Shown: positions 1 through 48,969 of the stretch, piece by piece | Layout of the letters: each line of letters opens with the position of its first letter | Position numbering within the stretch: position 1 is the stretch's first letter | Assembly (NCBI GenBank): GCA_016179225.1 | Contig: JACORV010000012.1 | Location: 1 to 48,969, forward strand | From: Gemmatimonadota bacterium | Lineage (GTDB): Bacteria; Gemmatimonadota; Gemmatimonadetes; Gemmatimonadales; JACORV01 | Direction of reading: 5' to 3' | DNA: 48,969 nt | The notes under the pieces: generated by a model | Seen by the model: only the letters and a program-made list of their open reading frames with translations | Databases searched by the model: none | What the model was told of the DNA's origin: nothing | Position numbers and translations under genes: made by a program

Positions 1-1007
1 GCGATGCCCACGTTCTTCTGCGTCTCGACCGTCGAGGTGTCCGTCGCGAAGACGGGCTGGTCGCGGTCTTGCCGGTCCACCGTGAGGAAGAAATGGAGAC
101 GGTCCCGGATGATGGGGCCGGAGAGCGAAAAGCCGAACTGGTTGGAGGTGAAGTCGGTCGGCTCACGGCCGAGAAAATCGCTTTTCGTGAAACTGGCGCT
201 CCGGCGGTAGCCCCAAACGGCTCCGCGGAACTGGTTGCTGCCGGACTTGGTGACCGCGTTGACCAGTCCACCCGTGTAGTTGCCGCGGGTGACGTCGTAC
301 GCGTTGGTCTCGACCTGGAACTCCCGGACGGCCTCGATCGAGTAGGCGAACGGGATCCGGTCCGACCCGCGCGCCTCACCACCGAAGAAGGTGCCGTTGG
401 CGCCCACGCCGTCGATCAGGATGTTGTTCGCGCCCCGGCGGCCTCCGCCGATGGAGAGGGTGCCGCCCGACCCGTCGCCCACAGCGGTGTTCACCTGCGG
501 CGAGAGCGCGATGAAATCCGAGAAGTTGCGGCCGTTGGTCGGCAGGCTCTGGATCTGCTCGAGCCCCACGCGGTCCACCCGGCCCGCCTGCTGCGCGTCC
601 ACGACTGGCACCGCCTCGGCGGTCACGGAGACCTCCGACACTTCCACCGGCGCGCTCTCCAGCGCGAAGTCCACCTGGACCACGTCGCCAAGGGCGAGCT
701 CGTAGCCCGCCTTCTCCTGCGGCCGGTATCCGATGGCCTGCGCCCGGACCGTGTACGGTCCGCCGACCTGGAGCCCGAACAGGGCGTATCGCCCGTCGTC
801 GCCCGCGATCGTCCGCCGGACGACGCCCGTTTGCGTGTTGGTCACCGCCACGGCGCCCGCGACCGGATTGCCGTCCGGCCCCCTCAGGCGCCCACGGATG
901 GTCGCGGTCGTCGTTCCCTGCGCGTGGAGCGGCGCCGCCGCCCCCACCACAAGGAGCAACGCTGCCGCCGTGCGGGTAAGGACCGTCCGCACTGACGTTG
1001 GTCTCAT
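1..1007 (-). CDS. TonB-dependent receptor with N-terminal carboxypeptidase-regulatory-like domain (5' part; runs off the left edge)
   Basis: Not in the ORF track; read manually from ATG at 1007, with AGGAG upstream. Translation: MRPTSVRTVLTRTAAALLLVVGAAAPLHAQGTTTATIRG... (signal peptide), GRYALFGLQVGGPYTVRAQAIGY, LPTNGRNFSDF, NNILIDG, EFQVETNAYD...GGLVNAVTKSG (plug domain). Confidence 0.9.
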   Translation of the reverse strand, partial: MRPTSVRTVLTRTAAALLLVVGAAAPLHAQGTTTATIRGRLRGPDGNPVAGAVAVTNTQTGVVRRTIAGDDGRYALFGLQVGGPYTVRAQAIGYRPQEKAGYELALGDVVQVDFALESAPVEVSEVSVTAEAVPVVDAQQAGRVDRVGLEQIQSLPTNGRNFSDFIALSPQVNTAVGDGSGGTLSIGGGRRGANNILIDGVGANGTFFGGEARGSDRIPFAYSIEAVREFQVETNAYDVTRGNYTGGLVNAVTKSGSNQFRGAVWGYRRSASFTKSDFLGREPTDFTSNQFGFSLSGPIIRDRLHFFLTVDRQDRDQPVFATDTSTVETQKNVGI

Positions 1008-1105
1008 AGGCGACTCCTGCAGTTGTGCTGGTTGTACCGCAGACGTACGGCTCACGACCGGGCAAGATAGAGCGGCGCCGGAGCCGCCGTCAAGCGAAGG
1101 GGAGG

Positions 1106-2470
1106 CTACCCGGCCCGGCCCCGGAGCCGCACCCAAAGCCAGTAGGCCGGAAAGCCCGAAAGGATGACGCCGAAGGCGATCGCGGGGTCTCTCGGGCTCG
1201 TAATCAGCGCATTCCCGAGGATCATGGCGCCTGACAGGATGAAGAGCAGGGGCACCAACGGATACCCGAACGTCCGGACCGGCCTTTCCAGCTCCGGGCG
1301 TCTGTGCCGCAGCACCAACACCGTGGCCGCCGCCAGGGCATAAAAAGGCCAAATCGCGAGGACGAAGGTGTCCGCAAGGCGCTCGAAGCCCAGGAAGAGC
1401 ACGAAGACGACCGCCAGGAGGCCGATGAGCGCGATGGACCGCGACGGCGTCTGGAAGCGCGGATGCACCCGTGCCAGGCCCCGGAAGAACAGGTCGTCGT
1501 CGGCCATGGCGTAGATGATCCGCGGGCCGGTGAGCATCGAGCCCATGAGCGTGCCGAACGTCGAGACCATCACCACCACCGAGACCAGCCCCACACCCAC
1601 CCGGCCCACGAGCAGCTGCGCCGCGTCCGCAGCGACCAGCGGCGAATGCCGGACGCTCGCGATCGGCAACAGATAGAGGTACGCGAGATTCACGGCGAGA
1701 TAGATGGCGATGACCGCCACGGTGCCGATGACCAGCGCGCGCGGCAGGTTCCGCTGCGGGTCCTTCACCTCGCCGCTCACGAACGAGACGTCCGCCCACC
1801 CGTCGTAGGCCCACAGCACCGAGACCAGCGAGAGTCCGAAGAGCCGCGCCTGGACGGCGCCGTCGCTGGCGGCATAGTGACCCATCTCGCCCTGTCCCAG
1901 GACGAACGCCAGCAGGAACAGCAGGGTGAGGGCCAGGTACTTGGCGCCGGTCGTGAGGTTGAGCAGGATCGCGCTCCACCGGACGCCCACGTAGTTGAAG
2001 ACCGCGGTGACGACGATCGCCCCCGCCGCCACGTAGTGGACCAGGCCGGCGGCGGGATCGTAGCCGAGCGAGCGCAGGAGGTACTCGGCGAAGACCGTGG
2101 CGATGGCGCCGAGCGCCGTGGCACGGATGACGAGCAGCTCGGTCCAGCCAAACAGAAACGCGGGGAGCCGGCCGAACCCCTCGCGCACGTAGACGTATAC
2201 GCCCCCCGAGCGGGGGAACAAGGCCGCCAGCTCCGCGAACGTGAGCGCCCCGCACAGCACCAGGAGACCGCCCAGCCCCCAGACGCCCAGCATGGGGAGC
2301 GGCGATGGTACGAGGTCCGCGATGCGCGCGGGGGTGCGGAAGATCCCGCTGCCGATCGTGGAGCCGACGAGCACCGCGATGGCCGACAGGAGTCCGAGGC
2401 GGCGCGGGAGCCGCTCGCCCCATGCGTCGCGTTGGCTGTCCGCTTCGCGCGGACGGTCGCCGTAAGGCAC
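1106..2470 (-). CDS. APC-family amino acid permease
   Basis: Motifs GSTIGSGIF, FAELAALFPRSGGVYVY, WAYDGW...GEVKDPQRNLP and about 12 hydrophobic segments. Start moved to GTG 2470 because the track start overlaps the hemA promoter. Confidence 0.9.
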   Translation of the reverse strand: MPYGDRPREADSQRDAWGERLPRRLGLLSAIAVLVGSTIGSGIFRTPARIADLVPSPLPMLGVWGLGGLLVLCGALTFAELAALFPRSGGVYVYVREGFGRLPAFLFGWTELLVIRATALGAIATVFAEYLLRSLGYDPAAGLVHYVAAGAIVVTAVFNYVGVRWSAILLNLTTGAKYLALTLLFLLAFVLGQGEMGHYAASDGAVQARLFGLSLVSVLWAYDGWADVSFVSGEVKDPQRNLPRALVIGTVAVIAIYLAVNLAYLYLLPIASVRHSPLVAADAAQLLVGRVGVGLVSVVVMVSTFGTLMGSMLTGPRIIYAMADDDLFFRGLARVHPRFQTPSRSIALIGLLAVVFVLFLGFERLADTFVLAIWPFYALAAATVLVLRHRRPELERPVRTFGYPLVPLLFILSGAMILGNALITSPRDPAIAFGVILSGFPAYWLWVRLRGRAG

Positions 2471-2481
2471 GCGCCAAGATA

Positions 2482-2526
2482 CCGTATTGTTACGGGATTG
2501 ACACTCCTTCCTGGGGCGGTGAAGCT
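2482..2526 (+). promoter_or_regulatory. Candidate sigma70 promoter for hemA with an adjacent palindrome
   Basis: TTGACA at 2498-2503, a 17-bp spacer, and a weak -10 GAAGCT at 2521-2526. Inverted repeat CCGTA-N4-TACGG at 2482-2495. Confidence 0.45.
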
Positions 2527-2537
2527 TGGCGTGATCC

Positions 2538-3824
2538 ATGCGCGTCGTCGCCGTCGGTGTCAGTCATCCTTCCGCGCCGCTCGCCATCCGCGAGCGACTC
2601 GCCCTCACGGCCGAGGCGGGCGCGACGCTGCTCGCGCGCGCGCGCGAGGCCGGCGCGGAGGAAGTGGCCGTGCTGGCGACCTGCGGACGCACTGAGCTCT
2701 ACGCCGCCGGCCGCGACGTCCCTCCCGACGCCGACGCGCTCGCCACCCTCCTCGCCGAGGCGGGCGACGCGCCGCTCGCCGATCTCCAGCCGTACCTCGA
2801 GCGGCGGCACGGCCGCTACGCGATCGTGCATCTGTTGCGCGTGGCGAGCGGGGTGGATTCGCTGGTCGTCGGCGAATCGGAGATCCTCGGCCAGGTGGCG
2901 CGGGCCGGCGAGCGTGCGGAGCGCGCGGGCGCGAGCGGCCCGGTCCTGGCTCGCGTGTTCGGCGCCGCGGTGCGCGCGGGGCGGCGCGCCCGCGCCGAGA
3001 CTGCCATCGGGGCGAAGGCGACGAGCGTCCCGGCCGTCGCCGTTGAAGAGGCTCAGCGCGTCCTCGGAACCCTCGCGGGACGCGTCGTGCTGGTGCTCGG
3101 CGCGGGAGAGACCAGCCAGCTCGCGGTGCGGGCGCTGATGGCGCGGGGCGCGGCGCCCCCCCTCATCATGAACCGCACCCTCGCGCACGCCGAGGCACTG
3201 GCCGCCGCGTTCGCGGCGAGGGTGGCCCCGCTGGACCGGCTCACCGCGGCGCTCGAGTCGGCGGACGTCGTGGTAGCGTCCACCGGCGCCCCGCAAGCGC
3301 TGCTCGCGGCCGACGACGTCCGCCGCGCCATGCGGGGCCGGCGCGACCGGCCGCTCGCGATCGTGGACATGGCGGTCCCGCGTGACGTGGACCCCGCGGT
3401 GCGAGACCTGCCGGGCGTGCATTACTTCGATCTCGACGACCTGGCGCGCGCGGCGGAGGAGAACCTGAACGGTCGCCGCGCCGAAGTGCCGCGCGTCGAA
3501 GCCATCGTTGCCGAAGAAACGGAGCGGGTCCTCGACTGGATGCGGACCGCGTCGGTGACGCCGGCGATCGCGAGCCTGCGCAGCCGCGCCGAAGCGATCC
3601 GCGAGGCGGAGGTCGTGCGCGCGCTGCGCCGGCTGCCGCGGCTCTCCGAGCGCGAGCGCCGCGCGCTCGAGGCGTTCAGCAAGAGCCTCGTCAAGAAGCT
3701 TCTCCACGATCCGACGAGCGTGCTGAAGGCGGAGGCCGGCAATGGCCGCGCGGCCGAGCTGACTGCGGCGCTGCGGCGTCTCTTCGCGCTTGACGCGGGG
3801 GATCCGGACCGGCGGGAGCCGTGA
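2538..3824 (+). CDS. hemA: Glutamyl-tRNA reductase
   Basis: LATCGRTELY (catalytic Cys), SGVDSLVVGESEILGQV, LGAGE, NRT, DMAVPRDV, KLLHDPT. Confidence 0.97.
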   Translation: MRVVAVGVSHPSAPLAIRERLALTAEAGATLLARAREAGAEEVAVLATCGRTELYAAGRDVPPDADALATLLAEAGDAPLADLQPYLERRHGRYAIVHLLRVASGVDSLVVGESEILGQVARAGERAERAGASGPVLARVFGAAVRAGRRARAETAIGAKATSVPAVAVEEAQRVLGTLAGRVVLVLGAGETSQLAVRALMARGAAPPLIMNRTLAHAEALAAAFAARVAPLDRLTAALESADVVVASTGAPQALLAADDVRRAMRGRRDRPLAIVDMAVPRDVDPAVRDLPGVHYFDLDDLARAAEENLNGRRAEVPRVEAIVAEETERVLDWMRTASVTPAIASLRSRAEAIREAEVVRALRRLPRLSERERRALEAFSKSLVKKLLHDPTSVLKAEAGNGRAAELTAALRRLFALDAGDPDRREP

Positions 3825-4762
3825 AGGCGACGGCCAGGGCGGTGGTGCGCGTCGGTACGCGCGCCAGCGCGCTCGCCCGCCGGCAGGCGGAGTTGGTCGT
3901 CGCGGCCCTGTGCGCCGCCCACCCCGACCTCGCTTGCGAGATCGCGACCGTCACCACGCGCGGCGACCGCGACCTCGAGTCTCCCCTTCCCGCCATCGGT
4001 GGCAAAGGCGTCTTCACGGCCGAGCTCGAGGAGGCGCTCCGCCGCGGCACGGTCACCATCGCGGTCCACAGCCTGAAAGACCTTCCGACCGAAGAGCCGC
4101 CGGGCTTGGTCGTCGCCGCGGTGCTCGAACGAGCCGACCCCCGCGACGTGCTGGTCTCGCGCTCGCGAGGTACGCTGGCGGAGCTCCCGACTGCGCCGGC
4201 CGTCGGAACCAGCAGCCTGCGGCGCGCGGCGCAGGTGCTGGCGCTCAGGCCGGACGCGAGGCTGCTCCCGCTGCGCGGCAACGTGGAGACGCGGGTGCGC
4301 AAGGCCATGGACGGCCTAGGCCCGTACGACGCGATCGTGCTCGCCGCGGCGGGGCTCGAGCGGCTCGGCCTCGCGGACGTCGCCGCCGAGCGCTTCGCGC
4401 CCGATCGCTTCCTTCCCGCGCCTGGCCAGGGCGCGGTCGCGATCGAGTGCCGCCGCACCGAGCCGTTGCTCGATTTGCTCCGGGCCGTGAGCCACCCGCC
4501 GACCTGGTCCGCAGTCACCGCGGAGCGCGCGTTCCTCTCCGGTCTCGGCGCCGGTTGCACCGCGCCGGTCGCCGCGTTCGGCCGGGAGGAAAGCGGCCGC
4601 CTAATCCTCGACGGGCTGGTGGCTTCGCAGGACGGCAGACGCGTCGTGCGGGTGCGGGCCCAGGGTGACCCGTCCGAGCCGGCCGTCCTCGGCGCGCGCC
4701 TCGCGGCGGACGCGCGCGAGGCTGGGGCCGAAGCGCTGCTCGCGGCGGGAGGCGGCTCGTGA
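3821..4762 (+). CDS. hemC: Hydroxymethylbilane synthase
   Basis: GTRASALA, GGKGVFTAELE, AVHSLKD, GTSSLRR, LRGNVETR, GAGCTAP. Confidence 0.97.
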   Translation: MKATARAVVRVGTRASALARRQAELVVAALCAAHPDLACEIATVTTRGDRDLESPLPAIGGKGVFTAELEEALRRGTVTIAVHSLKDLPTEEPPGLVVAAVLERADPRDVLVSRSRGTLAELPTAPAVGTSSLRRAAQVLALRPDARLLPLRGNVETRVRKAMDGLGPYDAIVLAAAGLERLGLADVAAERFAPDRFLPAPGQGAVAIECRRTEPLLDLLRAVSHPPTWSAVTAERAFLSGLGAGCTAPVAAFGREESGRLILDGLVASQDGRRVVRVRAQGDPSEPAVLGARLAADAREAGAEALLAAGGGS

Positions 4763-5826
4763 CCGGCGCGCCGCGCGAACGGCGCCAGCTCGTCCGCTTC
4801 GCTTTCTACCGGCTCGATCCCGTTTTCCGGCGCCTGCCCGCCGCCGAGCAGCGGCAGCACAAGGAGGAGTTCGCCGCCACCATCTCCGCCTTCGCCGAGC
4901 GCGTGCTGTTGCGGTCGTACAGCCTGGTGGGCGTGCGCGGCGACGCCGACTTCATGCTCTGGCAGGTCGCCGAGGAGCTGGACACGCTGCAGGCCCTCCA
5001 GACGGCGCTCAACCGGACGCGACTCGGCGCCTACCTCGCCGTGCCGTACAGCTACCTGGCCATGACGCGCCGCTCCATCTACGAGATCCGGGACGCGGAG
5101 CCGGGACACACGGGGCTGGTGATCCGGCCGAGCCAGGCGCGCTACCTGTTCGTCTATCCCTTCGTGAAGACGCGCGAGTGGTACGCGCTGCCGATGGGCG
5201 AGCGCCAGGCGATGATGGAGGAGCACATCGCGGTCGGCCGGCGCTTCCCCAGCATTCGGCTCAACACGACGTACTCGTACGGACTCGACGACCAGGAGTT
5301 CGTCGTGGCGTTCGAGGGCGACGACCCCGCGGAGTTCCTGGACCTCGTGATGGCGCTGCGCGAGAGCCAGGCCTCGCGCTACACGCTCCGGGACACCCCG
5401 ACGTTCAGCTGCATCCAGATGCCCATCGCCGACATGCTGGACGCGTTGGGGGGCGAGGCGATGGGCGCCGATGCCGCGCCCGCGCCCCGGGCCGACGGCT
5501 TGGTCGCGGCCTGCGCGCTCCGGGACCTGCCGCCGGGGGCGAGCCGTCGCGTGGTCGCGCGGGGCGAGGTGGTGGCGGTCTTCAACGTCGGCGGCCGCGT
5601 CTTCGCGATCGGCAACCGATGCACCCACGCCCGCGCGTCGCTCGCCGACGGGACCGTGGACGCGGCGACCGCCGTAGTGACGTGCCCCTGGCATGCCGGT
5701 CGCTTCGAGCTCGCGACCGGCCGGGCGATCGACGGCCCTCCCAAGGCGGCGGTGCCGGTCTACCCCGTGCGGATCGAGGACGGCACGGTGCTGCTCGGTG
5801 TGCCAGAGATGACCGTTGCGGACTGA
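4759..5826 (+). CDS. chdC: Coproheme decarboxylase (ChdC/HemQ, chlorite dismutase superfamily) fused to a C-terminal Rieske [2Fe-2S] ferredoxin domain
   Basis: YPFVK..WY and EEH (catalytic Tyr, Lys, proximal His), YGLDDQEFVVAFE, and location in the hem operon beside hemH and hemY. C-terminal CTH...CPWH Rieske motif. Confidence 0.85.
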   Translation: MTGAPRERRQLVRFAFYRLDPVFRRLPAAEQRQHKEEFAATISAFAERVLLRSYSLVGVRGDADFMLWQVAEELDTLQALQTALNRTRLGAYLAVPYSYLAMTRRSIYEIRDAEPGHTGLVIRPSQARYLFVYPFVKTREWYALPMGERQAMMEEHIAVGRRFPSIRLNTTYSYGLDDQEFVVAFEGDDPAEFLDLVMALRESQASRYTLRDTPTFSCIQMPIADMLDALGGEAMGADAAPAPRADGLVAACALRDLPPGASRRVVARGEVVAVFNVGGRVFAIGNRCTHARASLADGTVDAATAVVTCPWHAGRFELATGRAIDGPPKAAVPVYPVRIEDGTVLLGVPEMTVAD

Positions 5827-6742
5827 CACCACGGCCGTGCTCCTCATGGCGTACGGCGGCCCCGACTCGCTCGACGACGTGGCCCCCTACCTCGCCGACG
5901 TGCGCGGCGGCCGCCCGACGCCGCAGCGCTTGGTCGAAGAAGTCCGCTCGCGCTACGCCGCGATCGGCGGCCGTTCGCCGCTGCTCGCCCGGACCCGCGA
6001 GCAGGCCGCCGCGCTCGCCACGAGGCTCGGCCCCGCTTGGCGCACCGCGGTCGGCATGCGGCACTGGAAGCCGTACATCGCTGAGGCGCTGGACGCACTC
6101 GCAGCGGAAGGCGTGCGGCGCGTGATCGCCTTGCCGATGGCGCCGCACTTTTCCGACCTGAGCGGCGGGGCGTATCGTCGCGCCTGCGAGACCGCGCCGG
6201 CGGTGCGGCGGGGAGACGTGCAGCTGGCGTTCGTGCCCGGATGGAGCGCGCACCCGGGATTCATCGACGCGGTGGCGGAGCGAGCGGGCGCCGCCCTGGA
6301 CGCGCTCGGGGACCGCCGCGCCACCACCCTGGTCGTCTTCTCTGCCCACAGCCTCCCGGAACGGATCATCGATTCCGGCGACCCGTACGCTGAGAACTTC
6401 GCCACCAGTGTCGCCCGCGTGGCCGAGCGGCTCTGCCTCGCCGGCTTCCGCCTCGCGTTTCAGAGCGCCGGTGCCACGCGCGACCGCTGGCTCGGTCCCG
6501 ACGTGGCCGTGGTCATGGGCGACGCGTCGGCGGCGGGCTACGAAGGGGTGCTCGTCGTTCCGATCGGGTTCGTGTGCGACAACGTCGAGATCCTCTACGA
6601 CGTGGACGTGGCCTATCGCGGGCACGCCGTGCGCCTGGGACTCGACTTTTCCCGATCGGAATCCTTGAACGCGAGCCCGCGGCTCGTCGCAACGCTCGCG
6701 GACCTGACGCACGTGGCCGCTCGCGAGGCCGGCTGGTCGTGA
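5816..6742 (+). CDS. hemH: Ferrochelatase (probably coproporphyrin ferrochelatase CpfC)
   Basis: LLMAYGGP, IGGRSPL, MRHWKPYI, FSAHSLP, FQS...WLGP, PIGFVCDNVEILYD. Confidence 0.93.
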   Translation: MRTDTTAVLLMAYGGPDSLDDVAPYLADVRGGRPTPQRLVEEVRSRYAAIGGRSPLLARTREQAAALATRLGPAWRTAVGMRHWKPYIAEALDALAAEGVRRVIALPMAPHFSDLSGGAYRRACETAPAVRRGDVQLAFVPGWSAHPGFIDAVAERAGAALDALGDRRATTLVVFSAHSLPERIIDSGDPYAENFATSVARVAERLCLAGFRLAFQSAGATRDRWLGPDVAVVMGDASAAGYEGVLVVPIGFVCDNVEILYDVDVAYRGHAVRLGLDFSRSESLNASPRLVATLADLTHVAAREAGWS

Positions 6743-7824
6743 GTGCGGTCCTCGTGGTGGGCGGCGGCATCACCGGTCTCGTCGCGGCGCACGCCGCGAC
6801 GCGTGACGGTCACGACGTGACGCTGCTCGAGGCGAGCTCGCGACTCGGCGGGCTGATCCTCACCGAGCGCGTGGACGGGTTCCTCGTCGAAGCAGGCCCC
6901 GACGCCTTTCTCGCCGGCCGGCCCGAGATCCCGGCGCTGGTGGGCGAGCTCGGGCTCGCCGGTGACCTCCTCGCGCAGCGGGTCCGCACGATTCTCCTGG
7001 GCGATGGTGGCGAGTTGGTTCCTCTGGCGCCGGGCGCGGCGGCGGCGGTGCTCGAGCTCGCTACGAGCGAGCGCGAGGCGGCCGCCGGGTTCACGACCCT
7101 GCGCGGCGGGCTGGGCTCGTTGATCGCCGCGCTCGCCGCGCGACTCGGCGATCGCGTCCGGCTTGGAGCGCGGGCTCGCGCGGTGGTGCGCGACGGGGCT
7201 CAACTCTTGGTGGACGTCGAAGGTAGTCCGGGCCTCGTCGCCGACGCAGTCGTCCTCGCCCTGCCCGGCCATGCCGCCGCGCCGCTGCTCCGGGAGATGG
7301 ACCCGCTTCTCGCCACGATGCTCGGCGCGCTCGAGTACCGCTCATCGAACACCGTCGCCCTCGCCTACGATGCCAGGGACGTGGGACACGCGCTGGACGC
7401 CTCCGGCATGGTGGTGCCGCGCGAGGCGGCGCGGGCGGTCGTGGCGTGCACCTTCGCCTCGTCGAAGTTCGAGGGCCGCGCGCCGCAGGGCGGGGTGCTG
7501 CTGCGCGCGTTCGTGGGGCGCTGCGGCGCCCGAGAAGTGGAGGAGGAAAGCGACGAACGGATCGTGGATGTGGCGCGCGCGGACCTCGAGCCGCTGTTGC
7601 GCATCACGCGCGCGCCGCGTTGGTCGCGCGTGTACCGCTGGCCCCGCGCGCTCCCCCGGCCCGACGCGCGGGACGGCGAGCCGCGCCACCTGATCCGCGA
7701 GCGCGCGCTCAGGGCCGGCGTCGTGCTGGCCGGATCGGCGGAGGGCGGAGCCGGGCTCTCCGACGGCGTGGCGAGCGGCCGGCGCGCCGCGACCGCCATT
7801 CGCGAGGTAGCGGTCGCGTCGTGA
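6739..7824 (+). CDS. hemY: HemY/CgoX-type (copro/proto)porphyrinogen oxidase, short form (~361 aa)
   Basis: GTG 6739 overlaps the hemH stop. Motifs VVGGGITGL, LEASSRLGG, EAGPDAF, FTTLRGG, SSKFEGRAP, RWPRALP. Confidence 0.85.
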   Translation: MSAVLVVGGGITGLVAAHAATRDGHDVTLLEASSRLGGLILTERVDGFLVEAGPDAFLAGRPEIPALVGELGLAGDLLAQRVRTILLGDGGELVPLAPGAAAAVLELATSEREAAAGFTTLRGGLGSLIAALAARLGDRVRLGARARAVVRDGAQLLVDVEGSPGLVADAVVLALPGHAAAPLLREMDPLLATMLGALEYRSSNTVALAYDARDVGHALDASGMVVPREAARAVVACTFASSKFEGRAPQGGVLLRAFVGRCGAREVEEESDERIVDVARADLEPLLRITRAPRWSRVYRWPRALPRPDARDGEPRHLIRERALRAGVVLAGSAEGGAGLSDGVASGRRAATAIREVAVAS

Positions 7825-8696
7825 CCAGGCGTATCCGCACCTACCGCGAGCTTTCGGGCGAGGACCGCTCCGGCATCGTGGCCCAGGTGGTCGCGCAGCA
7901 GGACCGGGTCCGCGAACGTCTCCGCGCGGTACGGCACACCGTCGCCGTCATGAGCGGCAAGGGGGGCGTGGGCAAGAGCTTCGTCACCGCGCTCCTCGCG
8001 GCGGCGCTGGCGGAGGCCGGCAAGCGTGTGGGCGTGCTGGATGCCGATCTTCAAGGTCCGACGGCGGCGAGAATGCTGGGCGTCGGGCGGGAGCCGCTCG
8101 CGGTGCGCGACGACGACGTCGTGCCCCCCGAAGGCGCGCGGGGCGTGCGCGTGATCTCCAGCGACCTCCTCCTAGCCGAGGGCGCGCCGCTCAAGTGGAA
8201 GGAGCCGGGCGAGGCGCGGTTCGTCTGGCGCGGCACACTCGAGGCGGGGATGCTGCGCGAGTTCCTGGCCGACGTGGCCTGGGGCGAGCTCGACCTCCTG
8301 CTGGTGGACCTCCCGCCGGGGACCGACCGCCTCACCACCCTGATGGAGCTTCTTCCCGGGCTCACCGGCGTGCTGGCCGTAACCATCCCGTCCGACGCCT
8401 CGCTGCGGGCCGTGGCCCGCTCGCTCCAGCTGGCGCGCGAGGGCCGCATCCGCATTCTCGGCATCGTGGAGAACATGGCCAACTACCGCTGCGCGCACTG
8501 CGGCGCTCAGGGCCCGCTCATGACCGGCGACGCCGCCGATAGGCTCGCCGCCGAGGCCGCGGCCCCGGTGCTCGCGCGCCTCCCGTTCGATCCGGCGGTG
8601 CAGGCGGCCGTGGACGGGGGCCGGATCGGCGAGCCGGCCGACCCGGCCTTCGCAGCGCTCGCCGCGGCCCTGCTCGCTCGGGTGGAGGGCGCATGA
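7821..8696 (+). CDS. mrp: Mrp/NBP35/ApbC Fe-S cluster carrier ATPase
   Basis: SGKGGVGKS, LDADLQGP, WGELDLLLVDLPPGT, GIVENM..CAHC. GTG start overlaps the hemY stop. Confidence 0.9.
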   Translation: MTRRIRTYRELSGEDRSGIVAQVVAQQDRVRERLRAVRHTVAVMSGKGGVGKSFVTALLAAALAEAGKRVGVLDADLQGPTAARMLGVGREPLAVRDDDVVPPEGARGVRVISSDLLLAEGAPLKWKEPGEARFVWRGTLEAGMLREFLADVAWGELDLLLVDLPPGTDRLTTLMELLPGLTGVLAVTIPSDASLRAVARSLQLAREGRIRILGIVENMANYRCAHCGAQGPLMTGDAADRLAAEAAAPVLARLPFDPAVQAAVDGGRIGEPADPAFAALAAALLARVEGA

Positions 8697-9166
8697 AGTT
8701 CCTCTGCGTCGACTGCGATCAGCGCATGGTCTTCGAGGAGCGGCAGCTCCCGGGCGATGGCACACTGGCGGTCGCGTTTCGGTGCCCGGCCTGCGGGCGC
8801 ACCGTTGCCCTGTTGACGAATCCCTGGGAGACGCAGCTCGTCTCGTCGCTGGGCGTGATCATCGGCGGCCGCACGGTGCCGGAGCAGCCGATGGAGCTGA
8901 CCCGCACCACCACCGAAGGAGGGCGCGAGGGCGCCTTCGCCGACGCCGAGCCCGGTGAGGAGCGGCGCGATTCCACGCCCGGCGGCGCGCCAGCCCGTGT
9001 CACCTGGGACGACCGGGCGACGCAGCGCCTCGCGAACGTGCCGTCGTTCGTGCGCGGGATGGTGAAGCGCATCTACGCCGACTACGCGCTCGAGCGCGGT
9101 ATCGCGGTCATCACGCCCGAGGTGATGGACGCCGCCCGCAGCGACCTCGGCCTCGAGGGGATGTAA
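8693..9166 (+). CDS. Zn-ribbon (CxxC...CxxC) protein with C-terminal PCP_red-like domain
   Basis: CVDC and CPAC pairs. C-terminus WDDRATQRLANVPSFVRGMVKRIYADYALERGIAVITPEVMDAA resembles the BchB/ChlB C-terminal (PCP_red) pattern. Confidence 0.75.
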   Translation: MKFLCVDCDQRMVFEERQLPGDGTLAVAFRCPACGRTVALLTNPWETQLVSSLGVIIGGRTVPEQPMELTRTTTEGGREGAFADAEPGEERRDSTPGGAPARVTWDDRATQRLANVPSFVRGMVKRIYADYALERGIAVITPEVMDAARSDLGLEGM

Positions 9167-9169
9167 TCG

Positions 9170-9505
9170 GTGGCCGACGTCGAGCGGCGGCAGGAGCCGG
9201 AGACCGCGGGCGCCTCCGCCGGACACCGGGACGGCACGCCTCCCGCGGAGCCCTCGACGCGGACGGCCGAATTCGAGGAGCGCCAGGTCGGCGACCTCCG
9301 GATCCGCATCGACCGGACGCTGTGCGTCGGCTTCGCCGACTGCGTGAAGGCCGCGCCCGACGGCTTCGTGGTCGCCGAGGACGGCATCACGGTCTTCGTG
9401 AACCCGGAGCGCGTCGATCGCGCGACGCTCGTCGAAGCGTGCGACGTCTGCCCCGTGGACGCGATCACGGTGTGGGATCACGCCGGCAATCAGATCGTGC
9501 CCTGA
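9170..9505 (+). CDS. Monocluster ferredoxin ([3Fe-4S]/[4Fe-4S])
   Basis: IDRTLCVGFADCVKAAPDGF...ACDVCPVDAI. Confidence 0.85.
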   Translation: MADVERRQEPETAGASAGHRDGTPPAEPSTRTAEFEERQVGDLRIRIDRTLCVGFADCVKAAPDGFVVAEDGITVFVNPERVDRATLVEACDVCPVDAITVWDHAGNQIVP

Positions 9506-9512
9506 CCAAGAC

Positions 9513-10280
9513 GTGCGCCCGCTTTCCGGCCGCCGCATCGTGGTGACCCGCCCTGCCGATCGGGCCGCGCGCCTGATCGAGCGCCTGCGCGCCCGCGGCG
9601 CGGAGCCGATCCCGTTCCCCACCATCCGCTTGACGCCCGCCGATCCCGCGCCCCTCGACGCGGCGATCGCCGCACTCGACACGTTCGACTGGGTGATTTT
9701 CACCAGTCGGGAGGGCGTCGACGCGTTCTTCCGGCGGCTGGATGCGCGCGGCGGGATGCCCGCCGCGCTAGCAGGCTCCGGAGGACGGGCATCGTCGGCG
9801 GGCGTGGGGAGGCTCGGCATCGCGGCGATCGGCCCGGCGACCGCCCAGGCGCTCCGCGACCATCGCGTCGAGCCCGCCCTCGTCCCGCGCGAATACGTCG
9901 CCGAGGCCCTCCTCGAAGCGCTCGGCGACGTGCGTGGGCTGCGGATGCTCCTCCCGCGCGCCGACATCGCCCGCAAGGCGCTGGCCGACGGCCTGCGCGC
10001 GCGGGGCGCCGAGGTCGTCGAGGTCGCCGCCTACCGCACCGTGGCGAGCGGCGCGCCGCCCCCCGCGCTGGAGGGCGTGGACGCGATTACCTTCACCAGC
10101 TCCTCGACGGTGCGGCACTTCGTGGAGAGCGGCGCGGACTTTGGCCGCGCCAAGATCGTGTGCATCGGCCCGGTCACCGCGGCCACGGCGCGCGAGCTCG
10201 GCCTGCCCGTTCACGCCGTGGCCAGCGAGTACACTGAAGACGGCCTCATCGAGGCGCTGGAAGGAGTGTTCACCGCGTGA
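9513..10280 (+). CDS. hemD: Uroporphyrinogen-III synthase
   Basis: [38 protein letters not shown]. Confidence 0.95.
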
Positions 10281-11260
10281 GCAGGTTCCCCGCGACCCGT
10301 CTCCGCCGCTGGCGCCGCACCCCCGCCCTGCGCGCGATGACGCGCGAGGCGACGGTGGCCGCGAGCGACTTCGTCTATCCCCTCTTCGTCACCGCCGGCG
10401 CGACCGTCCGTCGGGAGGTGCCCAGCATGCCCGGCGTGCACCAGCTTTCCGCGGACGGCGAGCTGGAGCGCGAGATCGCGGAGGTCGCCGACCTCGGGAT
10501 CGGCGCCGTCATCCTCTTCGGCCTTCCGGCCACCAAGGACGGCCAGGCCACCCAGGCTTACGCCGCGGGCGCGCCGGTCCAGCGCGCCATCGGTCTCATC
10601 AAGAAGGCGGCGCCGGAGCTGGTGGTCATCACCGACGTCTGCCTCTGCGAGTACACCGACCACGGCCACTGCGGCATCATCAGGGAAGGTGTGGTCGACA
10701 ACGACTCCACCCTCGACCTCCTCGGCAAGGTGGCCGTGAGCCACGTCGCAGCCGGCGCGGACGTCGTGGCGCCCAGCGGGATGATGGACGGGATGGTGGG
10801 CGCGATCCGTGCCGCCCTCGACGCGGCGGGCCACGCCGACACCGCGATCCTGAGCTACGCGGTGAAATACGCCAGCGCCTTCTATGGCCCCTTTCGCGAC
10901 GCCGCCCAGAGTCCGCCCGCCTTCGGCGACCGGAAGAGCCACCAGATGGATCCCGCGAACGTGCGTGAAGCGCTGCGCGAGTGCGAGCTCGACGTCGGCG
11001 AAGGCGCGGACGCGCTGATGGTGAAGCCGGCCCTGCCCTACCTCGACGTCGTGCGCGCGGTGCGCGAGAGGTTCCCGCTCCCGCTCGCCGCGTACAACGT
11101 GAGCGGCGAGTACGCGATGGTGAAGGCGGCGGCCGCGAAAGGCTGGCTCGACGAGCGCGCGTGCGTGCTCGAGCTGCTCACCGGCATCCGGCGCGCCGGC
11201 GCGGACCTGATTCTGACGTACCACGCCAAAGACGCCGCGCGCTGGCTGCGGGAAGCGTGA
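10277..11260 (+). CDS. hemB: Porphobilinogen synthase (Zn-binding type)
   Basis: [52 protein letters not shown]. Confidence 0.98.
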
Positions 11261-11268
11261 CGCCGGCC
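11221..11268 (+). repeat. 48-bp direct repeat, copy 1 (3' end of hemB and its stop codon)
   Basis: CCACGCCAAAGACGCCGCGCGCTGGCTGCGGGAAGCGTGACGCCGGCC, identical to 14282-14329. Confidence 0.95.
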
Positions 11269-11326
11269 AGGCCGCGCCAGGTCGCGCACGCCGCCGCGCG
11301 CCGCAGTTCCGCTCGGGGCTCAAGCC

Positions 11327-14263
11327 ATGGCTGAGCTTCTGGATCAGGTCCGAGCCGTGCTCGCCGACCGTTACGCGGTCGAGCGAGAGCTGGGGCAGGG
11401 CGGCATGGCCACCGTCTACCTGGCCGCCGATCGCAAGCACCACCGCTCAGTCGCCATCAAGGTCCTGAATCCGGAGCTGGGCACGATCCTGGGCCCCGAG
11501 CGGTTCCTGCGCGAGATCGAGATCGCCGCCGGGCTCACCCATCCGCACATCCTGCCTCTGCTCGATTCCGGGGAGTCCGGGGGCTTGCTTTACTACGTGA
11601 TGCCCTTCGTCGAAGGGGAATCGCTGCGGGATCGGCTGAGTCGCGAGAAACAGCTCCCCGTGGCCGAGAGTGTGCGGATCGCGCGGGAGGTCGCGGCCGC
11701 GCTCGCGTACGCGCACAGCCGCGACGTCGTGCATCGCGACATCAAGCCGGAAAACGTGCTCCTCTCGGGCGGGGAGGCCGTGGTGGCGGATTTCGGGATC
11801 GCCCGTGCGGTGACCGCGGCCGGCGGTCAACGGCTGACCGATACCGGCGTCGTCATCGGGACGCCGGCATACATGAGCCCGGAGCAAGCGACGGCCGAAC
11901 GCCAGCTCGACGGACGCAGCGACACCTACAGCCTGGGCTGCGTGTTGTACGAGATGTTGGCCGGCCAGCCACCGTTCACCGGCCCCACGGTGGAGAGCGT
12001 CGTGCACCAGCACCTGGCCGCCGACGCGCCGGCGGTCACGGCCATACGCTCGACGGTGCCGGCCGCCGTCGCGGCGGCCATTGGGCGGGCGCTGGCCAAG
12101 GCGCCGGCGGACCGATTCGCAACCGCCGCCCAGTTCGCCGAGGCGCTCGCGTCGGCTGCTGAGGGGACCGTCCCGCCGTTGGTGGTGCGGCCACGCCGCG
12201 CCAGGTGGTTGAAGCTCGGGGCCGGCCTGGGGCTGGCGGCCGCCGCCGCCGTTGCGGTGCTGCTGGGGCGGAATCGGTCCCCCGTCATCGCGGCGGCGTC
12301 GGTGGTCGCGGTCGTGCCGTTCGCTCCCACAACGCCCGACACCGGCCTCACGCGCCTCGGTCGCGATCTCGTCGTCACGCTCAGTGCCAACCTCGACGGC
12401 GTCGGCGAGATCCGCACCGTAGATGCCCTGACGATCCTCGCGCACACGGGGGATCCGAACCAGAGCTTCACGCGAGATGACGCCGCTGCGCTGGCGCGGC
12501 GGCTCGGGGCGAGCAGTGTGGTTCAGGGCAGCCTGCTCCGCGCCGGCGCGGCGGTCCGCCTGGAGCTCGGCCTGTTTCAGACGGATCGCGATGCCGAGGT
12601 GGCGCATGCGTCCGTGGTGGCGTCGCCTGGCGACTTTAACGCCCTGACGGATTCGGTCACCTGGGCGCTGCTCCGGCAGATCTGGCGCGCACGTGAGCCG
12701 CCGACACCGAGCCTGAGCGCCGTGACGACCCGCTCGCTGACGTCGCTGCGGGCGTTCCTCGAGGGCGAGCGGGCCAGCGTGGATGGACGCTGGCCCGAGG
12801 CCGAAGCGGCCTTCGCCCGTGCCATCGAGGCGGATTCCGCCTTCTGGCTCGCCTACTGGCGATATGCTTACGCGCGCAACTGGAATCTCCTGGAACCGGA
12901 CACCGCGATCGTCAGCGCCTACCGACGGCATCGCGACGCGCTGCCCGAACGTGAGCGTCTGCTCGTGGAAGCGGAGCTGGCCGACAGCGCCAGCGCCCGC
13001 CTGGGGCTTCTCGAGGAAGTCACGCGTCGTTTCCCGGACTATTGGCCGGGGTGGATGGAGTACGCCGACTGGCTGGTGCACTTCGCGCCCCTGCTGGAGC
13101 CGGTGAGCGAGAGGGCCCGCGCGGCGCTGGAGCGAACCATCGCCCTGAACCCCCGCTTGGTGCCCGCATGGACGCACCTGGCCTGGATGGCGGTGATGGA
13201 GGGCGACAGCGTTGCGCTGTCACGGGCCGTCACAACCCTCCAGCGGCTCGGTGCGCCGACGACTGGTCACACGCTTGCTCAATACGAAAGTCCCCGCGTT
13301 TTCCGCGTGCTGGACCGACTGCTGCGCAACGGCGGCGCCGCCGACCCTTCCCTGGTGGATTCCGCCGTCGCCGCGATGACCGCGAACGACGCCCTATGGC
13401 TCTGGTTCGGGTTCCCCGCAGCCCAGATCAAAGTGAGTCGCCAGGTGCAGCGCCGCGGCGTCCCGGCGCCCGAGTCGGCGTTCCAACTGTGGTTGATCGC
13501 GATGTCGTGGGCGGCCCGGGGCGCGTGGGACTCTGCGGCGGTCGCGCTGGACGACTACGTCCGCGCCGACCCCGGGGGGCGGGCTGCGCTCCGCGCGTAC
13601 GGTCTCGCCGTGGCCGGCGTGTGGCTCGGCGCGCTGAACGAAGCCGCGGCGGTGCACTTCCGGAGCGCGGCCGTGCGAGACACCGCGCACGAGAGCCCCG
13701 CCGCGCACTCCGAGCGCGCCTGGCTGGACGGGTTCATGGCCGCCACCCGCGGCGATCCGGCACGGGTCGCCGCCGCGCGGGCAGCGCTCCGCCGATCCAC
13801 GGACTCGGCCGCGGCCCTGCTCGAGGGCTCGCTGAGCACATTCGAGACGACGATGTCCGGCGCGCCAGCCGCTGCGGGCCGGGCGCTCGCCGCCCTGGAG
13901 CGCGAACGGGCAGAGCGCACACTGGCGCTCACCGATCCCGACGGGCTGGGCGACAACCATCCCTTCGTGAGGGCGCTCGATCGCCTGGCCGCAAGCCGCT
14001 GGCTCCTGGCGGCGGGCGACACCGCCACGGCGCTCGCGCTGCTGGCGTGGCACGACGAGGTGCGTATCCCCATGGCCGCCTTTGTGAGCAAGGTGCTCTC
14101 GGGGCTCGTGCATCTCGAGCTGGCGCGCATCGAGGCCGCACGCGGTCGCGTCGCAGCGGCGAGGGTCCACTACGAACAGTTTCTTCGGCGCTACGACATG
14201 CCGGTTGCCGCGCACCGGCATCTGGTGACCGACGCGCGCCGCGCGCTCGGCGAGATGCGGTGA
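11327..14263 (+). CDS. Hanks-type Ser/Thr protein kinase with a hydrophobic segment, TolB-N-like and TPR-like C-terminal regions
   Basis: LGQGGMATVY, VAIK, HRDIKPEN, DFG, GTPAYMSPEQ, D.YSLGCVLYEML, followed by a hydrophobic segment and helical repeats. Confidence 0.93.
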   Translation: MAELLDQVRAVLADRYAVERELGQGGMATVYLAADRKHHRSVAIKVLNPELGTILGPERFLREIEIAAGLTHPHILPLLDSGESGGLLYYVMPFVEGESLRDRLSREKQLPVAESVRIAREVAAALAYAHSRDVVHRDIKPENVLLSGGEAVVADFGIARAVTAAGGQRLTDTGVVIGTPAYMSPEQATAERQLDGRSDTYSLGCVLYEMLAGQPPFTGPTVESVVHQHLAADAPAVTAIRSTVPAAVAAAIGRALAKAPADRFATAAQFAEALASAAEGTVPPLVVRPRRARWLKLGAGLGLAAAAAVAVLLGRNRSPVIAAASVVAVVPFAPTTPDTGLTRLGRDLVVTLSANLDGVGEIRTVDALTILAHTGDPNQSFTRDDAAALARRLGASSVVQGSLLRAGAAVRLELGLFQTDRDAEVAHASVVASPGDFNALTDSVTWALLRQIWRAREPPTPSLSAVTTRSLTSLRAFLEGERASVDGRWPEAEAAFARAIEADSAFWLAYWRYAYARNWNLLEPDTAIVSAYRRHRDALPERERLLVEAELADSASARLGLLEEVTRRFPDYWPGWMEYADWLVHFAPLLEPVSERARAALERTIALNPRLVPAWTHLAWMAVMEGDSVALSRAVTTLQRLGAPTTGHTLAQYESPRVFRVLDRLLRNGGAADPSLVDSAVAAMTANDALWLWFGFPAAQIKVSRQVQRRGVPAPESAFQLWLIAMSWAARGAWDSAAVALDDYVRADPGGRAALRAYGLAVAGVWLGALNEAAAVHFRSAAVRDTAHESPAAHSERAWLDGFMAATRGDPARVAAARAALRRSTDSAAALLEGSLSTFETTMSGAPAAAGRALAALERERAERTLALTDPDGLGDNHPFVRALDRLAASRWLLAAGDTATALALLAWHDEVRIPMAAFVSKVLSGLVHLELARIEAARGRVAAARVHYEQFLRRYDMPVAAHRHLVTDARRALGEMR

Positions 14264-14281
14264 ATCGGTGTTGACAGCTTG

Positions 14282-14329
14282 CCACGCCAAAGACGCCGCG
14301 CGCTGGCTGCGGGAAGCGTGACGCCGGCC
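14282..14329 (+). repeat. 48-bp direct repeat, copy 2 (supplies the hemE start codon)
   Basis: Identical to 11221-11268; contains the hemE GTG at 14318. Confidence 0.95.
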
Positions 14330-15355
14330 GAACCGCGCCTGCTCGCGGCCTGCCGCCGCCGGCCCGTAGACAGGATTCCCGTCTGGTTCATGCGCCAGGC
14401 AGGGCGGTACCTCGCCGAGTACCGCGCGGTGCGCGCCAAGCACTCGATCCTCGAGATCTGCCACACGCCCGAGCTCGCGGCCGAAGTCACGCTGCAACCC
14501 GTCGAGCACCTGGGCGTAGACGCCGCGATCCTCTTCGCCGACATTCTGCTCCCCGTCGAGCCCCTCGGCCTCGGTCTCTCGTTCTCGGAAGGCGCCGGCC
14601 CCCTGATCGAGCGGCCCATCCGCGCGCCCGAGGACGTGGCCGCGCTTCCCGACGTGGACCCGCCGCGCGATCTCGGCTTCGTGGTCGAGGCCGTCGCCGC
14701 CTGCAAGCACGCGCTCGCCCAGCGCGCGCCCGGCACACCGCTCATCGGGTTCGCGGGCGCTCCGTTCACGCTCGCCAGCTACGTCATCGAAGGCGGCAGC
14801 TCGCGCAACTTCACCCTGACGAAGCGGTTCATGTACCAGCACCCCGAGGCCTGGCACGAACTGCTCCGCCGGCTCGCCGACCTGGTGGGCGGACTCCTCG
14901 GCGCACAGGCGCGGGCCGGCGCCGACGTCGTGCAGCTGTTCGACTCGTGGGTCGGATGCCTGGCGCCGGAGGACTACCGGCGCTTCGTGCTCCCGCACAG
15001 CCGCCGCGCCATCGAGCTCGCGCAGGCGGCCGGCGTGCCGGTCATCCACTTCGGCACGGATACGGCCACGCTGCTCGAGCTCCTGGTCGAGGCCGGCGGC
15101 GAGGTGATGGGCGTGGACTGGCGCATCCCGATCGACCAAGCGTGGGCGCGCACCGGCGACCGCGCCGTGCAAGGCAACCTGGACCCCGCTGCGCTCTTCG
15201 CGCCCCGCCCCGAGCTCGAGACCCGCGTCCGCGACATCCTCCAGCGGGTGGGGGGGCGCCCGGGCTTCATCTTCAACCTCGGCCACGGCATCCTGCCGGG
15301 CACGCCCGTCGACAACGTCCGCGCGGTCGTTGACCTGGTGCACGCCTTCGCGTGA
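14318..15355 (+). CDS. hemE: Uroporphyrinogen decarboxylase
   Basis: [56 protein letters not shown]. Confidence 0.97.
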
Positions 15356-16641
15356 GCACCGAGCGCTCCGCGGCCCTGTTCAGAGAAGCGCTGGCGCTCC
15401 TGCCCGGCGGGGTGGACAGCCCCGTCCGCGCGTTCAAGAGCGTCGGCGGGACGCCACGCTTCATCGAGCGGGGCGAGGGCGCCTGGCTCGTGGACGCGGA
15501 CGGCAACCGCTACGTGGACTACGTCCTCGCGTGGGGGCCGCTCATCCTCGGCCACGCGCCGCCCGCTGTGGTAGAGGCGGTGGAGCGGGTCCTGCGGCGC
15601 GGCACGGCGTTCGGCGCGCCCACCGCGCTCGAGACTGAGCTCGCGAGCCGCATCGTCGCGACGTTTCCGTCCATTCAGATGGTGCGGTTCGTGAATTCGG
15701 GCACCGAAGCCGCCATGAGCGCCTTGCGTCTTGCCCGCGCGTTCACCGGTCGCGCGAAAGTGATCAAGTTCGAGGGATGCTACCACGGCCACGCCGATGC
15801 CTTCCTCGTCCAGGCCGGCTCGGGTGTCGCGACCCTCGGCTTTCCCGACTCCCCGGGCGTGCCTCCAGCCACGGCCGCCGACACCCTCGTCGCCCCGTTC
15901 AACGACCTCGTCGCCGCGCGACGGCTCTTCGAACAGCATCCGAACCAGATCGCCGCGATCATCCTAGAGCCCGTGGTGGGCAACATGGGCGTGGTGCCGC
16001 CGGCGGACGGCTTCCTGGCCGGCCTGCGCGACCTCACCACCACTGCGGGCGCGCTCCTCGTCTTCGACGAGGTGATGACCGGCTGGCGCGTTCACCCCGG
16101 GGGCGCGCAGGGCCTCTACGGCGTCGCGCCCGACCTCACCTGCCTCGGCAAGGTCATCGGGGGCGGGCTCCCGGTCGGCGCGTACGGCGGGCGACGCGAC
16201 ATCATGGAGATGGTCGCGCCCGCCGGACCCGTGTACCAGGCGGGCACGCTGTCCGGCAATCCGCTCGCGATGGCCGCCGGCATCGCCACCCTCGACGCCC
16301 TCGCCACGCCGGGGGTGTGGGAGCGCGCCGAGCAAGCCGCCTCAGCCGCCGAGACCACCCTGCGCGAAACCGCACAGCGCGACGGAGCCGCGCTCATGGT
16401 GCAACGTGTCGGCACCATGTTCACCCCATTCTTCACGGATCGTCCGGTGAGTGACTTCGCCGCCGCGAAAACCGCCGACCGCGAGCGCTATGCCGTGTTC
16501 TTCCACCGGATGCTTGAGGCCGGCGTCTATCTGCCGCCCTCGCCGTTCGAGGCCGCCTTCGCGTCGACCGTTCACGGCGAGACCGAAATCGCGGCCTTCG
16601 CCGAAGCCGCTCGGCGCGCCCTGTCAGGGCTAGGGCACTGA
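15352..16641 (+). CDS. hemL: Glutamate-1-semialdehyde 2,1-aminomutase
   Basis: [54 protein letters not shown]. Confidence 0.97.
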
Positions 16642-16652
16642 GCCGGCGCGCG

Positions 16653-16700
16653 TCCTCACCTCCTCACTTCCTCGCCACATCACCACATCACCACATCACC
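16653..16700 (+). repeat. Six 8-bp tandem units (TCCTCACC-like x3, ACATCACC x3)
   Basis: TCCTCACC TCCTCACT TCCTCGCC ACATCACC ACATCACC ACATCACC, read directly. Confidence 0.85.
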
Positions 16701-16713
16701 GTCCTTCGAGGTG

Positions 16714-16743
16714 TTGACACCGTTCGCTTGCGAACCCTATACT
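16714..16743 (+). promoter_or_regulatory. Near-consensus sigma70 promoter for the USP-to-oxidase operon
   Basis: TTGACA at 16714-16719, an 18-bp spacer, and TATACT at 16738-16743, about 50 bp upstream of ATG 16793. Confidence 0.7.
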
Positions 16744-16792
16744 CGACTTTGATTCTCCCGTACATAATCGAAACACCTGACGCGGGCGTGCG

Positions 16793-18781
16793 ATGTATCA
16801 CGAGATCTTCGTACCCGTCGATAATTCCCAGCCTTCGGACTGGGCGGTTGATCGTGCGATCGAGCTGTGTCGGCGCTCGGGAGGCCGTATCACCGGGAAT
16901 CACGTGTATGCCGCCCGCTTGCACGACGTGCGGTTCCGGCAGCTCGAGACCGGCTTGCCCGCCCGATTCCAGACCCCCGAGGAGATCAGGAAGCAGCGCA
17001 AGATCCACGACAAGCTCATCGAGAAAGGCCTCCAGCTCATCGCCGACAGCTTCCTCGACCAGCTCGGGAAGAGGTGCGAAGCCGCGGGCGTGAAGCTCGC
17101 GCGGCAGCTCCTCGAGGGGATCAACTACGAAGAGATCGTGAACGAGGTGAACCGCGGCCAGGGCCGGCTTCCGGGGCTGATCGGCTTCGATCCCAACCGT
17201 GCGGCGGGTTACGACGGCGGGGAGAAAGTCCGCAGCGACGTGAGGCTCGGCGAGGACGGCCGCATCGTGGCGGAGGACGAGGACCAGGCCGCGCGGCTGG
17301 TCGGGACGTCGCGACGGATATACGACCTCGTCGCGATCGGCGCGCACGGGCTGGGGCGCCAGGCGTACTCCCAGCTGGGCGGTGTGGTCGCCCGGGCGCT
17401 GCGCGGCGTCGAGAAGGACATGCTGATCGTGCGCGACGACCGCCCGTTCGAGGGCGGCCGGTTCATGGTCTGCGTGGACGGCTCGTCGTACGGCTACCAG
17501 GCGATGCGCGCGGCGCTCGAGCTCGCCGACGCCTTCGGCGGATCCCTGTACGTGTGCAGCGCCTTCGACGTGGAGTACCACCACGTCGTCTTCCACAACA
17601 TCAAGGACGTGCTCTCCGTCCAGGCCTCGAAGGTCTTCAAGTTCGAGGAACAGGAGGAGCTGCACAACAACATCATCGACAAGGGGCTCCTGAAGCTCTG
17701 CCAGGCCAACATCAAGCGGGCCGAGGCCATGGCGCAGCAGTTCCCGGACGTCCCGGTCAAGACGCAGATCCTCATCGGCAAGCCGTTCCAGGTGATCATG
17801 CAGTGGGCCGCGGAGATCGAGCCGTCGCTGCTGGTCATCGCGCGGCACGGGGCGCACCGCATCGAGGGCACGGACCTGGGCTCGCAGGCCGAGAACCTGG
17901 TCCGCATCGCCCCCTGCAATACGCTGCTGGTCGGCACGACGGGGATCCGGCCCGAGGACATCCCGTGGATCGAGGAGGACGGTCAGGCGGGGTTGCCGTG
18001 GGCGCCGGAGGCCGAGGTCCGGATTCTGCGCGTGCCACCCTTTGCCCAGGGGATCGCGCGTCGCGCGGTGGAGGAGTACGTCCTGGAGCGCACCAACGGC
18101 GAGCCGCAGACGGTCACGAACCGGTGGCTGGACGAGGCGATCCGGAAGCTCCTTCCCACGCACATGCAGCTCATCATGGGCATCGGCACGGCCGAGGAGA
18201 TCGCGCTCGCCGAAGTGAAGGCCACCGAGCAGATGACGAAGACGCTGGTGCTCGGCAGCGACGCGGACGTCGAGCCCGCCGGAGCCACGATCGAGACGAA
18301 GTGCCCGGTACCGCCGTATCACACCGCGACGCGACCGCGGACGGCCGCCGACCCGATCGTGTGGACCGAGGAGGCGTGGCAGCGGCTTCAGCTCGTGCCG
18401 CTCATCGCACGGCCGCTGGCCCGGAACACCGTCGAGCGCTTCGCGCGCCACCACGATATCTGGCGCGTGACGACCGGCGTGATGGACGACAACAAGCAGG
18501 CCATGATCGAAGCCGACGAGTTCGACATCGACACGATGATGGTCATGTTCACGGAGCTCCGTGCCAAGCAGATCCGCGCCGAGGCCGAAGGCCCCGACGC
18601 GCTCTCGCCCGAGATGCGCCGCTTCATCGAGGAGGCGAAGGCCCAGGGGATCACCCGCTGCCCCATCCGGGACATCGAGGAGCAGCTGGGGAAGTGCCCG
18701 GTGGACTTCAAGACGGTGAAGCCGGAGGACGCGAAGAAAGCGGTGGAGAAGTTGCTGGAAAGCATGCCCGGGGACGACTAG
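16793..18781 (+). CDS. Tandem universal stress protein with two PCP_red-like domains and three Cys-Pro motifs
   Basis: USP1 IFVPVDNS...DLVAIGAHG...LGGV; USP2 MVCVDGS...LLVIARHG...LGSQAENLVRIAPC; WAPEAEVRILRVPPF and WTEEAWQRLQLVPLIAR; KCPV, RCPI and KCPV. Confidence 0.85.
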   Translation: MYHEIFVPVDNSQPSDWAVDRAIELCRRSGGRITGNHVYAARLHDVRFRQLETGLPARFQTPEEIRKQRKIHDKLIEKGLQLIADSFLDQLGKRCEAAGVKLARQLLEGINYEEIVNEVNRGQGRLPGLIGFDPNRAAGYDGGEKVRSDVRLGEDGRIVAEDEDQAARLVGTSRRIYDLVAIGAHGLGRQAYSQLGGVVARALRGVEKDMLIVRDDRPFEGGRFMVCVDGSSYGYQAMRAALELADAFGGSLYVCSAFDVEYHHVVFHNIKDVLSVQASKVFKFEEQEELHNNIIDKGLLKLCQANIKRAEAMAQQFPDVPVKTQILIGKPFQVIMQWAAEIEPSLLVIARHGAHRIEGTDLGSQAENLVRIAPCNTLLVGTTGIRPEDIPWIEEDGQAGLPWAPEAEVRILRVPPFAQGIARRAVEEYVLERTNGEPQTVTNRWLDEAIRKLLPTHMQLIMGIGTAEEIALAEVKATEQMTKTLVLGSDADVEPAGATIETKCPVPPYHTATRPRTAADPIVWTEEAWQRLQLVPLIARPLARNTVERFARHHDIWRVTTGVMDDNKQAMIEADEFDIDTMMVMFTELRAKQIRAEAEGPDALSPEMRRFIEEAKAQGITRCPIRDIEEQLGKCPVDFKTVKPEDAKKAVEKLLESMPGDD

Positions 18782-18787
18782 CTACTC

Positions 18788-20113
18788 ATGGCGGAGATGG
18801 CGACGAGCGTACTTCTCGCCGCGGAGCGGGAAGCGCCCGCGGGGGAGTGTCTCCCGCACGTTGTCGCGTGGAACCTCACGCGGCGCTGCAATCTCCGCTG
18901 CTCCCATTGCTACATCTCCGCCGGCCCGTCCGAGTCCGCGGCCGGCGAGCTCGACACGGCGGCGTGCCGCCGCGTCATCGAGCAGCTGCTGGCGGTGAAC
19001 CCAGCCCCGATGCTGATCCTGTCGGGCGGCGAGCCGCTGCTCAGGGATGACCTCCCCGCGATTGCGTCGTACGCCGCCCGGCGCGGCGCCACCGTCGTGG
19101 TGGGCACCAACGGGACGCTCCTCACCGAGGAGCGCATCGTCGGGCTCATGGAGGCGGGCGTCACCGGGGTGGCGGTGAGTGTGGACTCGCTGCGGCCCCG
19201 CTATCACGACAGTTTCCGCCGCAAGACCGACGCGCTGGCCGACACGATGGGCGCGATCGAGCGGCTCCGGACCCGCCGGCTCGACTTCATCGTGCAGACG
19301 ACCGCCACCCGCGGGAACAAGAGCGAGGTGCCGGCGCTGATCGAGTGGGCCGCCGCACAGGGCGCCGTGGCGTTCAACCTCTACTTCCTGGTGCCGACGG
19401 GGCGCGGCGGCCAGCTCACGGATCTGACGGCGTCCGAGTACGAGGCGCTCCTGGGCGTGCTCGCCGATTACGAGCGCCGGTACCGCGGTGCCATGATGGT
19501 GCGCGCCAAGTGCGCGCCGCACTTCATCCGGCGCGTGTACGAGGAGTCCCCGGGCTCGCCCGTCCTCAACTACCAGACCCGCTGCCCCTGCGGGATCCAG
19601 TACTGCCGGATCACGCCCGAGGGCGCGATCACCCCCTGCCCCTACCTGCCCACGATCGCAGGAGACCTGCGCACCCAGACCTTCGGCGAGATCTGGAATG
19701 GCTCGCCGGTCTTCGCCGACCTCAGGCGGCGGGAGCTGGGCGGCAAGTGCGGGCGCTGCGAGTACCGCCTCATCTGCGGGGGATGCCGGGCGCGCGCCTT
19801 CGCCTCAACCGGCGATTACCTCGCGGCCGACCCGTCGTGCGTCTACGAGCCCCCGGGCGACCGGCCGCTGATCGAGCGGCCCGCGGTGGCGTACGGCACG
19901 CCTGTGGCGCCGACGCTGGCCTGGTCGCCCGAAGCGGAAGAGCGCATGCGCCGCATCCCGTCCTTCGTGCGCGGCGTGGTGATGAGGCGCGTGGAGGACT
20001 TCGCGCGCGCCCGCGGTCTCGGCACCGTCACGCCGGAGCTGCTGAGCGAGATCCGCGGCGCCATGCCAATCGACTTCTCCCGGCGCAAACCCTTCTTCGT
20101 GCGCGATGACTGA
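18788..20113 (+). CDS. Radical SAM/SPASM protein (AhbD/NirJ-like) with C-terminal PCP_red-like domain
   Basis: WNLTRRCNLRCSHC, SGGEPL; SPASM Cys pattern CPCG..C...PC...KCGRCEY..CGGCRARA...DPSC; tail WSPEAEERMRRIPSFVR. Confidence 0.88.
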   Translation: MAEMATSVLLAAEREAPAGECLPHVVAWNLTRRCNLRCSHCYISAGPSESAAGELDTAACRRVIEQLLAVNPAPMLILSGGEPLLRDDLPAIASYAARRGATVVVGTNGTLLTEERIVGLMEAGVTGVAVSVDSLRPRYHDSFRRKTDALADTMGAIERLRTRRLDFIVQTTATRGNKSEVPALIEWAAAQGAVAFNLYFLVPTGRGGQLTDLTASEYEALLGVLADYERRYRGAMMVRAKCAPHFIRRVYEESPGSPVLNYQTRCPCGIQYCRITPEGAITPCPYLPTIAGDLRTQTFGEIWNGSPVFADLRRRELGGKCGRCEYRLICGGCRARAFASTGDYLAADPSCVYEPPGDRPLIERPAVAYGTPVAPTLAWSPEAEERMRRIPSFVRGVVMRRVEDFARARGLGTVTPELLSEIRGAMPIDFSRRKPFFVRDD

Positions 20114-21851
20114 CCTCTTCCCGTTCCTCCAGGCGGCGGCCGACACAGCCGGGGCCTACCACGCCTTTCCCGTCATCGGAAGCCGCGCCGCCACGTGGAT
20201 CGCGGCCGAAGTCCACCTGATGTTCGCCGCCTTCGTCCTCGGCGTGCCGATGTTCGCCGTCATCACCGAGGCGGTCGGCATCTTCACCAAAGATGAGCGC
20301 TACCGGGAGCGGTACGACCGGCTCTCCAAGGAGTTCACGCGCCTCCTGCTGGTGGCCTACAGCGCCACCGCCATCTGGGGTGCGGTGCTCGTCTTCTTCC
20401 TCACCACGCTCTACCCGCGGTTCTGGAACCACATGACAGAGATCTTCCAGCTGTCGATGTGGATCTACGTCGGGCTGTTCTTCGTCGAGTCGTTCACCCT
20501 GTACCTCTACTACTACGGCTGGGACCGCTGGAACAAGGGCCGGGCAAAGTACTGGCATTGGACGCTGGGCATCCTGCTCAACGTCTGGGGCACCGCCGTC
20601 ATGCTGATCGCCAACGGCTGGCTCACCTACATGATGAGCCCGCCCGCGGGCGTCACCGCGCAGACCCTGCCCTCCGAGGTCGGCCTCTGGAACGCCATCG
20701 CCAACGCTACCTGGATGCCGATCAACATCCACCGCCTCATCGCCAACGCCGTCTTCGGCGGATCGATCGTCGCCGCCTACGCGGCCTACCGCTTCCTCGC
20801 GGCCCGGACCGACGAGGAGCGCGCGCACTACGACTGGATGGGCTACGTCGGCAACTTCGTCGCGATCTCCACCTTCATCGTCCTGCCCTTCGCCGGCTAC
20901 TGGCTGGGCCGCGAGTTTTACGAGTACAACCAGCAGCTCGGCATCACGATGATGGGCGGCTTCATGAGCTGGCTCTGGATCCTCCAGGCGTTCCTGATCG
21001 GCGTCCTGTTTCTGGCCGGCAACTACTACCTCTGGATAGGCATGGGCCGCATCCCAGGGGCCGAGCGTTACCGGCCGTACACCAAGTGGCTGCTCATCAT
21101 CCTGATCCTTGGTGTCATCGTGTGGTCTACCCCACACACCATGATCGCGAGCCGCCAGGAGCTCGAGGCGATGGGTGGATCGCACCACCCCTTCCTCGGC
21201 GTGCTCGGCGTCATGAGCGCCAAGAATACCGCCGTGAACCTGATGATCCTCACCACCTTCCTGTCCTTCCTGTTCTACCGGCGCGCCAACAAGCGGCCCG
21301 TCGCGCCGTGGGCGAAGCAGGGGATGCTCGCCCAGTGGATCATGTTCGCGATCGCCGCGATGGTCGTGCTCTTCTTCGGCGTGTACGGTTACTTCGTGTC
21401 CGCCATCGTGCGCATCGGCTTCAGCGTGTACCAGGTGCTCGCCGTGCTCACCACCATCGTGGTGGTCACGACGCTGGACATCTTCCTGCTGCGCGGCGCG
21501 GAATCCAGGGGGGAGATCCGCTGGGGCCAGATGCCCGAACGCTCCCAGTACGCCCTGTTCATCCTGGCCGTGACGTTCACGTGGCTGATGGGGCTCATGG
21601 GCTTCGCGCGCAGCGGCATCCGCCAGCACTGGCACGTCTTCGAGGTCATGCGCGACACCAGCCCGGACGCGGTGACCCCCGCCCTGGGCTACGCCTCGAT
21701 CATGATCAGCGTCTGCGTGCTCATCTTCCTGGGGCTGGTCTCGTTCATCTTCTGGCTCTCCGAGCTGGGCACCAAGCCGGCGGAGGCGCACGCCCCCGCG
21801 GCGCCCGCCCCCGGCGCGGGGCCGGCGACCGCTCCCGCGCCCGGGGACTGA
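20106..21851 (+). CDS. Cytochrome bd subunit I (CydA)-like membrane protein, non-canonical (no Q-loop, no cydB)
   Basis: EVHLMFAAFVLGVP, FFVESF.LY.Y..GWDR, ANGW...MMSP, NIHR, and RQHW (compare GRQPW); many TM helices. Confidence 0.8.
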   Translation: MTDLFPFLQAAADTAGAYHAFPVIGSRAATWIAAEVHLMFAAFVLGVPMFAVITEAVGIFTKDERYRERYDRLSKEFTRLLLVAYSATAIWGAVLVFFLTTLYPRFWNHMTEIFQLSMWIYVGLFFVESFTLYLYYYGWDRWNKGRAKYWHWTLGILLNVWGTAVMLIANGWLTYMMSPPAGVTAQTLPSEVGLWNAIANATWMPINIHRLIANAVFGGSIVAAYAAYRFLAARTDEERAHYDWMGYVGNFVAISTFIVLPFAGYWLGREFYEYNQQLGITMMGGFMSWLWILQAFLIGVLFLAGNYYLWIGMGRIPGAERYRPYTKWLLIILILGVIVWSTPHTMIASRQELEAMGGSHHPFLGVLGVMSAKNTAVNLMILTTFLSFLFYRRANKRPVAPWAKQGMLAQWIMFAIAAMVVLFFGVYGYFVSAIVRIGFSVYQVLAVLTTIVVVTTLDIFLLRGAESRGEIRWGQMPERSQYALFILAVTFTWLMGLMGFARSGIRQHWHVFEVMRDTSPDAVTPALGYASIMISVCVLIFLGLVSFIFWLSELGTKPAEAHAPAAPAPGAGPATAPAPGD

Positions 21852-21858
21852 GGCAACC

Positions 21859-22647
21859 ATGTGGCGCACCAACCTCAAGATCGTTGGCCTGGTCGTAGCG
21901 GTGCTGGGGCTCTACACCCTGGTGGCCAATAGCATCCCGCAGCTCCAGTCGGAACTCCCGCAGGCCGTCGAGCTCTCGGGCGACGTCACTCCGGAACAGC
22001 TGGTCGCGGCCGGCGAGCGCATCTACAACGGCGCCGGCGGCTGCACCGCCTGCCACGGCCTGGGCACCCGCGCGCCCAACTTGCTCACCGACGAGGGCGG
22101 CACGGGCACCATCGGCGCGCGCTGCGGAAGCCGCGTGGCCGGGATGAGCTGTAAGGATTACCTCTACCAGTCGCTGACCGAGCCGGCCGTTCACGTCGTC
22201 GAAGGCTACCAGCCCATCATGCAGGACATGCGCCGCACCCTGCCCGCCGACCAGATCTGGGCGGTCATCGCGTTCCTGGAGAGCCAGGGCGGTACGATCG
22301 ACGTGACGGCCGACGACGTGCGCTCCGCGCAGCAGCCCTCCGGAGGTGGAGGCGCCGCACCGCCGGCCGGCGCGACCGCCAGCCTCGATCCCCGCGAGAT
22401 CATGACCGCCAACGGCTGCCTGGGCTGCCACAAGCTCGGTGACCAGGGTGCGGCCGTCGGCCCGCCGTTCGACGGCATGGGCGGCCGCCTCACGTCCGAC
22501 TTCATCCGCACGTCCATCCTGAACCCTGGCGCCGCGATCGCGCGCGGCTACGAGGCCATGGCCGGCGTGATGCCCCCGACCTTCGGGCAGCAGCTCACCG
22601 CGGGGCAGCTCGAGGCTGTGGTGAGCTTCCTCTCGAGCCAGAGGTGA
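21859..22647 (+). CDS. Membrane-anchored diheme cytochrome c
   Basis: N-terminal TM segment; CTACH and CLGCH, each followed by a candidate distal Met (PIMQ, VMPP). Confidence 0.9.
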   Translation: MWRTNLKIVGLVVAVLGLYTLVANSIPQLQSELPQAVELSGDVTPEQLVAAGERIYNGAGGCTACHGLGTRAPNLLTDEGGTGTIGARCGSRVAGMSCKDYLYQSLTEPAVHVVEGYQPIMQDMRRTLPADQIWAVIAFLESQGGTIDVTADDVRSAQQPSGGGGAAPPAGATASLDPREIMTANGCLGCHKLGDQGAAVGPPFDGMGGRLTSDFIRTSILNPGAAIARGYEAMAGVMPPTFGQQLTAGQLEAVVSFLSSQR

Positions 22648-22651
22648 GCCC

Positions 22652-23509
22652 ATGAGCGAGCCCACCCCCGGCGCCCGCGTCCGGTTTCCCCGCCTGTCGC
22701 CGGCCGAGCTGCGCGCCGCGCTCCGCCATCCGTTCTGGCAGGCGGTCGCGCTCCTCGTCGGCTCATACGTCCTCTTCAAATTCGGGGTCCGGTACCTGCC
22801 GCCGCTCCTCGGGATGAAGAGCGCCCCCGTACCGGCGAGCGTGCTCACGCAGTTCATGGTCACGGCCCTCGTCGGGATCCTGATCTACGTCAGCGACAGC
22901 GAGGACCGGTGGCGCCATTTCAAGGAGCCGATCCACGCCGGGCTCGTGGACGCCGACAAGAAGTGGATCCGTGGGACGCTACTGGTGCTGGTGCCTCTGA
23001 CTGTGGCGTTCATGACGTACGAACGGGTGCGACCCAGCCTGGAGGCGGGCGCGCAGCTCCGCTCGATCCATCCCGCGCCACCCGGCACGATAACCTTCCG
23101 CGGCAAGACGATGGCCCTGGCGGGGCTGGAGAACCCGCTGCGCCAGCAGGGCAATCTAGCCGACCAGTTGGTCGAGGGGCGGCGGGTCTACTACGAGAAC
23201 TGCGTCTTCTGCCATGGCGACCGGTTCGACGGCCTGGGCCACTACGGCCACGCCTTCAACCCCGCGCCGCTCTCCTTCACGGACCCCGGCACGATCGCCC
23301 AGCTCACCGAGAGCTTCGTGTTTTGGCGCATCGCCAAGGGCGGGCGCGGCCTGCCGAGCGAGGGCACGCCCTGGAACTCCGCCATGCCCGCCTGGGAGGA
23401 CTTCCTGACGGAGGACGAGATCTGGTCGGTCATCATCTTCCTCTATGAACAGACCGGCTGGCACCCGCGCACGTGGGGGGAAGAGGGAGGCGCCGATGCG
23501 CAGCCGTAG
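22652..23509 (+). CDS. Membrane-bound monoheme cytochrome c
   Basis: Three hydrophobic segments, then ENP...CVFCHG...SAMPAW. Confidence 0.9.
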   Translation: MSEPTPGARVRFPRLSPAELRAALRHPFWQAVALLVGSYVLFKFGVRYLPPLLGMKSAPVPASVLTQFMVTALVGILIYVSDSEDRWRHFKEPIHAGLVDADKKWIRGTLLVLVPLTVAFMTYERVRPSLEAGAQLRSIHPAPPGTITFRGKTMALAGLENPLRQQGNLADQLVEGRRVYYENCVFCHGDRFDGLGHYGHAFNPAPLSFTDPGTIAQLTESFVFWRIAKGGRGLPSEGTPWNSAMPAWEDFLTEDEIWSVIIFLYEQTGWHPRTWGEEGGADAQP

Positions 23510-25112
23510 GGCGCTGGCGGGAGCCGCGGCCGGCCTCGCCGCGGGTCTGGCCTTGCTCGCCGCGGCCGCCGCGCCGCGGCACCAGCAGCCCGCCACCCAG
23601 GCCGACGACGAGGGGCGCCGCGTTTACGACAAGTGGTGCGCGGGGTGCCACGGCGAGGATGGCCGGGGGGACGGCCCAGGGGCCGGACCCGTGCTCCCCA
23701 AGCCGCGCGACTTCACCCGCGCCCTCTACCAGGTCCGCACCACGGCGACCGGCGAGATCCCCACCGACGCCGACATCCGCCACGTCGTGGACGAGGGGAT
23801 GCCCGGCACCAGCATGCCGGCCTGGAAGACCACCCTGTCGGGCGGCGAACGCGAGGCGGTCGTGCGGTACCTGAAGAGCTTCTCATCCGCCTTCGCGACC
23901 GCTCCGACGGCGCTCCGATTCGGACGGAATCCCGGCGGCGGCCGCGCGGCGGTGGACTCCGGAGGCGCGCTCTACCGCCGCATCGAGTGCTGGAAGTGCC
24001 ACGGCGAGGCCGGGCGCGGCGACGGCAGATCCGCCCCGACCCTGAAGGACGACTTCGGCAACCCGATCCGCGCCACGGACCTCACGCAGAACTGGACGTT
24101 CAACGGCGGCGCTTCGGTGGAGGACATCTACCGAGTCCTCCGGACCGGGCTCGACGGCACGCCCATGCCCTCGTTCAGCGACCTCATCGAGGGCAACATC
24201 ATCACCGACGACGACCTCTGGCGGGTCGCGACCTATGTCCGCAGCCTCTCGCCCGAAGAGCCTCCGCGCGTGCGCGACGTGGTGAGCGCGGCGCGGATCG
24301 AGGGCTCCCTCCCCGCCGGCCCGGACGACAGCGCCTGGGCGCGAGCGGACGGGTACTACTTCCCGCTGGTCGGCCAGGTGATCGTTAAGCCCCGCTGGTT
24401 CGCGCCCACGGTGAGCGGCGTCTGGGTGCAGGCGCTGCACAACGGGCAGGCACTGGCCCTGCGGGTCACCTGGCACGACCCGTCCCAGAGCCCGGACACG
24501 TCCTGGAACGTCTGGCGCGGTCGGATCACCCGCTCCATGACCTCCGACGACTCGGTGCCGGCGGACACCACTTCGCCCCTTCCCGACCGCCTGGCCGTGC
24601 AGTTCCCTGCCCGCGTTCCGAGGGGGATGGAGCGCCCTTACTTCCTCATGGGCAGCGCCGAACAACCGGTGTATCTTTGGCAGTGGGAAAGCGAGCCGAG
24701 GGCGGCCGCGGAGGGCCTGGCGAGGGGTGTGGGACAGTTCGAGCCGCTCGCGGGCGCCGCGGATACGTTGGCATCGGCCGCGGTCTACGATCATGGCGAA
24801 TGGCGCGTCCAGTTGGTGCGGGCGCTGGCCACCGCCGACTCGGCCAACCAGTTGCAGTTCGTGCCCGGTCGCGCCATCCCCATGGCGATCTTCGCCTGGG
24901 ACGGCTCGAACGGCGAGACGGGTACGCGGATGTCGGTCGGTTCCTGGGTTGCCATTTACCTGGGCGAGCCCGCGCGCGCGGGCACGTACCTGTGGCCGCT
25001 CTTGGCGATGCTCTCGACCGGCGGCCTGGGACTGGTGGTCATCGTGCGGGCGCAGCGGTCGGCAGGATCTTCGAAGCAACCTTCAGACACAGCGGATTCG
25101 GAGGCGGTATGA
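23496..25112 (+). CDS. Diheme cytochrome c fused to an ethylbenzene dehydrogenase gamma (EB_dh/DOMON)-like heme-binding domain, with C-terminal TM
   Basis: ATG 23496 follows GGAGG. Motifs CAGCHG..G.GDGP, PRDFT, GTSMP, CWKCHG, GTPMP, then W.DPS, DRLAVQFP, PYFLMG, GEWRV, FAWDG. Confidence 0.85.
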   Translation: MRSRRALAGAAAGLAAGLALLAAAAAPRHQQPATQADDEGRRVYDKWCAGCHGEDGRGDGPGAGPVLPKPRDFTRALYQVRTTATGEIPTDADIRHVVDEGMPGTSMPAWKTTLSGGEREAVVRYLKSFSSAFATAPTALRFGRNPGGGRAAVDSGGALYRRIECWKCHGEAGRGDGRSAPTLKDDFGNPIRATDLTQNWTFNGGASVEDIYRVLRTGLDGTPMPSFSDLIEGNIITDDDLWRVATYVRSLSPEEPPRVRDVVSAARIEGSLPAGPDDSAWARADGYYFPLVGQVIVKPRWFAPTVSGVWVQALHNGQALALRVTWHDPSQSPDTSWNVWRGRITRSMTSDDSVPADTTSPLPDRLAVQFPARVPRGMERPYFLMGSAEQPVYLWQWESEPRAAAEGLARGVGQFEPLAGAADTLASAAVYDHGEWRVQLVRALATADSANQLQFVPGRAIPMAIFAWDGSNGETGTRMSVGSWVAIYLGEPARAGTYLWPLLAMLSTGGLGLVVIVRAQRSAGSSKQPSDTADSEAV

Positions 25113-25891
25113 GCGGATGGCGCAGGGCGTCGGCGAAGATCGCGTTCGGGGCGTGGGTGGTGGCTGCCGGGTGCGGTAAGGGCGGGGAAAGCGGCGGTGC
25201 GGAGGGCGGTGCGGCGGCGGCCGCCACAGCGTTCCCGGTGGACACTACCACTGCTGCTACGATCACCGGCCGCATCGCCTTCACCGGGACCAAGCCCGCG
25301 ATGCAGCGGATCGACATGAGCGAGGAGGCGACCTGCGCCCAGAAGCACCCCGATGGCGCCTTCACCGAGTCGGTTGTCGTCAACGACGACGGCACGCTGC
25401 GGAACGTCTTCATCTACGTGAAGAGCGGTCTCCCCGCGAACCTCACCTTCCCGGTGCCGAGCGCGCCGGTCGAGATCGACCAAGACGGCTGCGTGTACCT
25501 GCCGCACGTCTTCGGCATTCAGGTGGGCCAGACGCTCAGCATCAGGAACAGTGACGGCCTGCTGCACAACATCAAGGCCGTGCCCACGACCAACCGGCCC
25601 TTCAACATCAGCCAGCCGATGAACATGACCACGGCGCGCACCTTCGCGAGCTCCGAGATCATGGTGCCGCTGCAGTGCAACGTGCACAGCTGGATGAGCG
25701 CTTTCGTCGGCGTGCTGCCGCACCCGTACTTCTCAGTCTCCGGCGCCGACGGCGCGTTCCGGATCGGCCGCCTCCCGCCGGGAACGTACGAGATCGAGGC
25801 CTGGCATGAGCGCCTTGGCCCGCAGACCCAGACGGTGACGGTCGGGGCGAGCGAGACCAAGGACGTCGCGTTCACCTTCCGCGGCTCCTGA
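25109..25891 (+). CDS. Lipoprotein with cupredoxin-like core and carboxypeptidase-regulatory-like domains
   Basis: Lipobox-like VAAGC; DQDGCVY.PHV, NSD..LHN, CNVHSWM, PGTYEIEAWHE. Confidence 0.8.
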   Translation: MSGWRRASAKIAFGAWVVAAGCGKGGESGGAEGGAAAAATAFPVDTTTAATITGRIAFTGTKPAMQRIDMSEEATCAQKHPDGAFTESVVVNDDGTLRNVFIYVKSGLPANLTFPVPSAPVEIDQDGCVYLPHVFGIQVGQTLSIRNSDGLLHNIKAVPTTNRPFNISQPMNMTTARTFASSEIMVPLQCNVHSWMSAFVGVLPHPYFSVSGADGAFRIGRLPPGTYEIEAWHERLGPQTQTVTVGASETKDVAFTFRGS

Positions 25892-25922
25892 GGCCGCGGG
25901 CTCTTCGGCGCGGAGAAGCCTC

Positions 25923-26639
25923 ATGCAGCATTGGTGGTTCCCGACCAGCGCCTCCAGCTACGGCGCGGAGCTGGACAATCTCTTCGTCCTGATCCTCTAC
26001 ATCACGGGGGCGGTGTTCGTCATCGTGGAGGTGGGCCTGCTGGTCTTCCTCGTCAAGTACCGGAAGCGCGAGGGCCGGAAGGCGGAATACATTGAGGGGA
26101 ACACCACCGCCGAGATCGTCTGGACGACGATTCCCGCGGTCGTGTGCGTCTTCCTGGGCCTCTTCAGCCAGCCGCTCTGGTCGCGCATAAAGGACCCGGC
26201 GCGCATCCCGGCCGACGCCATCCCGCTCGAGGTCACAGCCAAGCAGTTCGAGTGGCACTTCGGCTATCCCGGCCCCGACGGGCAGCAGGGCACCGCCGAC
26301 GATTACGGGAAGCGGAACGAGCTGCACGTCGTGGTGAACCAGAATTACCGGGTCCGGCTCCAGGCCGAGGACGTTATCCACAGCTTCTTCATCCCGGTCT
26401 TCCGCCTCAAGCAGGATGCGGTGCCGGGGATGCAGATCATGGCCTGGTTCAGGCCCACGCGGACCGGCCAGTTCGAACTGGCCTGCGCCGAGCTCTGCGG
26501 CCTCGGTCATTACCGCATGCGCGCGCGCGTCTTCGTGCACACCCCGGAGGAGTTCGCGGCCTGGCAGGCCAGCCAGATCGCGCCCACCACTCCGGCCGCC
26601 TCCGACACCACAGCGAGCAGCGGGAGGACCGCTAGATGA
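25923..26639 (+). CDS. coxB: Cytochrome c oxidase subunit II
   Basis: EIVWT..P, QFEW.F.YP, DVIHSF, KQDAVPG, CuA motif CAELCGLGHYRM. Confidence 0.97.
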   Translation: MQHWWFPTSASSYGAELDNLFVLILYITGAVFVIVEVGLLVFLVKYRKREGRKAEYIEGNTTAEIVWTTIPAVVCVFLGLFSQPLWSRIKDPARIPADAIPLEVTAKQFEWHFGYPGPDGQQGTADDYGKRNELHVVVNQNYRVRLQAEDVIHSFFIPVFRLKQDAVPGMQIMAWFRPTRTGQFELACAELCGLGHYRMRARVFVHTPEEFAAWQASQIAPTTPAASDTTASSGRTAR

Positions 26640-28387
26640 CCACCGCAGGTGTGGCCGCCGAGCACCTGGAGCACGCGCTCCACGATGACCGGCCGTTCAT
26701 CCGGAAGTACGTCTTCTCGACCGATCACAAGATCATCGGCATCCAGTTCCTCTTCCTGAGCCTGTTCTTCCTGCTGGTGGGCGGCGTCCTCGCGATGGTG
26801 ATCCGCTGGCAGCTCGGGTTCCCGGGCAAGGCGATGCCGCTCCCCGGCGCGTGGCCAAGCACCATGGCGCCCGACGGCGTGGTGCTCCCCGAGTTCTACA
26901 CCGCGCTGGTGACCATGCACGGCACGTTCATGGTTTTCTTCGCCATCATGCCGCTCTTGGTGGGGGTGTTCGCGAACTACCTGATCCCGCTCAAGATCGG
27001 GGCGCCGGACATGGCTTTCCCCAGGCTCAACATGTGGTCGTTCTGGTTGATGATCCCGGCCGGGGCGCTCATGGTGGCCGGTTTCTTCGTGGAGGGCGGC
27101 GCGGCGTCCTCCGGCTGGACCGGCTACGCGCCGCTCTCGGCCAACCCGGAGTACACCGGCGCCACGTACGGCCAGCAGCTCTGGTGCCTCAGCCTCATCG
27201 TCTTCGCGCTCTCTTCGCTGCTGGGCTCCGTCAACTACATCACCACGGTCGTGAACCTGCGCGCCCCGGGGATGACGTGGTTCCGGCTGCCGCTCTCGAT
27301 CTGGGCGCTGTTCATCACCGCGATCCTCGCGCTCCTGGCGGTGCCGATCCTCGCCGGCGCCCTCATCATGCTCCTCTTCGATGTCGTCCTGCACACCAAC
27401 TTCTTCCTGCCGGCCGGCGGCGGGCAGCCCCTGATGTGGCAGCACCTCTTCTGGTTCTTCGGCCACCCGGAGGTGTACATCCTGATCCTGCCGGCCATGG
27501 GTATCGCCTCCGACCTCATCGCCAACGGGTCGCGCAAGCCCATCTTCGGCTACCACTCGATGGTCTACGCGATCTGCGGCATCGCCTTCCTCGGCTGGGT
27601 GGTGTGGGGCCACCACATGTTCCAGAGCGGCATGAACCCGCGGCTCGGAACCACCTTCATGGTCTCGACGATGTTCATCGCCGTGCCGTCGGCCATCAAG
27701 GTGTTCAACTGGATGGGCACGATGTGGCGTGGGAATATCCACTTCACCACGCCGATGCTGAACGGAATCGCCTTCGTCGCGATGTTCACCATCGGCGGGC
27801 TCAGCGGCATCTTCATGGCCGCCACGCCGGCGGACATGTACATCCACGACACGTACTACATCGTGGCGCACATCCACTACGTCCTGTTCGGCGGCAGCCT
27901 CTTCGCGATCTTCGGCGGCATCTACTTCTGGTTCCCGAAGATGTTCGGGAAGATGATGAGCGAAAGGCTGGGCAAGATCCACTTCGCGCTCACGTTCGTC
28001 GCCTACAACCTGACGTTCTTCCCGATGCACATCCTAGGCATCGGCGGCCACATGCGGCGCATCTACGACCCGTCGCAGTACGAGTTCCTGCGCCCGCTCC
28101 AGCCGATGAACGAGTTCATCTCCTTGAGCGCGTTCGCGCTGTTCATCAGCCAGCTGCCGTTCATCTGGAACTTCTTCCACAGCCTCTTCTGGGGGAAGAA
28201 GGCCGACATCAATCCGTGGCACGACAACGGCCTCGAGTGGACGGCTCCTTCGCCCCCGCCGCACGGCAACTTCGAGACGACGCCGACCGTGTACCACGGC
28301 CCGTACGAGTTCAGCCGGCCCGACATGGAGCAGGACTACCTGCCCCAGAACCAGCCCCTCCCGGCCCCGCAGCCGGTCGCCCACTGA
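26636..28387 (+). CDS. ctaD: Cytochrome c oxidase subunit I, A1 type
   Basis: TDHK.IG, TMHG, DMAFPRLN, WFFGHPEVY, WGHHM, HDTYYIVAHIHY. Confidence 0.98.
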   Translation: MTTAGVAAEHLEHALHDDRPFIRKYVFSTDHKIIGIQFLFLSLFFLLVGGVLAMVIRWQLGFPGKAMPLPGAWPSTMAPDGVVLPEFYTALVTMHGTFMVFFAIMPLLVGVFANYLIPLKIGAPDMAFPRLNMWSFWLMIPAGALMVAGFFVEGGAASSGWTGYAPLSANPEYTGATYGQQLWCLSLIVFALSSLLGSVNYITTVVNLRAPGMTWFRLPLSIWALFITAILALLAVPILAGALIMLLFDVVLHTNFFLPAGGGQPLMWQHLFWFFGHPEVYILILPAMGIASDLIANGSRKPIFGYHSMVYAICGIAFLGWVVWGHHMFQSGMNPRLGTTFMVSTMFIAVPSAIKVFNWMGTMWRGNIHFTTPMLNGIAFVAMFTIGGLSGIFMAATPADMYIHDTYYIVAHIHYVLFGGSLFAIFGGIYFWFPKMFGKMMSERLGKIHFALTFVAYNLTFFPMHILGIGGHMRRIYDPSQYEFLRPLQPMNEFISLSAFALFISQLPFIWNFFHSLFWGKKADINPWHDNGLEWTAPSPPPHGNFETTPTVYHGPYEFSRPDMEQDYLPQNQPLPAPQPVAH

Positions 28388-28402
28388 GGAGAACGACGCG
28401 CG

Positions 28403-28999
28403 ATGTCGCACGCCGCCACGCACACCATTGAGCACGCCGAAGAAGGCCTGGGCGTCTACACCCAGAAGCTGGGGATGTGGGTCTTCCTCTGCTCCGAGGT
28501 GATGTTCTTCACGGCCCTCATCGGCTCGTACATCATCCTCCGCTGGGGCAGTGCGGAGAGCTGGCCGGTGCCGGCGGAGACGCTCAACATCCCCGTCACG
28601 GCCCTCAACACTTTCATTCTCATCTGCTCTTCGGTTTCGATGGTGAAGGCGTACGCGGCCGCCGTCCACGACGACCAACGCGGCCTCAAGCGCTGGCTGC
28701 TCACCACCGTGTTGGGCGGCGCCACGTTCGTCGGGGTCCAGGCCTACGAGTACATCCACCTGATCGGGAAGGGCTTCCTGCCGAGCTCGGGCCTCTTCGG
28801 GTCCACCTTCTACACGATGACCGGCTTCCACGGCTTCCACGTCACCTGCGGCGTGATCTCGATGGCCTACTGCACGCTGCGGGCCTTTCGCGGGAAGTAC
28901 GCCGGCGGCAACTTCCACGGCATCGAGACCGTCGGCCTGTACTGGCACTTCGTGGACCTGGTCTGGATCATCCTGTTCACCATCGTCTATCTGTTCTAG
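28403..28999 (+). CDS. ctaE: Heme-copper oxidase subunit III (short form)
   Basis: GMWVFLCSEVMFF, NT.IL..SS, TGFHGFHV, YWHFVD.VW. Confidence 0.96.
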   Translation: MSHAATHTIEHAEEGLGVYTQKLGMWVFLCSEVMFFTALIGSYIILRWGSAESWPVPAETLNIPVTALNTFILICSSVSMVKAYAAAVHDDQRGLKRWLLTTVLGGATFVGVQAYEYIHLIGKGFLPSSGLFGSTFYTMTGFHGFHVTCGVISMAYCTLRAFRGKYAGGNFHGIETVGLYWHFVDLVWIILFTIVYLF

Positions 29000-29012
29000 G
29001 AGCCGCCGCGCC

Positions 29013-29291
29013 ATGGCGACCGCCGAGCACAAGCATCCGAACTACATCGCCATCTGGATCTACCTGGCCGTGCTCACGGGGGTGGAGCTCGTAGTGGCGC
29101 TGCTCCACTTCCTGCCGCGCCAAATGCTGATCGGGGCGCTGATCTTCCTCGCCATCTGGAAGGCGCTGCTGGTGGCGCTCTACTTCATGCACCTCAGGTT
29201 CGAGCCCAAGCGGCTCGTCGTCATGGTCCTCGCGCCGCTGCCGCTCGCCGTCATTCTCGTGCTGTTCGTCATGACGGAGTTCGGCAAGTGA
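29013..29291 (+). CDS. Cytochrome c oxidase subunit IV family protein
   Basis: LT.VE, KA.LV..YFMHLRFE. Confidence 0.9.
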   Translation: MATAEHKHPNYIAIWIYLAVLTGVELVVALLHFLPRQMLIGALIFLAIWKALLVALYFMHLRFEPKRLVVMVLAPLPLAVILVLFVMTEFGK

Positions 29292-29476
29292 TCGCCTTCC
29301 ACCGTCTCCTCATCGGTACGGCGATCGTGTTCTGCGCCGGCTTCGCCGTGTGGGGGTGGCGGGAGTACCAGGCCGCCGGCACCACGTGGGCGCTCGCGTC
29401 GTCGCTCGCCTTCGGGGTCTTCGCGGTCGGGCTCGCCGTCTACCTCGCCATGTTGAAGCGGTTCCTCGGCCAATGA
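29288..29476 (+). CDS. Small two-TM membrane protein
   Basis: 62 aa with two hydrophobic helices; 4-nt overlaps with both neighbours. Confidence 0.7.
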   Translation: MIAFHRLLIGTAIVFCAGFAVWGWREYQAAGTTWALASSLAFGVFAVGLAVYLAMLKRFLGQ

Positions 29477-30432
29477 CCGCTTCGCAGGACCACAACCGCT
29501 CCCTGCACCGCTACGCCGTCGCCGTCGCATGCGCCACCTTCGTCCTGGTCGTTGCGGGCGGCCTGGTGACGAGCACCGGCTCGGGCCTCTCCGTCCCCGA
29601 CTGGCCGCTTTCCTTCGGGACGCTCTTCCCGACGATGGAGGGCGGCGTCCGCTTCGAGCACACCCATCGGCTCATCGCCGCGACCGTGGGGGCGCTGACG
29701 GTGGTCCTCGCCCTCTGGTTGGCCCGCCGCGAGCCCCGGGGCTGGGTTCGCGGGCTCGGCTTCGCCGCCGTGGGCGCCGTCATCGTCCAGGGCGTCCTCG
29801 GCGGGCTCACCGTGCTGTTCAAGCTGCCGGCGCCGATCTCGGTCGCCCACGCGAGCCTGGCGGTGGTCTTCTTCGGCCTCACCGCATCGCTGGCGCTCGT
29901 CACCTCGCCGAGCTGGCTCGCCCCGCCGCACCCCGAGTCCGACGCGGGCAGCCCGTCCACCCGGATCCTCGCCCTCACGACCGCGGCCGCGATCTATTTC
30001 CAGATCCTCCTGGGGGCGCTGGTGCGCCACACCGGCGCCGCCCTCGCGATTCCGGACTTTCCGCTCGCCTTTGGACGGCTCCTCCCGCCGATCACCTCGT
30101 CGCTGGTCGCCTACCAGCTCGCGCACCGCGCCGGCGCCGCCGTGGTCGGCCTCCTGGTGCTCTGGACCGCGATCCGGGTGCTGAGACGCCATGGCGCCCA
30201 GCCCCTGCTCCGCCGGCCGGCGCTCGCCCTGGTCGCCCTCCTCGGCTTCCAGATCTTACTCGGCGGACTGACGATCTGGACGCGGAAGGCGGTCATTCCC
30301 ACCACCGCGCACGTGGCGACCGGAGCGCTGCTGCTCGTAACGTCGGTGATGCTCGCCCTGCGCGCCCAGCACCTCCTGTTGGCCCCGACGGGCGCGCACC
30401 AGGCGCTCGCCCCCCAGGGCGCGACCACATGA
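29473..30432 (+). CDS. ctaA: Heme A synthase (COX15/CtaA)
   Basis: ATG 29473. GG.VTSTGSGLSVPDWP, EHTHR, QGVLGG.TV, plus further His-bearing helices. Confidence 0.9.
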   Translation: MTASQDHNRSLHRYAVAVACATFVLVVAGGLVTSTGSGLSVPDWPLSFGTLFPTMEGGVRFEHTHRLIAATVGALTVVLALWLARREPRGWVRGLGFAAVGAVIVQGVLGGLTVLFKLPAPISVAHASLAVVFFGLTASLALVTSPSWLAPPHPESDAGSPSTRILALTTAAAIYFQILLGALVRHTGAALAIPDFPLAFGRLLPPITSSLVAYQLAHRAGAAVVGLLVLWTAIRVLRRHGAQPLLRRPALALVALLGFQILLGGLTIWTRKAVIPTTAHVATGALLLVTSVMLALRAQHLLLAPTGAHQALAPQGATT

Positions 30433-31319
30433 GCGCGTCGGTCGGGCTGCCGGCCCACCCGCTCGCCCGCGCGCGGCTCGCGGACTTTCTTGCCCTGACC
30501 AAGCCGCGGATCACGCTGCTGGTGGTCCTCACGACATCCGTCGGCTTCCTCGCGGCCGCGGGCAGCTCCGCCGATTTGGTGCTGCTCGTCCACACCCTCG
30601 CCGGCACGGCGCTAGTCGCCGCCGCCGCCAGCGCGCTCAACCAGGTCGCCGAGCGGGAAGCGGACGCCGAGATGCGCCGCACCGCGCGCCGCCCCCTGCC
30701 CGCCGGCCGGCTCGCGACCGGTGAAGCCGCCGTCTTCGGCGCGGCCCTGGCCCTTTCGGGCGCCCTGTACCTCGCGGCCGCGGTGAACCCGCTGGCCAGC
30801 GCCCTCGCGGTGCTGACCGCGGCGAGTTATCTGCTGCTCTACACGCCGCTCAAGAAGGTCACGTCCCTCGCCACCGTGGTCGGCGCCGTGCCCGGCGCCA
30901 TGCCGCCCATGATCGGCTGGGCGGCGGCGCGCGGGACCCTCGGAGTGGAGGCGTGGATCCTCTTCGCGATCGTCTTCTTCTGGCAGATGCCGCACTTCCT
31001 GGCCATCGCGGCGATCTACCGCCACGACTACCAGCGCGCCGGTTTCCGGGTGCTTCCCGTCGTGGACCCCGCGGGCGCGAGCACCGGCCGGCAGTCCGCA
31101 CTCTACGGCCTGGCCCTCATCCCGATCAGTCTGCTCCCCTCCTTCGTGGGCCTGGCGGGGCCAGGCTATTTCTTCGCGGCCCTCCTCCTCGGCATCGGGT
31201 TCGTGCTGCTCAGCGTCAGGCTCGCGCTCGATCCCTCGAGCCTTGGAAAAGCCCGCAGCCTGTTCAGGTTCTCCCTGATCTATCTGCCGCTCCTCTGGAC
31301 GGCGCTGCTGGTCGGCTAG
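30429..31319 (+). CDS. ctaB: Protoheme IX farnesyltransferase (heme O synthase)
   Basis: LTKPRI, D.EMRRT.RRPLP.G, YTPLK, GAVPGAMPP.IGW, WQMPHF, DY.RAG. Confidence 0.96.
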   Translation: MSASVGLPAHPLARARLADFLALTKPRITLLVVLTTSVGFLAAAGSSADLVLLVHTLAGTALVAAAASALNQVAEREADAEMRRTARRPLPAGRLATGEAAVFGAALALSGALYLAAAVNPLASALAVLTAASYLLLYTPLKKVTSLATVVGAVPGAMPPMIGWAAARGTLGVEAWILFAIVFFWQMPHFLAIAAIYRHDYQRAGFRVLPVVDPAGASTGRQSALYGLALIPISLLPSFVGLAGPGYFFAALLLGIGFVLLSVRLALDPSSLGKARSLFRFSLIYLPLLWTALLVG

Positions 31320-31468
31320 TGCCGCTACAACTGTTCGGCTGCGGTCAGTCGAGGGCTGAAGCCCTCGCTCGGCGTTGGCGCGTCCTGAAGGACGCCGCCT
31401 CGGGCACGCTTCAGCGTGCGCCGGAGGCCGAGCGAGCCCTTCAGGGCTCGACTGCCTCGGGTCACTAG
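31316..31468. repeat. REP/REPIN-like element with four hairpins
   Basis: Hairpins at 31350-31367 and 31380-31395 (TGAA loops) and at 31404-31419 and 31433-31450 (TTCA loops). Outer inverted repeats CAGTCGAG/CTCGACTG; bounded by CTAGTG...CACTAG. Confidence 0.7.
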
Positions 31469-31479
31469 CCCTCCCCCCC

Positions 31480-31899
31480 GTGCCGCTCGACCTCCTGCCG
31501 GCCGTCAACGCCACGTTGAACGGCGTCACCGCGATGCTGCTCGTCACCGGCTGGACCCTGATCAGGCGCCGGCGCATCTTGGCCCACCGCGCCTGCATGA
31601 TCGCCGCCTTCTCGGTGTCGGTGCTGTTCCTCACGTCCTACCTGTACTACCACGCTCACATCGGCTCGAAGCCCTTTCCCGGCCGGGGCTGGATTCGACC
31701 GGTCTACTTCGCTATCCTGATTTCTCACACGGTGCTGGCGGCCGCAATCGTGCCGCTGGCCCTGACGACCCTGTACCGCGGCTTGGCCGCTCAATATCCG
31801 AAGCACAAGCGCATCGCGCGCTGGACGCTGCCCTTATGGCTCTACGTCTCGGTGACCGGCGTCGTCGTCTATCTGCTGCTCTATCGCCTGTACTCCTAG
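31480..31899 (+). CDS. DUF420 family membrane protein
   Basis: LPAVNATLN, H..CM..AF..S.LFL.SY..YH, ILISH..LA, H.RIARWT.PLWLYVS.TG. Typical neighbour of cox operons. Confidence 0.88.
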   Translation: MPLDLLPAVNATLNGVTAMLLVTGWTLIRRRRILAHRACMIAAFSVSVLFLTSYLYYHAHIGSKPFPGRGWIRPVYFAILISHTVLAAAIVPLALTTLYRGLAAQYPKHKRIARWTLPLWLYVSVTGVVVYLLLYRLYS

Positions 31900-31992
31900 T
31901 GCCGTTCCAACTTGTTTCGCTAAGAGGCGTGTCTGAGTGCGCTACCCGACAGCTTGCCAAGATTCGGGGCAACATAGTTGGAACGGCACTAG
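31896..31992. mobile_element. MITE-like element, 97 bp, with perfect 17-bp terminal inverted repeats
   Basis: CTAGTGCCGTTCCAACT (31896-31912) and AGTTGGAACGGCACTAG (31976-31992). Confidence 0.7.
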
Positions 31993-32018
31993 CGGCCGCC
32001 GCGCCCCTGGATGGGCAG

Positions 32019-32165
32019 ATGGGCGCCCACGACCGCCTCGACGCGACGATGTTCTGGACCGGCGCCCTCCTCGCCTTCACGCCTGTCATCATCGGACTGA
32101 TCGTCGTGGGGGTGATCGTGTACCACCGCAGGAAGCGGGCGGGGCAGGCTCGTGACGGCGGCTGA
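32019..32165 (+). CDS. Putative small single-TM protein
   Basis: MGAHDRLDATMFWTGALLAFTPVIIGLIVVGVIVYHRRKR...: one TM followed by a basic tail. Start uncertain. Confidence 0.55.
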   Translation: MGAHDRLDATMFWTGALLAFTPVIIGLIVVGVIVYHRRKRAGQARDGG

Positions 32166-32550
32166 CCGCACGCCGAACGCCGCCGAGGCCGCCAGACCGG
32201 TCGTCCTGCTCGTGGATGACGACGACGACGTCGCCCGGGTCTTCGCGCGGGCGCTCGAGCAACAGGAAATGGTGGTCCAACGCGCCCGCGGCGGCACCGA
32301 GGCCGTCGCGATGATCCAAGGCACGCAACGGTTCGCCGCGGCCATCGTGGACCTGATCCTGCCCGGGACCGGCGGCCTCGAGGTCGTGAGGGCGCTGCGC
32401 GCCCGCCATCCGGACTGCCGCATCGTGGCCGTTACGGGGCTGGACGAGCCGGCCGTGCGCGCAGCCTTCGCCGGAGCCGGCGCGGACGCGTTCCTGGCCA
32501 AGCCGGTGGACCTGGACGCGATGATGAAAGCCATCGGCGTGGCTGGCTGA
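32152..32550 (+). CDS. Single-domain response regulator (receiver only)
   Basis: VLLVDDD, IVDLILPG..G, VTG, AGAD.FL.KP. Confidence 0.9.
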   Translation: MTAADRTPNAAEAARPVVLLVDDDDDVARVFARALEQQEMVVQRARGGTEAVAMIQGTQRFAAAIVDLILPGTGGLEVVRALRARHPDCRIVAVTGLDEPAVRAAFAGAGADAFLAKPVDLDAMMKAIGVAG

Positions 32551-32620
32551 CCTCCGTCGTCCGTTCCACCGGGGAGGGCGCGCGTTCGCATTGACCGCCG
32601 ACGATCGTTGAGCTCCGGCC

Positions 32621-32658
32621 AAAAGGCGCGACGCCCCAGCCGACCGGCCGGGGCGTCG
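32621..32658 (-). terminator. Probable intrinsic terminator between convergent operons
   Basis: Stem CGACGCCCC...GGGGCGTCG, with AAAA at 32621-32624 giving a short U-tract on the minus strand. Confidence 0.55.
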
Positions 32659-32686
32659 TGTAGCTGCTGGTGTCAGTCCGCGATCG

Positions 32687-34612
32687 CTAGAACACGCTCA
32701 GCTTGTACCCGACGGTCTTGCTGGCCGAGTCCCAGCCATTCACGTAGATGTTGTACGTGCCCGCCGGCATGTTGTTGATCGTGTGGTTCTCCGGATTCCC
32801 CGCGGTCGCGCCGGCGAAGCCGAAGGGGAAGGCTGAGCAGCTCGCGTTGCACACCAGCAGGTCAACGTCGGGATTCGTGGCCCCGCCGGCGCCGGTGCCG
32901 CCCATATCGAGCCGGATCGTCACGGTGACCGCGGTGGCCAGCGTGAAGGCGAAAAAGTCGTCGGCGTCGGTGCCCACACCCTGGCCGTTGCCGTCAACGG
33001 TGCCGTAGATCACGAGCGGGTTGGCCGAGGTCGCGCCGGCAAGACTGATCGCCACCGCGCCGGGAGCGTCGTTCGCAGGCTCATTCCCCTCGGTGGTCGT
33101 GGTGCCGACCGTGATCGTGCCGGCCGTGGACATGGTCGAGACCGTTGCCCCGCTCACCACCACGTTGGTTACCTGAACGGCCGACGTGCCGGAGAGGTTC
33201 GTGAGCAGGTACAGCGTGTCCGAGGCGCGGCGAAGGACGAACGCCTGGCCGCTGTTGATCGTCACGTTGGACGCGTTGGCGCCGCTGGTCGTAAAGTCCG
33301 CGCTCGCCCCACCGATGACCAGGACCGTGTCCAGGAGCCCGGCGGCCCCTAGCTGCACGACCGTGCCGGGGAAGGGCGCCGCGTTGATCGTGCTGCTGCC
33401 GGTGGTCCGCAAGGAGTCAACCACGCTGCCCGTAGCCGTCACGTTGAGGTTGGTGACCTTGACCGTCCCGGCGTAGGCGTTGGTCGAGATGACCACGATC
33501 GAGTCGGCCGTGTTGACCAGCTTCGTGCCGTTCGCGGTCCCAAGCACCACGTTCGAGGAGGTTGTGCTGAAGGTCATGCCTGCGAGCGGCGTCGCTTTGA
33601 TCTCCGTGCTAGCCCCCAGCGGGCCGCTACGAACCACGACTTGCGCATCCGGCAGCGCGGCGGCGTTGACGGTGCTGCTGCCGGACGTGCGGAGCGAATC
33701 GATCGTCGCGCTGGTGGCCGTCACGACCAACGGTCTGACCATCACGGTGCCGGTATACGGCGTGGTCCGAATCGCCACGAGCGAGTCCGCCGAGCGGAAG
33801 ACCAGCGGAGCGTTCACGCCGGCGAGCACGACGTTGGACGCGGCCGCGTCGAACGTCATCCCGGTCGGCGGCGTGACCTTGAGGAGCGTGCCGGCACCGA
33901 ACGTGGCGCTCGTGTTCACCGCCACGTTGGCGGCCGGCAGGGTGGCCTGGGCCACTGTGACGTTCTCCGCGGTGGGGAGCGACGCCAGCGGGACCGCGTT
34001 GGCGCCCGAGCCGCCGCTGAAGAACAGGTTGGTCACCGTTGCCACACCCGTGTAGGGCGCGCGCGCGAGCACCTTGAGAGAAGCGGCGCTCCGCGAGAGC
34101 AGATACGAGGTATTGCCCCCGAGGAGAATGGTCGAGGCCGTCGGATCCCACGCGTAGCCTGCGGGCGCGTTCAGGCTGACCGTATCGCCGGCGACGCTCG
34201 CGGCGCCGGCGGGCACCGTGGTGTTGGGCACCTGGGTCACCCGGACGGAATCGCTCACGCCCCTCGCGGCGACGCGCACCGTCGTGACGGCGCCGTTGTC
34301 CGTGGCGGCGATGATGTAAACTCTGGACGAGCCGTCGTTCGGCAGCTGCTGGGCCGCGACGTGCACGTCCGCGACCGCCGCGTTGTCGGTGGACCAGGAC
34401 GCTCCGGTGATCGGGAGGATGCTTCCCTGGTCGTCAAGGAGGCGCGCCTCGACCAGGACGCTGTCTCCGCTCTTGGCCAAGTACACAGCCGACCTGGACA
34501 GCGAGATCGCCGCCGGGCCGTTGCGCAGCGAGCTCGTCGGGTCGTCGAAGCACCCCGCGATGCCGGCGGTGACCAAGGCAGCCGTGATGAGTCGCACACT
34601 CTGACGCTTCAT
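32687..34612 (-). CDS. Surface lipoprotein with Ig-like N-terminus, about four ~95-aa beta-rich repeats and a C-terminal PPC-like domain
   Basis: Lipobox IAGC; T/S/A/V-rich repeats; EGNEPAND...DADDFF...DVDL...GTYNIYV. Confidence 0.8.
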   Translation of the reverse strand: MKRQSVRLITAALVTAGIAGCFDDPTSSLRNGPAAISLSRSAVYLAKSGDSVLVEARLLDDQGSILPITGASWSTDNAAVADVHVAAQQLPNDGSSRVYIIAATDNGAVTTVRVAARGVSDSVRVTQVPNTTVPAGAASVAGDTVSLNAPAGYAWDPTASTILLGGNTSYLLSRSAASLKVLARAPYTGVATVTNLFFSGGSGANAVPLASLPTAENVTVAQATLPAANVAVNTSATFGAGTLLKVTPPTGMTFDAAASNVVLAGVNAPLVFRSADSLVAIRTTPYTGTVMVRPLVVTATSATIDSLRTSGSSTVNAAALPDAQVVVRSGPLGASTEIKATPLAGMTFSTTSSNVVLGTANGTKLVNTADSIVVISTNAYAGTVKVTNLNVTATGSVVDSLRTTGSSTINAAPFPGTVVQLGAAGLLDTVLVIGGASADFTTSGANASNVTINSGQAFVLRRASDTLYLLTNLSGTSAVQVTNVVVSGATVSTMSTAGTITVGTTTTEGNEPANDAPGAVAISLAGATSANPLVIYGTVDGNGQGVGTDADDFFAFTLATAVTVTIRLDMGGTGAGGATNPDVDLLVCNASCSAFPFGFAGATAGNPENHTINNMPAGTYNIYVNGWDSASKTVGYKLSVF

Positions 34613-34648
34613 GTTTTTCCTCGCTGGTAAGTATGTCAGGCGCGCCTG

Positions 34649-36064
34649 TTACCGCTGAATGAAGTGCATCACTTCCGCGATCAGCTGGCTGTCCGTCGTG
34701 AGGCCCCTAATCCAATTGAAGGGGACGTTGTGGTCGTACGCGTTCTCTACCACGTCGTTCGTGCCGGCCAGTACGTAGTGCCCGAAGCTCGTCGCGTCAT
34801 AGAACGCGTAGTACCGTCCCCGGCCGCCGTGCGTGTACAGCCACACCTCGAAAGCCCGCGGATGCGCCTGGGGGCGGCGGAACACCTCCGTCGGCTCCCC
34901 GTACTTCAGGTAGACTCGGCCCCGGTCCGTCCGCCATCCCGGGATCTGCGCCCCGCCACCCTCGCGGTACGCCTGGTTCGCGTGCCGCACGCCGCGGTAG
35001 AACGCCTCCTGCAGCGGATTGTCGGGCGTCGCGGGTGTCGGGTCGCGGTGCCGCCAGAACTCCGCGAGGAAGCGGCGCTTGCCGGCCACTTCCAGGTTCT
35101 CGTAGACGCCGCGCTCGTTGGGTTCCAGCAAGTACGCGAGCGGGGAATACAACGAGTCCAGCGTCTCCTCGCTCAGATCATTGAACGAGCCGGCCGCGGC
35201 CGCCGGTGCGGGGCCCAGGGCCACCGTCGGCCGGTCCGGCCCCATTGAGAACGCGCTTTCGACGGCGGCGGCGGTGTCCTGAAGGACGACCGTCGCGCGC
35301 ACCCGGTAGCTGCCTTCCGGCAGTCCCGCCAGGTCCATCGTGCCGCGCGCCACGCCCCCCGTCGCCCCGACACGCAACTGCTGCGGCGCCGCCCGCACCA
35401 GCGTCCGACCCGCGTCGGTCACCACCTCCAGGTTCAGCTGCGCCGTGCCCCCCGCGAACCCCGGCCACGGGTAGATCTCCGTGTAGTACGTCAGGGCCGC
35501 GGCGCCGAACGTCAGATGGGGTACCGGCCCGGTGCGCAGCACCCACCGACCCCGGCGGATCTCGCCGGGCAGAGGGCTCGCGCTGTCGGCCGCCTCGCGG
35601 GCCGCCGTCGCCAGGAGCAGGTCCGAGACAAGCGGACGCGCCGCGAAGGCGCCGATGTCCGTCACCCGCTCGAGCGCCGCCCCGCCGTCACTGGACGCGC
35701 GCACCGTGATCCGATAGCGGCCTGGAGCCGCGGCGAAGTGGAACGACTCCATCGCCGTGGCGCCCGCAGCGCGAGCGGCGACCGTCGGCAGCTCGCGCGT
35801 CCAATCGTTCCGCACCAACTCCAGGCCGCTGCTGTCGGCGATCACGATCTCCACCCGATACCTGGTCGTCGGGGCGGAGGCCGGGGCGAGCCCAATGAGC
35901 CGGATCTCGCTCGTGCCCTCGATGACGGTAACGCCCGTGCCCGGACTGAAGAAGCGCACCGGCCGCACTGTCACCGCGGAGTCCCCTCCGCCCTGCCAGG
36001 CGGCCACTCTGAGGAGCGCGGCCGCGATCCCCCATGCCACCACTGTCGTCATCATGTCAAACAT
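34649..36064 (-). CDS. GWxTD domain-containing protein
   Basis: FW.HRDPTPAT..N, PGWRTDRGRVY.KYGEP, EVWLY; hydrophobic N-terminus. Confidence 0.88.
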   Translation of the reverse strand: MFDMMTTVVAWGIAAALLRVAAWQGGGDSAVTVRPVRFFSPGTGVTVIEGTSEIRLIGLAPASAPTTRYRVEIVIADSSGLELVRNDWTRELPTVAARAAGATAMESFHFAAAPGRYRITVRASSDGGAALERVTDIGAFAARPLVSDLLLATAAREAADSASPLPGEIRRGRWVLRTGPVPHLTFGAAALTYYTEIYPWPGFAGGTAQLNLEVVTDAGRTLVRAAPQQLRVGATGGVARGTMDLAGLPEGSYRVRATVVLQDTAAAVESAFSMGPDRPTVALGPAPAAAAGSFNDLSEETLDSLYSPLAYLLEPNERGVYENLEVAGKRRFLAEFWRHRDPTPATPDNPLQEAFYRGVRHANQAYREGGGAQIPGWRTDRGRVYLKYGEPTEVFRRPQAHPRAFEVWLYTHGGRGRYYAFYDATSFGHYVLAGTNDVVENAYDHNVPFNWIRGLTTDSQLIAEVMHFIQR

Positions 36065-36121
36065 CGTGTCCCGCCGGCCCGGCGGGGCCCGGAGGCGCCC
36101 GCCGGCCCGGCGACATCAGCA

Positions 36122-37264
36122 TTACCAGCTGAGGCTGACCGTGATCATGTTCGCGTTGCCCAGCAGGCCAAGGTTCCGGTAGGCATAGTCGAAACCGACG
36201 CCCAGGCCGCGCGGATTCCGCTGCCAGCGCAGGCCGCCGCCGGCCGACAGCCCATCGCTGCCGGGTGTCACATTCGAATCGAAGCCGGCGTAAGAGGCCT
36301 GGCTCGCCCCGGGCGGATCCAGGTTGTTGTCCGGCGAAGAGGTGTAGCCCACCCGGCCGGCCACTGAGAAGCCGCTGCTGCCGAGCCCGAGGTTGTACTC
36401 GCCGGCGAAGTTGAACCCGGGGTCGGTGTTGTTGGGCTGCGTGAACTCGCCCAGCATGGTGAGCCGACTCGCCGCGGTGGTGAACACATCGTACGACAGG
36501 CCCACCCGGAAGATCACCGGCAAGCTCCACGACTTCGACTGCAGGCGCGCCGGCTGCGCCTCCTGCGCTTCGTTGCCGACCTCCGATGGGGGCGTCCGGA
36601 TCACCGTGGCGTCGAGAGCGTTGCCGGTGTGCTGGATCGTCGTCCCCAGGTGCTGGATGACGAAGCTCGCGCGCAGCGCGCGGCCGCCGACCAAGGCGTG
36701 GAAGTTCGTGCCGAAATCCAGCGCGAACGCCCGGCCCGTCGTCTTCCCCAGGGCGTCGTTGATGTACTTCGCGTTGATGCCGGCCGCGAAGCGGTCGGAG
36801 AACTGCTGGGCGTAGGTGAAGCCGAGGGCGGTCTCGCTGACGGAGTAGACCTCGCCCGTCGTCCCTTCGGGATCGTCCACGGTGTACACCGGCTGGTCGC
36901 TGAACCCGAAGGTGGTGATCTGGAAGCCGAGCGCCCTGGAGCCCCCGAACGGGATGGCGAAGCCCACCCAACTAAGCCTGGTATCGGCGATGTACGACAT
37001 CGAGGAACCCACGAGGCCCGGCCGGGCCAACTGGGCGAGCCCTGCGGGGTTGTAATACATGGCCGACACATCGGTGGTCAGGGCGGCGAACGAGGCACCC
37101 AGAGCCGCGCCACGCGCCGTCGGAGCCATCAGCAGGAACTCGGCCGCCGTAGTGCCGTAGGGCGTGTTGTCCTGACGGATCGTCGTCTGTTGCGCCGTAG
37201 CCCTTCCGGGAGCGAGGCCCGTCACCAGGACGGCGGCGCCAATTCCGAGAATGATCTTGCGCAT
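36122..37264 (-). CDS. PorV/PorQ-family (UPF0164-like) outer-membrane beta-barrel
   Basis: Signal peptide; GTTAAEFL....ARGAALG, YYNPAGLA, G.N.KYI, DFG, FRVG.SY, FDYAY; C-terminal Trp. ATG 37264 follows GGAGG. Confidence 0.82.
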   Translation of the reverse strand: MRKIILGIGAAVLVTGLAPGRATAQQTTIRQDNTPYGTTAAEFLLMAPTARGAALGASFAALTTDVSAMYYNPAGLAQLARPGLVGSSMSYIADTRLSWVGFAIPFGGSRALGFQITTFGFSDQPVYTVDDPEGTTGEVYSVSETALGFTYAQQFSDRFAAGINAKYINDALGKTTGRAFALDFGTNFHALVGGRALRASFVIQHLGTTIQHTGNALDATVIRTPPSEVGNEAQEAQPARLQSKSWSLPVIFRVGLSYDVFTTAASRLTMLGEFTQPNNTDPGFNFAGEYNLGLGSSGFSVAGRVGYTSSPDNNLDPPGASQASYAGFDSNVTPGSDGLSAGGGLRWQRNPRGLGVGFDYAYRNLGLLGNANMITVSLSW

Positions 37265-37316
37265 CGTGTGCCTCCACACGGGCCAGGGCCTTTCGCCCCG
37301 GCCCGTGCCGGTTGGG

Positions 37317-40300
37317 TTACTGGGCGAAGTTGACGACCGTAAAGCGGCCGATCCTGGTCCGGCCGTCCGGCGACTCGACGTGATAGAAGTACACGCCGCT
37401 GGCCACGAACTGGTTGTTCCGGTTGCGCAGATCCCAGACCTGCTCGCCGCTACCGGTCGGATCGTTGTGCGTCACGACGTTCACCAGGATCCCGCTGACG
37501 CTATAGATCCGGATGATCGACTGCGCGGGCAGGTTCACGAACCGCAGCACCTTCGAGTTCGGCGTGATCTCGCTGTTGTTCGTCACGTAGTACGGATCGG
37601 GAACCGTGTGGATCCGCCGCATCATCGAATCCGACGTGACCGTCGGCGTGAACGACGTGCCCTCGTACGCGATCCGCACGTGCATCCCGGGGACGGCCGG
37701 CGGGCGCTCAGCAGCCCGGTAGCTGTACGTCCCGCCCGACTGCGAGCTGGTCCGCACCGCGCCGGTGTAATACCGGACGTTCCAGACCGTGCCCGCCGCC
37801 GGAAGGGCCGTCATCTCCATGATGAAGGTGTGGCCGGCCAGGTACATGATGAATCCGTTGCCCGTCGCGGCCGCGGTGGCCAATGAAGCGGCGCTCCCAC
37901 CAACCGTAGCGATGGGGCTGAGCGTGGCCGTGTTCTGGAGCGGAGCGGTCGAGCCGCCGCACTCGCCGATAAGCGCCGGGGCCGGCTCGATGCAGTAGAT
38001 GTCGCCCCAGGTCAGGACATTATTGCGGCCGTCACGGGTGTTGGCCGCCGGCACAGCCGCGAACGACGCGTCCGTGAGGAAGCCCCACGACCCGCGGATC
38101 ATCGGATGGAACGGCACCTGGACGCCGTGGGTGATGTCCACGATCGAGTCCACCGTGCCGCCGGCGCCCCAGTACATCTGGAAGTCGGCCGCCCGCTTGG
38201 TGTAGGCCGTGATGGCTTCGAAATTCCGGCCCGGGACGCTGCTCGTGGTGTTGTACGACTGGAGCGTCATCACCGCTGTTACGCCGGGCAGCGAGCCCGC
38301 CGTGCGGTTCGGATTGCTCACCACCGGGGAGCCGCCGCACGCCCCGAAATAGCACATGCCCAGGTTGGGGTCGGGCGTGTTCTCGTTGGGCGTTCCGGCC
38401 CACCAGCGCGGCCCGTTGTACGCCGACCGCGTGGGGTCTCCATTGGCATCGCCGCGGGCCTGGTTGGTCAGGCGCCAGACGCCGGGCACGGTGAATTCCA
38501 GGCTGCCGAACAACGAGAAGTTCGAACCCGCGCCGAAGCGGGCGTTTTGCGCCGGGTCCACCGGCGCCGCCTCGAACGCGGTGATGAAGCTAAAGTCCGA
38601 GCTGAACGCGTCTATGCTGACCGGGATCTCCAGCGTGTCCGTCCCGGCGGCCCCAGCGACGCGCAGGTAGTATGCGCCGTCAATGCCGTTTAGCGACGCG
38701 CCGGGAACCACCGAGTCGAAGAACAGCTCCAGATTGCCCGAGCCGCTGATGATCTGCGGCACGAAGGCGGCGAAGCCCAACGCCATGTCGGTCGGCGGGA
38801 ACGGTCCGGAGAAGATGCCCGTCACCGGATCGATGGTGGGCACCGGGATGTCGGGAACGACGCTGCCGTCGGCGCGGATGAACTGCGGCGCGCCGAGGCT
38901 GCCTGCGGTCTCCTGGCCTGACGCCGACCGCGGGGTGATCGACTTGGTCACCAGCGGCGAGGACAGGCTCGAGGGGCCCGAGGCCAGGCTGTTCACGTCG
39001 AACGCAGTCACGGCGTAGAAGTAGCGGTAGCCGTTCCTCACCGAGTTGTCCTCGTACGCGAACGGCACGCCGGTGTCCTGGAGGCCGGGGAAGCCGGAGC
39101 CACCACCGGTTACGGCCGTGTCGGCCACGGTGATAAGCACGGTGCCGTTTGCCAGCGCCACGCGGCCCTGGGCGGCGACCTGCACCGCGCCGGGGAACGA
39201 CGGACCGAGGACCGCCAGCGGGATTTCGTGGTAGTTCACATACGGCGGCGCCGTGGCGAACGTCGCGGGGCACGAAGCCGTGATCCCCAGCTCCGGCGCG
39301 CACTGGTTGGCGCCGTCGGCGTTGTTGTAGTCACCGTTGAAGAAGGCGCCCGTGTAGTCGCGGATCGCCGGATGTTCCGCGGTAGTCTTGTAGTCGAACT
39401 GGGCGATCATCTCCATGGTCGCGGGGCTGCGGCCACGCCAGACCCGGTAGCCTTCGACGTCGAACTCACGGAAGTTGGGGTCAAAGAGCTGGCCCGACGC
39501 CGGGTTGCTCGCGACCGCGAAATACGGATCGCCCACTGTTTCCGTGTTCGACGCACGCCACACGACCGTCACCCGGTTGTTCGAAGGGACCAGATAGAAG
39601 TCCGGTGCCTCCGGGGCGAACGGCAGCAGGAACTGGTTGTCGAACACGCCCTGCGCCACCAGCGCCTTGTCCAGCAGCGAGCCCCTGACGACGCTGATCT
39701 CCCTCGGGATGCTGAGCACGGTGACGTCGTTCCGGATGACGGTTCGCGGCTGTTCGATCACGCCGTTGCCGTTCAAGTCGGCGTGACTGACCCATCCCAT
39801 GGTCCGGTCGATCAACCGAAGGGTGTCCAGCCCGGTGACCAGCCGGTCGCCCGCCGGGACGATCCCTGGCAGGAGGTTGGTGTTGCCGATGTACGGCCCG
39901 AGGCTGTAGGTCGGCGCGCCCGGGTTCGTCAACAGGGCGGGTGCCGCCATGTACGCCACCACGACCACCGATGTCTGGCCGGGGGCCAGGCTGAAGGGGC
40001 CGCTCGACTGCATGGTGCGCTGGTCCGAGGGCGCCTGCGTCAGGAAGCACAGGCGGCGCGCCGGAACATACTGGCAACTGTTGTTGTCACCAAAGGTCGG
40101 GCTGGCCGTACCCTGCATGTACCGGTAGCCCTGGGTAATGTTGATTGGGTCAGGGAAGAGCGAGTTGGGCGCCGACGGGTTGGTATAGGTCGAGAAAATG
40201 GTGATGCCGAATTCCTGGTTGGTCGCCGGGTCGATCGGGCTCTTGAGGTACTTCACGCCCACGAAGCCCGGGGCGGAGGCGAACGGCGGGGTGAAGATGT

Positions 40301-41309
40301 TCGGCGGGAACTGCCAGGTCGACTCCCGCCAATCCGACTTCCAGGTGACGCCCAGCGAGAACGGCAGCGCCGCGGAGGCATAGTTGTTGGTCGCGTCGCC
40401 GACGTCCATGTCGGCCGTGAACGCGACGAACATGTTGTCGATGGTGTAGCCGGCGTCGGGGATCGCGACGTTGAACGCCGCCTCGGACTGCGACTGGAAG
40501 AGGTCTCCCAGCGCACCCACCTCGGCGATGTCCGCGGCGGTGTATCCCAGGCTGGACAGGCCGGCGTACGCGCCCGACGAGGCCCTGGCGGTGATGTTGG
40601 TGAACCGGAAGATGAAGTAGATGAGGTCTTCATTGCCGGTGGGGAAGTTCCACGCCAGCGACCGCTGCTCGACCAGCACACCCATCGTGTGGCTGCGGCC
40701 CGTCACGAGGCTCGGGGCGCCGTCCCAGTAGCGCATCCACGTGTCCTGCTGCGAGACGTTCGCGCGGCACTCCGTGAGATCACCCGCGAGGCACTCCGGT
40801 TTAATGAGGGACGGGTGGAAAAGGGAGGTGTCCCGCACGTAGGCCGCCGACGGCCAGTTTGCGACGTCGTCGCTGTTGAGCGAGTTGTAGATCCCGGTCA
40901 GGCCCTGCATGTGCTCGGCCGGGCCCCGGGTATCAATCGCCCAGGCCCCGACGGTGTCGCCCGCCCACGCGAAGCCGGCGTTGGCCGGGATGATGCCGGC
41001 GAGCTGGATGCCGGTGTTGAAGACGTACTGGTCCGGCGTACCGCGCGGCCACGACCCGCCGCCCAGCACCGGGCTGCCGGTCACGTCCGTGCAGACGTTG
41101 CCCGCGTCCGTCAGACCGCAGTAGAAGCGGTTGACCTCGAGGCTCAGGCTGGGCGCCCCGGCGAAGAGCTGGAAGCCGCGCCGGGCCGCTGCGCGCGCCC
41201 GGGGACCCGGGCGCTCAGGGCGAGTGGCCTGCGCGGTGCTAGCGGCGAGCACCGACACTCCGCCCACCAGCACACCGGCCATCGCCAACCGCTGTAGAAC
41301 ATTCGTCAT
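37317..41309 (-). CDS. Large secreted protein (1330 aa) with Fn3-like region and T9SS type-A-like C-terminal domain
   Basis: Signal peptide; EGYRVWR...Y.Y.VTAFD; C-terminus VPDPY...LRFVNLP...IRIYSVSG.LV...WDLRN...VASGVYFYHV. Confidence 0.8.
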   Translation of the reverse strand: MTNVLQRLAMAGVLVGGVSVLAASTAQATRPERPGPRARAAARRGFQLFAGAPSLSLEVNRFYCGLTDAGNVCTDVTGSPVLGGGSWPRGTPDQYVFNTGIQLAGIIPANAGFAWAGDTVGAWAIDTRGPAEHMQGLTGIYNSLNSDDVANWPSAAYVRDTSLFHPSLIKPECLAGDLTECRANVSQQDTWMRYWDGAPSLVTGRSHTMGVLVEQRSLAWNFPTGNEDLIYFIFRFTNITARASSGAYAGLSSLGYTAADIAEVGALGDLFQSQSEAAFNVAIPDAGYTIDNMFVAFTADMDVGDATNNYASAALPFSLGVTWKSDWRESTWQFPPNIFTPPFASAPGFVGVKYLKSPIDPATNQEFGITIFSTYTNPSAPNSLFPDPINITQGYRYMQGTASPTFGDNNSCQYVPARRLCFLTQAPSDQRTMQSSGPFSLAPGQTSVVVVAYMAAPALLTNPGAPTYSLGPYIGNTNLLPGIVPAGDRLVTGLDTLRLIDRTMGWVSHADLNGNGVIEQPRTVIRNDVTVLSIPREISVVRGSLLDKALVAQGVFDNQFLLPFAPEAPDFYLVPSNNRVTVVWRASNTETVGDPYFAVASNPASGQLFDPNFREFDVEGYRVWRGRSPATMEMIAQFDYKTTAEHPAIRDYTGAFFNGDYNNADGANQCAPELGITASCPATFATAPPYVNYHEIPLAVLGPSFPGAVQVAAQGRVALANGTVLITVADTAVTGGGSGFPGLQDTGVPFAYEDNSVRNGYRYFYAVTAFDVNSLASGPSSLSSPLVTKSITPRSASGQETAGSLGAPQFIRADGSVVPDIPVPTIDPVTGIFSGPFPPTDMALGFAAFVPQIISGSGNLELFFDSVVPGASLNGIDGAYYLRVAGAAGTDTLEIPVSIDAFSSDFSFITAFEAAPVDPAQNARFGAGSNFSLFGSLEFTVPGVWRLTNQARGDANGDPTRSAYNGPRWWAGTPNENTPDPNLGMCYFGACGGSPVVSNPNRTAGSLPGVTAVMTLQSYNTTSSVPGRNFEAITAYTKRAADFQMYWGAGGTVDSIVDITHGVQVPFHPMIRGSWGFLTDASFAAVPAANTRDGRNNVLTWGDIYCIEPAPALIGECGGSTAPLQNTATLSPIATVGGSAASLATAAATGNGFIMYLAGHTFIMEMTALPAAGTVWNVRYYTGAVRTSSQSGGTYSYRAAERPPAVPGMHVRIAYEGTSFTPTVTSDSMMRRIHTVPDPYYVTNNSEITPNSKVLRFVNLPAQSIIRIYSVSGILVNVVTHNDPTGSGEQVWDLRNRNNQFVASGVYFYHVESPDGRTRIGRFTVVNFAQ

Positions 41310-41384
41310 TATCCGAACTCCTTGCCAGTTGTCCGGCGGCGGCGCCGCGCCCTTGGCGCGCGGCGTCGCCCCCGTTCACGTGCG

Positions 41385-44300
41385 TTAGAAGTGCAGCTCG
41401 AACCCGATGCGCATATTGAAGCCCGGGCCCTTGAAGATCTGCGGCCCGCTCCACCCGTTGTAGTACGCGTCGAACGCCCGTTGCTGCTCGTCCGCGCTGA
41501 AGATGCCGTCCGGGGTGCCCGTAGCGTAGCGCCGCTCGGCGCCGCGCAGCAGCAGGCAATCCGGCACGCCCTTGGACCCGTTCGGCCCGTAGGGGTAGGC
41601 GGAGCAGTCCGTCAGGTCGATGGAGCCGTCCGCTTGCACCAGGCCGCCCGCGTCGTTCCGCAGCGTCGTGAAGATGTCGGTCAGCTGCTCCGTCTGGTAG
41701 CGCTCGTTCCGAACGTCACCCGTCTCGGCGAAGAGCCCGGCGATGTTGGTGAAGTTGAACAGGTTCCGGAAGTCGGCGAAGGCCGTGACGTCACGGTCGC
41801 CGCCGAGGCGGAACCCGCGGGTCACGCGCAGATCCACGTTCTTGATCCACGGCGTGCGCGACGCGTTCAGGGGCTCGGCCGCGAAGCCGCCGAGGCCGAA
41901 GGCGTTACCGGGAGCCTGCTGCCCGTTCCCGTCGTTGATCATCTTGGTGTACGGCAGGCCGCTCGCGAAGCGGAAGGTCGCGAAAAAGCCGAAATCCTGC
42001 AGCAGAGAGCCGTACCAGTCGCCGGACCGCCAGCCGTGCGGAAGGCTCAGCGAGCCGCTGCCCGCGATGGTGTGCGTCCGGTCGTCACGCGTCGGCAGCA
42101 GCGCCTGCGCCGGCGGCGTGCGGTCCTGGGTCACGGTGCTGATTTGCCGCGACGTGGTGCCCAGGTACTCGAACGGATCCGAGCCGGTGCTACCGGCCCG
42201 CTGGAAGGTGTAGGACAGCGAGCCGGCGAATAGCGATCCGGAGCGGGCGTCGAGCTTGATGTCCACGCCGCGCGAGTTCCCGAAATCCTCGTTCGTCATC
42301 ACGTTGTAATTGATGAGCCGGCCCTGGAACACGTCGTTGAAGCCGACGATGCGGGCGGCGAGGTCCGACACCTTGTCCTTATTGTAGGCCGCAATGTCGA
42401 GGACCAGGTCGTCGCTGAACGCGTGCCGGATGCCGAACTCGAACAGGATGGAGCGCCCGTAGCGCAGCGGCGAGCCGTAGGTGGCGTTGGTGTTGTAGTA
42501 CGACGCGTCGCCATTGGCGCGCTGCGCCATGCGGTTGAAGTCCGGCTGCTGCACCTGGTGCGAGTACGACAGGCGGAAGCCCGTCCGGTCGGTCACGGGG
42601 AAGGAGACCCGCAGCGACGGCGAGAGCCGCGAGCGCGTCGGCGCCTCGACCATGTTGCAGGTGGAGAGCGCCACCGAGTCGGCCGCGGTGGCCGTGCCGC
42701 CGCTGACCAGTGTGAACAGCTGGCCGCAACGCTGGCCCATCGCCGTATCGGCGGCGGTGTATGCCACCGACAGGTCACCCTGCCGCAGCGGATCGTTGAA
42801 GGTGCGGGGGAAAGCCCGCGCGAAGAGCAGGTCCGGGTTGAACCGGTCGTACCGCAGACCGACCTCGATCACCAGGTCCCCGAGGTCGAGGCGGTTGTTC
42901 GCGAACAGGCCGAAGCGGCTGGGCGTGTTCCGGTAGGCGTCGAGCCCGAAGAACTCGTTCATATCGCTCGTCCAGGCGTCTTCGGTCGCACGCAGCCAGT
43001 CGCCGCCGAAGCGGACGCGGTTGTAGCGGTCCGCCTGCCAGTCGAGGTTGACGCGTGCGGTCAGCCGCGATTCCCGCGCGAGGACGGGGTTCACGTCGGC
43101 GTAGCCGCGGTCCGTGAAGCCGACGCCGGAGTTCACGCCGTACGGGTTCTGCCGGTAGAGCGCGGTGGTGGCCAACAGGTCCTGCCGGCCCACAAACGGG
43201 ATGCAGGCACCCACGGTGCCGGCGCTGGTCTGCCGCGTGCTCTGGCAGACGGCGCCCCCCAGCCGGACATTTGTGATCAGCTGGTCGTCGATCGGGAAGT
43301 TGTCCCGGTTGACGAGGAACTCCATGGACGACGTGGAGAACCAGCCGAACGGTTCGCGGTTGTCCTCGAACCAGGACGGGTCCAGGGCACCGCTGATGAA
43401 GTCGTCCCGCTGCCAGCTGGCGTTGGCCTCGAGGAAGAGCGCCCGCTCGCTGGAGCGCGCGAGGTTCTGCGTGTAGTTGAGGATCAAGGCCCGCGAGGTC
43501 TGGCGCTGGCCGCTGCGGGCTTGGGGGTTGTACAAGCCGAAGAAGGGCTGAACCAGGCTCTGGTCGCGGCTCGCCAGGTACGTGATAGACGCCCGAGAGC
43601 CCGTACCAAATGAGTACTGCAATTTCCCGTTCATCGTTAGGGCGTCGGACCACGCGTCGGGCCGCCGCGACCCCTGCGAGTAACGCGTAAACGCCGGGAT
43701 GCTCACGACGGCCGAGTCGGAAGCCGGGTTCCCCGGGTCTTTCGGGACCGTCACGGTCCCGTTCGGAGCCTCGGGATTCGACGTGTCGAACCCGTTCTGC
43801 ACGTAAATGGGCACATCCTCGGCGCCCTTGGGCTGCCGGATGTTCTGCTGGCCGGCGAGCGTGGTGCCGAGGAAGAAGGTCAGGTTGCGCGCAATCGGGC
43901 CGCCGATGCTGGCCTCGACGCGGTGCAGCCCCTGACCGTACGTCTCGCCGGAGAGCTCGTCCGTCGAGTAGCTCAGCGTCCCGCGGAAATCCGAGCCTCC
44001 CGCGCGCGTCACCATGGAGATGACGCCCGACTGGGCATCGCCGAACTCCACGCCGATGGCGCCCGTCGTGACCGACGCCTCCTCCAGCGCGTTGGTGCCA
44101 ACGGTGACCGTGCGGGCTTCCGAAACCCCGCCCGCGTTCCCGGTCGAAACGCCGAAGCCGCTGCTCAGGTTGCGGATCTGCACGCCGTCCACGTACACCG
44201 CCGCCTCACCGGGCCGGCCGCCGCGAATCACCAACCCGCGGGTGCCTTCCACCACGCCCGGCTGGAGACGCAGCACCTGGCTGATGTCGTCGGCCGGCAG

Positions 44301-44756
44301 CTGGTCGATCAGGTCGCCCTGCACGATCGGCTTCGAGGTCACCTGGTCCCGCGGCACGATCGGGTTCGCCTCGACCGTGACCGTGATCCCCGTGACCTCC
44401 ACCGCCCGCGCCTCGAGCGTCAGGTTCACCGTCATCGTTTGCTCGGCGAACACCCGGACGTTCCGGACCTCGGCAGGAGCGTACCCGATATACTGCGCCC
44501 GGATCGCCATCACGCCGGCCGGCACGTTGTTGATGAAGTAATACCCCTGCTCGTTCGTGCTCGCGGTAAATGCGGATCCCACGACGAGCACCTGCGCACC
44601 GACGACCGGCGCGCCCGCTTGATCCCTCACCGTGCCTTCGATCTTGCCGGTCGTGCTCTGAGCGGCGAGACGGCCCGCTCCGAGCAGCGCCACGGCCACT
44701 AGGGCCGTCGCCGCGCGAGCGAGGCGAGAGAAGGCCCAGCGACTACGTTGAGTCAT
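41385..44756 (-). CDS. TonB-dependent receptor with carboxypeptidase-regulatory-like N-terminal domain
   Basis: ATG 44756 follows GGAGG; signal peptide; TGKIEGTV.D, GYYFI.NVP.G, IRGGR.GE...YVDG, EFGDAQSGVI, GLRYD, SP.LRVSFPV; C-terminal Phe. Confidence 0.9.
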   Translation of the reverse strand: MTQRSRWAFSRLARAATALVAVALLGAGRLAAQSTTGKIEGTVRDQAGAPVVGAQVLVVGSAFTASTNEQGYYFINNVPAGVMAIRAQYIGYAPAEVRNVRVFAEQTMTVNLTLEARAVEVTGITVTVEANPIVPRDQVTSKPIVQGDLIDQLPADDISQVLRLQPGVVEGTRGLVIRGGRPGEAAVYVDGVQIRNLSSGFGVSTGNAGGVSEARTVTVGTNALEEASVTTGAIGVEFGDAQSGVISMVTRAGGSDFRGTLSYSTDELSGETYGQGLHRVEASIGGPIARNLTFFLGTTLAGQQNIRQPKGAEDVPIYVQNGFDTSNPEAPNGTVTVPKDPGNPASDSAVVSIPAFTRYSQGSRRPDAWSDALTMNGKLQYSFGTGSRASITYLASRDQSLVQPFFGLYNPQARSGQRQTSRALILNYTQNLARSSERALFLEANASWQRDDFISGALDPSWFEDNREPFGWFSTSSMEFLVNRDNFPIDDQLITNVRLGGAVCQSTRQTSAGTVGACIPFVGRQDLLATTALYRQNPYGVNSGVGFTDRGYADVNPVLARESRLTARVNLDWQADRYNRVRFGGDWLRATEDAWTSDMNEFFGLDAYRNTPSRFGLFANNRLDLGDLVIEVGLRYDRFNPDLLFARAFPRTFNDPLRQGDLSVAYTAADTAMGQRCGQLFTLVSGGTATAADSVALSTCNMVEAPTRSRLSPSLRVSFPVTDRTGFRLSYSHQVQQPDFNRMAQRANGDASYYNTNATYGSPLRYGRSILFEFGIRHAFSDDLVLDIAAYNKDKVSDLAARIVGFNDVFQGRLINYNVMTNEDFGNSRGVDIKLDARSGSLFAGSLSYTFQRAGSTGSDPFEYLGTTSRQISTVTQDRTPPAQALLPTRDDRTHTIAGSGSLSLPHGWRSGDWYGSLLQDFGFFATFRFASGLPYTKMINDGNGQQAPGNAFGLGGFAAEPLNASRTPWIKNVDLRVTRGFRLGGDRDVTAFADFRNLFNFTNIAGLFAETGDVRNERYQTEQLTDIFTTLRNDAGGLVQADGSIDLTDCSAYPYGPNGSKGVPDCLLLRGAERRYATGTPDGIFSADEQQRAFDAYYNGWSGPQIFKGPGFNMRIGFELHF

Positions 44757-45031
44757 TGACGACCTCCAAAGGCGTGAACACGCGGGGACACGAAAAACGA
44801 ACCAGGCAGCGACACGCCACCTCCCTTCGTTCGAGCGTCCGGGAAACCCGAAACAGAATTGTGTGTGATCTGCAACGATGCTCCAACTAGCGGCCATGCC
44901 GTTAGCAGCGGCCCTGCCGCGCCCGGGCCGACCGGCCCAAGGTCACTGGCTGCCAATATGCCCTGGCCAAACAAACGATGTCAAGCGGCCCATTGTACCC
45001 TCGCGGGACAACTGTCCCCGAACGTGGACAT

Positions 45032-45508
45032 CTATCCGGGCCGCCCCGGCTCTTCCGTGGACGCCCCCGAGAACCGCTGGCCCAGCGTTGCCAGCGACGA
45101 CCCGAAATCCGCGACGCTCAGCTTCCGCCGGTCGAGGTCGGCCGCCTTGGCGCGGAGCTCCTCGAGCCCCGCGCGGGTCTCGGCCTGGAGGCTGTCGGCG
45201 CGCCGGGCGAGCTCCGCCATCACCTGGTCGAGGAGCTGGGTGACCCGCTCCGCGTGCGCCTGCTGGCGCCGCGAGAGGTCGTCGAGCTGGGCGGTGACGC
45301 GCTGCGACATCTCGTCAATCTTGCGCTCGATCCGGCGCTCGAGCTCGGCCAGGCTGCGGTCGACCCGCTGCTCCAGCTCGGCCGTCCGCGTCGCCGCCGC
45401 CTGCCGGTCGTTCGTGAGCGCCTGATCGAGACGCGCCATGTCCGCACCGAACAGGATCTGGCGGACGGTGTCGAGCTCGGAAGGCGATGGTCCAGGTGAA
45501 GTCGTCAC
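45032..45508 (-). CDS. Hypothetical coiled-coil protein
   Basis: ELDTVRQILFG followed by heptad-rich E/R/L/Q sequence. Confidence 0.7.
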   Translation of the reverse strand: MTTSPGPSPSELDTVRQILFGADMARLDQALTNDRQAAATRTAELEQRVDRSLAELERRIERKIDEMSQRVTAQLDDLSRRQQAHAERVTQLLDQVMAELARRADSLQAETRAGLEELRAKAADLDRRKLSVADFGSSLATLGQRFSGASTEEPGRPG

Positions 45509-45569
45509 GCAGGCCGCTCCGACGAAAAGTGCCCAATGTTAGCGCGGGGCACCCGAGCCCGCCAGGGCT

Positions 45570-46775
45570 TCATCCGGCCCTCACGTCCAGACAGATCAGG
45601 TCCCGCTGGGGCTCCGCCGGTGTGACCTCGGGACCGCGCTCGTGCAGTACGACGTTGATCTCGCTGCGCACGCCGAAGCGGCCGGGGAGATACACGCCCG
45701 GCTCGACGGAGAACCCGACTCCGGGAAGGAGCTTGCGATCGTCGTGGGTCTCGAAGTTGTCGAGGTGCGGGCCCGAGCCGTGCAGCTCGCGGTCGATCGA
45801 GTGCCCGGTGCGGTGCACGAAATACTCCCCGAAGCCCGCGTTGGCGATCACCTTCCGGGCCGCGTCGTCCAGCTCGGCGCCGGTGACCGACCACCCCTCC
45901 CGCCACTTGTCGGCGAGCAGCGCCACCGCGCGGTCGCGTGCGTCGCGCACCACCTCGAAGACGCGCGTCACGTCGGCAGGCGGCGACGTCCCGAGGAAAG
46001 CCATCCAGGTCTGGTCCGCGTACACCGCCTCCAGCGACACGCCCGCCCACAGGTCGAGCAGCAGCACCTCGCCCGGCTGGATGGCCGTGTCGGAGAGGGC
46101 GGTCGGCTCGTGATGGGGATTGGCGGAGTGTTCGCCGGTCGCGACGATCGGGGGGGCGTCGGTGTGCAGCCCCGACCGCTCGAACGCCTCGAGCACCCAG
46201 CGCTGGAGACCCTGCTCCGTCGGCATCATACCTTCGGCGAACCAGTCGCGCACCCGCTCGAATCCGGCCAGAGCGATCTCGCGGATCAGCTCCGCGGCCC
46301 GCCGATGGCCCTCAAGCTCGGCCTCACTCCAGCGCGCCGCGATCGCGGTGACCAGCTCGGAGGAGGTCACCACCTCGGCCCCCGAGGCCCGGACCAGCTC
46401 GACCACGCCCGCCGGCACCCGATCGAGGTAGGGCACGGCGTCCTTCGCCGAGTATTCCATCGCGATGCGCTTGCCCGAGAGTACTGCGCCCAGCTCGCGC
46501 TCCAGCTCCCGCCACGATGCGTAGGTGCGGACGTCGCCCGGGAACCCGTCGACCCGATGGACCTCGATCTTGTGCGCGATCGCCGTCGGCCGCCCCACGG
46601 CCGGGATGAAGACGAACAGGCGCCGGGTCGCCAGCCCGCCGAGCCCGAGCACCCGCGTCGCGACCGGGTTGAGCCCATGGAAGTCGAACAGGAGCCAGCC
46701 GTCACAGCGCAGATCGGGCAGGATCCTGCGGATTTGCACCAGCGTCTCGGGCGTCAGGTGCTCGGTCACACTCAT
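45570..46775 (-). CDS. M24B Xaa-Pro peptidase family protein
   Basis: ANPHH, LLDLW...YADQT, HRTGHSI...HG, FSVEPGVY...GVRSE. ATG 46775 overlaps the upstream stop. Confidence 0.92.
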   Translation of the reverse strand: MSVTEHLTPETLVQIRRILPDLRCDGWLLFDFHGLNPVATRVLGLGGLATRRLFVFIPAVGRPTAIAHKIEVHRVDGFPGDVRTYASWRELERELGAVLSGKRIAMEYSAKDAVPYLDRVPAGVVELVRASGAEVVTSSELVTAIAARWSEAELEGHRRAAELIREIALAGFERVRDWFAEGMMPTEQGLQRWVLEAFERSGLHTDAPPIVATGEHSANPHHEPTALSDTAIQPGEVLLLDLWAGVSLEAVYADQTWMAFLGTSPPADVTRVFEVVRDARDRAVALLADKWREGWSVTGAELDDAARKVIANAGFGEYFVHRTGHSIDRELHGSGPHLDNFETHDDRKLLPGVGFSVEPGVYLPGRFGVRSEINVVLHERGPEVTPAEPQRDLICLDVRAG

Positions 46776-47416
46776 CGGGTGCCTTGCGCCGAGGGGGTGA
46801 GGGTCGAGCGCCACTCGCAGCGCGCGTCGCCGCGTGCCACGCATCGGCTGTGGGTCATCGCGCCGTCGAACTCCACGAGCTGCCGGAGCAGCTCGGCGAA
46901 GGCGGCTGAAAAGAACGCGCACGCCGCGCCGTCGGGCGTGGCCCGCACCGGCAGCGTGTGGGAGATCAGCGCTACCGTCGCGCCGCCGTCCCGCGCCAGT
47001 GTCGCCGCGAACACCTCGGCGGCGGCGCGGCGCGAGGCCCGGAACCCGACGGCGCGGCGCAGGAAGCGCGGCAGGCGGCGTGCGCTCCAGCGCGTGGTGA
47101 GCGCGAGTCGCCGGACCGCGTGTCGCGCAGCGCGGCGCCCGCCGTCCGCGAACACCAGCGCGGCATCGGTCCGCCGGCTCGCGAGGCGAAGGATCTGCTC
47201 GGCCTCCTCGGCGCGCACCGGCCCGTCGCGCCGCACCACGATCTCGTACCGGCCGATCTGCGCGGCGACCGTCTCGGAAAGGCCCAGTCGCTTCTTGAGC
47301 AGCTCATCCACGTACTCGGCCACCTCTTCGTCGCTGGGAGAGTCGAGGTTCCGCATCGCCTCGAGAACGGCGAGCGGGATGATGCTGTGAGCCTCGAAAA
47401 GGTCGCGTTGCGTCAC
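46772..47416 (-). CDS. Hypothetical protein with V4R-like C-terminal domain
   Basis: C-terminal AC.FF...H.RC.ARGD.RC.W V4R-type pattern. Start uncertain. Confidence 0.7.
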   Translation of the reverse strand: MTQRDLFEAHSIIPLAVLEAMRNLDSPSDEEVAEYVDELLKKRLGLSETVAAQIGRYEIVVRRDGPVRAEEAEQILRLASRRTDAALVFADGGRRAARHAVRRLALTTRWSARRLPRFLRRAVGFRASRRAAAEVFAATLARDGGATVALISHTLPVRATPDGAACAFFSAAFAELLRQLVEFDGAMTHSRCVARGDARCEWRSTLTPSAQGTR

Positions 47417-47504
47417 GGCGTGCGCGCCCAAGATAGCCCGGGCGCGCGCCGGGAACCAAGGGCGGCGTTGCGGGCGCGGCGCGCGGCGCGCACTCTACGC
47501 CCGC

Positions 47505-48203
47505 ATGAGTGCGTGGCTCTCTCCCCGGGGTACGCTCGCGGCCCTAGCGGTCGGGGCCGCGGTCGCTACCGGCACCGGTTGGCGCGGCCTTGCGGTGCTC
47601 GGCGTGTTCTTCGTCTCCTCGTCGCTGCTCACCCCGGGCGGCGGCCGCCGGGAGCCGATCCAGGTCGCCGCGAACGGGGGCATCGCCGCGGCCGCCGCGC
47701 TCCTCTCCCTGGCGCGCGTCGAGTGGCAGCTGGTCTTCGCCGGCGCGCTGGCCGCCGCCGCCGCCGACACCTGGTCCACCGAGATCGGCGGGCGGAGCGA
47801 CGTCGCTCCGCGGCTCATCACCACCGGCGCCCCCGTCCCACCGGGGACATCCGGCGGCGTGACACTCCTCGGCTCGCTCGCCAGCGTGCTTGGCGCGGCG
47901 CTCGTCGCCACCACGGCCACAGTCCTCGAGATCGCGCCTTTGGGCGCGGCGCCCTGGATCGTGGCCGGCGGCGTCGCCGGTGGCCTGGCCGACTCCGTGC
48001 TGGGCGCCACGCTCCAGGCGCGCTACCGCTGCGCCGCGTGCGGAGCCCTGGGCGAGCGGCCTTCCCACGGGTGCGGAGGAACCGGCGTTCTGGAGGGCGG
48101 TATGAGATGGATCACCAACGACACGGTGAATCTGCTCGCCACGGCCGTCGGCGCCGCCGTAGCGTCCGCACCTGTCGCACTGCAGCGGGCCCCTCTAGGT
48201 TAG
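47505..48203 (+). CDS. DUF92/TMEM19-family membrane protein
   Basis: FFVSSS.L, QV.ANG, ADTWSTEIG, GTSGGVT..G, DS.LGAT.Q, CxxC insert, ND.VN. Confidence 0.88.
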   Translation: MSAWLSPRGTLAALAVGAAVATGTGWRGLAVLGVFFVSSSLLTPGGGRREPIQVAANGGIAAAAALLSLARVEWQLVFAGALAAAAADTWSTEIGGRSDVAPRLITTGAPVPPGTSGGVTLLGSLASVLGAALVATTATVLEIAPLGAAPWIVAGGVAGGLADSVLGATLQARYRCAACGALGERPSHGCGGTGVLEGGMRWITNDTVNLLATAVGAAVASAPVALQRAPLG

Positions 48204-48250
48204 GCGCTGACCGACCTCGGAGCCGTTACGATCGCCATCCTCATCGCCTC

Positions 48251-48969
48251 GTGAGCGACTACGACGTTTTGGTGGTCGGCGGCGGCCCCGCCGGCGCCGC
48301 CACCGCCACGTACGCGGCGCGCGCCGGCCTGCGCGTGCTGCTGGTCGATCGCGCCGTGTTCCCCCGACACAAGGCGTGCGCCGAATACCTGAGTCCCGAG
48401 GCGTCGCGCGACCTCGAGGCCCTCGGCGTGCTCGAGGAGGTGGAGGCGGCGGGCGCCAAGAAGCTGACCGGGTTTCGGCTGGTCTCGGACGACGGCGCGG
48501 ACGTCGTTGGGCGGTTCGCGGGGAGCCACCGGTTCGTGCCGTTCCGCCCCTACGGTCTCGCCCTCCCGCGTGCCACCCTGGACAGCATCGTGCTGGGCGC
48601 GGCGGCCCGCGCCGGCGCCGACGTGCGCCAGGGGGTCACGGTCGAGCGCTTGCTGGTGGAAGACGGTGTGGTGCGCGGCGCGCTGCTCCGCGAGGGGCGG
48701 CGCCGCCTCGAGCTGCGCGCCCGCGCGGTCGTGGGCGCCGACGGCCTCCGATCGGTCGTGGCGCGCGCGCTCGGGCTCGCCCGCTGGGGATCGCCGCGGC
48801 GACTTTCCCTCGTGGCCCACCTGGCGGATGTGGCCGGCCTGGCCGACTACGGCGAGATGTTCGCCGGGGACGGGCGCTACGTGGGGATCGCCCCCATCGG
48901 CGGCGGCTACGCCAACGTCGCGGCGGTCCTGCCGGACACCGACGCGGCCGCGATCGCGCAAAACCCGAC
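48251..48969 (+). CDS. NAD(P)/FAD-dependent oxidoreductase, geranylgeranyl-reductase-like (truncated at the right edge)
   Basis: Read manually from GTG 48251: MSDYDVLVVGGGPAG...DRAVFPRHKACAEYLSP...R..LD...VVGADG..S.VAR. Confidence 0.88.
   Translation, partial: MSDYDVLVVGGGPAGAATATYAARAGLRVLLVDRAVFPRHKACAEYLSPEASRDLEALGVLEEVEAAGAKKLTGFRLVSDDGADVVGRFAGSHRFVPFRPYGLALPRATLDSIVLGAAARAGADVRQGVTVERLLVEDGVVRGALLREGRRRLELRARAVVGADGLRSVVARALGLARWGSPRRLSLVAHLADVAGLADYGEMFAGDGRYVGIAPIGGGYANVAAVLPDTDAAAIAQNP

Follow-up and report, generated by a model that had tools for sequence, protein, structure and literature searches.

A coproheme decarboxylase joined to a Rieske ferredoxin domain in heme gene clusters of Gemmatimonadota and other phyla

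ChdC/HemQ is the terminal enzyme of the coproporphyrin-dependent (CPD) heme pathway. In the DNA analysed here, a stretch of 48,969 nucleotides from a Gemmatimonadota soil bacterium (hereafter the window), the coding sequence of this enzyme runs on in frame into a Rieske ferredoxin domain, which raises the questions of whether such a gene is genuine and of what the additional redox centre may do when tethered to a coproheme decarboxylase.

The fusion protein, its two domains and the distal loop

The GTG start codon of the gene overlaps the stop codon of hemC (GTGA, 4759-4762), and its features are the following:

4759..5826, + strand: chdC-Rieske fusion gene, 355 amino acids, GTG start, TGA stop at 5824-5826
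4759..5454, + strand: ChdC/HemQ domain, residues 1-232 (Pfam PF06778), ending with the conserved LDxLGG motif
5107..5109, + strand: His117, in the inter-domain loop, aligned with His118, which is the distal base in C. diphtheriae ChdC
5155..5169, + strand: YPFVK motif, residues 133-137, from the alignment with C. diphtheriae ChdC
5224..5226, + strand: His156, the proximal heme ligand, in EEH (residues 154-156), aligned with C. diphtheriae His158
5239-5241, + strand: Arg161, five residues past His156, from the alignment
5455..5496, + strand: Ala/Pro-rich linker, residues 233-246, EAMGADAAPAPRA, from the sequence and its lower pLDDT
5497..5796, + strand: Rieske [2Fe-2S] ferredoxin domain of BphF/HcaC type, residues 247-346 (Pfam PF00355)
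5620..5628, + strand: first cluster-binding motif, Cys288-Thr-His290 (TGC-ACC-CAC), from the sequence
5683..5694, + strand: second cluster-binding motif, Cys309-Pro-Trp-His312 (TGC-CCC-TGG-CAT), followed by xGxF as in BphF, from the sequence

The initial annotation had read this single open reading frame as a ChdC domain followed by a complete Rieske domain, and both Pfam profiles agree, with scores far beyond chance (Chlor_dismutase, PF06778, residues 33-220, E 3.6e-61, 206.6 bits against a cut-off of 25; Rieske, residues 249-336, E 1.1e-17, 64.1 bits against a cut-off of 20.3). The motifs on which that reading relied (YPFVK, EEH, CTH, CPWH and the Ala/Pro linker) were all recovered. The protein ends nine residues past the Rieske fold, and Pfam finds in it no mononuclear-iron catalytic domain of the kind that comes after the Rieske domain in Rieske oxygenase alpha subunits of the CAO/PAO type. 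In the AF2 model (pTM 0.71) the ChdC domain is confidently predicted and the linker has lower pLDDT. On sequence grounds, the product appears to be a genuine coproheme decarboxylase tethered to a BphF-type Rieske [2Fe-2S] ferredoxin domain.

The ChdC domain has the two-ferredoxin-like-domain fold, with Foldseek matches to ChdC and chlorite dismutase (Cld) structures at E about 1e-18, its closest solved relatives being Streptomyces coelicolor ChdC (9MIQ/9MHQ) and C. diphtheriae ChdC (6XUB/6XUC), with target-normalised TM scores of 0.75-0.84. The actinobacterial enzymes and the fusion have in common the catalytic tyrosine in YPFV, the proximal histidine, the arginine five residues further on, the lack of the chlorite-dismutase arginine and a heme-operon setting, but they are only about 30% identical, the distal histidine varies within the fused family, and no solved ChdC carries a C-terminal Rieske domain. 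Tyr133 aligns with the catalytic tyrosine (Cd Tyr135, Lm Tyr147), and both Tyr133 and His156 are invariant in the fused sequences (148/148 each); the position of W183Y in 7Q4F confirms the register of the alignment at these two residues. Position 161 is an arginine in all fused proteins and a histidine in 55 of 56 unfused relatives. The distal arginine, already described as absent in the initial annotation, is indeed missing, since Leu168 (leucine in 143/148 fused sequences) occupies the site of Arg173, the catalytic residue of the chlorite dismutase of Nitrospira (NdCld), in a transitive alignment via an unfused relative; by this criterion the domain is not a chlorite dismutase. The scores against the curated NCBIfam models lie below their cut-offs (HemQ_actino NF042928, 138.9 bits against 235; PRK12276, 84.4 against 253) and, judged by these profiles, the domain is a divergent clade that belongs to neither subfamily.

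The C-terminal domain aligns over its full length, at about 40% identity, with BphF-type ferredoxins (1FQT, 2E4P, 2QPZ, 1VCK), and PDB 1FQT (BphF) matches it with E 8e-20. Its top NCBIfam match is the HcaC ferredoxin, with scores below the equivalog cut-offs (92.2 against 113 and 80.3 against 150). The ferredoxins of BphF and of carbazole, naphthalene and toluene dioxygenases align with it end to end, with the same CxH...CxxHxGxF pattern and no extra disulfide cysteines; they are, however, free proteins of about 105 amino acids that shuttle electrons from a flavoprotein reductase to an oxygenase, whereas the domain described here is tethered to a heme enzyme. The four cluster ligands (Cys288, His290, Cys309 and His312) are invariant in 148/148 fused sequences, and the spacing of the second motif is 18 residues in 145/148. 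The linker varies in sequence and is nearly constant in length (15 residues in 133/148). Low-potential Rieske centres lack the disulfide cysteine pair and have G/F replacing S/Y past the second motif, a signature that we recognised in CTHARA and CPWHAGRF, the latter aligned with CSLHMGKF of BphF. BphF-type Rieske ferredoxins are low-potential electron donors, near -150 mV. A value of -205 mV is given for the Fe(III)/Fe(II) couple of coproheme-LmHemQ in a passage of PMC5157759, so the passage of an electron from such a centre to coproheme would be roughly isopotential.

The fused and unfused proteins also differ in the distal loop. An HxH motif, whose second histidine aligns with the actinobacterial distal base, was found in 48/56 unfused relatives and in 0/55 fused proteins; any loop histidine is kept in only 19/55 of the latter, the window protein being among them with His117, a residue that is not conserved within the fused family. 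According to a passage of PMC10427985, the actinobacterial distal base promotes H2O2 activation. From these alignments, a change of the distal site seems to have accompanied the fusion, and such a linked change points to catalysis over regulation.

Recurrence of the fusion and its genomic context

In principle, such a gene could arise in this genome alone through loss of a stop codon, through a frameshift or through chimeric assembly, and the genome is a metagenome-assembled one, 72% complete and in 154 contigs. The initial annotation had proposed to search for the combination of Chlor_dismutase and Rieske domains across genomes and had named separate genes in relatives, with a lost stop codon here, as the outcome that would count against it. 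That search was carried out and the objection failed: the same in-frame architecture is found across the best 120 database matches and at 55 distinct genome loci in four phyla (Gemmatimonadota, Chloroflexota, Planctomycetota and Hydrogenedentota), while 0/56 loci of unfused ChdC relatives have a Rieske gene in the surrounding 6 kb or so. Of the sampled Gemmatimonadota genomes, 33 of 301 carry the fusion. Apparently stand-alone Rieske clusters at 55-60% identity number only five. Five apparently split genes (G127, G090, G039, G060 and G153) were discarded as such, as the flagged stops are terminal codons and all five are fused. With the fused gene recurring in this way, an artefact is scarcely conceivable and was rejected.

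In a tree of 111 rows, the fused label needs 3 changes, compared with about 37 when labels are shuffled, and the fusion would thus appear to be stable and selected. The nearest relatives of its ChdC domain are unfused ChdC proteins of Nitrospirota, Acidobacteriota, Chloroflexota and Methylomirabilota (53-60% identity over the domain), which have the same catalytic residues but are about 235-245 amino acids long and lack the Rieske domain. Heme genes lie beside the fusion gene at 46/55 distinct fused loci and adjoin ChdC at 1/56 loci of the unfused relatives. The association of ChdC with cpfC, cgoX and hemE that belongs to the CPD pathway was also found in the window, which contains:

2538-3824, + strand: hemA, glutamyl-tRNA reductase
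3821-4762, + strand: hemC, porphobilinogen deaminase
5816-6742, + strand: cpfC/hemH ferrochelatase, sharing 11 nt with the fusion gene
about 6736 to 7824 (start approximate), + strand: cgoX/hemY-type oxidase
7821 (approximate start) to 8696, + strand: Mrp/ApbC-type Fe-S cluster carrier ATPase
8693-9166, + strand: 157-amino-acid protein with a PCP_red domain
9513-10280, + strand: hemD
10277-11260, + strand: hemB
11327-14263, + strand: Ser/Thr kinase
14279-15355, + strand: hemE
15352-16641, + strand: hemL
18788..20113, + strand: AhbD/NirJ2-like radical SAM-SPASM protein with a C-terminal PCP_red domain (TIGR04545, 299.6 bits against a cut-off of 500)

The product of 18788..20113 is a candidate oxygen-independent coproheme decarboxylase on the basis of its sequence; AhbD is a known alternative for the last heme step (PMC7242693, in part). 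The Mrp/ApbC and small PCP_red proteins were considered as fixed partners and rejected, as they accompany the fusion in only two loci (the window and L026).

In Chloroflexota, fused forms were found in at least 5 of 301 genomes, a lower bound defined by an E-value limit of 1e-25 and by the 20 long open frames checked. The fusion is there often extended by a siroheme decarboxylase, as in 4 of the 5 genomes examined; ferrochelatase was found in 0/5 of these fusion-bearing genomes, and a clear AhbC is missing from those with the triple fusion (best score <=54 bits). With no ferrochelatase in any of the five and the siroheme decarboxylase joined in four, these Chloroflexota would use a siroheme route without the H2O2-producing CgoX.

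No reductase gene recurs next to the fusion: among 1516 clustered open reading frames from 36 fused loci and the window, heme genes alone are conserved. For a BphG-type Reductase_C, the genome of the window gave a weak match (26.5 bits, with an internal stop), and the domain was found in one of four other fused genomes. An aldo/keto reductase lies directly upstream of the fusion in 7/7 Chloroflexota-type loci; it was rejected as a general partner, as the genome of the window has just a 34%-identical paralogue and the protein has no cluster-holding cysteines.

A possible electron-donating role and its alternatives

We tentatively favour, while giving it less than even confidence, a mechanism in which the coproheme iron receives electrons from the low-potential Rieske domain, with O2 and a reductant taking the place of free H2O2. 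The Rieske domain would take single electrons from some reductase and hand them to the coproheme iron, which would be reduced from Fe(III) to Fe(II) and then bind O2; a second electron would lead to a ferric-hydroperoxo/Compound I species, and the Compound I-type species would oxidise Tyr133, which would in turn decarboxylate propionates 2 and 4. Each free H2O2 would be replaced by O2 and two electrons, as in heme oxygenase or P450, and the enzyme would then be independent of diffusible peroxide. In those systems an Fe-S or flavin partner reduces the heme, and O2 plus two electrons give the same ferric-hydroperoxo species as H2O2 does; heme oxygenase, like ChdC, has heme as both cofactor and substrate. 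The analogy with ChdC is functional, and the proteins have no sequence or fold relationship.

The identity of the ChdC domain, the donor type of the Rieske domain, the conservation of the fusion, the change in the distal loop and the hosts without a pathway source of H2O2 support a role as donor. Against it stand the lack of a conserved neighbouring reductase gene at the loci surveyed and the loop histidine that about a third of the fused proteins keep. CgoX releases H2O2, and cgoX is often nearby in Gemmatimonadota, where peroxide may thus be available in any case. Streit et al. (2017) are also reported to have found that ferrous HemQ is simply oxidised by O2, the reaction then being driven by H2O2, which counts against electron donation. 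More doubtful to us is the broader proposal of a self-contained decarboxylase that would run on O2 and reductant without free H2O2, at two electrons per decarboxylation, in which the lost HxH would mark the switch from peroxide and the Chloroflexota module with siroheme decarboxylase would constitute an aerobic siroheme-dependent pathway without AhbC/AhbD.

The initial annotation had instead suggested that the Rieske centre is a built-in acceptor or relay; such a centre would remove electrons from the oxidation of coproheme, so that neither peroxide nor oxygen would be needed for decarboxylation. The fusion would hold a redox centre near the active site, and ChdC may use FMN besides H2O2 as electron acceptor (PMC13564367, in part), but BphF-type centres are donors of low potential (the type assigned by alignment), and the AhbD-like radical SAM enzyme of the same cluster already covers oxygen-free conditions. 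Moreover, generation of a tyrosine radical demands a far stronger oxidant, for which a low-potential Rieske centre cannot stand in. We consider the acceptor role quite improbable; peroxide independence, the other part of that suggestion, survives in inverted form, with the Rieske centre supplying electrons to the coproheme iron for O2 activation. A Rieske domain that reduces the heme product, also suggested earlier, is a rival reading. It could belong to a protective or product-handling function, in which off-pathway Compound I/II or protein radicals are reduced, or ferric heme b is converted to ferrous heme for release to acceptor proteins. The donor type of the domain would fit, and surplus H2O2 bleaches and destroys heme in HemQ (PMC5157759, in part), but such a function would not explain why the distal HxH was lost, nor why the fusion occurs in genomes of the siroheme route that lack an obvious peroxide source, and we regard it as improbable.

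Alternatively, the domain may be a sensor or regulatory module, in which the cluster senses the Fe-S supply or the O2 or NO status and controls the completion of heme, or it may stabilise the protein. Enzymes of the heme pathway commonly carry [2Fe-2S] clusters to which no definite catalytic role is assigned, according to parts of PMC13564367 and PMC10427985; the missing partner reductase would be accounted for, and an Mrp/ApbC Fe-S carrier gene lies within the heme cluster of the window. However, that gene is shared with only one other fused locus, the Rieske domain is of the canonical electron-shuttle type over its full length, and the linked distal-loop change favours catalysis, which together make a sensor unlikely. 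Such a module would resemble ideas on the [2Fe-2S] clusters of ferrochelatase, without a catalytic role. The Rieske domain could also serve another enzyme and be merely co-localised with ChdC, the candidate clients being CgoX, CpfC (through iron reduction) or an aerobic replacement for AhbC. The ChdC of the fused clade is joined to several heme-related modules (siroheme decarboxylase, PCP_red), and the triple-fusion Chloroflexota genomes lack a clear AhbC, but the Rieske domain always follows ChdC directly, through a short linker of fixed length and whatever the remaining pathway, with the CPD and the siroheme routes alike; the probability of another client is accordingly low.

Relation to described ChdC proteins

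In the literature searched, including parts of the reviews PMC13564367 and PMC10427985, we found no description or characterised example of a ChdC-Rieske fusion, in agreement with the initial annotation, which knew of none; a mention in primary ChdC papers is possible. The only ChdC fusion named in those parts of the two reviews is the CpfC-ChdC (HemH-HemQ) protein of Cutibacterium acnes, in which ChdC is joined to the enzyme that acts just before it, an arrangement suggestive of substrate channelling, and not to a redox carrier. The fusion described here is conserved but unstudied, and it could show where the oxidising power of ChdC comes from in vivo: in this natural variant a one-electron carrier is bound covalently to the enzyme, which makes that source directly accessible to experiment. 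If O2 and electrons drive the reaction, heme completion would be freed from a toxic and scarce metabolite.

Among the abundant Gemmatimonadales of soils the fusion is common. Given this and its joining to siroheme decarboxylase in Chloroflexota, it also bears on the recombination of the three heme pathways in aerobic diderm bacteria.

The ChdC-Rieske protein and its gene cluster

The open reading frame encodes 355 residues, of which residues 33-220 match Chlor_dismutase (E 3.6e-61) and residues 249-336 match Rieske (E 1.1e-17, with Rieske_2 an about equal match) in Pfam. In NCBIfam the ChdC half scores best with HemQ_actino (138.9 bits, cut-off 235) and the Rieske half with an HcaC-type dioxygenase ferredoxin model (92.2 bits, cut-off 113). 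Both scores stay under the cut-offs, which leaves each half recognisable but outside the curated equivalogs. The codons of the cluster ligands are where the initial annotation had read them, with TGC at 5620 (Cys288) and CAC at 5626 (His290), and, in the second motif, TGC at 5683 (Cys309) and CAT at 5692 (His312).

In a phmmer comparison with ChdC of C. diphtheriae (7Q4F/6XUB; chain index equal to published number plus 2, a register confirmed by the W183Y substitution at index 185), Tyr133, His156 and His117 are the equivalents of catalytic Tyr135, proximal His158 and the distal base His118, Y135 and H118 having been described in these roles (PMC10427985). Leu168, which is a leucine in 143 of 148 fused sequences, takes the place of the chlorite dismutase catalytic Arg173 in a transitive alignment. 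Over its whole length the Rieske half can be aligned with BphF (1FQT, E 8e-20) and other dioxygenase ferredoxins; it contains their CxxHxGxF motif and lacks additional cysteines. The AlphaFold2 model, for which 58 aligned sequences served as input (mean pLDDT 87.2, pTM 0.71), has confident domains and a lower-confidence linker, and a Foldseek search against the PDB retrieved no solved structure spanning both halves, the matches being confined to the ~225 columns of the ChdC domain. As judged from sequence, the protein joins a ChdC predicted to be catalytically complete to an entire Rieske ferredoxin of BphF type; the combination is conserved and located within heme operons.

The gene is part of a large heme gene cluster. 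Its first codon, GTG, shares bases with the stop codon of hemC (GTGA, 4759-4762), and cpfC starts with TTG at 5816, an 11-nt overlap with its 3' end.

Genes of the heme cluster and its surroundings
2538-3824, hemA
3821-4762, hemC
4759-5826 (+), chdC-Rieske
5816-6742, cpfC
ends 7824, cgoX-type oxidase
7821-8696 (start approximate), Mrp/ApbC-type Fe-S carrier (NUBPL-type ATPase), directly after cgoX
8693-9166, small PCP_red protein, 157 aa
9513-10280, hemD
10277-11260, hemB
11327-14263, Ser/Thr kinase, 978 aa, between hemB and hemE
14279-15355, hemE
15352-16641, hemL
18788-20113, AhbD/NirJ2-like radical SAM-SPASM protein with a C-terminal PCP_red domain

The genome, a 1.8-Mb MAG, contains a single Chlor_dismutase gene and, at 72% completeness, no siroheme decarboxylase domain, so that its heme route is the coproporphyrin-dependent one. 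AhbD is a known alternative for the last step (PMC7242693), which the AhbD-like enzyme could plausibly carry out without oxygen in this genome.

Recurrence of the fusion and comparison with unfused relatives

All of the best 120 matches in a collection of 5.8 billion proteins (345-432 aa, 63-100% identity, the top one being the protein itself) combine Chlor_dismutase and Rieske and are, where named, Gemmatimonadales or Gemmatimonadetes MAG proteins. A match across both domains is present in 33 of 301 Gemmatimonadota genomes, the window's own counted (the sample includes the unpublished G182, which is among the 33, G157, G097 and G057); the frame was extracted in 28 of the 33 and is fused in every case, G007, G073, G054 and G181 being counted by match extent only and the window's genome being the remaining one. 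Among species-representative genomes, further fused genes came from Chloroflexota (Ktedonobacterales, Dehalococcoidia and others), Phycisphaerales (Planctomycetota) and Hydrogenedentota, and three ESM Atlas clusters (77, 61 and 78 members) show the same domain combination. Only 5 clusters of stand-alone Rieske proteins were retrieved at 55-60% identity.

An alignment of 148 fused sequences shows no variation at Tyr133, His156 or any of the four Rieske ligands. The first His and second Cys ligands (in this protein His290 and Cys309) are separated by 18 residues in 145 of them, and the linker, variable in sequence, is 15 residues long in 133. A quick IQ-TREE analysis of 111 ChdC domains requires 3 changes of the fused label, against ~37 with shuffled labels (one row, locus L063, is labelled unfused although its contig end cuts the gene), and places the fused proteins of Gemmatimonadota in a single group (43 rows, SH-aLRT 97) on a weak backbone. 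Recurrence, invariant ligands and tree together exclude the lost stop codon that the initial annotation had considered, and we regard an artefact as having a negligible probability.

ChdC-Rieske is a real, conserved variant of a known enzyme, and apparently an uncharacterised one. A full-text search, with subscription literature outside its reach, returned no paper on a fusion of ChdC/HemQ or chlorite dismutase with Rieske, the co-occurring terms in PMC10060970 and PMC7242693 referring to other proteins; in two recent reviews the sole ChdC fusion named is C. acnes CpfC-ChdC (PMC13564367, PMC10427985).

The fusion is absent from the three other genomes sampled in the window's family: in G128 the ChdC-like gene is only 35% identical, and no match was obtained in G069 or G155. 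The closest fused genes come from a different family within the order, a patchy distribution that may be due to gene transfer, loss or binning.

The nearest unfused ChdCs, from Nitrospirota, Acidobacteriota, Chloroflexota, Methylomirabilota and two other Gemmatimonadota families, are 50-60% identical across the ChdC domain, and none of their 56 loci has a Rieske gene within ~6 kb.

Features of fused and unfused ChdCs (heme neighbours counted with window proteins as tblastn queries, E <= 1e-8)
Heme genes adjoining chdC: fused, 46/55 distinct loci; unfused, 1/56 loci
HxH motif in the loop: fused, 0/55; unfused, 48/56
Any His in the loop: fused, 19/55 (43/148 in the larger set); unfused, 51/56
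Position 161: Arg in fused, 55/55 and 148/148; His in unfused, 55/56

The second His of HxH corresponds in position to the distal His in the enzymes of Streptomyces and Corynebacterium, in a loop where the alignment is less certain than in the core, and the window protein is among the fused proteins that have a loop His (His117). Position 161 lies five residues after the proximal His; its equivalent in Listeria HemQ, Arg179, is located at the substrate access channel (PMC5157759).

Triple fusions in Chloroflexota

A ChdC-type match is present in 134 of 301 Chloroflexota genomes (a count that includes the unpublished G342, G530, G575, G476 and G448), at least 5 of which, a lower bound obtained from 20 long open frames, carry the fusion. 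In five Chloroflexota-type genes a siroheme decarboxylase module (AhbA/B-like, NirDL-HTH plus AsnC_trans_reg2, twice) is fused in addition to ChdC and Rieske, an architecture also found in database representative P0132 (736 aa).

Triple fusions and upstream genes, by locus (L) or genome (G)
Lengths: L058, 726 aa; L073/G304, 850 aa; G582, 734 aa; G358, 851 aa; G423, 781 aa
Coordinates: L058:5986-8166; L073:5974-8526; L119:836-3040(-); L121:405-2960(-); L124:807-3152(-)
Upstream aldo/keto reductases: L054:4976-5980; L055:49-738; L058:4902-5900; L060:4970-5971; L061:4955-5959; L065:4820-5986; L073:4820-5809

We checked the pathway in four triple-fusion genomes (G304, G358, G423 and G582) and one double-fusion genome (G301), all of unstated completeness. 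No ferrochelatase was found in any of the five; URO-D was detected, weakly, in two, and a strong AhbC-like match in G301 only, the best AhbC match in the triple-fusion genomes being at most 54 bits. ChdC-Rieske therefore appears to be fed from the siroheme route in these five genomes, a route that has no H2O2-producing CgoX, and the gene content suggests an aerobic siroheme-route hybrid in which ChdC would act as finisher.

In 7/7 Chloroflexota-type fused loci the gene immediately upstream, in the same orientation, encodes an aldo/keto reductase; the closest such enzyme in the window's genome is only 34% identical. Many unfused Chloroflexota chdC genes (L120, L123, L125, L126, L128-L134 and L136) are preceded by ~100-130 extra in-frame open codons, with no Pfam domain in the three tested, which may be an N-terminal extension or the mere open reading typical of high-GC DNA.

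Possible functions of the Rieske domain and associated modules

BphF-type Rieske centres have potentials of ~-150 mV and are electron donors. Given the E°' of -205 mV of coproheme-HemQ (PMC5157759), such a cluster could reduce the coproheme iron. We tentatively propose that the Rieske domain donates electrons to coproheme and that O2 takes the place of H2O2: the cluster would reduce the iron to Fe(II), which with O2 and one more electron would give a hydroperoxo species identical to the H2O2 product, by analogy with heme oxygenase and P450. Electron donation would account for the attached domain being of donor type, for the relaxation of the peroxide-activating distal motif and for the same module in a pathway without CgoX. 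It is opposed by the presence of cgoX close by in many Gemmatimonadota loci, by the loop His kept in about a third of the fused proteins and by the search for a conserved reductase, which found none. Ferrous HemQ, in work attributed to Streit in 2017, is moreover said to merely autoxidise.

Other functions are less probable. A sensor or regulatory cluster is unlikely but deserves consideration, and a protective or product-reducing domain is somewhat less probable still. The initial annotation had suggested an electron acceptor, which we consider improbable for a domain of donor type, and we assign an equally low likelihood to a Rieske domain that serves another enzyme of the pathway. The fusion has a testable bearing on what oxidant ChdC uses in cells.

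The Mrp/ApbC carrier, which also follows cgoX in the heme operon of locus L026, could be the loader of the Rieske cluster. PCP_red, the C-terminal domain of the protochlorophyllide reductase BchB, occurs three times around coproheme chemistry, in the 157-aa heme-cluster protein, at the C-terminus of the AhbD-like enzyme and at the N-terminus of the unfused-type ChdC P0136 (330 aa), a PCP_red-ChdC fusion, and may act in the binding or hand-off of tetrapyrroles.

Follow-up and report, generated by a model that had tools for sequence, protein, structure and literature searches.

The question raised by this locus is why a small domain known mainly as the C-terminus of the BchB/ChlB subunit of dark-operative protochlorophyllide reductase (DPOR) recurs four times, in three different proteins, upstream of the respiratory oxidase genes of a Gemmatimonadota bacterium. 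The window, that is, the whole stretch of DNA analysed, comprises 48,969 nt (GCA_016179225.1 JACORV010000012.1:1-48969) and belongs to the genome bin of a soil bacterium. A previous sequence-only reading had taken the recurrence for a possible shared docking code that links heme synthesis to oxidase assembly.

All genes described here are encoded on the plus strand. Genes hemA, hemC, a chdC-Rieske fusion, hemH and hemY (2538..7824; coproporphyrin-dependent heme route, local context) are followed by the gene for an Mrp/NBP35-type P-loop Fe-S carrier ATPase with a CxxC motif (7821..8696; PF10609, 211.4 bits), the start of which is uncertain and was taken as the GTG overlapping the hemY stop. The Zn-ribbon gene (8693..9166) overlaps the Mrp gene by 4 nt and encodes a Zn ribbon (CxxC...CPxC), a conserved segment, a variable linker and one PCP_red domain (Pfam); a single-cluster ferredoxin gene lies downstream (9170..9505; Fer4_13, 35.9 bits, aa 47-101). 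A local insertion (9513..16641; Pfam) separates the ferredoxin gene from the gene for a universal stress protein (USP) and comprises hemD, hemB, a gene for a Ser/Thr kinase of 978 aa, hemE and hemL. The USP gene (16793..18781) encodes tandem USP domains (Usp, 109.2 bits) and two PCP_red domains, and at its C-terminus the protein has a helical region that carries three Cys-Pro motifs. The gene is separated by 6 nt from that for an AhbD/NirJ2-like radical SAM/SPASM protein with a C-terminal PCP_red domain (18788..20113; Radical_SAM 88.6 bits, SPASM 38.5 bits). The stop of the latter overlaps by 8 nt the start of a gene for a cytochrome bd subunit I-like (CydA-like) membrane protein (20106..21851; PF01654, 64.6 bits), which is followed by three c-type cytochrome genes (21859-22647, 22652-23509 and 23445-25112; Pfam Cytochrom_C, Cytochrome_CBB3 and EB_dh), the product of the third being a fusion with a heme b domain of the ethylbenzene dehydrogenase type (EB_dh), and by an aa3-type heme-copper oxidase cluster with COX2, COX1, COX3, COX4, heme a synthase CtaA and DUF420 (25923..31899; Pfam).

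Domain identity was assessed by Pfam hmmscan, in which all three proteins exceeded the PF08369 (PCP_red) cut-off of 32.5 bits: the Zn-ribbon protein with 52.6 bits (E 4.8e-14, aa 105-149), the USP protein with 59.9 bits (E 2.4e-16, over two stretches, with the stronger at aa 524-567) and the radical SAM protein with 53.0 bits (E 3.6e-14, aa 379-422). In a six-frame scan of the bin, the four domains of the window were its entire PF08369 complement. Domain 1, in the Zn-ribbon protein, lies at 9005..9139 (55.1 bits in the six-frame scan), domain 3, in the USP protein, at 18362..18493 (43.4 bits) and domain 4, in the radical SAM tail, at 19922..20053 (58.2 bits). Domain 2 is a divergent copy in the USP protein for which the independent evidence is a partial Pfam match at 17999-18091 (29.6 bits, E 1.6e-6, below the cut-off alone, model positions 1-31 only); the family-specific profile A2, which scored it at 72.3 bits over aa 398-453 (17984..18151), was used for delimiting only because A2 includes the window's own four domains. 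Three helices were predicted for domain 2 (aa 405-411, 416-433 and 443-453) and for domain 3 (aa 526-532, 537-553 and 561-574) in an AF2 model of the USP protein with a mean pLDDT of 75. By BLASTP, the PCP_red domain of the Zn-ribbon protein was 36-48% identical to its matches in radical SAM tails (E 6e-13 to 2e-6), and the radical SAM tail matched aa 387-455 of the USP protein at 39% identity (E 9e-6). W, R, P and T were invariant over all four domain types in the 21-domain alignment A2, with 24-38% identity between types, and W379, R386, P391-R395 and T415 of domain 4 were invariant among 24 homologs. On sequence grounds, the four segments are thus genuine PCP_red domains that resemble one another, as had been read from the DNA with coordinates correct to within a few codons. 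The kinship with BchB/ChlB likewise stands: domain 1 aligns to the C-terminal ~55 residues of the solved chains (2xdq_B, 456-510 of 511; 3aek_B, 470-520 of 525) and to the stand-alone NMR structures 2kru_A and 2l09_A.

The five accessory genes form a conserved unit in the order Mrp, Zn-ribbon-PCP_red, ferredoxin, USP-PCP_red x2 and radical SAM-PCP_red, which is co-inherited with, and lies directly upstream of, the bd-like gene, the c-type cytochrome genes and the aa3 oxidase genes. It was colinear in 80/80 related genome loci, including L075 (labelled Rokubacteriota) and L084 (labelled Vicinamibacteria), over which the USP protein kept 79-86% full-length identity. Where enough flank was available, Mrp lay upstream of the Zn-ribbon gene in 67/72 loci, and the Zn-ribbon (72/75), ferredoxin (75/78), radical SAM (72/72), CydA-like (62/62) and COX2 (44/44) genes were present; the c-type cytochrome genes were kept in 44-55 loci where the flank allowed. 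The same membership was found in shuffled orders in other lineages (L156, L162, L170). HemD, HemB and HemE were found in 0/80 related loci, so that no such genes lie between the ferredoxin and USP genes there, and in the compact form of G028 the five genes are contiguous, with the heme genes absent between them. The interleaving of general heme genes in the window is therefore a local peculiarity, and the proposed link to general heme synthesis does not extend beyond it. Among 41 close relatives, 10 genomes had a PCP_red match, eight of them with a full set of four or five matches; apart from G003 (one match) and G027 (one weak match), the domain set was largely all-or-none. In a sample of 301 Gemmatimonadota genomes, the CydA-like gene was present in 86, and all 86 carried PF08369 (85/85 without G201, which is flagged unpublished). 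As a conserved, co-inherited gene set, the system of PCP_red proteins, Mrp, ferredoxin and CydA-like complex anticipated by the sequence-only reading is borne out. At greater distance, the radical SAM gene directly followed the USP gene in 47 of the 58 metagenome loci with enough room, the pair being mostly amid housekeeping genes; a CydA-like match was present in 8/80 metagenome loci (2/22 where each side offered 5 kb or more), so the oxidase tie is lineage-dependent. No description of this module was found in the literature searched.

The radical SAM protein carries a C34-x3-C38-x2-C41 motif, and its best NCBIfam matches were TIGR04545 (AhbD, 299.6 bits) and NirJ2 (297.6 bits), neither of which reaches the cut-off of 500. 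It shares with these families the CxxxCxxC radical SAM motif, the SPASM domain and a match to the AhbD model over its full length (positions 1-339 against aa 25-355), but differs from AhbD in this lower score and in an extra ~85-residue linker and PCP_red tail. The three-domain architecture (radical SAM, SPASM, PCP_red) was present in 120/120 best homologs; homologs bear the JGI product name "AdoMet-dependent heme synthase". In the AF2 model, the linker (318-376) had pLDDT < 50 and the tail was placed with low confidence; a sequence search of the PDB returned no AhbD structure, the nearest entry being PqqE (6c8v_A). A siroheme route was not found with the AhbC and AhbA/B profiles in five genomes (AhbC cut-off reached in 0/5; AhbA/B, PF17805, 0/5), and the enzyme would therefore act in the coproporphyrin-dependent route beside ChdC. 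In the review PMC7242693, AhbD in some organisms and ChdC in others are listed as alternatives for the conversion of coproheme to heme. Genes for ChdC and for an AhbD-like enzyme occur together in the window, an arrangement that recalls aerobic/anaerobic pairs of heme enzymes (ChdC and AhbD; HemF and HemN), and oxygen may switch between the two; a second coproheme decarboxylase looks redundant beside ChdC unless it is oxygen-conditional. ChdC was present in 6/9 close relatives with PCP_red at E <= 1e-5 (the eight full sets and G003, with its one match) versus 7/32 others, a suggestive association.

The score lies far under the equivalog cut-offs of AhbD and NirJ2, and another tetrapyrrole reaction is therefore possible. 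The sequence-only reading had made the radical SAM protein a heme-modifying enzyme; on this account, which we regard as rather unlikely, it would make a modified heme for the bd-like oxidase, and the module would be a dedicated cofactor maturation and insertion system. Such a specialty would fit the strict co-occurrence with the CydA-like gene, the adjacency of the two genes in every locus with enough flank and their overlap in the window, and the presence of ChdC, which would already supply ordinary heme b. The CydA-like protein is itself unusual: only aa 22-186 align with solved CydA (5doq_A), with only the first four helices in common, and no canonical CydB adjoins its gene. It is a candidate relative of the OR-N family of bd-like oxidases without a quinol site (Murali et al., preprint 10.1101/2021.01.16.426971) and of TO_1 of Ca. 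Manganitrophus (PMC9040806); in both descriptions, too, the oxidase is accompanied by c-type cytochromes and by a heme b domain in the periplasm. The available text of these two sources does not give the heme complement of the bd-like oxidases, and their main texts, with 0 occurrences of the terms "radical SAM" and "universal stress", mention none of the accessory genes (Mrp, PCP_red, USP, radical SAM). Against a modified heme, the nearest families are AhbD and NirJ2, so that coproheme decarboxylation is the simplest assignment, the USP and radical SAM genes stay together in metagenome loci most of which have no CydA-like gene within the fetched flank, and the cluster has no conserved candidate for further tailoring steps. 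Heme modification is possible, and a plain AhbD-like coproheme decarboxylase fits the data at least as well.

The Mrp protein had MrpORP as its best NCBIfam match (218 bits, below the cut-off of 450). Complex prediction with two Mrp copies and the Zn-ribbon protein gave 0.68 (runs 0.68, 0.71 and 0.66) against 0.00 for the best control, with at least 91% of contacts in common between runs and a partner pLDDT of at least 76; the calibration mark was reached by 58/80 solved complexes and 2/110 mismatched pairs, counts that apply only roughly here because custom alignments and two Mrp copies were used. The predicted interface involves residues 1-85 of the Zn-ribbon protein (the Zn ribbon and a conserved LTNPMETQLV..GG segment), takes in residues invariant in the alignments of both proteins (N43, E46-Q48, G58 and G59 of the Zn-ribbon protein; R146, E147 and D151 of Mrp), and touches the PCP_red domain at residues 122-123 only. 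The prediction thus does not make PCP_red the tag by which Mrp docks. The Zn-ribbon half constitutes a separate family, which always precedes one to three PCP_red repeats in the protein; in the metagenome loci, 4/4 of its matches lay directly beside an Mrp gene. The prediction supports binding of Mrp to the Zn-ribbon protein through the Zn-ribbon half, and the latter protein is proposed as an adaptor for Mrp. Pairs of a SIMIBI-class NTPase and a small Zn-ribbon metallochaperone exist, for example HypB-HypA, in which a P-loop NTPase for a cofactor metal likewise has a small Cys4 Zn-ribbon protein encoded in a neighbouring gene; here too binding is predicted through the Zn-ribbon half. The likeness is one of gene arrangement; the present pair differs in its presumed cofactor, an Fe-S cluster, and in having PCP_red as the second domain.

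As to the domain itself, the window copies and the DPOR C-terminus (2xdq_B, 3aek_B, 2ynm_D; NMR 2kru_A, 2l09_A) belong to the same Pfam family, share the pattern W..A..RL..VP.FVRG.V.R..E.YA...G...VT and three helices (predicted in the window), and in both systems PCP_red ends a tetrapyrrole-handling Fe-S enzyme that is partnered with a P-loop ATPase, the two ATPases being of the same broad class. The window proteins differ in having no nitrogenase-like (Oxidored_nitro) body and in the fusion of PCP_red to USP, radical SAM/SPASM or Zn-ribbon domains, with arrays of up to six copies in relatives; the genome bin yielded no DPOR genes. It is unlikely, in our estimate, that PCP_red binds tetrapyrroles, so that the enzyme, USP and Zn-ribbon proteins would relay or buffer coproheme or heme without protein docking. 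The contexts seen all have to do with tetrapyrroles or redox chemistry (BchB, AhbD-like enzymes and, in P0172, a single fusion to a heme-oxygenase-like domain), the domain occurs in one to six copies per protein much as some heme-trafficking domains occur in multi-copy arrays, and its conserved basic residues in A2 could pair with propionates. However, alignment A2 contains no conserved His, Cys, Met or Tyr, and the invariant W, R, P and T are not among the usual classes of heme axial ligands. In DPOR, moreover, protochlorophyllide is contacted by the helix at BchB 398-420 (PMC12022308), outside and upstream of the PF08369 region (476-531 in 8vqi_B). For these two reasons, PCP_red is more likely a protein-protein module than a pigment-binding one. 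The hypothetical docking code is favoured by the conserved gene set and the predicted Mrp/Zn-ribbon pairing, and disfavoured by the position of the Mrp interface, which is on the Zn-ribbon half and not on PCP_red. A chance recurrence of a common small domain in three neighbouring genes is scarcely credible: the domain occurs widely (1797 representative clusters at E <= 0.001), but the conservation data argue against chance, since the bin's only four copies sit in one co-directional cluster, the set is largely all-or-none among the close relatives, synteny is kept throughout the related loci, and PCP_red has no recurrent catalytic or regulatory partners other than USP (35 of 90 scanned proteins) and radical SAM or SPASM (9), with other enzymes in only 2.

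We consider, at a probability of roughly 0.4, that the module makes heme b without oxygen, has Fe-S loading, a reductant and a regulator of its own, and serves an oxidase cluster rich in heme. The radical SAM enzyme would be an oxygen-independent coproheme decarboxylase (heme b synthase), the equivalent under anaerobic conditions of ChdC, whose gene lies nearby, and would take coproheme from the coproporphyrin-dependent route (HemY, HemH) encoded in the window. AhbD-type enzymes carry three [4Fe-4S] clusters; those of the enzyme here would be loaded by Mrp, and the ferredoxin would give the electron for SAM cleavage. The USP protein may be a nucleotide-responsive regulator or scaffold; its suggested role as a heme sensor is unsupported. 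Of its three Cys-Pro motifs, one coincides in alignment with a degenerate rubredoxin knuckle, and the other two are restricted to the Gemmatimonadota-type clade (10/29 rows). The Zn-ribbon protein is predicted to grip Mrp by its Zn-ribbon half, which would leave its PCP_red end free, and this end, like those of the enzyme and the USP protein, would be a three-helix module by which, we infer, the proteins recognise one another or a common partner.

The genome bin holding the window is 1.8 Mb in size, 72% complete and about 70% G+C, and from 2538 to 31899 nearly all genes were found on the forward strand with short gaps or overlaps. This run begins with hemA, hemC, a chdC-Rieske fusion, hemH and hemY, in that order, followed by genes for an Mrp-type ATPase, a 157-aa Zn-ribbon protein and a ferredoxin, then by hemD, hemB, a gene for a 978-aa Ser/Thr kinase, hemE and hemL, and then by genes for a 662-aa tandem-USP protein and a 441-aa radical SAM/SPASM protein. 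After the radical SAM gene come a cytochrome bd subunit I-like (CydA-like) gene and three c-type cytochrome genes, the last of which carries an ethylbenzene-dehydrogenase-type heme b domain, then the gene for a CarboxypepD_reg protein, and the run ends with COX2, COX1, COX3, COX4, CtaA and DUF420. The nine heme-synthesis genes lie in one co-directional stretch (2538-16641, +) and are consistent with the coproporphyrin-dependent route; this stretch is broken by the Mrp, Zn-ribbon and ferredoxin genes and by the kinase gene at 11327-14263. The ChdC protein (4759-5826, +) combines a Chlor_dismutase domain (206.6 bits, aa 33-220) with a C-terminal Rieske [2Fe-2S] domain (64.1 bits, aa 249-336), which is an unusual architecture for a coproheme decarboxylase. 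The sole sizeable intergenic space from hemE (14279) to the c-type cytochrome genes is a gap of 151 nt at 16642-16792, 5' of the USP gene, which may contain an internal promoter driving expression of the USP, radical SAM and oxidase genes.

Domain assignments were made with PF08369 (PCP_red; gathering score 32.5 bits). Whole-protein Pfam scores for the three PCP_red proteins were 52.6, 59.9 and 53.0 bits, all above the cut-off, and in the six-frame scan three of the four copies passed it alone (58.2, 55.1 and 43.4 bits). The first USP copy alone scored 29.6 bits (E 1.6e-6), below the cut-off, and 72.3 bits with a family-built profile that contains that very domain. Over the whole bin, exactly four PF08369 matches and no further one were found, at 9005-9139 (Zn-ribbon protein), about 17984-18151 and 18362-18493 (USP protein) and 19922-20053 (radical SAM tail), each where the sequence-only reading had placed it; the four segments also matched one another by BLASTP. 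The recurrence read from the sequence is confirmed and lies far from chance. In an alignment of 21 domains, W, R, P and T were invariant across the four PCP_red types. The Zn-protein domain aligned with the C-terminal ~55 residues of ChlB/BchB chains of solved structure and with two stand-alone NMR structures. AlphaFold2 models gave helices at residues 381-388, 392-408 and 416-425 of the radical SAM protein and at 405-411, 416-433, 443-453 and 526-532, 537-553, 561-574 of the USP protein, with moderate pLDDT over these stretches (block means 52-89), so that the modelled copies are predicted to adopt a small three-helix fold. A degenerate third repeat in the USP C-terminus, hinted at by alignment A7, was rejected, the family profile giving no match there. 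The window proteins differ from DPOR BchB/ChlB in that they match only the last ~55 model positions, with 39.5 and 30.7 bits against a TIGR01278 cut-off of 490, and no nitrogenase-like catalytic body was found N-terminal to PCP_red in them.

Among 41 close genomes, ten had a PCP_red match, eight of them with the full set of four or five matches; the exceptions were G003 with one match and G027 with one weak match, and the set is thus largely all-or-none in these relatives. In a genome of another family of the same order (G028), the genes for Mrp, a PCP_red protein, ferredoxin, the USP protein with two PCP_red domains and the radical SAM-PCP_red protein are contiguous and continue from the radical SAM gene into CydA-like, cytochromes c, EB_dh domain, CarboxypepD_reg and COX2 genes, with no heme-synthesis genes between cluster members. 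With the USP protein as query against species-representative genomes, at least 489 relatives were retrieved and the best 80 loci kept, all of which (80/80) were colinear. Among those with sufficient flank, the radical SAM gene was present in 72/72, the CydA-like gene in 62/62, the Zn-ribbon gene in 72/75, ferredoxin in 75/78, Mrp in 67/72 and COX2 in 44/44. HemD, HemB and HemE were found in 0/80 of these best related loci; the interleaved heme genes are therefore peculiar to the lineage of the window, and the link to general heme synthesis that had been proposed from the sequence is a local one. Across the 80 loci (L019-L098), full-length identity of the USP-PCP_red protein is 79-86%, including 82% in L075, labelled Rokubacteriota, and 80% in L084, labelled Vicinamibacteria, and the neighbouring Mrp is only 47-58% identical among most of the same loci, a difference which suggests either very strong constraint or recent cluster transfer.

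In 301 sampled Gemmatimonadota genomes, PF08369 was found in 103 and the CydA-like gene in 86, every one of the latter (86/86) lying within the 103; this count includes G201, a genome flagged as unpublished, and becomes 85/85 without it. Co-occurrence of PCP_red with the CydA-like gene, on which the sequence-only reading depended, was borne out in this phylum sample. Fifteen of the 17 PF08369 genomes lacking the CydA-like gene had one or two strong matches in frames of 530-870 aa (in one of the 15, G112, a match lies in a 143-aa frame), and we infer these to be BchB-type proteins of phototrophs; in the other two, G074 and G199, the matches lie near contig starts.

Outside the phylum, a word-indexed search with the isolated domain gave 1 of the longer proteins sought among 105 candidates and was uninformative, and a HMMER profile search was used instead. 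Against 1.84 billion representative proteins, the PCP_red profile matched 1797 clusters (threshold E 0.001), and two to six repeats were present in the best matches. A Pfam scan covered 90 of the best 150 proteins, those left out being mostly shorter than 200 aa: 35/90 were USP plus PCP_red repeats, 9/90 radical SAM and/or SPASM plus PCP_red repeats and 3/90 rubredoxin-like plus PCP_red, one each carried a heme-oxygenase-like domain and DUF2199 with Band_7, and 41/90 showed PCP_red alone. A nitrogenase-like body was found in 0/90, in a ranking that favours non-DPOR proteins because the profile was built from non-DPOR domains. Named PCP_red proteins came from Nitrospinota and Candidatus Manganitrophus, and Atlas clusters with the domain from Gemmatimonadota, Acidobacteriota and Nitrospirota. 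One metagenomic protein of 463 aa (P0172) joins a rubredoxin-like domain and three PCP_red domains to a heme-oxygenase-like, TENA/PQQC-type domain (PF14518, 109 bits).

Eighty metagenome loci were gathered with a diverse USP-PCP_red alignment, and sufficient downstream room was available in 58. The radical SAM gene directly followed the USP gene in 47/58, as in L129, where this common pair stands amid housekeeping genes, and lay just upstream within a shuffled whole cluster in three (L156, L162, L170); five had CydA-like genes downstream of the USP gene, two had Mrp with PCP_red-only proteins (L117, L159) and one had nothing recognisable beside the USP gene. From these results, the USP/radical SAM pair is taken as the widest core and Mrp with Zn-ribbon-PCP_red as a second core pair, and the tie to a bd-like oxidase is strict in Gemmatimonadota and lineage-dependent elsewhere. 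In L154:10001-17544 (+), the USP-PCP_red gene lies directly 5' of a CydA-like gene, as it does in L164, L175, L177 and L178, and none of the five has an adjacent radical SAM gene; onward in L154, the Pfam scan gave Rieske, cytochrome b and a second CydA-like gene, that is, a bd-like oxidase joined to complex III-type genes. In L117:17075-19667 (-), an Mrp gene is followed by genes for two PCP_red-only proteins (two and four repeats) adjoining DUF420 and a thioredoxin-like gene, with USP-PCP_red and CopD-like genes 5 kb off and no radical SAM gene in the 22-kb locus.

The best NCBIfam families for the radical SAM protein were AhbD (TIGR04545, 299.6 bits) and NirJ2 (297.6 bits), both under the cut-off of 500. 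The enzyme has the CxxxCxxC cysteines (C34, C38 and C41), which do not vary among 24 homologs, and a SPASM auxiliary-cluster domain was matched at 38.5 bits (Pfam). Residues 25-355 cover the whole length of the AhbD model, which leaves the linker and the PCP_red tail as additions to it; the radical SAM/SPASM/PCP_red architecture is shared by 120/120 best homologs, some of which are named 'AdoMet-dependent heme synthase' (JGI). In five cluster-carrying genomes, neither AhbC above cut-off nor AhbA/B was detected, and HemY, HemH and ChdC are encoded in the window itself. The review PMC7242693 names AhbD as the enzyme that decarboxylates coproheme in some organisms, and ChdC as the one that does so in others. 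The simplest reading is that the radical SAM enzyme acts alongside ChdC as an oxygen-independent coproheme decarboxylase; its gene would be expressed together with those of a very heme-rich respiratory cluster, and its Fe-S clusters would be loaded by Mrp and reduced by the ferredoxin. In the AlphaFold2 model of the enzyme, the linker has pLDDT <50 and the placement of the tail is unusable, and no lid or docking role is read from it. Elsewhere in the same bin, at G000:C24:1999-3015 (-), a second AhbC/AhbD-like radical SAM match (TIGR04546, 162 bits, below cut-off) lies in an 829-aa frame, and a comparable second match was seen in another genome (G065).

The Mrp protein matched PF10609 at 211.4 bits with its P-loop GKGGVGKS and C-A-H-C motif present, and scored 218 bits against the MrpORP equivalog, whose cut-off of 450 was not reached. 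Complex prediction of two Mrp copies with the Zn-ribbon protein gave 0.68, and the highest-scoring of three controls gave 0.00; runs shared at least 91% of contacts, and the pLDDT of the partner was 76 or more. In calibration, 58/80 solved complexes and 2/110 mismatched pairs attained this mark, counts only roughly valid for the present design. The predicted interface lies on Zn-ribbon residues 1-85 and covers residues invariant in both alignments. From PCP_red it takes in merely residues 122-123, which speaks against the domain serving as a tag for Mrp, as had been proposed. The Zn-ribbon half forms a separate family; one to three PCP_red repeats always come after it, and it adjoined an Mrp gene in 4/4 matches within metagenome loci. 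A first reading took the Zn-ribbon protein for a stand-alone version of the rubredoxin-like and PCP_red segments fused into Nitrospirota-type USP proteins and was dropped: a profile of its N-terminal 64 residues matched 11/187 proteins, all small and beginning with that segment, and no USP fusion, so that only the general architecture is alike. The data suggest that an Mrp-type Fe-S carrier has a partner protein of its own, and the Zn-ribbon protein would fit an adaptor with one end on Mrp and its PCP_red end free for something else, possible candidates being the radical SAM enzyme, the USP protein, a further PCP_red domain and a ligand.

The USP protein matched PF00582 at 109.2 bits in two stretches (Pfam cut-off 24 bits). 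The USP nucleotide-binding motif is G-2x-G-9x-G(S/T); in domain 1 it reads G183-x2-G186-x9-G196-G197, with the three glycines invariant in 29 sequences and the final S/T replaced by G. Cys-Pro motifs at 18302-18307, 18659-18664 and 18695-18700 (aa 504-505, 623-624 and 635-636) are invariant in Gemmatimonadota-type USP proteins. C504-P505 aligns with the CPxC knuckle of the rubredoxin-like domain in Nitrospirota-type homologs and so resembles a degenerate metal site, and the remaining two are restricted to one clade; a reading as heme-regulatory motifs found no support, nor did the suggested heme-sensing role of the USP protein.

The CydA-like protein matched PF01654 at 64.6 bits (cut-off 26.2), and only aa 22-186 aligned with solved CydA, with which it has just the first four helices in common. 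Its gene neighbours encode c-type cytochromes and a heme b domain of periplasmic type, an arrangement also described for the OR-N family and the 'TO_1' complex; the main texts of those papers make no mention of USP or radical SAM genes, which the supplements may list, and bd-like oxidases are called poorly characterised in this literature. No description of the PCP_red gene set was found in the literature searched, in which PF08369 papers were judged by title and abstract and the available text of PMC8115632 makes no mention of it. The set is real and conserved, and apparently undescribed. The part of the proposed maturation system that held up is an assembly dedicated to a tetrapyrrole radical SAM enzyme and linked with the oxidase; its function is what we infer.

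A more far-reaching reading, which we regard as unlikely, takes PCP_red as a portable hand-off or docking domain of an unrecognised cofactor-maturation machine. The AhbD-like enzyme, a nucleotide-sensing USP scaffold and the Mrp adaptor would assemble through it to produce a special heme, possibly a modified one, and to supply it to the bd-like oxidases of Gemmatimonadota, Acidobacteriota, Rokubacteriota, Nitrospirota and Nitrospinota, and the C-terminal domain of DPOR would be a captured member of this older module. 

As to what PCP_red itself does, the helix reaching the pigment in trans in DPOR is BchB 398-420 (PMC12022308; see also PMC4071322), which lies upstream of the PF08369 region, and hence no precedent for PCP_red touching a tetrapyrrole was found in the sections of these papers covered; the 21-domain alignment showed no conserved usual axial ligand in PCP_red.

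ChdC and an AhbD-like enzyme occur together in a single heme gene cluster, which suggests oxygen-conditional heme synthesis in this little-studied phylum. PCP_red, filed as an appendage of DPOR, is a widespread module. Cytochrome bd-like oxidases have been put forward as the terminal oxidases of nitrite oxidisers, manganese oxidisers and many soil bacteria, and the helper genes strictly inherited together with one such oxidase (86/86 genomes among the Gemmatimonadota sampled) provide concrete targets for experiments.

Follow-up and report, generated by a model that had tools for sequence, protein, structure and literature searches.

A Ser/Thr kinase gene between two copies of the hemB/hemE junction in a Gemmatimonadota haem operon, probably inserted by host recombination or repair

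Bacteria are usually assumed to acquire genes through mobile elements or by double crossover within the core genes on either side. Transposons and insertion sequences leave a direct duplication of the target on either side of the insert, typically 2–15 bp long, together with a transposase or terminal inverted repeats. Phage 21 and e14 sit in the end of icd, a position that can be likened to repeats at gene ends. The FoSTeS/MMBIR model, described mainly in eukaryotes, accounts for insertional duplications of variable length, with microhomology and nearby templated patches. CIMEs, in the part of PMC5704250 that defines them, have lost their integration and transfer genes and retain attL and attR. 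In engineered duplication-insertions (Dup-Ins), as in Campbell-type insertion-duplication, a contiguous target stretch is present twice in direct orientation, once on each side of the insert; as described in PMC5389514, the original sequence is recovered exactly when the insert and one copy are deleted, no enzyme of the element is involved, small duplications are stable, and engineered Dup-Ins of 100–210 bp were lost no faster than background.

We analysed a window of 48,969 nt, the whole stretch of DNA under study, from a 1.81-Mb Gemmatimonadota MAG (G000). The host is an uncultured groundwater bacterium. Within a haem-biosynthesis operon of this window, a kinase gene separates hemB from hemE, and the features are arranged as follows.

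9513–10280, + strand: hemD (uroporphyrinogen-III synthase; PF02602, E = 3.9e-62), with a 4-nt GTGA overlap with the hemB start
10277–11260, + strand: hemB (porphobilinogen synthase), intact; PF00490, E = 2e-143; NF006762, 486.6 bits against a cut-off of 297
11221–11268, + strand: repeat copy 1, perfect part (48/48), holding the hemB 3' end, its TGA stop and 8 nt past the stop
11269–11297, + strand: repeat copy 1, decayed part, a displaced hemE 5' fragment recognized by blastn, a significance test and alignment
11298–14281, + strand: insert proper, 2984 bp, consisting of a 29-nt leader, the kinase ORF and an 18-nt trailer
11327–14263, + strand: Hanks-type Ser/Thr protein kinase, 978 aa (PF00069, E = 2e-49)
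14282–14329, + strand: repeat copy 2, perfect part, holding a 36-nt hemB-derived piece, the GTG start and the first 12 nt of hemE
14318–15355, + strand: hemE (uroporphyrinogen decarboxylase), intact; TIGR01464, 402.7 bits against a cut-off of 302.95
15352–16641, + strand: hemL (glutamate-1-semialdehyde aminomutase; TIGR00713, 604.7 bits), the last gene of the co-oriented block

An earlier, sequence-only reading had claimed a perfect 48-bp duplication with copies 3061 bp apart. Both figures were reproduced (48/48 identity, start-to-start spacing 3061), and the similarity continues significantly to about 78 bp. A repeat search lengthened the pair to 66 nt at 92% identity, and blastn reached 78 nt at 89.7% with one gap (11221–11297 against 14282–14359). 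The extension exceeds chance, both ungapped (13/18 matches, P = 3e-4) and with one gap, where 22/30 matches were equalled by none of 20,000 random pairs drawn from the window. The 48-mer occurs only twice across the 1.81-Mb assembly, both times at this insert. The GTGA that was said to give the hemB stop in one copy and the hemE start in the other was located in each: at 11257–11260 in copy 1, with the TGA stop of hemB at 11258–11260, and at 14318–14321 in copy 2, with the GTG start of hemE at 14318. Copy 1 contains the final 37 coding nt of hemB and its stop, and the N-terminus of hemE aligns with the (V/M)...(F/L)LAAC of its relatives. The two copies represent one junction, which is uninterrupted in a relative, bearing out the earlier view that removal of the insert and one copy leaves a 4-nt overlap; such overlaps occur at three other junctions of the operon (mrp/PCP_red, ATGA, 8693; hemD/hemB, GTGA, 10277; hemE/hemL, GTGA, 15352).

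The arrangement matches that of a Dup-In: a single contiguous target stretch occurs in direct orientation on both sides of the insert, its uninterrupted form reappears when the insert and one copy are taken away, and no enzyme of the element is present. Unlike the engineered system, with its lambda Red and designed 40-nt homologies, this insertion is natural and its duplication spans 48–78 bp; no donor molecule was identified. We consider that host recombination or repair made a duplicative insertion of the kinase gene into the hemB/hemE overlap, without an element-encoded enzyme, and place the probability of this reading at about 0.55.

The genes expected of mobile elements are absent from the locus. 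No integrase or transposase family was found among the 33 ORF translations scanned across the window, and the kinase ORF is the sole gene between the repeat copies, in agreement with the earlier claim of a kinase-only insert. No tRNA gene was detected in the window, no Rfam match at E ≤ 0.1 in 9000–17000, and no Ku match in the 72%-complete genome. The insert carries no terminal inverted repeats (blastn of ends against ends), and blastn of the insert against the genome gave no second copy. The direct target duplication resembles that of transposons and insertion sequences, but is 48–78 bp long, with neither transposase nor inverted ends. A genomic island, prophage or ICE/IME would bring a tyrosine or serine recombinase gene of its own, whereas the kinase is the only ORF of the insert. 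As for an integron gene cassette, 18 nt separate the stop codon from the repeat, and the Rfam search, which covered attC-type models only if such models exist in the set, gave no match there.

An unbiased scan of the 1.8-Mb MAG revealed three further integrase-less inserts of 2.5–9.8 kb, flanked by 62–188-bp duplicated gene ends.

map 3' end: 62-bp repeat, 3.2-kb insert
gatB 3' end: 188-bp repeat, 2.5-kb insert, GC 62% against 71% in the flanks
S9-peptidase 3' end: 127-bp repeat, 9.8-kb insert with one kinase among its cargo

For each of the three, an empty site exists in same-genus relatives. Before the repeat at map stands an in-frame segment of 25 nt derived from adk, 4.4 kb upstream, with a 3-nt microhomology at the join; this patchwork is typical of illegitimate or template-switch joins. 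The gene tails that border the inserts at map and gatB are homologous to the displaced tails in register but have diverged from them, and their stop codons fall at the same position. A comparable case was found in another Gemmatimonadota genome (L073), where 52 bp from the end of the urate-oxidase gene are duplicated around a lone kinase gene in a urate-catabolism cluster; all seven relatives with both flanking genes in view have an empty site, and the other-genome examples were drawn from loci picked for holding kinases. The G000 inserts differ from transposons and insertion sequences in their 48–188-bp duplications and in the absence of transposase and inverted ends. Their variable-length duplications, microhomology and nearby templated patch (the adk piece at map) are reminiscent of FoSTeS/MMBIR-type events; under that model, however, the cell should contain a source copy, and blastn against the genome detected none for any of the four. 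At the hem joints themselves, no templated patches were found, the 10–11-mer matches being noise.

The repeats at the hem locus are also of the attL/attR type, as direct repeats holding the 3' end of the target gene, and the integrase-free cargo and intact target gene are further features shared with CIMEs and other integrase-less, att-flanked islets. On this basis, the insert could be a site-specific integrative element reduced to a remnant, or a satellite of such an element, without an integrase of its own, with attL and attR in a gene end and the recombinase elsewhere; a tyrosine or serine recombinase would have integrated the element and might still mobilise it. The duplication of gene 3' ends in all four G000 inserts and in L073 is as expected of att sites in gene ends, and the in-register diverged tails at map and gatB resemble a surrogate gene end. 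With the MAG 72% complete, a recombinase may act on the insert in trans. Against this explanation, none of the five inserts carries an integrase, and the 72%-complete genome holds only two tyrosine-recombinase genes (PF00589), both on other contigs. The four G000 repeats and insert ends have no motif in common, matching only over 9–13 nt as expected by chance. Unlike CIMEs, the hem insert has no trace of a decayed ICE/IME and no shared att core; it consists of one host-like gene with GC equal to that of the flanks (0.717 and 0.717), and the site is unoccupied in 5/5 relatives. The adk patch at the map junction is unlike the product of a site-specific crossover. Furthermore, the hem site is an overlapping stop/start within an operon, where two genes instead of one have to be reconstituted by the repeat. 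We regard a site-specific origin as unlikely.

A history in two steps appears quite improbable. Tandem duplications are common, and a small tandem duplication of the junction might later have been split by an unrelated insertion; alternatively, the kinase gene might have disrupted hemE, followed by repair from a conspecific fragment starting 37 nt inside hemB. With the query used here, hemB had no match in 16 of the 24 family genomes, several of them at least 95% complete, so that cells might survive without hemE for a time. Nevertheless, either course requires two rare events at one exact place, while the same architecture at four other loci speaks for one mechanism that itself generates the duplication.

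Comparison with relatives bears on the direction of the event. In 5/5 relatives, with hemB 76–80% identical, hemB directly abuts hemE without a kinase, the empty site that the sequence-only reading had proposed to look for, and with both genes intact in the window this supports its view of an insertion that left its neighbours whole. One of these relatives has the same GTGA overlap; the empty sites span two other genera and two junction forms, GTGA and ATGCCTGA. No kinase match occurred among the 16 hemB loci fetched, and none of the kinase relatives at 80 genomic and 12 metagenomic loci has hemB or hemE as a neighbour. Direct-repeat-bounded indels in Haloquadratum are read as deletions in the relevant part of PMC3119063, and by analogy the kinase could be ancestral here, with the relatives having lost it by repeat-mediated deletion; already disfavoured by the two empty genera with their two junction forms and by the lack of kinase relatives at hemB/hemE, this course is very improbable, and the repeats being duplicated pieces of hemB and hemE, an insertion-duplication must precede any deletion.

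Independent assemblies support the occupied arrangement. Every public-run contig breaks inside the repeat, because the contigs were built with k = 31, shorter than the 48-bp repeat; at this word length, the occupied, empty and circular forms yield identical words. Contigs from a second sample, taken in the same study, match the window exactly to the left and right of both repeat copies. Depths agree between flank and insert contigs, at 38–45 and 33–39 in the first sample and 10–16 and 11–15 in the second, values that at k = 31 also fit a 1:1 episome plus empty site, linkage in one molecule lying beyond this word length. A joint from 11157 to 14381 in the first sample was disregarded, being anchored by no more than 20 letters on one side and inconsistent with the repeat. 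In another study, diverged contigs across 10300–15297 place the kinase gene between hemB and hemE, with 2–4% divergence in hemB/hemE and 7.5% in the kinase gene. Their breaks at 11249/11251 and 14310/14312, as k = 31 contig ends, suggest that this lineage carries a 61-bp perfect repeat. The 48-bp repeat would be shorter than ordinary sequencing reads, a further point against an artefact. Thus, despite the 154 contigs of the MAG and the k = 31 breaks inside the repeat, an assembly artefact, or a 3-kb circle that has the 48-bp word in common with a chromosome free of the insert, is hardly credible, given the same words in two samples, with the insert at the depth of its flanks in both, the diverged form in another study, and a copy 1 that runs into a decayed hemE fragment unlike copy 2, not a collapsed graph loop.

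The diverged lineage also speaks to age. The insertion had been called recent, a description at odds with the presence of the kinase gene at the same place in that lineage and by the decay already evident in the distal 30 nt of copy 1. Judged from these sequences, the insertion is not very recent and would predate the 2–8% lineage split, having become fixed in the sampled population.

Under the preferred reading, a duplicative insertion by the host machinery, a single gene for a membrane-anchored Ser/Thr kinase would have entered the 4-nt hemB/hemE overlap of the large operon, with the duplication of at least 78 bp of the junction as a by-product of recombination or repair. Copy 1 would have retained the hemB end, and copy 2 the hemE start with its native 36 nt upstream. 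Three routes are conceivable: a DNA fragment may have joined two staggered points on sister chromosomes, as the natural counterpart of an engineered Dup-In; a circularised fragment may have entered by a single crossover; or the template may have been switched during replication. No junction bears a decisive signature of any one of these routes, and a literature search found nothing relevant on homology-facilitated illegitimate recombination with microhomology and duplication. In view of the stability of engineered Dup-Ins, a repeat of 48–78 bp can persist. The same process may have brought the other accessory genes into G000, and may have recurred with the lone kinase elsewhere in the phylum.

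The repeat copies have changed unequally. The decayed part of copy 1 differs from 14330–14359 by seven substitutions and a 1-nt indel, giving eight changes in the 29-nt hemE-derived piece, as against none in the 36-nt hemB-derived piece of copy 2, which is now the upstream region of hemE. The hemE fragment in copy 1, being useless, would decay, and the inner 48 bp would be kept identical either by a functional need for both halves or by conversion between the copies. This asymmetry needs an extra assumption, namely selection, conversion or error-prone synthesis at birth.

The kinase itself has the hallmarks of the Hanks type. Its domain (residues 16–264) scores 168.6 bits against the curated PF00069 cut-off of 31.7, with GQGGMATV at 23, VAIK at 42, HRDIKPEN at 136, DFG at 155 and SPE at 184, which we take to be the Gly-rich loop, VAIK lysine, HRD catalytic loop, DFG and SPE/APE motifs. 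A single hydrophobic segment (294–314, hydropathy peak 2.04) is followed by about 650 weakly TPR-like residues, which we read as a putative outward-facing sensor; Pfam gave nothing but sub-threshold TPR matches over the C-terminal 698 aa. Within the kinase ORF, 15 of the 22 differences listed between the diverged lineage and the window fall at third codon positions (358 more are unlisted), and the deletions listed at 13263–13285 total 12 nt; the gene appears to be under purifying selection. Within the genome, the closest paralogue shows DNA identity of about 77% across the kinase domain. Among the 80 genome loci, the best full-length relative, from another genus, shares 48% protein identity, and a metagenome contig search with the C-terminal 478 aa gave 12 loci, all at 51% or less. 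A source copy was found neither in the genome nor in these collections, both of which are without the diverged lineage.

Whether the repeats mark a route for the spread of this kinase family, as had been suggested, receives a mixed answer. Kinases account for 2/8 cargo genes (binomial P of about 0.006), and kinase cargo recurs in L073; the cargo of the other three G000 inserts, by contrast, is mostly non-kinase, and the insertion route is not kinase-specific. The earlier reading also proposed to examine the kinase paralogues for flanking repeats. In G000, 26 kinase ORFs include 17 that are complete with flanks: only the hem-insert kinase has a flanking repeat within 2 kb, and 16/17 have none, whereas the L073 kinase has its 52-bp duplication.

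A 4-nt overlap within an essential operon is as tight a site as a gene can enter, and here one has done so with both neighbours kept intact. Four occurrences in 1.8 Mb and one in another genome of the phylum suggest a general, little-studied route of gene gain, which may help to explain the chromosomal spread of the large receptor-kinase families of Gemmatimonadota. Only tentatively would we go further, to propose that Gemmatimonadota routinely gain genes by enzyme-free, host-run insertion-duplication, even harmlessly into overlapping essential genes, that the junctions evolve in concert, and that the cargo is enriched in receptor-kinase and beta-propeller families, so that the pathway, if this is true, would be a main engine of their expansion.

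The location of the kinase gene would place a sensor kinase under the transcriptional control of the haem operon, a hint of a regulatory link between signalling and tetrapyrrole synthesis; no paper joining Gemmatimonadota, protein kinases and heme biosynthesis was found. The gene is probably transcribed by read-through as a member of the operon. A scan of 9000–16700 detected no promoter-like or + strand terminator-like site at either insert junction. A TTGACA at 14271 was rejected as a promoter, since the promoter scan gave no matching -10. The only + strand hairpin in 9000–16700, a weak one, lies inside the kinase ORF (11566–11582), and a sigma-70-like promoter is located downstream of hemL, at 16714–16743.

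The kinase gene between hemB and hemE was put inside the haem operon, as a putative sensor kinase, by a natural insertion-duplication. The two repeat copies, at the end of hemB (copy 1, 11221–11268) and at the start of hemE (copy 2, 14282–14329), are identical over 48/48 bp and spaced 3061 bp apart, as the sequence-only reading had it. The 48-mer has only these two sites in the whole 1.81-Mb assembly of G000, the MAG holding the window as its contig C145 (154 contigs, 72% complete), and the runs containing G000 sequence are labelled groundwater metagenomes. That reading had also reported a further 10 bp of similarity with 3 mismatches; the similarity does extend, but for longer. A repeat search lengthened the pair to 66 nt at 92% identity, and blastn gave a single-gap alignment of 78 nt at 89.7%. 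Since the ungapped extension matches at 13/18 positions (P=3e-4) and its 22/30 matches with one gap were equalled by 0/20000 random window pairs, the similarity beyond the perfect 48 bp is not due to chance. Within the repeat, GTGA supplies copy 1 with the stop of hemB and copy 2 with the GTG start of hemE. Past the perfect stretch of copy 1, 11269–11297 derives from the hemE 5' end but has decayed, carrying 7 substitutions and a 1-nt indel; it is the direct trace left by a target duplication that spanned 78 bp or more. The hemB-derived 36 nt of copy 2 show no changes, versus 8 in the hemE-derived 29 nt of copy 1. Selection on the initiation region of hemE, gene conversion from the constrained hemB end, or error-prone synthesis during the insertion event may have caused this asymmetry.

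The hem region is a large operon in which all genes are co-oriented, with 4-nt overlaps at three junctions.

Genes of the co-oriented haem block
2535–3824, hemA
3794–4762, hemC
4669–5826, chlorite-dismutase-like/Rieske fusion
5816–6742, hemH
7446–8696, Mrp/ApbC-type ATPase
8693–9166, small PCP_red-domain protein
9167–9505, ferredoxin
9513–10280, hemD
10277–11260, hemB
11298–14281, insert proper, 2984 bp (kinase ORF with 29 nt before and 18 nt after it)
11327–14263, kinase
14318–15355, hemE
15352–16641, hemL

A promoter scan reported no promoter-like sites in 9000–16700, and a sigma-70-like promoter lies after hemL, at 16714. Three terminator-like hairpins were found in 9000–16700, about as many as in shuffled sequence (mean 2.2), all within the kinase ORF at 11566–11670 and one of them on the + strand; there are none at either junction of the insert. 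Given the lack of promoters in this interval and of hairpins at the junctions, the kinase is likely co-transcribed with the hem genes.

The empty site was found in five relatives. When hemB was compared with 41 related genomes, 18 gave a match and 16 loci were retrieved, none of which (0/16) has a kinase match. In the five genomes with the most similar hemB (76–80% identity), namely G016, G015, G011, G017 and G008 of two further genera in the family, the order is hemD-hemB-hemE-hemL, and hemB and hemE overlap. The overlap is ATGCCTGA in four of them and GTGA in G016, exactly as predicted by deleting the insert with one repeat copy. The remaining 11 loci have other gene orders, such as hemB-hemL and hemB-hemQ-hemE. 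The GC content of the insert, 0.717, equals that of its flanks. As had been claimed, the insert carries the kinase gene only and no mobility gene: a scan of 33 ORF translations from the window gave no match to integrase or transposase families. No tRNA genes were found in the window, nor Rfam matches in 9000–17000.

We compared the locus with Logan contigs (k=31) of public metagenome runs. Every contig ends 30 nt into a copy, as expected with k=31 against a 48-bp repeat. In run X2, a second sample possibly of the source study, the contigs on all four sides of the copies match the window exactly. Contig depths of flanks versus insert (38–45 versus 33–39 in run X1, 10–16 versus 11–15 in X2) do not indicate a sizeable kinase-free subpopulation. 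A diverged lineage is present in run X4, which belongs to another study; it differs from the window at 13/355, 5/245, 6/229 and 2/121 positions in hemB, 13/158 across 11251–11408, 192/2570 in the kinase (with 12 gap positions in addition) and 31/986 in hemE. Because these contigs cover hemB, the kinase and hemE, the X4 lineage likewise has the kinase between hemB and hemE. X4 contigs end and start at 11249|11251 and 14310|14312, from which, at k=31, we infer a 61-bp perfect repeat there (11220–11280 = 14281–14341). Among the 22 X4 differences listed within the kinase ORF (358 further differences are unlisted), 15 fall at third codon positions, and the listed deletions at 13263–13285 total 12 nt; this listed subset points to purifying selection on the kinase. 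The insertion is thus real and fixed, but not very recent: the X4 lineage does not support the proposal that it was recent.

A sharp-edge test applied to the direct repeats (0.1–30 kb apart) from an unbiased search of G000 yielded three further cases.

Further repeat-flanked inserts in G000
C128:15478–18829 (L150), target 3' end of map; repeat 62 bp, perfect; insert 3228 bp; cargo an ORF without family and a PD40 propeller protein
C25:7757–10673 (L149), target 3' end of gatB; repeat 188 bp, 97.9%; insert 2541 bp; cargo two ORFs; GC 62% versus 71% in the flanks
C109:700–10742 (L151), target 3' end of an S9 peptidase gene; repeat 127 bp, 96%; insert 9789 bp; cargo a BTAD-PD40 protein, a TonB-receptor-like protein and a kinase-TPR protein

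Empty sites exist for each in related genomes: in G003, G001 and G007 the genes downstream follow directly on map, a phospholipase-C-like gene abuts gatB in G001, G003 and G002, and the downstream neighbours abut the S9 gene in G003 and G001. The cargo ORFs of these three inserts gave no match to mobility families. Three of the four G000 targets are overlapping or abutting genes (hemB/hemE, gatB with a convergent gene, S9 with a convergent ORF), so that the duplicate preserves the end of either gene, which would account for the survival of the repeats at such targets. The map locus has a patchwork history. A 25-nt in-frame piece of adk, originating 4.4 kb upstream and joined via the 3-nt microhomology TCC, precedes the second repeat copy. 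The tail adjoining the insert matches the native sequence downstream of map in G002, the displaced one resembles the tails of G001 and G003, and an 87-nt piece at the right end of the insert matches G002 in inverted orientation. The region behind map looks like a rearrangement hot spot. On C25, the last six codons of gatB are newly acquired, and its stop keeps the register of the displaced tail. The TonB-receptor-like gene of C109 has 80% DNA identity over 3 kb to window 41646–44682. Short tandem runs of 7–8-nt units, GTTGCAGA-like or GTTGAAGA-like, occur in intergenic DNA of C109 (10742–10800, directly behind the second repeat copy), C138, C82, C99 and C47.

These cases show duplication-insertion without an element-encoded enzyme. 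The main rival is an arrangement like that of CIMEs, cis-mobilizable elements left with attL and attR after losing their genes for integration and transfer (as defined in PMC5704250), in which a recombinase would act in trans on att-like gene ends. G000 has two tyrosine-recombinase genes, on other contigs. Against this rival, the inserts share no core and the cargo of the hem insert is a single host-like gene; the four G000 inserts have neither a common end motif nor a second genomic copy. For duplication-insertion by a host process, a fragment might bridge sister chromosomes at two staggered points, the route that PMC5389514 proposes for engineered duplication-insertions (Dup-Ins); a circularised fragment might enter by a single crossover; or template switching might be involved, as the adk patch at map suggests. 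Dup-Ins of 100–210 bp are reported to segregate at background level (PMC5389514), so that by analogy a 48–78-bp repeat should rarely pop out, which fits its persistence through the lineage split. Limited, word-matching literature searches found no description of such insertion-duplications, and no paper on Gemmatimonadota, protein kinases and heme biosynthesis together. The hem insertion is one case of a recurrent, little-described mode of gene gain.

While the observation behind the sequence-only reading was confirmed, its interpretation found support only in part, as in the idea of a route by which the kinase family spreads. In favour, kinases make up 2/8 cargo genes of the four G000 inserts versus 26 in an estimated ~1700 genes (binomial P ~0.006, on small numbers). 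We also surveyed 80 loci (806 kb) of other Gemmatimonadota genomes, a biased sample picked for kinase relatives, and found three sharp repeat-flanked blocks.

Repeat-flanked blocks in other Gemmatimonadota genomes
L073, lone kinase-PD40 gene (2863 bp) flanked by the OHCU decarboxylase and urate oxidase genes
L084:1761–7998, 5.9-kb block carrying a kinase-TPR gene; hemA 3' end duplicated over 180 bp
L076:7931–10307, 2-kb block without clear ORF; 180-bp repeat

The L073 duplication, 52 bp (51/52), copies the urate oxidase stop and the 12 codons before it; in all seven relatives (7/7) with both genes in view, the genes lie 308–451 nt apart and there is no kinase between them. Against such a route, 16 of the 17 G000 kinases that are complete with flanks have no flanking repeat within 2 kb, the exception being the window's. 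Two repeat matches on C45 were ruled out as kinase-flanking repeats, being homology between tandem kinases.

The inserted kinase has 978 aa, with a Pkinase domain at 16–264 (PF00069, E=2e-49) in which the catalytic motifs are all in place, and a single hydrophobic segment at 294–314. Its ~650 C-terminal residues gave only sub-threshold TPR matches and a weak TIGR04510 match at 359–586. The kinase is one of a large family, with 26 kinase ORFs in G000; the closest kinase domains are those of paralogues there (66–75% protein and ~77% DNA identity), versus at most 65% in genomes of other species. The best full-length match, 48%, is in another genus (G019) and lacks a flanking repeat; no source copy was found among the G000 paralogues and other genomes compared. 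Between the tandem kinase genes at C45:2286–4780, a 140-bp perfect stretch within ~476 bp at 85% identity suggests gene conversion.

The haem operon seems patchy in the family and was possibly transferred. The hem genes of G000 (2535–16641) are nearest to other genera of the family (hemB 76–80%); those of the same-genus G001 are distant (65–68%) and arranged differently (hemD-hemB-hemQ-hemE-hemH). For map and gatB, two housekeeping genes, G001 is the nearest (93% and 88%), and 16/24 family genomes gave no hemB match. Within the operon, the protein at 4669–5826 joins a chlorite-dismutase-like (HemQ-type) domain to a Rieske 2Fe-2S domain. Three proteins near the haem genes (8693–9166, 16781–18781 and 18782–20113) end in a PCP_red domain, which corresponds to the C-terminal part of protochlorophyllide reductase subunit B: a small stand-alone protein, a universal-stress fusion and a fusion with a radical-SAM/SPASM enzyme.

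Follow-up and report, generated by a model that had tools for sequence, protein, structure and literature searches.

The window analyzed here, a 48,969-nucleotide stretch from a groundwater Gemmatimonadales MAG (assembly of 1.81 Mb in 154 contigs, 71.8% complete), carries a module composed of a CydA-like protein and three c-type cytochromes, c1, c2, and c3, that forms an invariant core across related loci. Sequence comparison identifies it with a four-gene module described in Nitrospira, Nitrospina, and anammox bacteria. The module does not replace complex III, and among the functional readings we favor, tentatively, a cytochrome-c-fed O2 reductase.

Organization of the locus

The same-strand run from the CydA-like gene to coxD, which had been read from the sequence alone, was recovered on the + strand at 20106-29291 by ORF and Pfam checks, with intergenic gaps of at most 31 nt throughout. 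The module lies between a heme-biosynthesis cluster on one side and a cupredoxin-aa3 oxidase operon on the other. The features are as follows.

16714..16743, + strand, sigma-70-like promoter match (TTGACA-18-TATACT, 11/12) in the 151-nt gap upstream of the USP gene
16793..18781, + strand, 662-aa protein with USP domains and two PCP_red domains (Pfam: Usp E 3.3e-31, PCP_red E 2.4e-16)
18788..20113, + strand, AhbD/NirJ2-group radical SAM/SPASM enzyme ending in a PCP_red domain (NCBIfam, Pfam)
20106..21851, + strand, CydA-like protein (OR-N type, "bd-like"), 581 aa (PF01654)
21859..22647, + strand, c1, N-anchored diheme cytochrome c, 262 aa (Pfam Cytochrom_C E 8.4e-16)
22652..23509, + strand, c2, polytopic N-terminal membrane part and C-terminal monoheme cytochrome c, 285 aa (PF13442 E 1.5e-8)
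23445..25112, + strand, c3, diheme cytochrome c with EB_dh and a C-terminal TM helix (PF13442 E 2.6e-22, PF09459 E 3e-20)
25109..25891, + strand, cupredoxin lipoprotein with a C-terminal CarboxypepD_reg beta-sandwich (PF13620 E 4.9e-8)
25923..26639, + strand, coxB, subunit II (TIGR02866, 158.2 bits, above the cut-off of 147.7)
26636..28387, + strand, coxA, subunit I, A-family heme-copper oxidase (PF00115 E 2.7e-150)
28403..28999, + strand, coxC, subunit III (PF00510 E 7.7e-29)
29013..29291, + strand, coxD, subunit IV (PF03626 E 5.4e-14)
29350..30432, + strand, ctaA, heme A synthase (PF02628 E 1.3e-37)
30429..31319 (start approximate), + strand, ctaB, heme O synthase, UbiA family (PF01040 E 1.4e-53, long ORF of the frame)

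Since the genes of the locus overlap or lie 4 to 58 nt apart, they are probably a single transcription unit. The promoter match is the sole one within 14000-33000, for a chance expectation of 1.0; it possibly marks the start of this unit, its position being suggestive only. The radical SAM enzyme scored 299.6 bits with the AhbD model and 297.6 bits with NirJ2 (NCBIfam), both below the cut-off of 500, and the stop of its gene overlaps the start of the CydA-like gene by 8 nt. No other respiratory genes were found in the remainder of the window.

Conservation of the four-gene core

A link between the CydA-like protein and a heme c wire had been proposed in the sequence-only reading and proves strict in related loci: c1 comes after the CydA-like gene in 70/70 loci, with corresponding counts of 64/64 for c2 and 56/56 for c3, in eight taxon groups. 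Natural fusions argue for a single complex. In P0121, a CydA-like protein is fused to c1 (residues 621-884 match c1 residues 7-260, E 6e-39), and c2 is fused to c3 in 5 of the 24 loci examined.

The linkage to cox genes also held, an aa3 oxidase coming after the module in 43 of the 49 related loci with enough sequence. The module occurs without cox genes in NC10, Acidobacteriota, Rhodothermaceae, and Nannocystaceae, and the adjacent aa3 oxidase is a lineage-dependent addition. A sister genus has an orthologous aa3 operon (CoxA 77% identical) without the module. In the host assembly, CoxA is the only COX1 match, and CoxB carries the CuA motif CxxxCxxxHxxM without a fused cytochrome c. The lipoprotein gene, present in 48 of 53 related loci, encodes a lipobox (AAGC) and a C-x2-H-x2-M motif. 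Its identification as a cupredoxin proved sound: His153, Cys190, His193, and Met196 are invariant in 18/18 aligned orthologues, and its profile matches the type-1 copper protein 5fc9_A (E 6.6e-5) and plastocyanin (E 0.0075).

In 52 of 74 loci, the radical SAM gene lies upstream of the CydA-like gene at a distance of up to 4 kb, and the accessory USP gene lies within ±10 kb of the latter in 26 of the 34 loci with full flanks. Both are linked to the module in five taxon groups despite differing gene order, a hint of a role at low O2. This linkage to the USP gene and to a radical SAM gene of the O2-independent heme synthesis type would also suit a cytochrome c-fed reductase of another small oxidant (NO, H2O2, or a nitrite-derived species), serving as a detoxifying or anaerobic terminal enzyme. 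Canonical bd oxidases do react with NO and peroxide (PMC10839748), and the module is present in anaerobic anammox bacteria (PMC3578206, PMC6606698). However, the proteins bear no specific sequence signature of such a reductase and no denitrification genes neighbor the module within the window, so we consider this reading quite improbable.

The CydA-like protein

The CydA-like protein matched PF01654 over residues 26-550 (E 8.3e-18, 64.6 bits for a cut-off of 26.2). Its AF2 model (pLDDT 88.2, pTM 0.86) contains 13 long TM helices, and the best 10 Foldseek matches in the PDB were all CydA chains, at E 3.4e-9 to 2.1e-6 and target-normalized TM-scores of 0.51-0.66. By sequence and model, it is a member of the cytochrome bd superfamily with the CydA fold.

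Profile alignment to E. coli CydA (probability 93%, spanning query residues 26-211 only) equated H37, E128, and H209 with H19, E107, and H186, the three residues previously thought to be retained. E99, thought to be lost, was replaced by Tyr121 with a one-residue deletion. The Q-loop residues K252 and E257 had no alignable counterpart, again as anticipated; at the Q-loop position, four extra helices are modeled (287-315, 323-340, 370-393, and 403-430) between stretches alignable to E. coli CydA. The C-terminal alignment, which at a probability of 1.3% is nonsignificant, would set Met393 against Val444 and Glu445 against Ser503; the RQxW match likewise falls in a nonsignificant alignment (domain score -0.6). 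The earlier proposal that E445 is replaced by Ser503 and RQxW retained is therefore no more than plausible. Among 38 diverse homologues, the equivalents of His19, Glu107, and His186 are conserved at 95%, 79%, and 95%, and conservation within the family is highest in the inserted helices and associated loops (Tyr308 and Pro343, 100%; Trp310, Thr342, Glu352, and Lys373, at least 92%). Many homologues carry an extra N-terminal hydrophobic stretch, a helix or signal that the window's protein lacks.

Compared with canonical CydAB (E. coli 6RX4/6RKO, Geobacillus 5DOQ), the protein shares the fold of subunit I and the equivalents of His19, Glu107, and His186, but it differs by the loss of Glu99, the absence of the Q-loop (Lys252/Glu257) and of CydB, the four extra helices, and its c-type cytochrome partners, and Met393 and Glu445 have no demonstrable counterpart. 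Databases label it "cytochrome ubiquinol oxidase subunit I," as would suit an ordinary quinol-oxidizing cytochrome bd with a cydB gene elsewhere. However, CydB (PF02322) gave 0 matches in the host assembly (71.8% complete), which has one CydA, and was found in 0/5 large carrier assemblies. Moreover, the modeled helices stand in place of the Q-loop, Glu99 is lost in the profile alignment, and in our tree a branch of 8.6 changes per site separates E. coli CydA from the family. An ordinary cytochrome bd is contradicted by these missing elements, and we give it almost no credence; the description of a bd-fold protein with neither quinol loop nor CydB stands.

Within the superfamily, the CydA-like protein falls in the OR-N ("bd-like") branch and not with OR-C or the canonical qOR enzymes. 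OR-C was rejected on the helix count, 13 versus about eight, and on the absence of a heme c motif from subunit I (zero CxxCH in a motif scan). The OR-N class (N1/N2) is described as having roughly 14 helices and keeping His19 (Murali, Gennis & Hemp, bioRxiv 10.1101/2021.01.16.426971), compared with the 13 long helices modeled here. As in the window, OR-N subunit I has no quinol site and no heme c motif, a second CydA-like gene is often missing, and the operon holds other electron carriers. In that preprint, OR-N enzymes are proposed, from the retained His19 site, to be O2 reductases with an alternative donor; Gemmatimonadota has 0 occurrences in its text. The class is reported to be biochemically uncharacterized (PMC10839748).

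Relationship to complex III

No cydB, bc1, or ACIII gene occurs in the window, as had been noted. However, contig C30 of the same genome encodes a complete ACIII, with ActA (5 CxxCH), ActB, ActC, ActD (E 1.8e-44), ActE, and ActF; cytochrome b gave 0 matches in this assembly (71.8% complete). In a sample of 151 Gemmatimonadota genomes, the CydA-like gene was present in 43, and each of these carriers belongs to a family with ActD found in all genomes. The expectation that genomes with the cluster have neither bc1 nor ACIII also failed in the five large assemblies carrying it, all of which contain ActD and/or cytochrome b. Together with the aa3 operon that lacks the module in the sister genus and the modules that lack cox genes elsewhere, these results contradict the suggestion that the module works in place of complex III.

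The module is tied to ACIII-type partners, on two lines of evidence. ActA-ActB-ActE homologues lie directly upstream of it in 4 Acidobacteriota loci, and in one Longimicrobiales genome the sole ActD is fused to c1 and the ACIII cluster is without ActD. ACIII is a membrane complex with multiheme c subunits, as the module would be, and both are located before cox genes in many genomes. They differ in that the module has no NrfD-type subunit (no ActC/ActF match in any of 80 loci) and no ActB in the window, ACIII being encoded separately on contig C30, and c1 is not significantly similar to ActE beyond the heme motif (E 0.026).

These observations bear on the reading of the module as a quinol (or quinone):cytochrome c oxidoreductase built on a bd scaffold, parallel to ACIII without replacing it. 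A new quinone site would lie in the four helices found in place of the Q-loop, and b hemes would pass electrons through the c-heme wire to aa3, the direction being reversed in nitrite oxidizers. In the four Acidobacteriota loci, the CydA-like gene occupies the place of ActC/ActD/ActF. Because the usual seat of ActB-type FeS proteins is a membrane subunit that binds quinol, replacement of ActC by the CydA-like protein is an equally valid reading of these operons. The strong conservation of the inserted helices and loops points the same way, as does the position of the module directly before cox, with genes that overlap or nearly touch their neighbors: two alternative oxidases so tightly cotranscribed would be unusual, and a serial arrangement fits better. 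A complex-III-like role has already been proposed for the module of Nitrospina and Nitrospira (PMC3578206, PMC6606698). On the other side, no quinone site is recognizable and none of the known quinol residues is present, a pure quinol dehydrogenase has no obvious need for the His19-equivalent ligand and the Glu107-equivalent channel residue that are kept, and the aa3 operon of the sister genus does without the module. With 43/43 carriers in ActD-bearing families, there is also no vacancy to fill. We therefore regard an oxidoreductase as possible but doubtful.

The cytochromes and the Nitrospira module

The three cytochromes c and five CxxCH motifs previously counted were confirmed: two in c1 (residues 62 and 187, with one TM), one in c2 (residue 184; C184/C187/H188 invariant in 12/12 aligned sequences), and two in c3 (residues 65 and 182), whose true start is likely Met18 at 23496. 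Judged by its sequence, c3 resembles "alternative NxrC" proteins with an NxrC/EbdC-type EB_dh domain (TIGR03477, E 9.4e-27, under the family cut-off in NCBIfam). Among 60 sequences, no invariant Met/Lys/His pair was found in EB_dh, the best being Met402 (39/60) and His332 (40/60); heme b binding by this domain is thus putative only.

A cluster of "bd-like" protein, mono- and diheme cytochromes c, and alternative NxrC is described for Nitrospira, Nitrospina, and anammox bacteria, and initially drew attention in Nitrospira, next to nitrite oxidoreductase (PMC3578206, PMC6606698). The window module can thus be called uncharacterized, as it had been, but not undescribed. It corresponds gene for gene to the N. 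moscoviensis cluster of bd-like_3, two cytochromes c, and alt_NxrC_2. As in the published clusters, predicted helices replace the Q-loop of the bd-like protein, one diheme and one monoheme membrane cytochrome c are encoded, a further protein combines two heme c sites, a DMSO-reductase-type heme b domain, and TM anchors, and cupredoxin genes are nearby. Moreover, a Nitrospirota-like contig (L091) whose relatives are named Nitrospira has the same gene order, a CydA-like orthologue followed by c1-c2-c3, with a paralogue nearby. Its CydA-like protein is 47% identical to that of the window, whose clade nests within the same family in the tree; with P0141, a member of a cluster named Nitrospira/Manganitrophaceae, the identity is 40%. 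The differences lie in the 13 modeled helices and missing N-terminal helix or signal of the window's protein and in the setting. The Nitrospira module is known beside NXR, whereas the Gemmatimonadales host is no known nitrite oxidizer and its window holds no molybdopterin or NXR gene, the neighbors being heme biosynthesis, the cupredoxin lipoprotein, and aa3.

EB_dh domains usually partner four-cluster FeS subunits in type II DMSO-reductase enzymes. This family habit would fit a noncatalytic membrane anchor and electron hub, the NxrC-like domain docking periplasmic FeS partners (NXR in nitrite oxidizers, ActB-type proteins elsewhere) and the c and b hemes delivering electrons to whichever oxidase is available, here the cupredoxin and aa3. 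Neighbors that vary by lineage, from NXR (PMC3578206, PMC6606698) to ActA/ActB/ActE, aa3, or an ActD fusion, agree with such a hub. Yet a 13- to 14-helix protein with conserved buried His, Glu, and polar residues exceeds the needs of a relay, for which c-type cytochromes alone could suffice, and an NC10 locus (L060) and a Rhodothermaceae locus (L083) have the module without NXR, Act, aa3, or ActD-fusion partner within 10 kb. A mere hub is thus unlikely.

Proposed role of the module

Our preferred, still tentative, reading is that the four proteins form one complex at the cytochrome c level, fed by ACIII and reducing O2 as a second terminal oxidase. The second alternative of the sequence-only reading, that two cytochrome-c-fed terminal reductases share one heme wire, may hold. 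The tight clustering with aa3 and the Acidobacteriota operons discussed above speak against an O2 reductase. The conservation of the module in strictly anaerobic anammox bacteria (PMC3578206, PMC6606698) fits an O2 reductase poorly, and with Glu99 lost and Met393 and Glu445 without demonstrable counterparts, a three-heme bd-type active site is putative only.

For such a cytochrome-c-fed O2 reductase, the CydA-like protein, c1, c2, and c3 would make up one membrane complex whose periplasmic heme wire and NxrC-like domain accept electrons from an iron-sulfur or ACIII-type periplasmic partner. In this genome, the ACIII of contig C30 would fill that role. More speculatively, hemes that the CydA-like subunit binds through His37 and His209 may reduce O2 with electrons from the wire, protons from the cytoplasm passing Glu128, and the cupredoxin lipoprotein may supply electrons to CuA in aa3. 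The module might then provide this bacterium with a second terminal oxidase, probably one for low-O2 conditions, that would share its heme wire with the aa3 oxidase.

Gene order in the window

Contig C145, the window, comes from a metagenome-assembled genome of 1.81 Mb in 154 contigs (71.8% complete). The window's G+C content is 65-75%, and the nearest relatives of its proteins carry Gemmatimonadales or Gemmatimonadota names. The three public runs with the largest share of the window (0.81-0.90 of its words) are groundwater metagenomes that all come from one study and may represent the sample of origin, and no RNA run carrying its sequence was found among the public runs listed. Between 2538 and ~32550, genes are on the + strand only.

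Features of the window
2538-16641, +, complete coproporphyrin-dependent heme pathway (GluTR/HemA, HemC, ChdC, ferrochelatase/CpfC, CgoX, HemD, HemB, HemE, HemL)
4759-5826, +, ChdC fused to a Rieske domain
11327-14263, +, Ser/Thr kinase (978 aa) interrupting the heme pathway
16793-18781, +, universal-stress-protein (USP)/PCP_red protein
18788-20113, +, AhbD/NirJ2-group radical SAM/SPASM enzyme ending in a PCP_red domain
20106-21851, +, CydA-like protein
21859-22647, +, c1, diheme cytochrome c
22652-23509, +, c2, membrane part and monoheme cytochrome c
23445-25112, +, c3, diheme cytochrome c with EB_dh domain and C-terminal helix
25109-25891, +, cupredoxin lipoprotein
25923-29291, +, coxB, coxA, coxC and coxD (aa3 oxidase)
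29350-30432, +, ctaA
~30429-31319, +, ctaB, followed by a DUF420 gene

A NUBPL/Mrp-type ATPase, a small PCP_red protein, a ferredoxin and the Ser/Thr kinase are interspersed among the heme pathway genes. The region, with this pathway upstream and ctaA and ctaB downstream, can be read as a heme-and-respiration island of 30 kb. From the radical SAM gene to coxD, adjacent genes overlap or are separated by no more than 31 nt; the coxD-ctaA gap is 58 nt, and no terminator-like site lies between genes. The only strong promoter-like site (11/12, a consensus match only) is in the gap before the USP gene. The longest ORF in the ctaB frame (29529-31319, 596 aa) overlaps ctaA, which is in another frame; a ctaA-ctaB fusion was rejected, as third-position G+C indicated separate genes. 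The minus-strand remainder of the window contains outer-membrane and peptidase genes unrelated to the module formed by the CydA-like protein and c1 to c3.

The CydA-like protein

As the sequence-only reading had stated, the CydA-like protein has no CxxCH motif and c1, c2 and c3 share five, split 2+1+2. Profile alignment to E. coli CydA, significant over the first five helices only, bore out the proposed retention of H19, E107 and H186 (His37, Glu128 and His209 here) and the loss of E99, replaced by Tyr121. The C-terminal correspondence (RQxW, Ser503) was recovered in two alignments, neither of them significant. These data establish the composition of the module and the retention of two heme-ligand histidines and one channel glutamate. 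A longer N-terminus for the gene was rejected, with just 20 codons open upstream (open frame of 601 versus 581 aa).

The AlphaFold model of the protein is of high confidence (pLDDT 88.2, pTM 0.86) and has 13 long helices, and its ten best PDB matches were all bd oxidase subunit I. Four helices (287-430) lie between the counterparts of E. coli helices 6 and 7, in the place of the Q-loop. CydB was not found in the genome's own assembly (71.8% complete), so a cognate cydB elsewhere, which the sequence-only reading had left conceivable, was not seen; cytochrome b and a second CydA were likewise not found in this assembly. A canonical quinol oxidase, the reading that we rank last and hold to be very improbable, is contradicted by the missing CydB and by the helices in the Q-loop place. 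In the model, conserved Glu55, Lys148, His151, Asp243, Tyr308, Trp310 and Arg315 would be near cytoplasmic helix ends, and conserved Thr342, Pro343, Glu352, Lys373, Arg502 and Arg506 would face the periplasmic side of the inserted helices. Such a pattern of polar residues would suit a proton path to a buried heme or a new quinone site alike.

Relation to the bd-like proteins of Nitrospira and Nitrospina

Among representative protein clusters, the CydA-like family comprises 1148 clusters at E<=0.001 and 233 at E<=1e-30; clusters named Nitrospira, Manganitrophaceae or Nitrospirota include members with 40% and 38% identity to the CydA-like protein of the window. L091, a Nitrospirota-like metagenome contig, encodes a 47%-identical orthologue followed by c1, c2 and c3 homologues, and a second, more distant paralogue a few genes away; the relatives of this orthologue bear the names Ca. 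Nitrospira bockiana, Nitrospira sp. Kam-Ns4a and Nitrospirales. The window's protein grouped, in a tree of 41 rows, with other Gemmatimonadota sequences (SH-aLRT 100), and a Nitrospira clade containing both L091 proteins (SH-aLRT 100) fell in the same family; the E. coli CydA branch measured 8.6 changes per site. Some Gemmatimonadota (G061, G087, G128) carry elsewhere a second CydA-like paralogue, 51-53% identical.

The publications cited here describe a comparable system. Lücker et al. (2013, PMC3578206) reported a bd-like gene cluster in Nitrospina, Nitrospira and Kuenenia, with a 14-helix bd-like oxidase in which helices replace the Q-loop (compare the 13 helices of our model), one monoheme and one diheme cytochrome c, an "alternative NxrC" with two heme c sites, and cupredoxins; these authors considered that the cluster might act like an alternative complex III (ACIII). 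In N. moscoviensis, bd-like_3, alt_NxrC_2 and two membrane cytochromes c are among the top-40 transcribed genes, with a duplicate bd-like_4 close by (Mundinger et al. 2019, PMC6606698). Murali et al. (bioRxiv 10.1101/2021.01.16.426971) placed the family in OR-N, the branch of the cytochrome bd superfamily without a quinol site, whose N1 and N2 groups have 14 helices; N2 often lacks a second CydA-like gene, and O2 reduction with another donor was proposed. According to a 2024 Nitrospinota study (PMC10839748), there is as yet no experimental confirmation. The four-gene module thus matches the published Nitrospira/Nitrospina bd-like cluster and is of a known, uncharacterized kind. A literature search joining "bd-like" with Gemmatimonad* gave no match, and a broader search returned community surveys and the Nitrospina paper only. 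What appears to be new relative to this literature is the frequent placement before cupredoxin-aa3 genes in non-nitrifying phyla, the subunit fusions, and the links to ActA/ActB/ActE and ActD described below, with the proviso that Figure 1 or the supplements of Murali et al. could already include operon contexts of this kind. bd oxidases react with NO and peroxide, and the module occurs in anaerobes; these points favor a reductase for another small molecule, a reading that we rank fourth and regard as improbable.

Conservation of the neighborhood

A search from a 20-sequence alignment of close homologues gave 80 related loci, 54 from Gemmatimonadota and 26 from other groups. Gene presence was counted only in loci with enough sequence, and the counts are not independent events because the loci are kin. 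The genes c1, c2 and c3 were always present (70/70, 64/64 and 56/56 loci), followed by the lipoprotein (48/53), coxB (44/53) and coxA (43/49). The linkage to cox genes held in part: coxA accompanied the module in 32/32 Gemmatimonadota, 9/9 Rokubacteria/Methylomirabilota and 1/1 Chloroflexi loci, and the linkage failed in other groups, with no cox genes beside the module in NC10 (0/1), Acidobacteriota (0/2), Rhodothermaceae (0/1) and Nannocystaceae (0/1). Besides Gemmatimonadota, the module occurs in Methylomirabilota/Rokubacteria, Chloroflexi, Acidobacteriota, Rhodothermaceae and Nannocystaceae. That partners vary by lineage is in keeping with a passive hub, which we rank third and consider unlikely. 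In some loci (L012, L013, L046), a second cox cluster (CoxA 44-47% identical) lies upstream of the USP gene.

The proposed CxxHxxM lipoprotein has a lipobox and a type-1 copper ligand set, His153, Cys190, His193 and Met196 being invariant in 18/18 aligned orthologues, namely those of the 48 loci whose match allowed a lipobox-bearing start. Its profile matched PDB sequences of blue copper protein 5fc9_A (E 6.6e-5), plastocyanin and amicyanin. The heme b ligands of the EB_dh domain of c3 were not identifiable from conservation.

A radical SAM gene was found at most 4 kb upstream of the module in 52/74 loci. It also occurs, in another gene order, in Acidobacteriota, Rhodothermaceae and Nannocystaceae, often with a USP protein and a NUBPL-type ATPase; within 10 kb, it was found in 0/6 Rokubacteria loci and in none of the Nitrospirota-like contigs. 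An accessory set of radical SAM, USP, NUBPL/Mrp-type ATPase and small proteins recurs with the module in several phyla, in varying order.

Recurring genes and fusions in the window and related loci
Accessory set: window 7446-9505 and 16793-20113; L060 7877-9194; L081 14772-20541; L083 14869-21175; L085 8743-13012
c2+c3 single ORFs: L060 12464-14647; L062 8623-10902; L074 12552-14810; L086 10366-12591; L065, start uncertain
ActA/ActB/ActE-like genes: L081 5463-9785; L082, L084 and L087 ~5400-9800
ActD-c1 fusion: L032 11542-13260; L102 (G005 contig 1, 660000-676000)

The radical SAM enzymes of this set scored ~300 bits for AhbD/NirJ2, under both family cut-offs of 500, and a PCP_red domain is present on several accessory proteins, four times in the window. 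The set could serve O2-independent heme b synthesis or heme modification for the complex. Linkage to genes of O2-independent heme synthesis type and to stress genes, together with the kept His19 site and channel residue, argues for a cytochrome-c-fed O2 reductase, the reading that we rank first, at somewhat below an even chance.

Subunit fusions and links to ACIII

Several subunits occur fused, which speaks for their forming a single complex. In P0121 (889 aa), a homologue representative, a CydA-like protein is naturally joined to c1, membrane anchor included (E 6e-39), and other CydA-like representatives carry one C-terminal CxxCH. The genes c2 and c3 form one ORF in 5/24 loci examined (L060 and L062 from NC10, and three unclassified), giving single proteins of 727-839 aa in NC10 and some unclassified bacteria. 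In G005 (Longimicrobiales, a single case), the sole ActD match is the N-terminal domain of c1, followed by a repeat-rich linker; it is 48% identical to the ActD of the window's genome (E 4e-44). The ACIII cluster of G005, 55 kb from c1, reads ActA-ActB-ActC-ActE-ActF, with no ActD between ActC and ActE. c1 as an ActE homologue was rejected, the likeness being only at the heme motif.

In four Acidobacteriota loci (L081, L082, L084, L087), ActA-, ActB- and ActE-like genes directly precede the module and encode a multiheme c7-type cytochrome, a 1041-aa FeS protein and a monoheme cytochrome c. Of the remaining two, L089 has a USP gene upstream, and the sequence upstream of the module in L080 is too short to tell. 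None of the 80 loci gave a hit to an ActC/ActF-like (NrfD-type) gene. The four loci look like a hybrid ACIII/bd-like operon. The NxrC/EbdC-type domain contacts ActB-type iron-sulfur modules in type II DMSO-reductase enzymes, and the Acidobacteriota operons and the G005 fusion fit a complex that would make such a contact. In the window's genome, contigs C42 (~25016-29446, minus strand) and C31 (434-4815) encode two more NrfD-type membrane proteins adjoining large ORFs (791 and 242 aa on C42, 946 aa on C31), which probably belong to other molybdopterin/FeS-type respiratory enzymes.

The module and complex III

The sequence-only reading had proposed that the bd-fold module feeds the aa3 oxidase in place of complex III. 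This was not borne out, as the aa3 oxidase occurs without the module and carriers of the module have ACIII as well. The window's genome encodes ACIII on contig C30: ActA (five CxxCH), ActB, ActC (NrfD), ActD (PF11821, E 1.8e-44), ActE (one CxxCH) and ActF. The CydA-like gene was present in 43 of 151 sampled Gemmatimonadota genomes (42 of the 149 of high quality), spanning 25/82 genera, and ActD in 144 (143 of high quality), a tally that includes two unpublished genomes, G058 and G098. Cluster-bearing genomes do not lack complex III, since all 43 carriers are in families where every scored genome had ActD; in five large carrier assemblies, ActD was found in 5/5, cytochrome b in 4/5 and CydB in 0/5. 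With ACIII also encoded in carriers, the module therefore has no missing complex III to stand in for. Both sampled genomes of the window's own family are without the module, and one of them (100% complete) has an orthologous coxBACD-ctaAB-DUF420 operon (CoxA 77% identical) preceded by neither module nor lipoprotein. Hence the aa3 oxidase can do without the module.

A quinol/quinone:cytochrome c oxidoreductase, a tentative reading that we rank second to the O2 reductase, draws on the ActAB hybrids, the position before cox, the probable tight cotranscription with aa3, and the presence of the module in anammox bacteria. In its most specific form, which we offer as a rather doubtful proposal, the module would be a third kind of such oxidoreductase, built on the bd fold and docking ActB/NxrB-type FeS proteins via its NxrC-like domain. 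In aerobes, including this Gemmatimonadales bacterium, it would work in the forward direction, feeding cupredoxin and aa3 next to ACIII or bound to it; in nitrite oxidizers and anammox bacteria it would work in reverse. The ActA-ActB-ActE-CydA-like operons of Acidobacteriota would be natural hybrids, with the CydA-like protein in the place of ActC/ActF.

Questions about the OR-N, or bd-like, module go back to the first Nitrospira genome, and its gene set is among the most highly transcribed in N. moscoviensis (PMC6606698). Our results show that the module is not tied to nitrite oxidation, being present in 42/149 high-quality sampled Gemmatimonadota genomes and in further phyla. Its constant part is four genes and its variable neighbors are aa3, ActA/ActB/ActE and NXR; together with the spread, this leaves, as plausible roles, an enzyme or a hub at the cytochrome c level. 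The CydA-like+c1, c2+c3 and ActD+c1 fusions give concrete predictions of subunit contacts, and the spread offers test hosts other than slow-growing nitrifiers.

Follow-up and report, generated by a model that had tools for sequence, protein, structure and literature searches.

A candidate SusCD-like uptake module in Gemmatimonadota with a PorV-family barrel as its predicted surface anchor

How might a large secreted protein that lacks a lipobox and ends in a T9SS-type CTD be kept at the cell surface, next to the TonB-dependent receptor whose gene adjoins its own? This question is raised by a locus in a soil-type Gemmatimonadota MAG (72% complete), in which four consecutive minus-strand ORFs, separated by intergenic gaps of only 36–75 nt, encode a receptor, a 1330-aa secreted protein that we refer to as BIG, a PorV/PorQ-family barrel, and a GWxTD protein. 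The answer that we favor, with a probability of roughly 0.55, is that the locus encodes an uptake module of the SusCD kind, in which SprA exports the surface partner and a PorV paralogue dedicated to this partner holds it in place. BIG would thus probably be kept on the cell surface by its secretion tail, which structure prediction places as a plug in its own small barrel. All positions are those of the window, i.e., the whole stretch of 48,969 nucleotides that was analyzed, and the combination of receptor, BIG, and PorV-like barrel is termed the triad.

Gene order and the outer-membrane components

The genes of the locus and their surroundings are as follows:

32687..34612, minus strand: 641-aa predicted lipoprotein with a lipobox (...IAGC), several beta-domain repeats, and a C-terminus that weakly resembles PPC
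34649..36064, minus strand: GWxTD protein of 471 aa with an N-terminal hydrophobic segment, two Ig/FN3-like sandwiches, and an alpha/beta GWxTD domain
36122..37279, minus strand: PorV/PorQ-family 14-strand-barrel paralogue of 385 aa; the likely start is at 37264 (ATG), and the signal peptide ends in ...ATAQQ
37317..41309, minus strand: BIG, the 1330-aa secreted protein, in which the signal peptide is followed by a beta-supersandwich and an FN3 domain, and then by a C-terminal half that is rich in beta strands and ends in a T9SS-type CTD
41385..44756, minus strand: TonB-dependent receptor of 1123 aa when read from the ATG at 44756, in an ORF that is open to 44897
44955..44984, minus strand: TTGACA-18-CATATT, a sigma-70-like promoter by consensus match only, ahead of the receptor gene
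45570-46922: M24 peptidase gene, a conserved neighbor upstream of the receptor gene

Four consecutive minus-strand genes had already been noted in a sequence-only reading of this DNA, and none of the three outcomes given there as refuting has come up. Their order is conserved in a sample of 63 related Gemmatimonadota loci: all four genes recur in the same order in 35 of the 38 loci that are fully assessable for all four, an arrangement far beyond chance. BIG is preceded by the receptor gene in 50 of 55 assessable copies and followed by the PorV-like gene in 44 of 49, and the GWxTD gene follows the PorV-like gene in 41 of 45 assessable primary loci. The 641-aa lipoprotein is encoded by a fifth same-strand gene, 36 nt past the GWxTD gene, and is a possible accessory gene of the operon, with full-length relatives in loci L006, L007, and L023 and partial matches in about 20 more loci. 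Rfam families gave no match across the whole window.

The receptor more likely starts at the ATG at 44756, because a signal-peptide-like stretch comes after M48. Its N-terminal CarboxypepD_reg extension (Pfam, 67.2 bits, cut-off 32.3) is followed by the TonB-box-like sequence GITVTVEA, a conserved NPIVPRDQVTSK linker, the plug (PF07715, 30 bits, cut-off 23.9), and a large barrel. A GITVT-like strand is conserved ahead of the plug and resembles the TonB-box consensus. With a plug and a putative TonB box before a large barrel, the sequence has the general hallmarks of a TonB-dependent receptor; no Pfam barrel model matched the barrel region, and a comparison with PDB sequences gave no matches at E up to 0.001. 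A 77%-identical receptor paralogue is encoded on contig C109 of the same genome, where the next gene is a kinase gene rather than BIG.

The small barrel matches the PorV/PorQ family model NF033709 with 143.1 bits (cut-off 90) over residues 43–384 of its 385 residues, and its family profile matches the Flavobacterium johnsoniae PorV structure (6h3i_F, E 1.4e-10). It scores below the equivalog cut-offs of PorV (NF033710, 57.1/250 bits), PorQ (NF033711, 72.8/220), and PorV2 (NF052325, 51.5/325), which assigns it by sequence to a paralogue group separate from PorV proper, PorQ, and PorV2. It is also distinct from the PorU-adjacent PorV of other Gemmatimonadota, in agreement with the earlier notion of a dedicated PorV paralogue.

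The GWxTD protein is matched by TIGR04514 (85 bits, cut-off 28) and PF20094 (46.2 bits, cut-off 26.9). Its structural model yields only generic Ig/FN3 sandwich matches (RbmA with E 9.4e-10 in Foldseek, VIA Z up to 10.5), none of which covers the GWxTD domain itself, and a literature search for “GWxTD” found nothing. The protein had been proposed as a periplasmic partner. It does not belong to the core of the module: the gene follows the PorV-like gene in just 3 of the 15 distant loci that have a PorV-like gene (16 loci were fetched). Together with the downstream lipoprotein, the GWxTD protein may rather be an accessory of this “primary” copy.

The secreted protein and its predicted docking

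Within BIG, three regions could be delimited:

39621..41168, minus strand: galactose-mutarotase-like beta-supersandwich (BIG residues ~48–563), which holds the DLNGNG loop
38916..39623, minus strand: FN3-like domain with an insertion (BIG residues ~563–798)
37320..37625, minus strand: T9SS type-A-like CTD (BIG residues 1229–1330)

The features of BIG that had been read from its translation were confirmed. The signal peptide (MTNVLQRLAMAGVLVGGVSVLAASTAQA) contains no Cys and thus no lipobox, the Cys pairs C64/C73, C412/C421, and C670/C680 are invariant, and the EF-hand-like DLNGNG loop is found at residues 511–516 (39762–39779), with D511 and I518 being invariant. BIG belongs to a family that comprises about 1,500 clusters and is not covered by Pfam; the sole Pfam match of BIG is a sub-threshold match to CHU_C, and its profile gave no matches in the PDB at E up to 1. 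In the ESM Atlas, BIG and GWxTD queries returned only clusters that are unnamed or labeled GWxTD, and rows from Ignavibacteriota and Fidelibacterota are among these matches.

The AF2 model of BIG (pLDDT 84.7, pTM 0.74) consists mostly of beta strands as assigned by DSSP. Foldseek found only weak matches to this model (best E 2.1e-4, TM 0.12–0.23), and VIA-align, which covered model residues ~17–757, identified the supersandwich (9ju0_A with Z 19.2, rmsd 3.1, and 254 aligned residues; 1ulv_A with Z 18.0; 1lf6_A with Z 17.9) and the FN3 domain (4pln_D with Z 11.1, rmsd 1.8, and 94 aligned residues; 2w1n_A with Z 10.9). The beta-supersandwich is the fold of the non-catalytic, sugar-binding N-domains of glycoside hydrolases and phosphorylases (GH15, GH65, GH94, and GH116 enzymes), and it is known from non-sugar proteins too, such as the YidC P1 domain and amine oxidases. 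We suggest that BIG would use its supersandwich and FN3 domains to bind a polymer as substrate, and that this polymer is probably a glycan.

The same anchoring would equally suit an enzyme at the cell surface that supplies the receptor with cut polymers, rather than a passive binding lid; such an enzyme could be a glycanase, a lyase, or a peptidase from an unrecognized family. Residues ~800–1228 in the C-terminal half of BIG could be catalytic, and the corresponding part of the model (residues ~770–1200) is well folded and has no fold assignment; however, neither Pfam and NCBIfam searches with 18 family members nor the PDB profile search recovered a catalytic family, and the sole strong fold match is that to the non-catalytic N-domains. 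Many D, E, and H residues of BIG are invariant, and the PUL-like surroundings of triads would suit an endo-acting surface enzyme as well, whereas the strict 1:1 pairing with a receptor is more like that of SusD or of surface glycan-binding proteins. That T9SS cargo in Bacteroidota is often enzymatic, as stated in PMC11205867, also counts for catalysis. Taken together, we regard it as unlikely that BIG is such an enzyme.

As to known proteins, homology of BIG to PorU or PorZ was suggested by the porU–porV-like gene order but is rejected here. No match of BIG to the PorU model NF033707 was found at E 0.1. The PorZ model NF052228 matches the tail only, with 22.7 bits at a cut-off of 260, and the BIG model shows neither beta-propellers nor a C25 peptidase fold. 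SusD/RagB was likewise rejected: there is no lipobox Cys, no SusD Pfam match was found in 18 family members, and the model is mostly beta. As BIG is mostly beta and no SusD homologue, its likeness to SusD is therefore functional only.

The tail had been described as type-A CTD-like, and it does match TIGR04183, albeit by a small margin (23.7 bits, cut-off 23, over residues 1250–1323; 28.2 bits in the genome search); Pfam Por_Secre_tail (PF18962) gave no match to it at E 0.1. Mean column identity is 82% in the CTD versus 44% in the body of BIG, and in distant lineages a single-sequence search recovers only the last ~175 residues of the protein.

In Porphyromonas gingivalis, PorU and PorZ keep their CTDs and are held at the surface by the PorV/PorQ-family barrels PorV and PorQ, and the anchoring that we propose for BIG is similar. 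CTD structures are named in PMC11285876. For BIG, docking of the CTD in the neighboring PorV-like barrel, as envisaged before, is predicted with an ipSAE of 0.91 in 3 of 3 runs, the best control reaching 0.00. Of 157 solved complexes, 116 attain this mark, as do 2 of 215 mismatched pairs. At least 87% of contacts are shared between the runs, partner pLDDT is at least 81, and predicted contacts lie on invariant columns, namely Y116, V118, and L148 of the barrel and V74–F80, R94, and T96 of the CTD. Because structures of substrate-bound PorV are available (6h3i/8gl6 series in the PDB), the complex score may echo memory of the known interface. An interface of CTD and barrel is thus predicted, and exclusive binding of the CTD to its own neighbor does not follow from the score.

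Proposed export route

The genome search for T9SS parts that had been suggested earlier revealed a SprA/Sov equivalog in the same genome (570 bits versus a cut-off of 200, contig C70), and across the phylum 70 of 81 genomes were found to have SprA. PorU had no match in this 72%-complete genome, nor one above the cut-off in any of the 62 genomes of the window's class; among the 81 phylum genomes, 18 have PorU above the cut-off, all of them in families f10–f12, where the PorU gene precedes an adjacent PorV gene. Genomes of the window's class encode 1–3 CTD proteins each. BIG is the sole TIGR04183 match in its own genome (72% complete) and in 3 of 5 near-complete relatives, and it is one of three matches in a fourth. 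A search of the own genome for the type-B CTD (TIGR04131), run without a positive control, gave no match.

For the export route, surface location, CTD retention, substrate, and transport direction, we infer the following. Export of BIG would start with the Sec system and continue through SprA, the T9SS translocon that would recognize the CTD. As the lineage shows no PorU sortase, the CTD would stay uncleaved. It would remain bound in the extracellular face of the neighboring PorV-family barrel, and this docking would anchor BIG on the surface beside the receptor. BIG could then hand its substrate to the TonB-energized receptor for import.

Profile searches without a positive control found neither GldM nor GldN in the own genome, and across the phylum no GldM in 81 genomes and no GldM_1st or GldL over cut-off in 41 and 61 genomes, respectively. 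Such blanks, together with the fact that each BIG has a receptor-like barrel of its own, could point to a self-contained secretion/display unit, in which the TonB-powered receptor-like barrel exports BIG and the PorV-like barrel takes the CTD, as a T9SS-like route without PorKLMN. In Myxococcus xanthus, secretion of PopC requires the TonB-dependent transporter Oar, through which export has been proposed, and the receptor shares with Oar its CarboxypepD_reg–plug architecture. However, a folded 1300-aa protein cannot fit through a 22-strand barrel, SprA, well above its cut-off, offers an ordinary route, and BIG also occurs in orphan copies without a receptor of their own, while catabolic and symporter genes nearby suggest import. 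The motor models may moreover be blind in Gemmatimonadota, as they have no match even in lineages with PorU and dozens of CTD proteins. A self-contained unit of this kind is therefore improbable in our view.

A more far-reaching idea would be that the T9SS in the window's order has shrunk to SprA with essentially one client, BIG, with no detectable PorU, PorL/M, or PorN, and that the TonB-dependent barrel of the triad supplies the PorLM-type energy coupling. Triad and SprA would then form a minimal TonB-linked type IX export/display machine, possibly ancestral to both cargo-rich T9SS and PUL-like triads, which we consider a rather doubtful scenario. In any case, the module raises the question of what powers T9SS-type export without detectable PorLM-like genes.

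Copy number, surroundings, and known systems

A full receptor–BIG–PorV triad is present in 14 of the 16 regions fetched from distant lineages. Paralogous triads do exist: at least eight were found in one Gemmatimonadota genome, mostly without a GWxTD gene. In genome G022, 8 of the 9 listed PorV-family genes sit in full triads, and of the 7 in G002, 4 sit in full triads, 2 in triads cut by contig ends, and 1 stands alone. No paralogous triads were found in the own genome at its 72% completeness. The search gave no BIG in 116 of 201 phylum genomes, among them all 38 of family f3, and BIG is therefore accessory. With regard to the co-evolution test suggested earlier, pairwise distances of BIG, PorV-like barrel, and receptor in 25 triads correlate with r 0.91–0.97, BIG being the fastest-diverging member; the members thus diverge as units, a pattern for which common descent and duplication of the whole block would suffice.

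These distributions also bear on the possibility that BIG and the barrel are T9SS housekeeping components, i.e., a divergent PorZ–PorQ or PorU–PorV attachment complex with the receptor as a mere neighbor. The CTD-protein gene precedes a PorV-family gene as in the PorU–PorV pairs of families f10–f12, but genomes with true PorU–PorV have 4 to 8 or more additional triads, and BIG is missing from the search results of more than half of the phylum genomes mentioned above, whereas SprA is found in most of those sampled. The best PDB match of the CTD profile is PorZ (5m11_A, E 0.012), in line with the PorZ match noted above, yet the latter concerns the tail only and lies far under its cut-off, and BIG has neither a PorU match nor the folds of either protein. 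The operon is located 9–23 kb from sprA in 12 of 22 genomes with both genes (11 of 21 without the unpublished genome G057); on the other hand, the receptor accompanies the BIG–PorV pair across deep lineages. We judge a housekeeping role to be very improbable.

An uptake function, as assumed in our favored SusCD-like model, agrees with the neighbors of triads in other lineages, which encode melibiase, acetyl-xylan-esterase-like, GFO/IDH/MocA, xylose-isomerase-like, and beta-helix proteins, 3-keto-disaccharide hydrolase, an SSF symporter, and ROK and sigma-54 regulators; in locus L086, TonB and ExbD are encoded directly upstream of the triad. The window's own copy has no sugar genes around it, and as its conserved neighbor is the M24 peptidase, its substrate may be a peptide or other compound.

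Uptake by a receptor with a surface partner is a hallmark of Bacteroidota and is thought to depend on surface lipoproteins. Our analysis suggests that Gemmatimonadota, which are abundant in soil and little studied, may have arrived at the same uptake design by another route, in which the surface partner has a PorV-family barrel of its own and its T9SS-type tail docks there. If true, PorV-family barrels act as permanent anchors beyond the core T9SS. The module gives a testable role to the large BIG family, and the triad could serve as a marker for substrate-uptake loci in a phylum in which SusD-based PUL prediction would be expected to come out blank.

Among known systems, PorU–PorV and PorZ–PorQ resemble the module in that a CTD-protein gene precedes a barrel gene and in the predicted CTD anchoring in a PorV/PorQ-family barrel. 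In contrast to these systems, BIG belongs neither to the C25 sortases nor to the propeller proteins of the PorZ type, the BIG–barrel pair is coupled to a receptor and multi-copy, and the barrel stays below the PorV, PorQ, and PorV2 cut-offs. In Flavobacterium, the gene of type-B CTD cargo is followed by that of a dedicated PorP/SprF-like outer-membrane barrel that is needed for the cargo; the order of cargo gene and dedicated barrel paralogue is thus alike, whereas the CTD is type-A-like here, the barrel belongs to another family, and type-B systems have no receptor partner. With Oar/PopC, the module shares the CarboxypepD_reg-extended receptor architecture and the tie to a secreted protein, but Oar/PopC has no CTD or PorV-family partner, and export via the receptor is unsupported here.

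The closest functional parallel that we propose is SusC/SusD (RagA/RagB), with its large TonB-dependent barrel with an N-terminal carboxypeptidase-regulatory-like extension, an adjoining gene for the surface partner, and a large number of paralogous pairs in each genome, with genes for catabolic enzymes, transporters, and regulators around them. The differences are that the partner here is a mostly beta protein of 1100–1330 aa without lipobox and with a T9SS CTD, whereas SusD is a lipoprotein with a helical, TPR-like fold, that a PorV-family barrel is encoded as an obligatory third gene, and that the receptor fails the SusC/RagA model TIGR04056 (29.5 bits versus a cut-off of 368, matching the N-terminal extension only). 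In the titles and abstract openings of literature on Gemmatimonadota T9SS, PorV, TonB-dependent receptors, and PUL/SusD, the module is undescribed. We conclude that the receptor–BIG–PorV module is probably a so far undescribed counterpart of the receptor-plus-lid systems of Bacteroidota.

The four-gene set and its conservation

The stretch corresponds to contig C145 of an assembly of 1.81 Mb in 154 contigs that is rated 72% complete, and its G+C content is about 70%. ORF calling gave four minus-strand ORFs with short gaps at 34649-44897, which confirms the gene set that had been noticed in the sequence-only reading. The receptor start is likelier at M48 (44756), because the signal peptide comes after this position.

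Genes of the operon and its neighbours
Upstream of the receptor: M24 peptidase gene
41385-44756, minus: TonB-dependent receptor, CarboxypepD_reg and Plug domains (the ORF of 1170 aa extends to 44897)
37317-41309, minus: BIG, a secreted protein of 1330 aa without Pfam family, tail over the TIGR04183 cut-off
36122-37279, minus: PorV/PorQ-family protein, 385 aa, a clear member (143.1 bits, cut-off 90)
34649-36064, minus: GWxTD-domain protein, 471 aa, by domain models
36 nt past the GWxTD gene, minus: lipoprotein, 641 aa

The details previously ascribed to BIG, a signal peptide without lipobox, Cys pairs (which are invariant) and a DLNGNG loop (residues 511-516), were all found. The PorV-like protein stays below the equivalog cut-offs of PorV, PorQ and PorV2. 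In the leader between a promoter-like site (44955-44984) and the likely receptor start, a terminator-like stem-loop with a T-run is present on the minus strand (44804-44822); it could be an attenuator, and Rfam gave nothing at this stem-loop. A plus-strand block at 2538-31899 encodes haem biosynthesis (hemA, hemC, hemD, hemB, hemE, hemL-like), a chlorite-dismutase-Rieske fusion, radical-SAM proteins with PCP_red domains, cytochrome c proteins, an aa3-type oxidase operon and ctaA.

A search for BIG relatives gave 971 matches among 8000 scored candidates, and every named relative among the best 120 is a Gemmatimonadota hypothetical protein. When species-representative genomes were scanned, 285 stretches were confirmed; the top 80 were retained as 63 loci, all with record titles of Gemmatimonadota MAGs. 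With HMMs built from these loci, neighbours were counted for 64 BIG copies wherever the contig had room: the receptor is upstream of BIG in 50/55 assessable copies, the PorV-like gene downstream in 44/49, the GWxTD gene follows the PorV-like gene in 41/45, and the set of four is complete in 35/38, so that the gene order proposed from the single sequence is indeed conserved. Copies that depart from this pattern are second, "orphan" ones (the second copy in L007, and L026, L032, L039, L054 and L055), each from a MAG that also contains a complete operon. The window's own copy is of the "primary" type, with the GWxTD gene and the conserved M24 peptidase neighbour. At six primary loci (L036, L042, L046, L047, L052 and L060), GWxTD matches beyond the PorV-like gene, on its downstream side, extend over about 2.9-3.8 kb, which suggests that some loci have two tandem GWxTD genes.

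Across the phylum, BIG was detected at E 1e-10 or better in 85 of 201 genomes, a sample that includes the unpublished G057, with 58/96 in family f2, 0/38 in f3 and 0/23 in f7. The matches in families f10-f12 are limited to the last ~175 residues, within ORFs of 1000-1250 aa. Among 1.84 billion representative clusters, the profile of the BIG body matched 1482 at E 1e-3, 779 at 1e-10 and 391 at 1e-30.

Triads in other lineages

PorV-family genes occur in 180/201 genomes (unpublished G057, G157 and G182 included), with at least 10 per genome in f10, and many are directly downstream of C-terminal BIG matches. Sixteen such distant regions were fetched and searched with our HMMs, and 14 have the order receptor, BIG-like protein with CTD, PorV-like gene; in L082 this triad is cut by the contig end, and L085 has BIG only. 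Paralogous triads, which were to be counted, are present in multiple copies: in genome G022, 8/9 listed PorV-family sites are within complete triads, and of the 7 listed sites in G002, 4 are in complete triads, 2 are truncated where the contig ends, and 1 is a stand-alone gene. A GWxTD gene follows in only 3 of the 16 regions (L073, L086, L087), and the GWxTD protein is outside the core triad. In its model (pLDDT 89.7), a pair of Ig/FN3-like sandwiches precedes the alpha/beta GWxTD domain, and fold matches were generic and restricted to the sandwiches. The idea of a periplasmic partner was not borne out, as these data do not place the protein in the periplasm. In family f9, a second, larger GWxTD protein (773-789 aa) is encoded on the opposite strand near the primary triad (L086:2134-4455, L087:2283-4652), with TPR matches in the scanned L086 copy.

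We compared distances in 25 triads, namely the window, the 14 distant ones, and 10 of 44 primary loci chosen by hand. Pairwise distances of receptor, BIG and PorV-like protein correlate with r 0.91-0.97, which alone is no proof of co-adaptation because shared descent produces the same pattern. All three proteins define the same groups and differ between paralogues of one genome, BIG being the most divergent; the triads duplicate and diverge as units. One paralogue group (L075, L076, L078, L079, L081-L084) has about 30 extra residues in the CTD, inserted between positions 56 and 58 of the model, and its PorV-like partners are also longer (403-431 aa), which may be a co-variation of partners. 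The window's genome further encodes a solitary receptor paralogue, 77% identical to that of the operon (contig C109, L071:3881-7282), which is followed by a Ser/Thr kinase-TPR gene and is without BIG or PorV-like partner.

The flanks of the distant triads look like polysaccharide utilisation loci, with melibiase, acetyl-xylan-esterase-like, GFO/IDH/MocA, xylose-isomerase-like TIM, 3-keto-disaccharide hydrolase and beta-helix proteins, as well as a PIG-L deacetylase, a CBM9 protein with CTD, an SSF symporter, and ROK and sigma-54 regulators. A single response regulator is often encoded immediately upstream of the distant receptor, and in L086 TonB and ExbD genes are found there. No sugar genes are found near the window's own copy; with its M24 peptidase neighbour, its substrate may be a peptide or something else.

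The fold of BIG and its predicted docking

BIG residues 29-1228 were modeled with AlphaFold2 from an alignment of 47 rows (mean pLDDT 84.7, pTM 0.74). Foldseek gave weak matches, and VIA-align against 48,161 chains reported matches over model residues ~20-770. Model residues ~20-535 align with the beta-supersandwich N-domains of a dextran dextrinase (9ju0; Z 19.2, rmsd 3.1, 254 aligned), of glucodextranase (Z 18.0) and glucoamylase (Z 17.9), and of GH94, GH65 and GH116 enzymes, and model residues ~535-770 match FN3 domains (Z ~11). A less likely reading makes BIG a surface enzyme instead of a binder; no catalytic family was found for it in Pfam (18 members), NCBIfam (window BIG) or a PDB profile search.

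The tail passes TIGR04183 narrowly (23.7 bits, cut-off 23; 28.2 bits in the genome search), in line with the claim of a CTD-like tail. Mean column identity is 82% in the CTD versus 44% in the BIG body, an unusual degree of conservation if the tail were a sorting signal to be discarded. In PDB profile searches, the best CTD match was PorZ (5m11_A, E 0.012), and the sole match of the PorV-like protein was Flavobacterium PorV (6h3i_F, E 1.4e-10). An Ig-like sandwich is described as common to the CTDs of RgpB, HBP35, PorU and PorZ (PMC11285876), and PorV as a FadL homologue and proposed substrate-binding shuttle (PMC12578637, after Glew 2017). We then predicted the complex of the CTD and the PorV-like protein in its mature form, giving an alignment for each. 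The ipSAE was 0.91 in 3/3 runs, a mark that 116/157 solved complexes and 2/215 mismatched pairs reach, and the three controls scored 0.00 at best; at least 87% of contacts were common to the runs, and partner pLDDT was at least 81. The predicted contacts are at invariant columns in both families. Since PorV complexes have already been solved, this score indicates likeness to a known interface only, not binding or exclusivity.

T9SS background and comparison with known systems

A T9SS has been considered possible in Gemmatimonadetes (PMC11285876). The T9SS genes proposed for a search were partly found in the window's genome: a SprA/Sov equivalog is present (570 bits; 2051 aa, contig C70, L069:373-9248), divergent to the adjoining lptF/lptG as in G059 (L102), and PorU was not found in this 72% complete genome. 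A second, weaker PorQ-like barrel on contig C96 (L070:5619-8271; 81 bits, below the cut-off of 90) is encoded between a putative aminopeptidase and a 540-aa protein with a weak MXAN_6640-like HExxH match, and may form another pair of barrel and surface protein. SprA occurs in 70/81 genomes across the phylum, and PorU over cut-off in 18/81, all in f10-f12 (18/19 there) and in 0/62 genomes of the window's class. Families f10-f12 encode dozens of CTD proteins besides PorU, SprA and PorV, and in f11 and f12 the gene after PorU is of the PorV family, the canonical arrangement. GldM and GldN models gave no match in the window's genome, and across the phylum GldM (TIGR03517, PF12081) and GldL (TIGR03513) models gave none over cut-off in 41-81 genomes, PorU-bearing f10-f12 included; these searches had no positive control, and no absence is claimed from them. 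Either these models cannot detect a motor so divergent, or the T9SS of Gemmatimonadota is powered differently.

BIG is the sole match to TIGR04183, and to an HMM from the family's own CTD, in the window's genome; five near-complete genomes of its order have 1, 1, 3, 1 and 1 TIGR04183 matches. In three of these genomes the sole match is BIG, and a fourth has BIG among its three. BIG and SprA are on one contig in 12/22 genomes with both (11/21 without unpublished G057), always on the same strand and 9-23 kb apart, and this proximity may be inherited synteny, as the genes between them in G059 are ctaA, an amino-acid permease gene and lptF/G.

The genes are best read as an uptake module, the analogue of a SusC/SusD pair; less likely are a surface enzyme in the place of a binder, a TonB-powered export unit, and a housekeeping part of T9SS attachment. 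In the favoured reading, BIG would be a surface partner exported via the T9SS translocon and held on the cell by its uncleaved CTD, docked in a private PorV-family barrel beside its receptor, which it would contact and for which it would bind the ligand. The proposal of a SusD-like CTD protein on a PorV paralogue is supported here by comparison and structural prediction, not by experiment. We found no paper on "GWxTD", and the papers found on Gemmatimonadota T9SS, PorV, TonB-dependent, PUL or SusD systems described no such module in titles and abstract openings; coverage is thin for subscription journals, so an earlier description is possible.

PorU-PorV and PorZ-PorQ are known T9SS complexes, the type-B CTD with PorP/SprF is a known pairing, and Oar and PopC as well as the SusCD mechanism are known systems for comparison.
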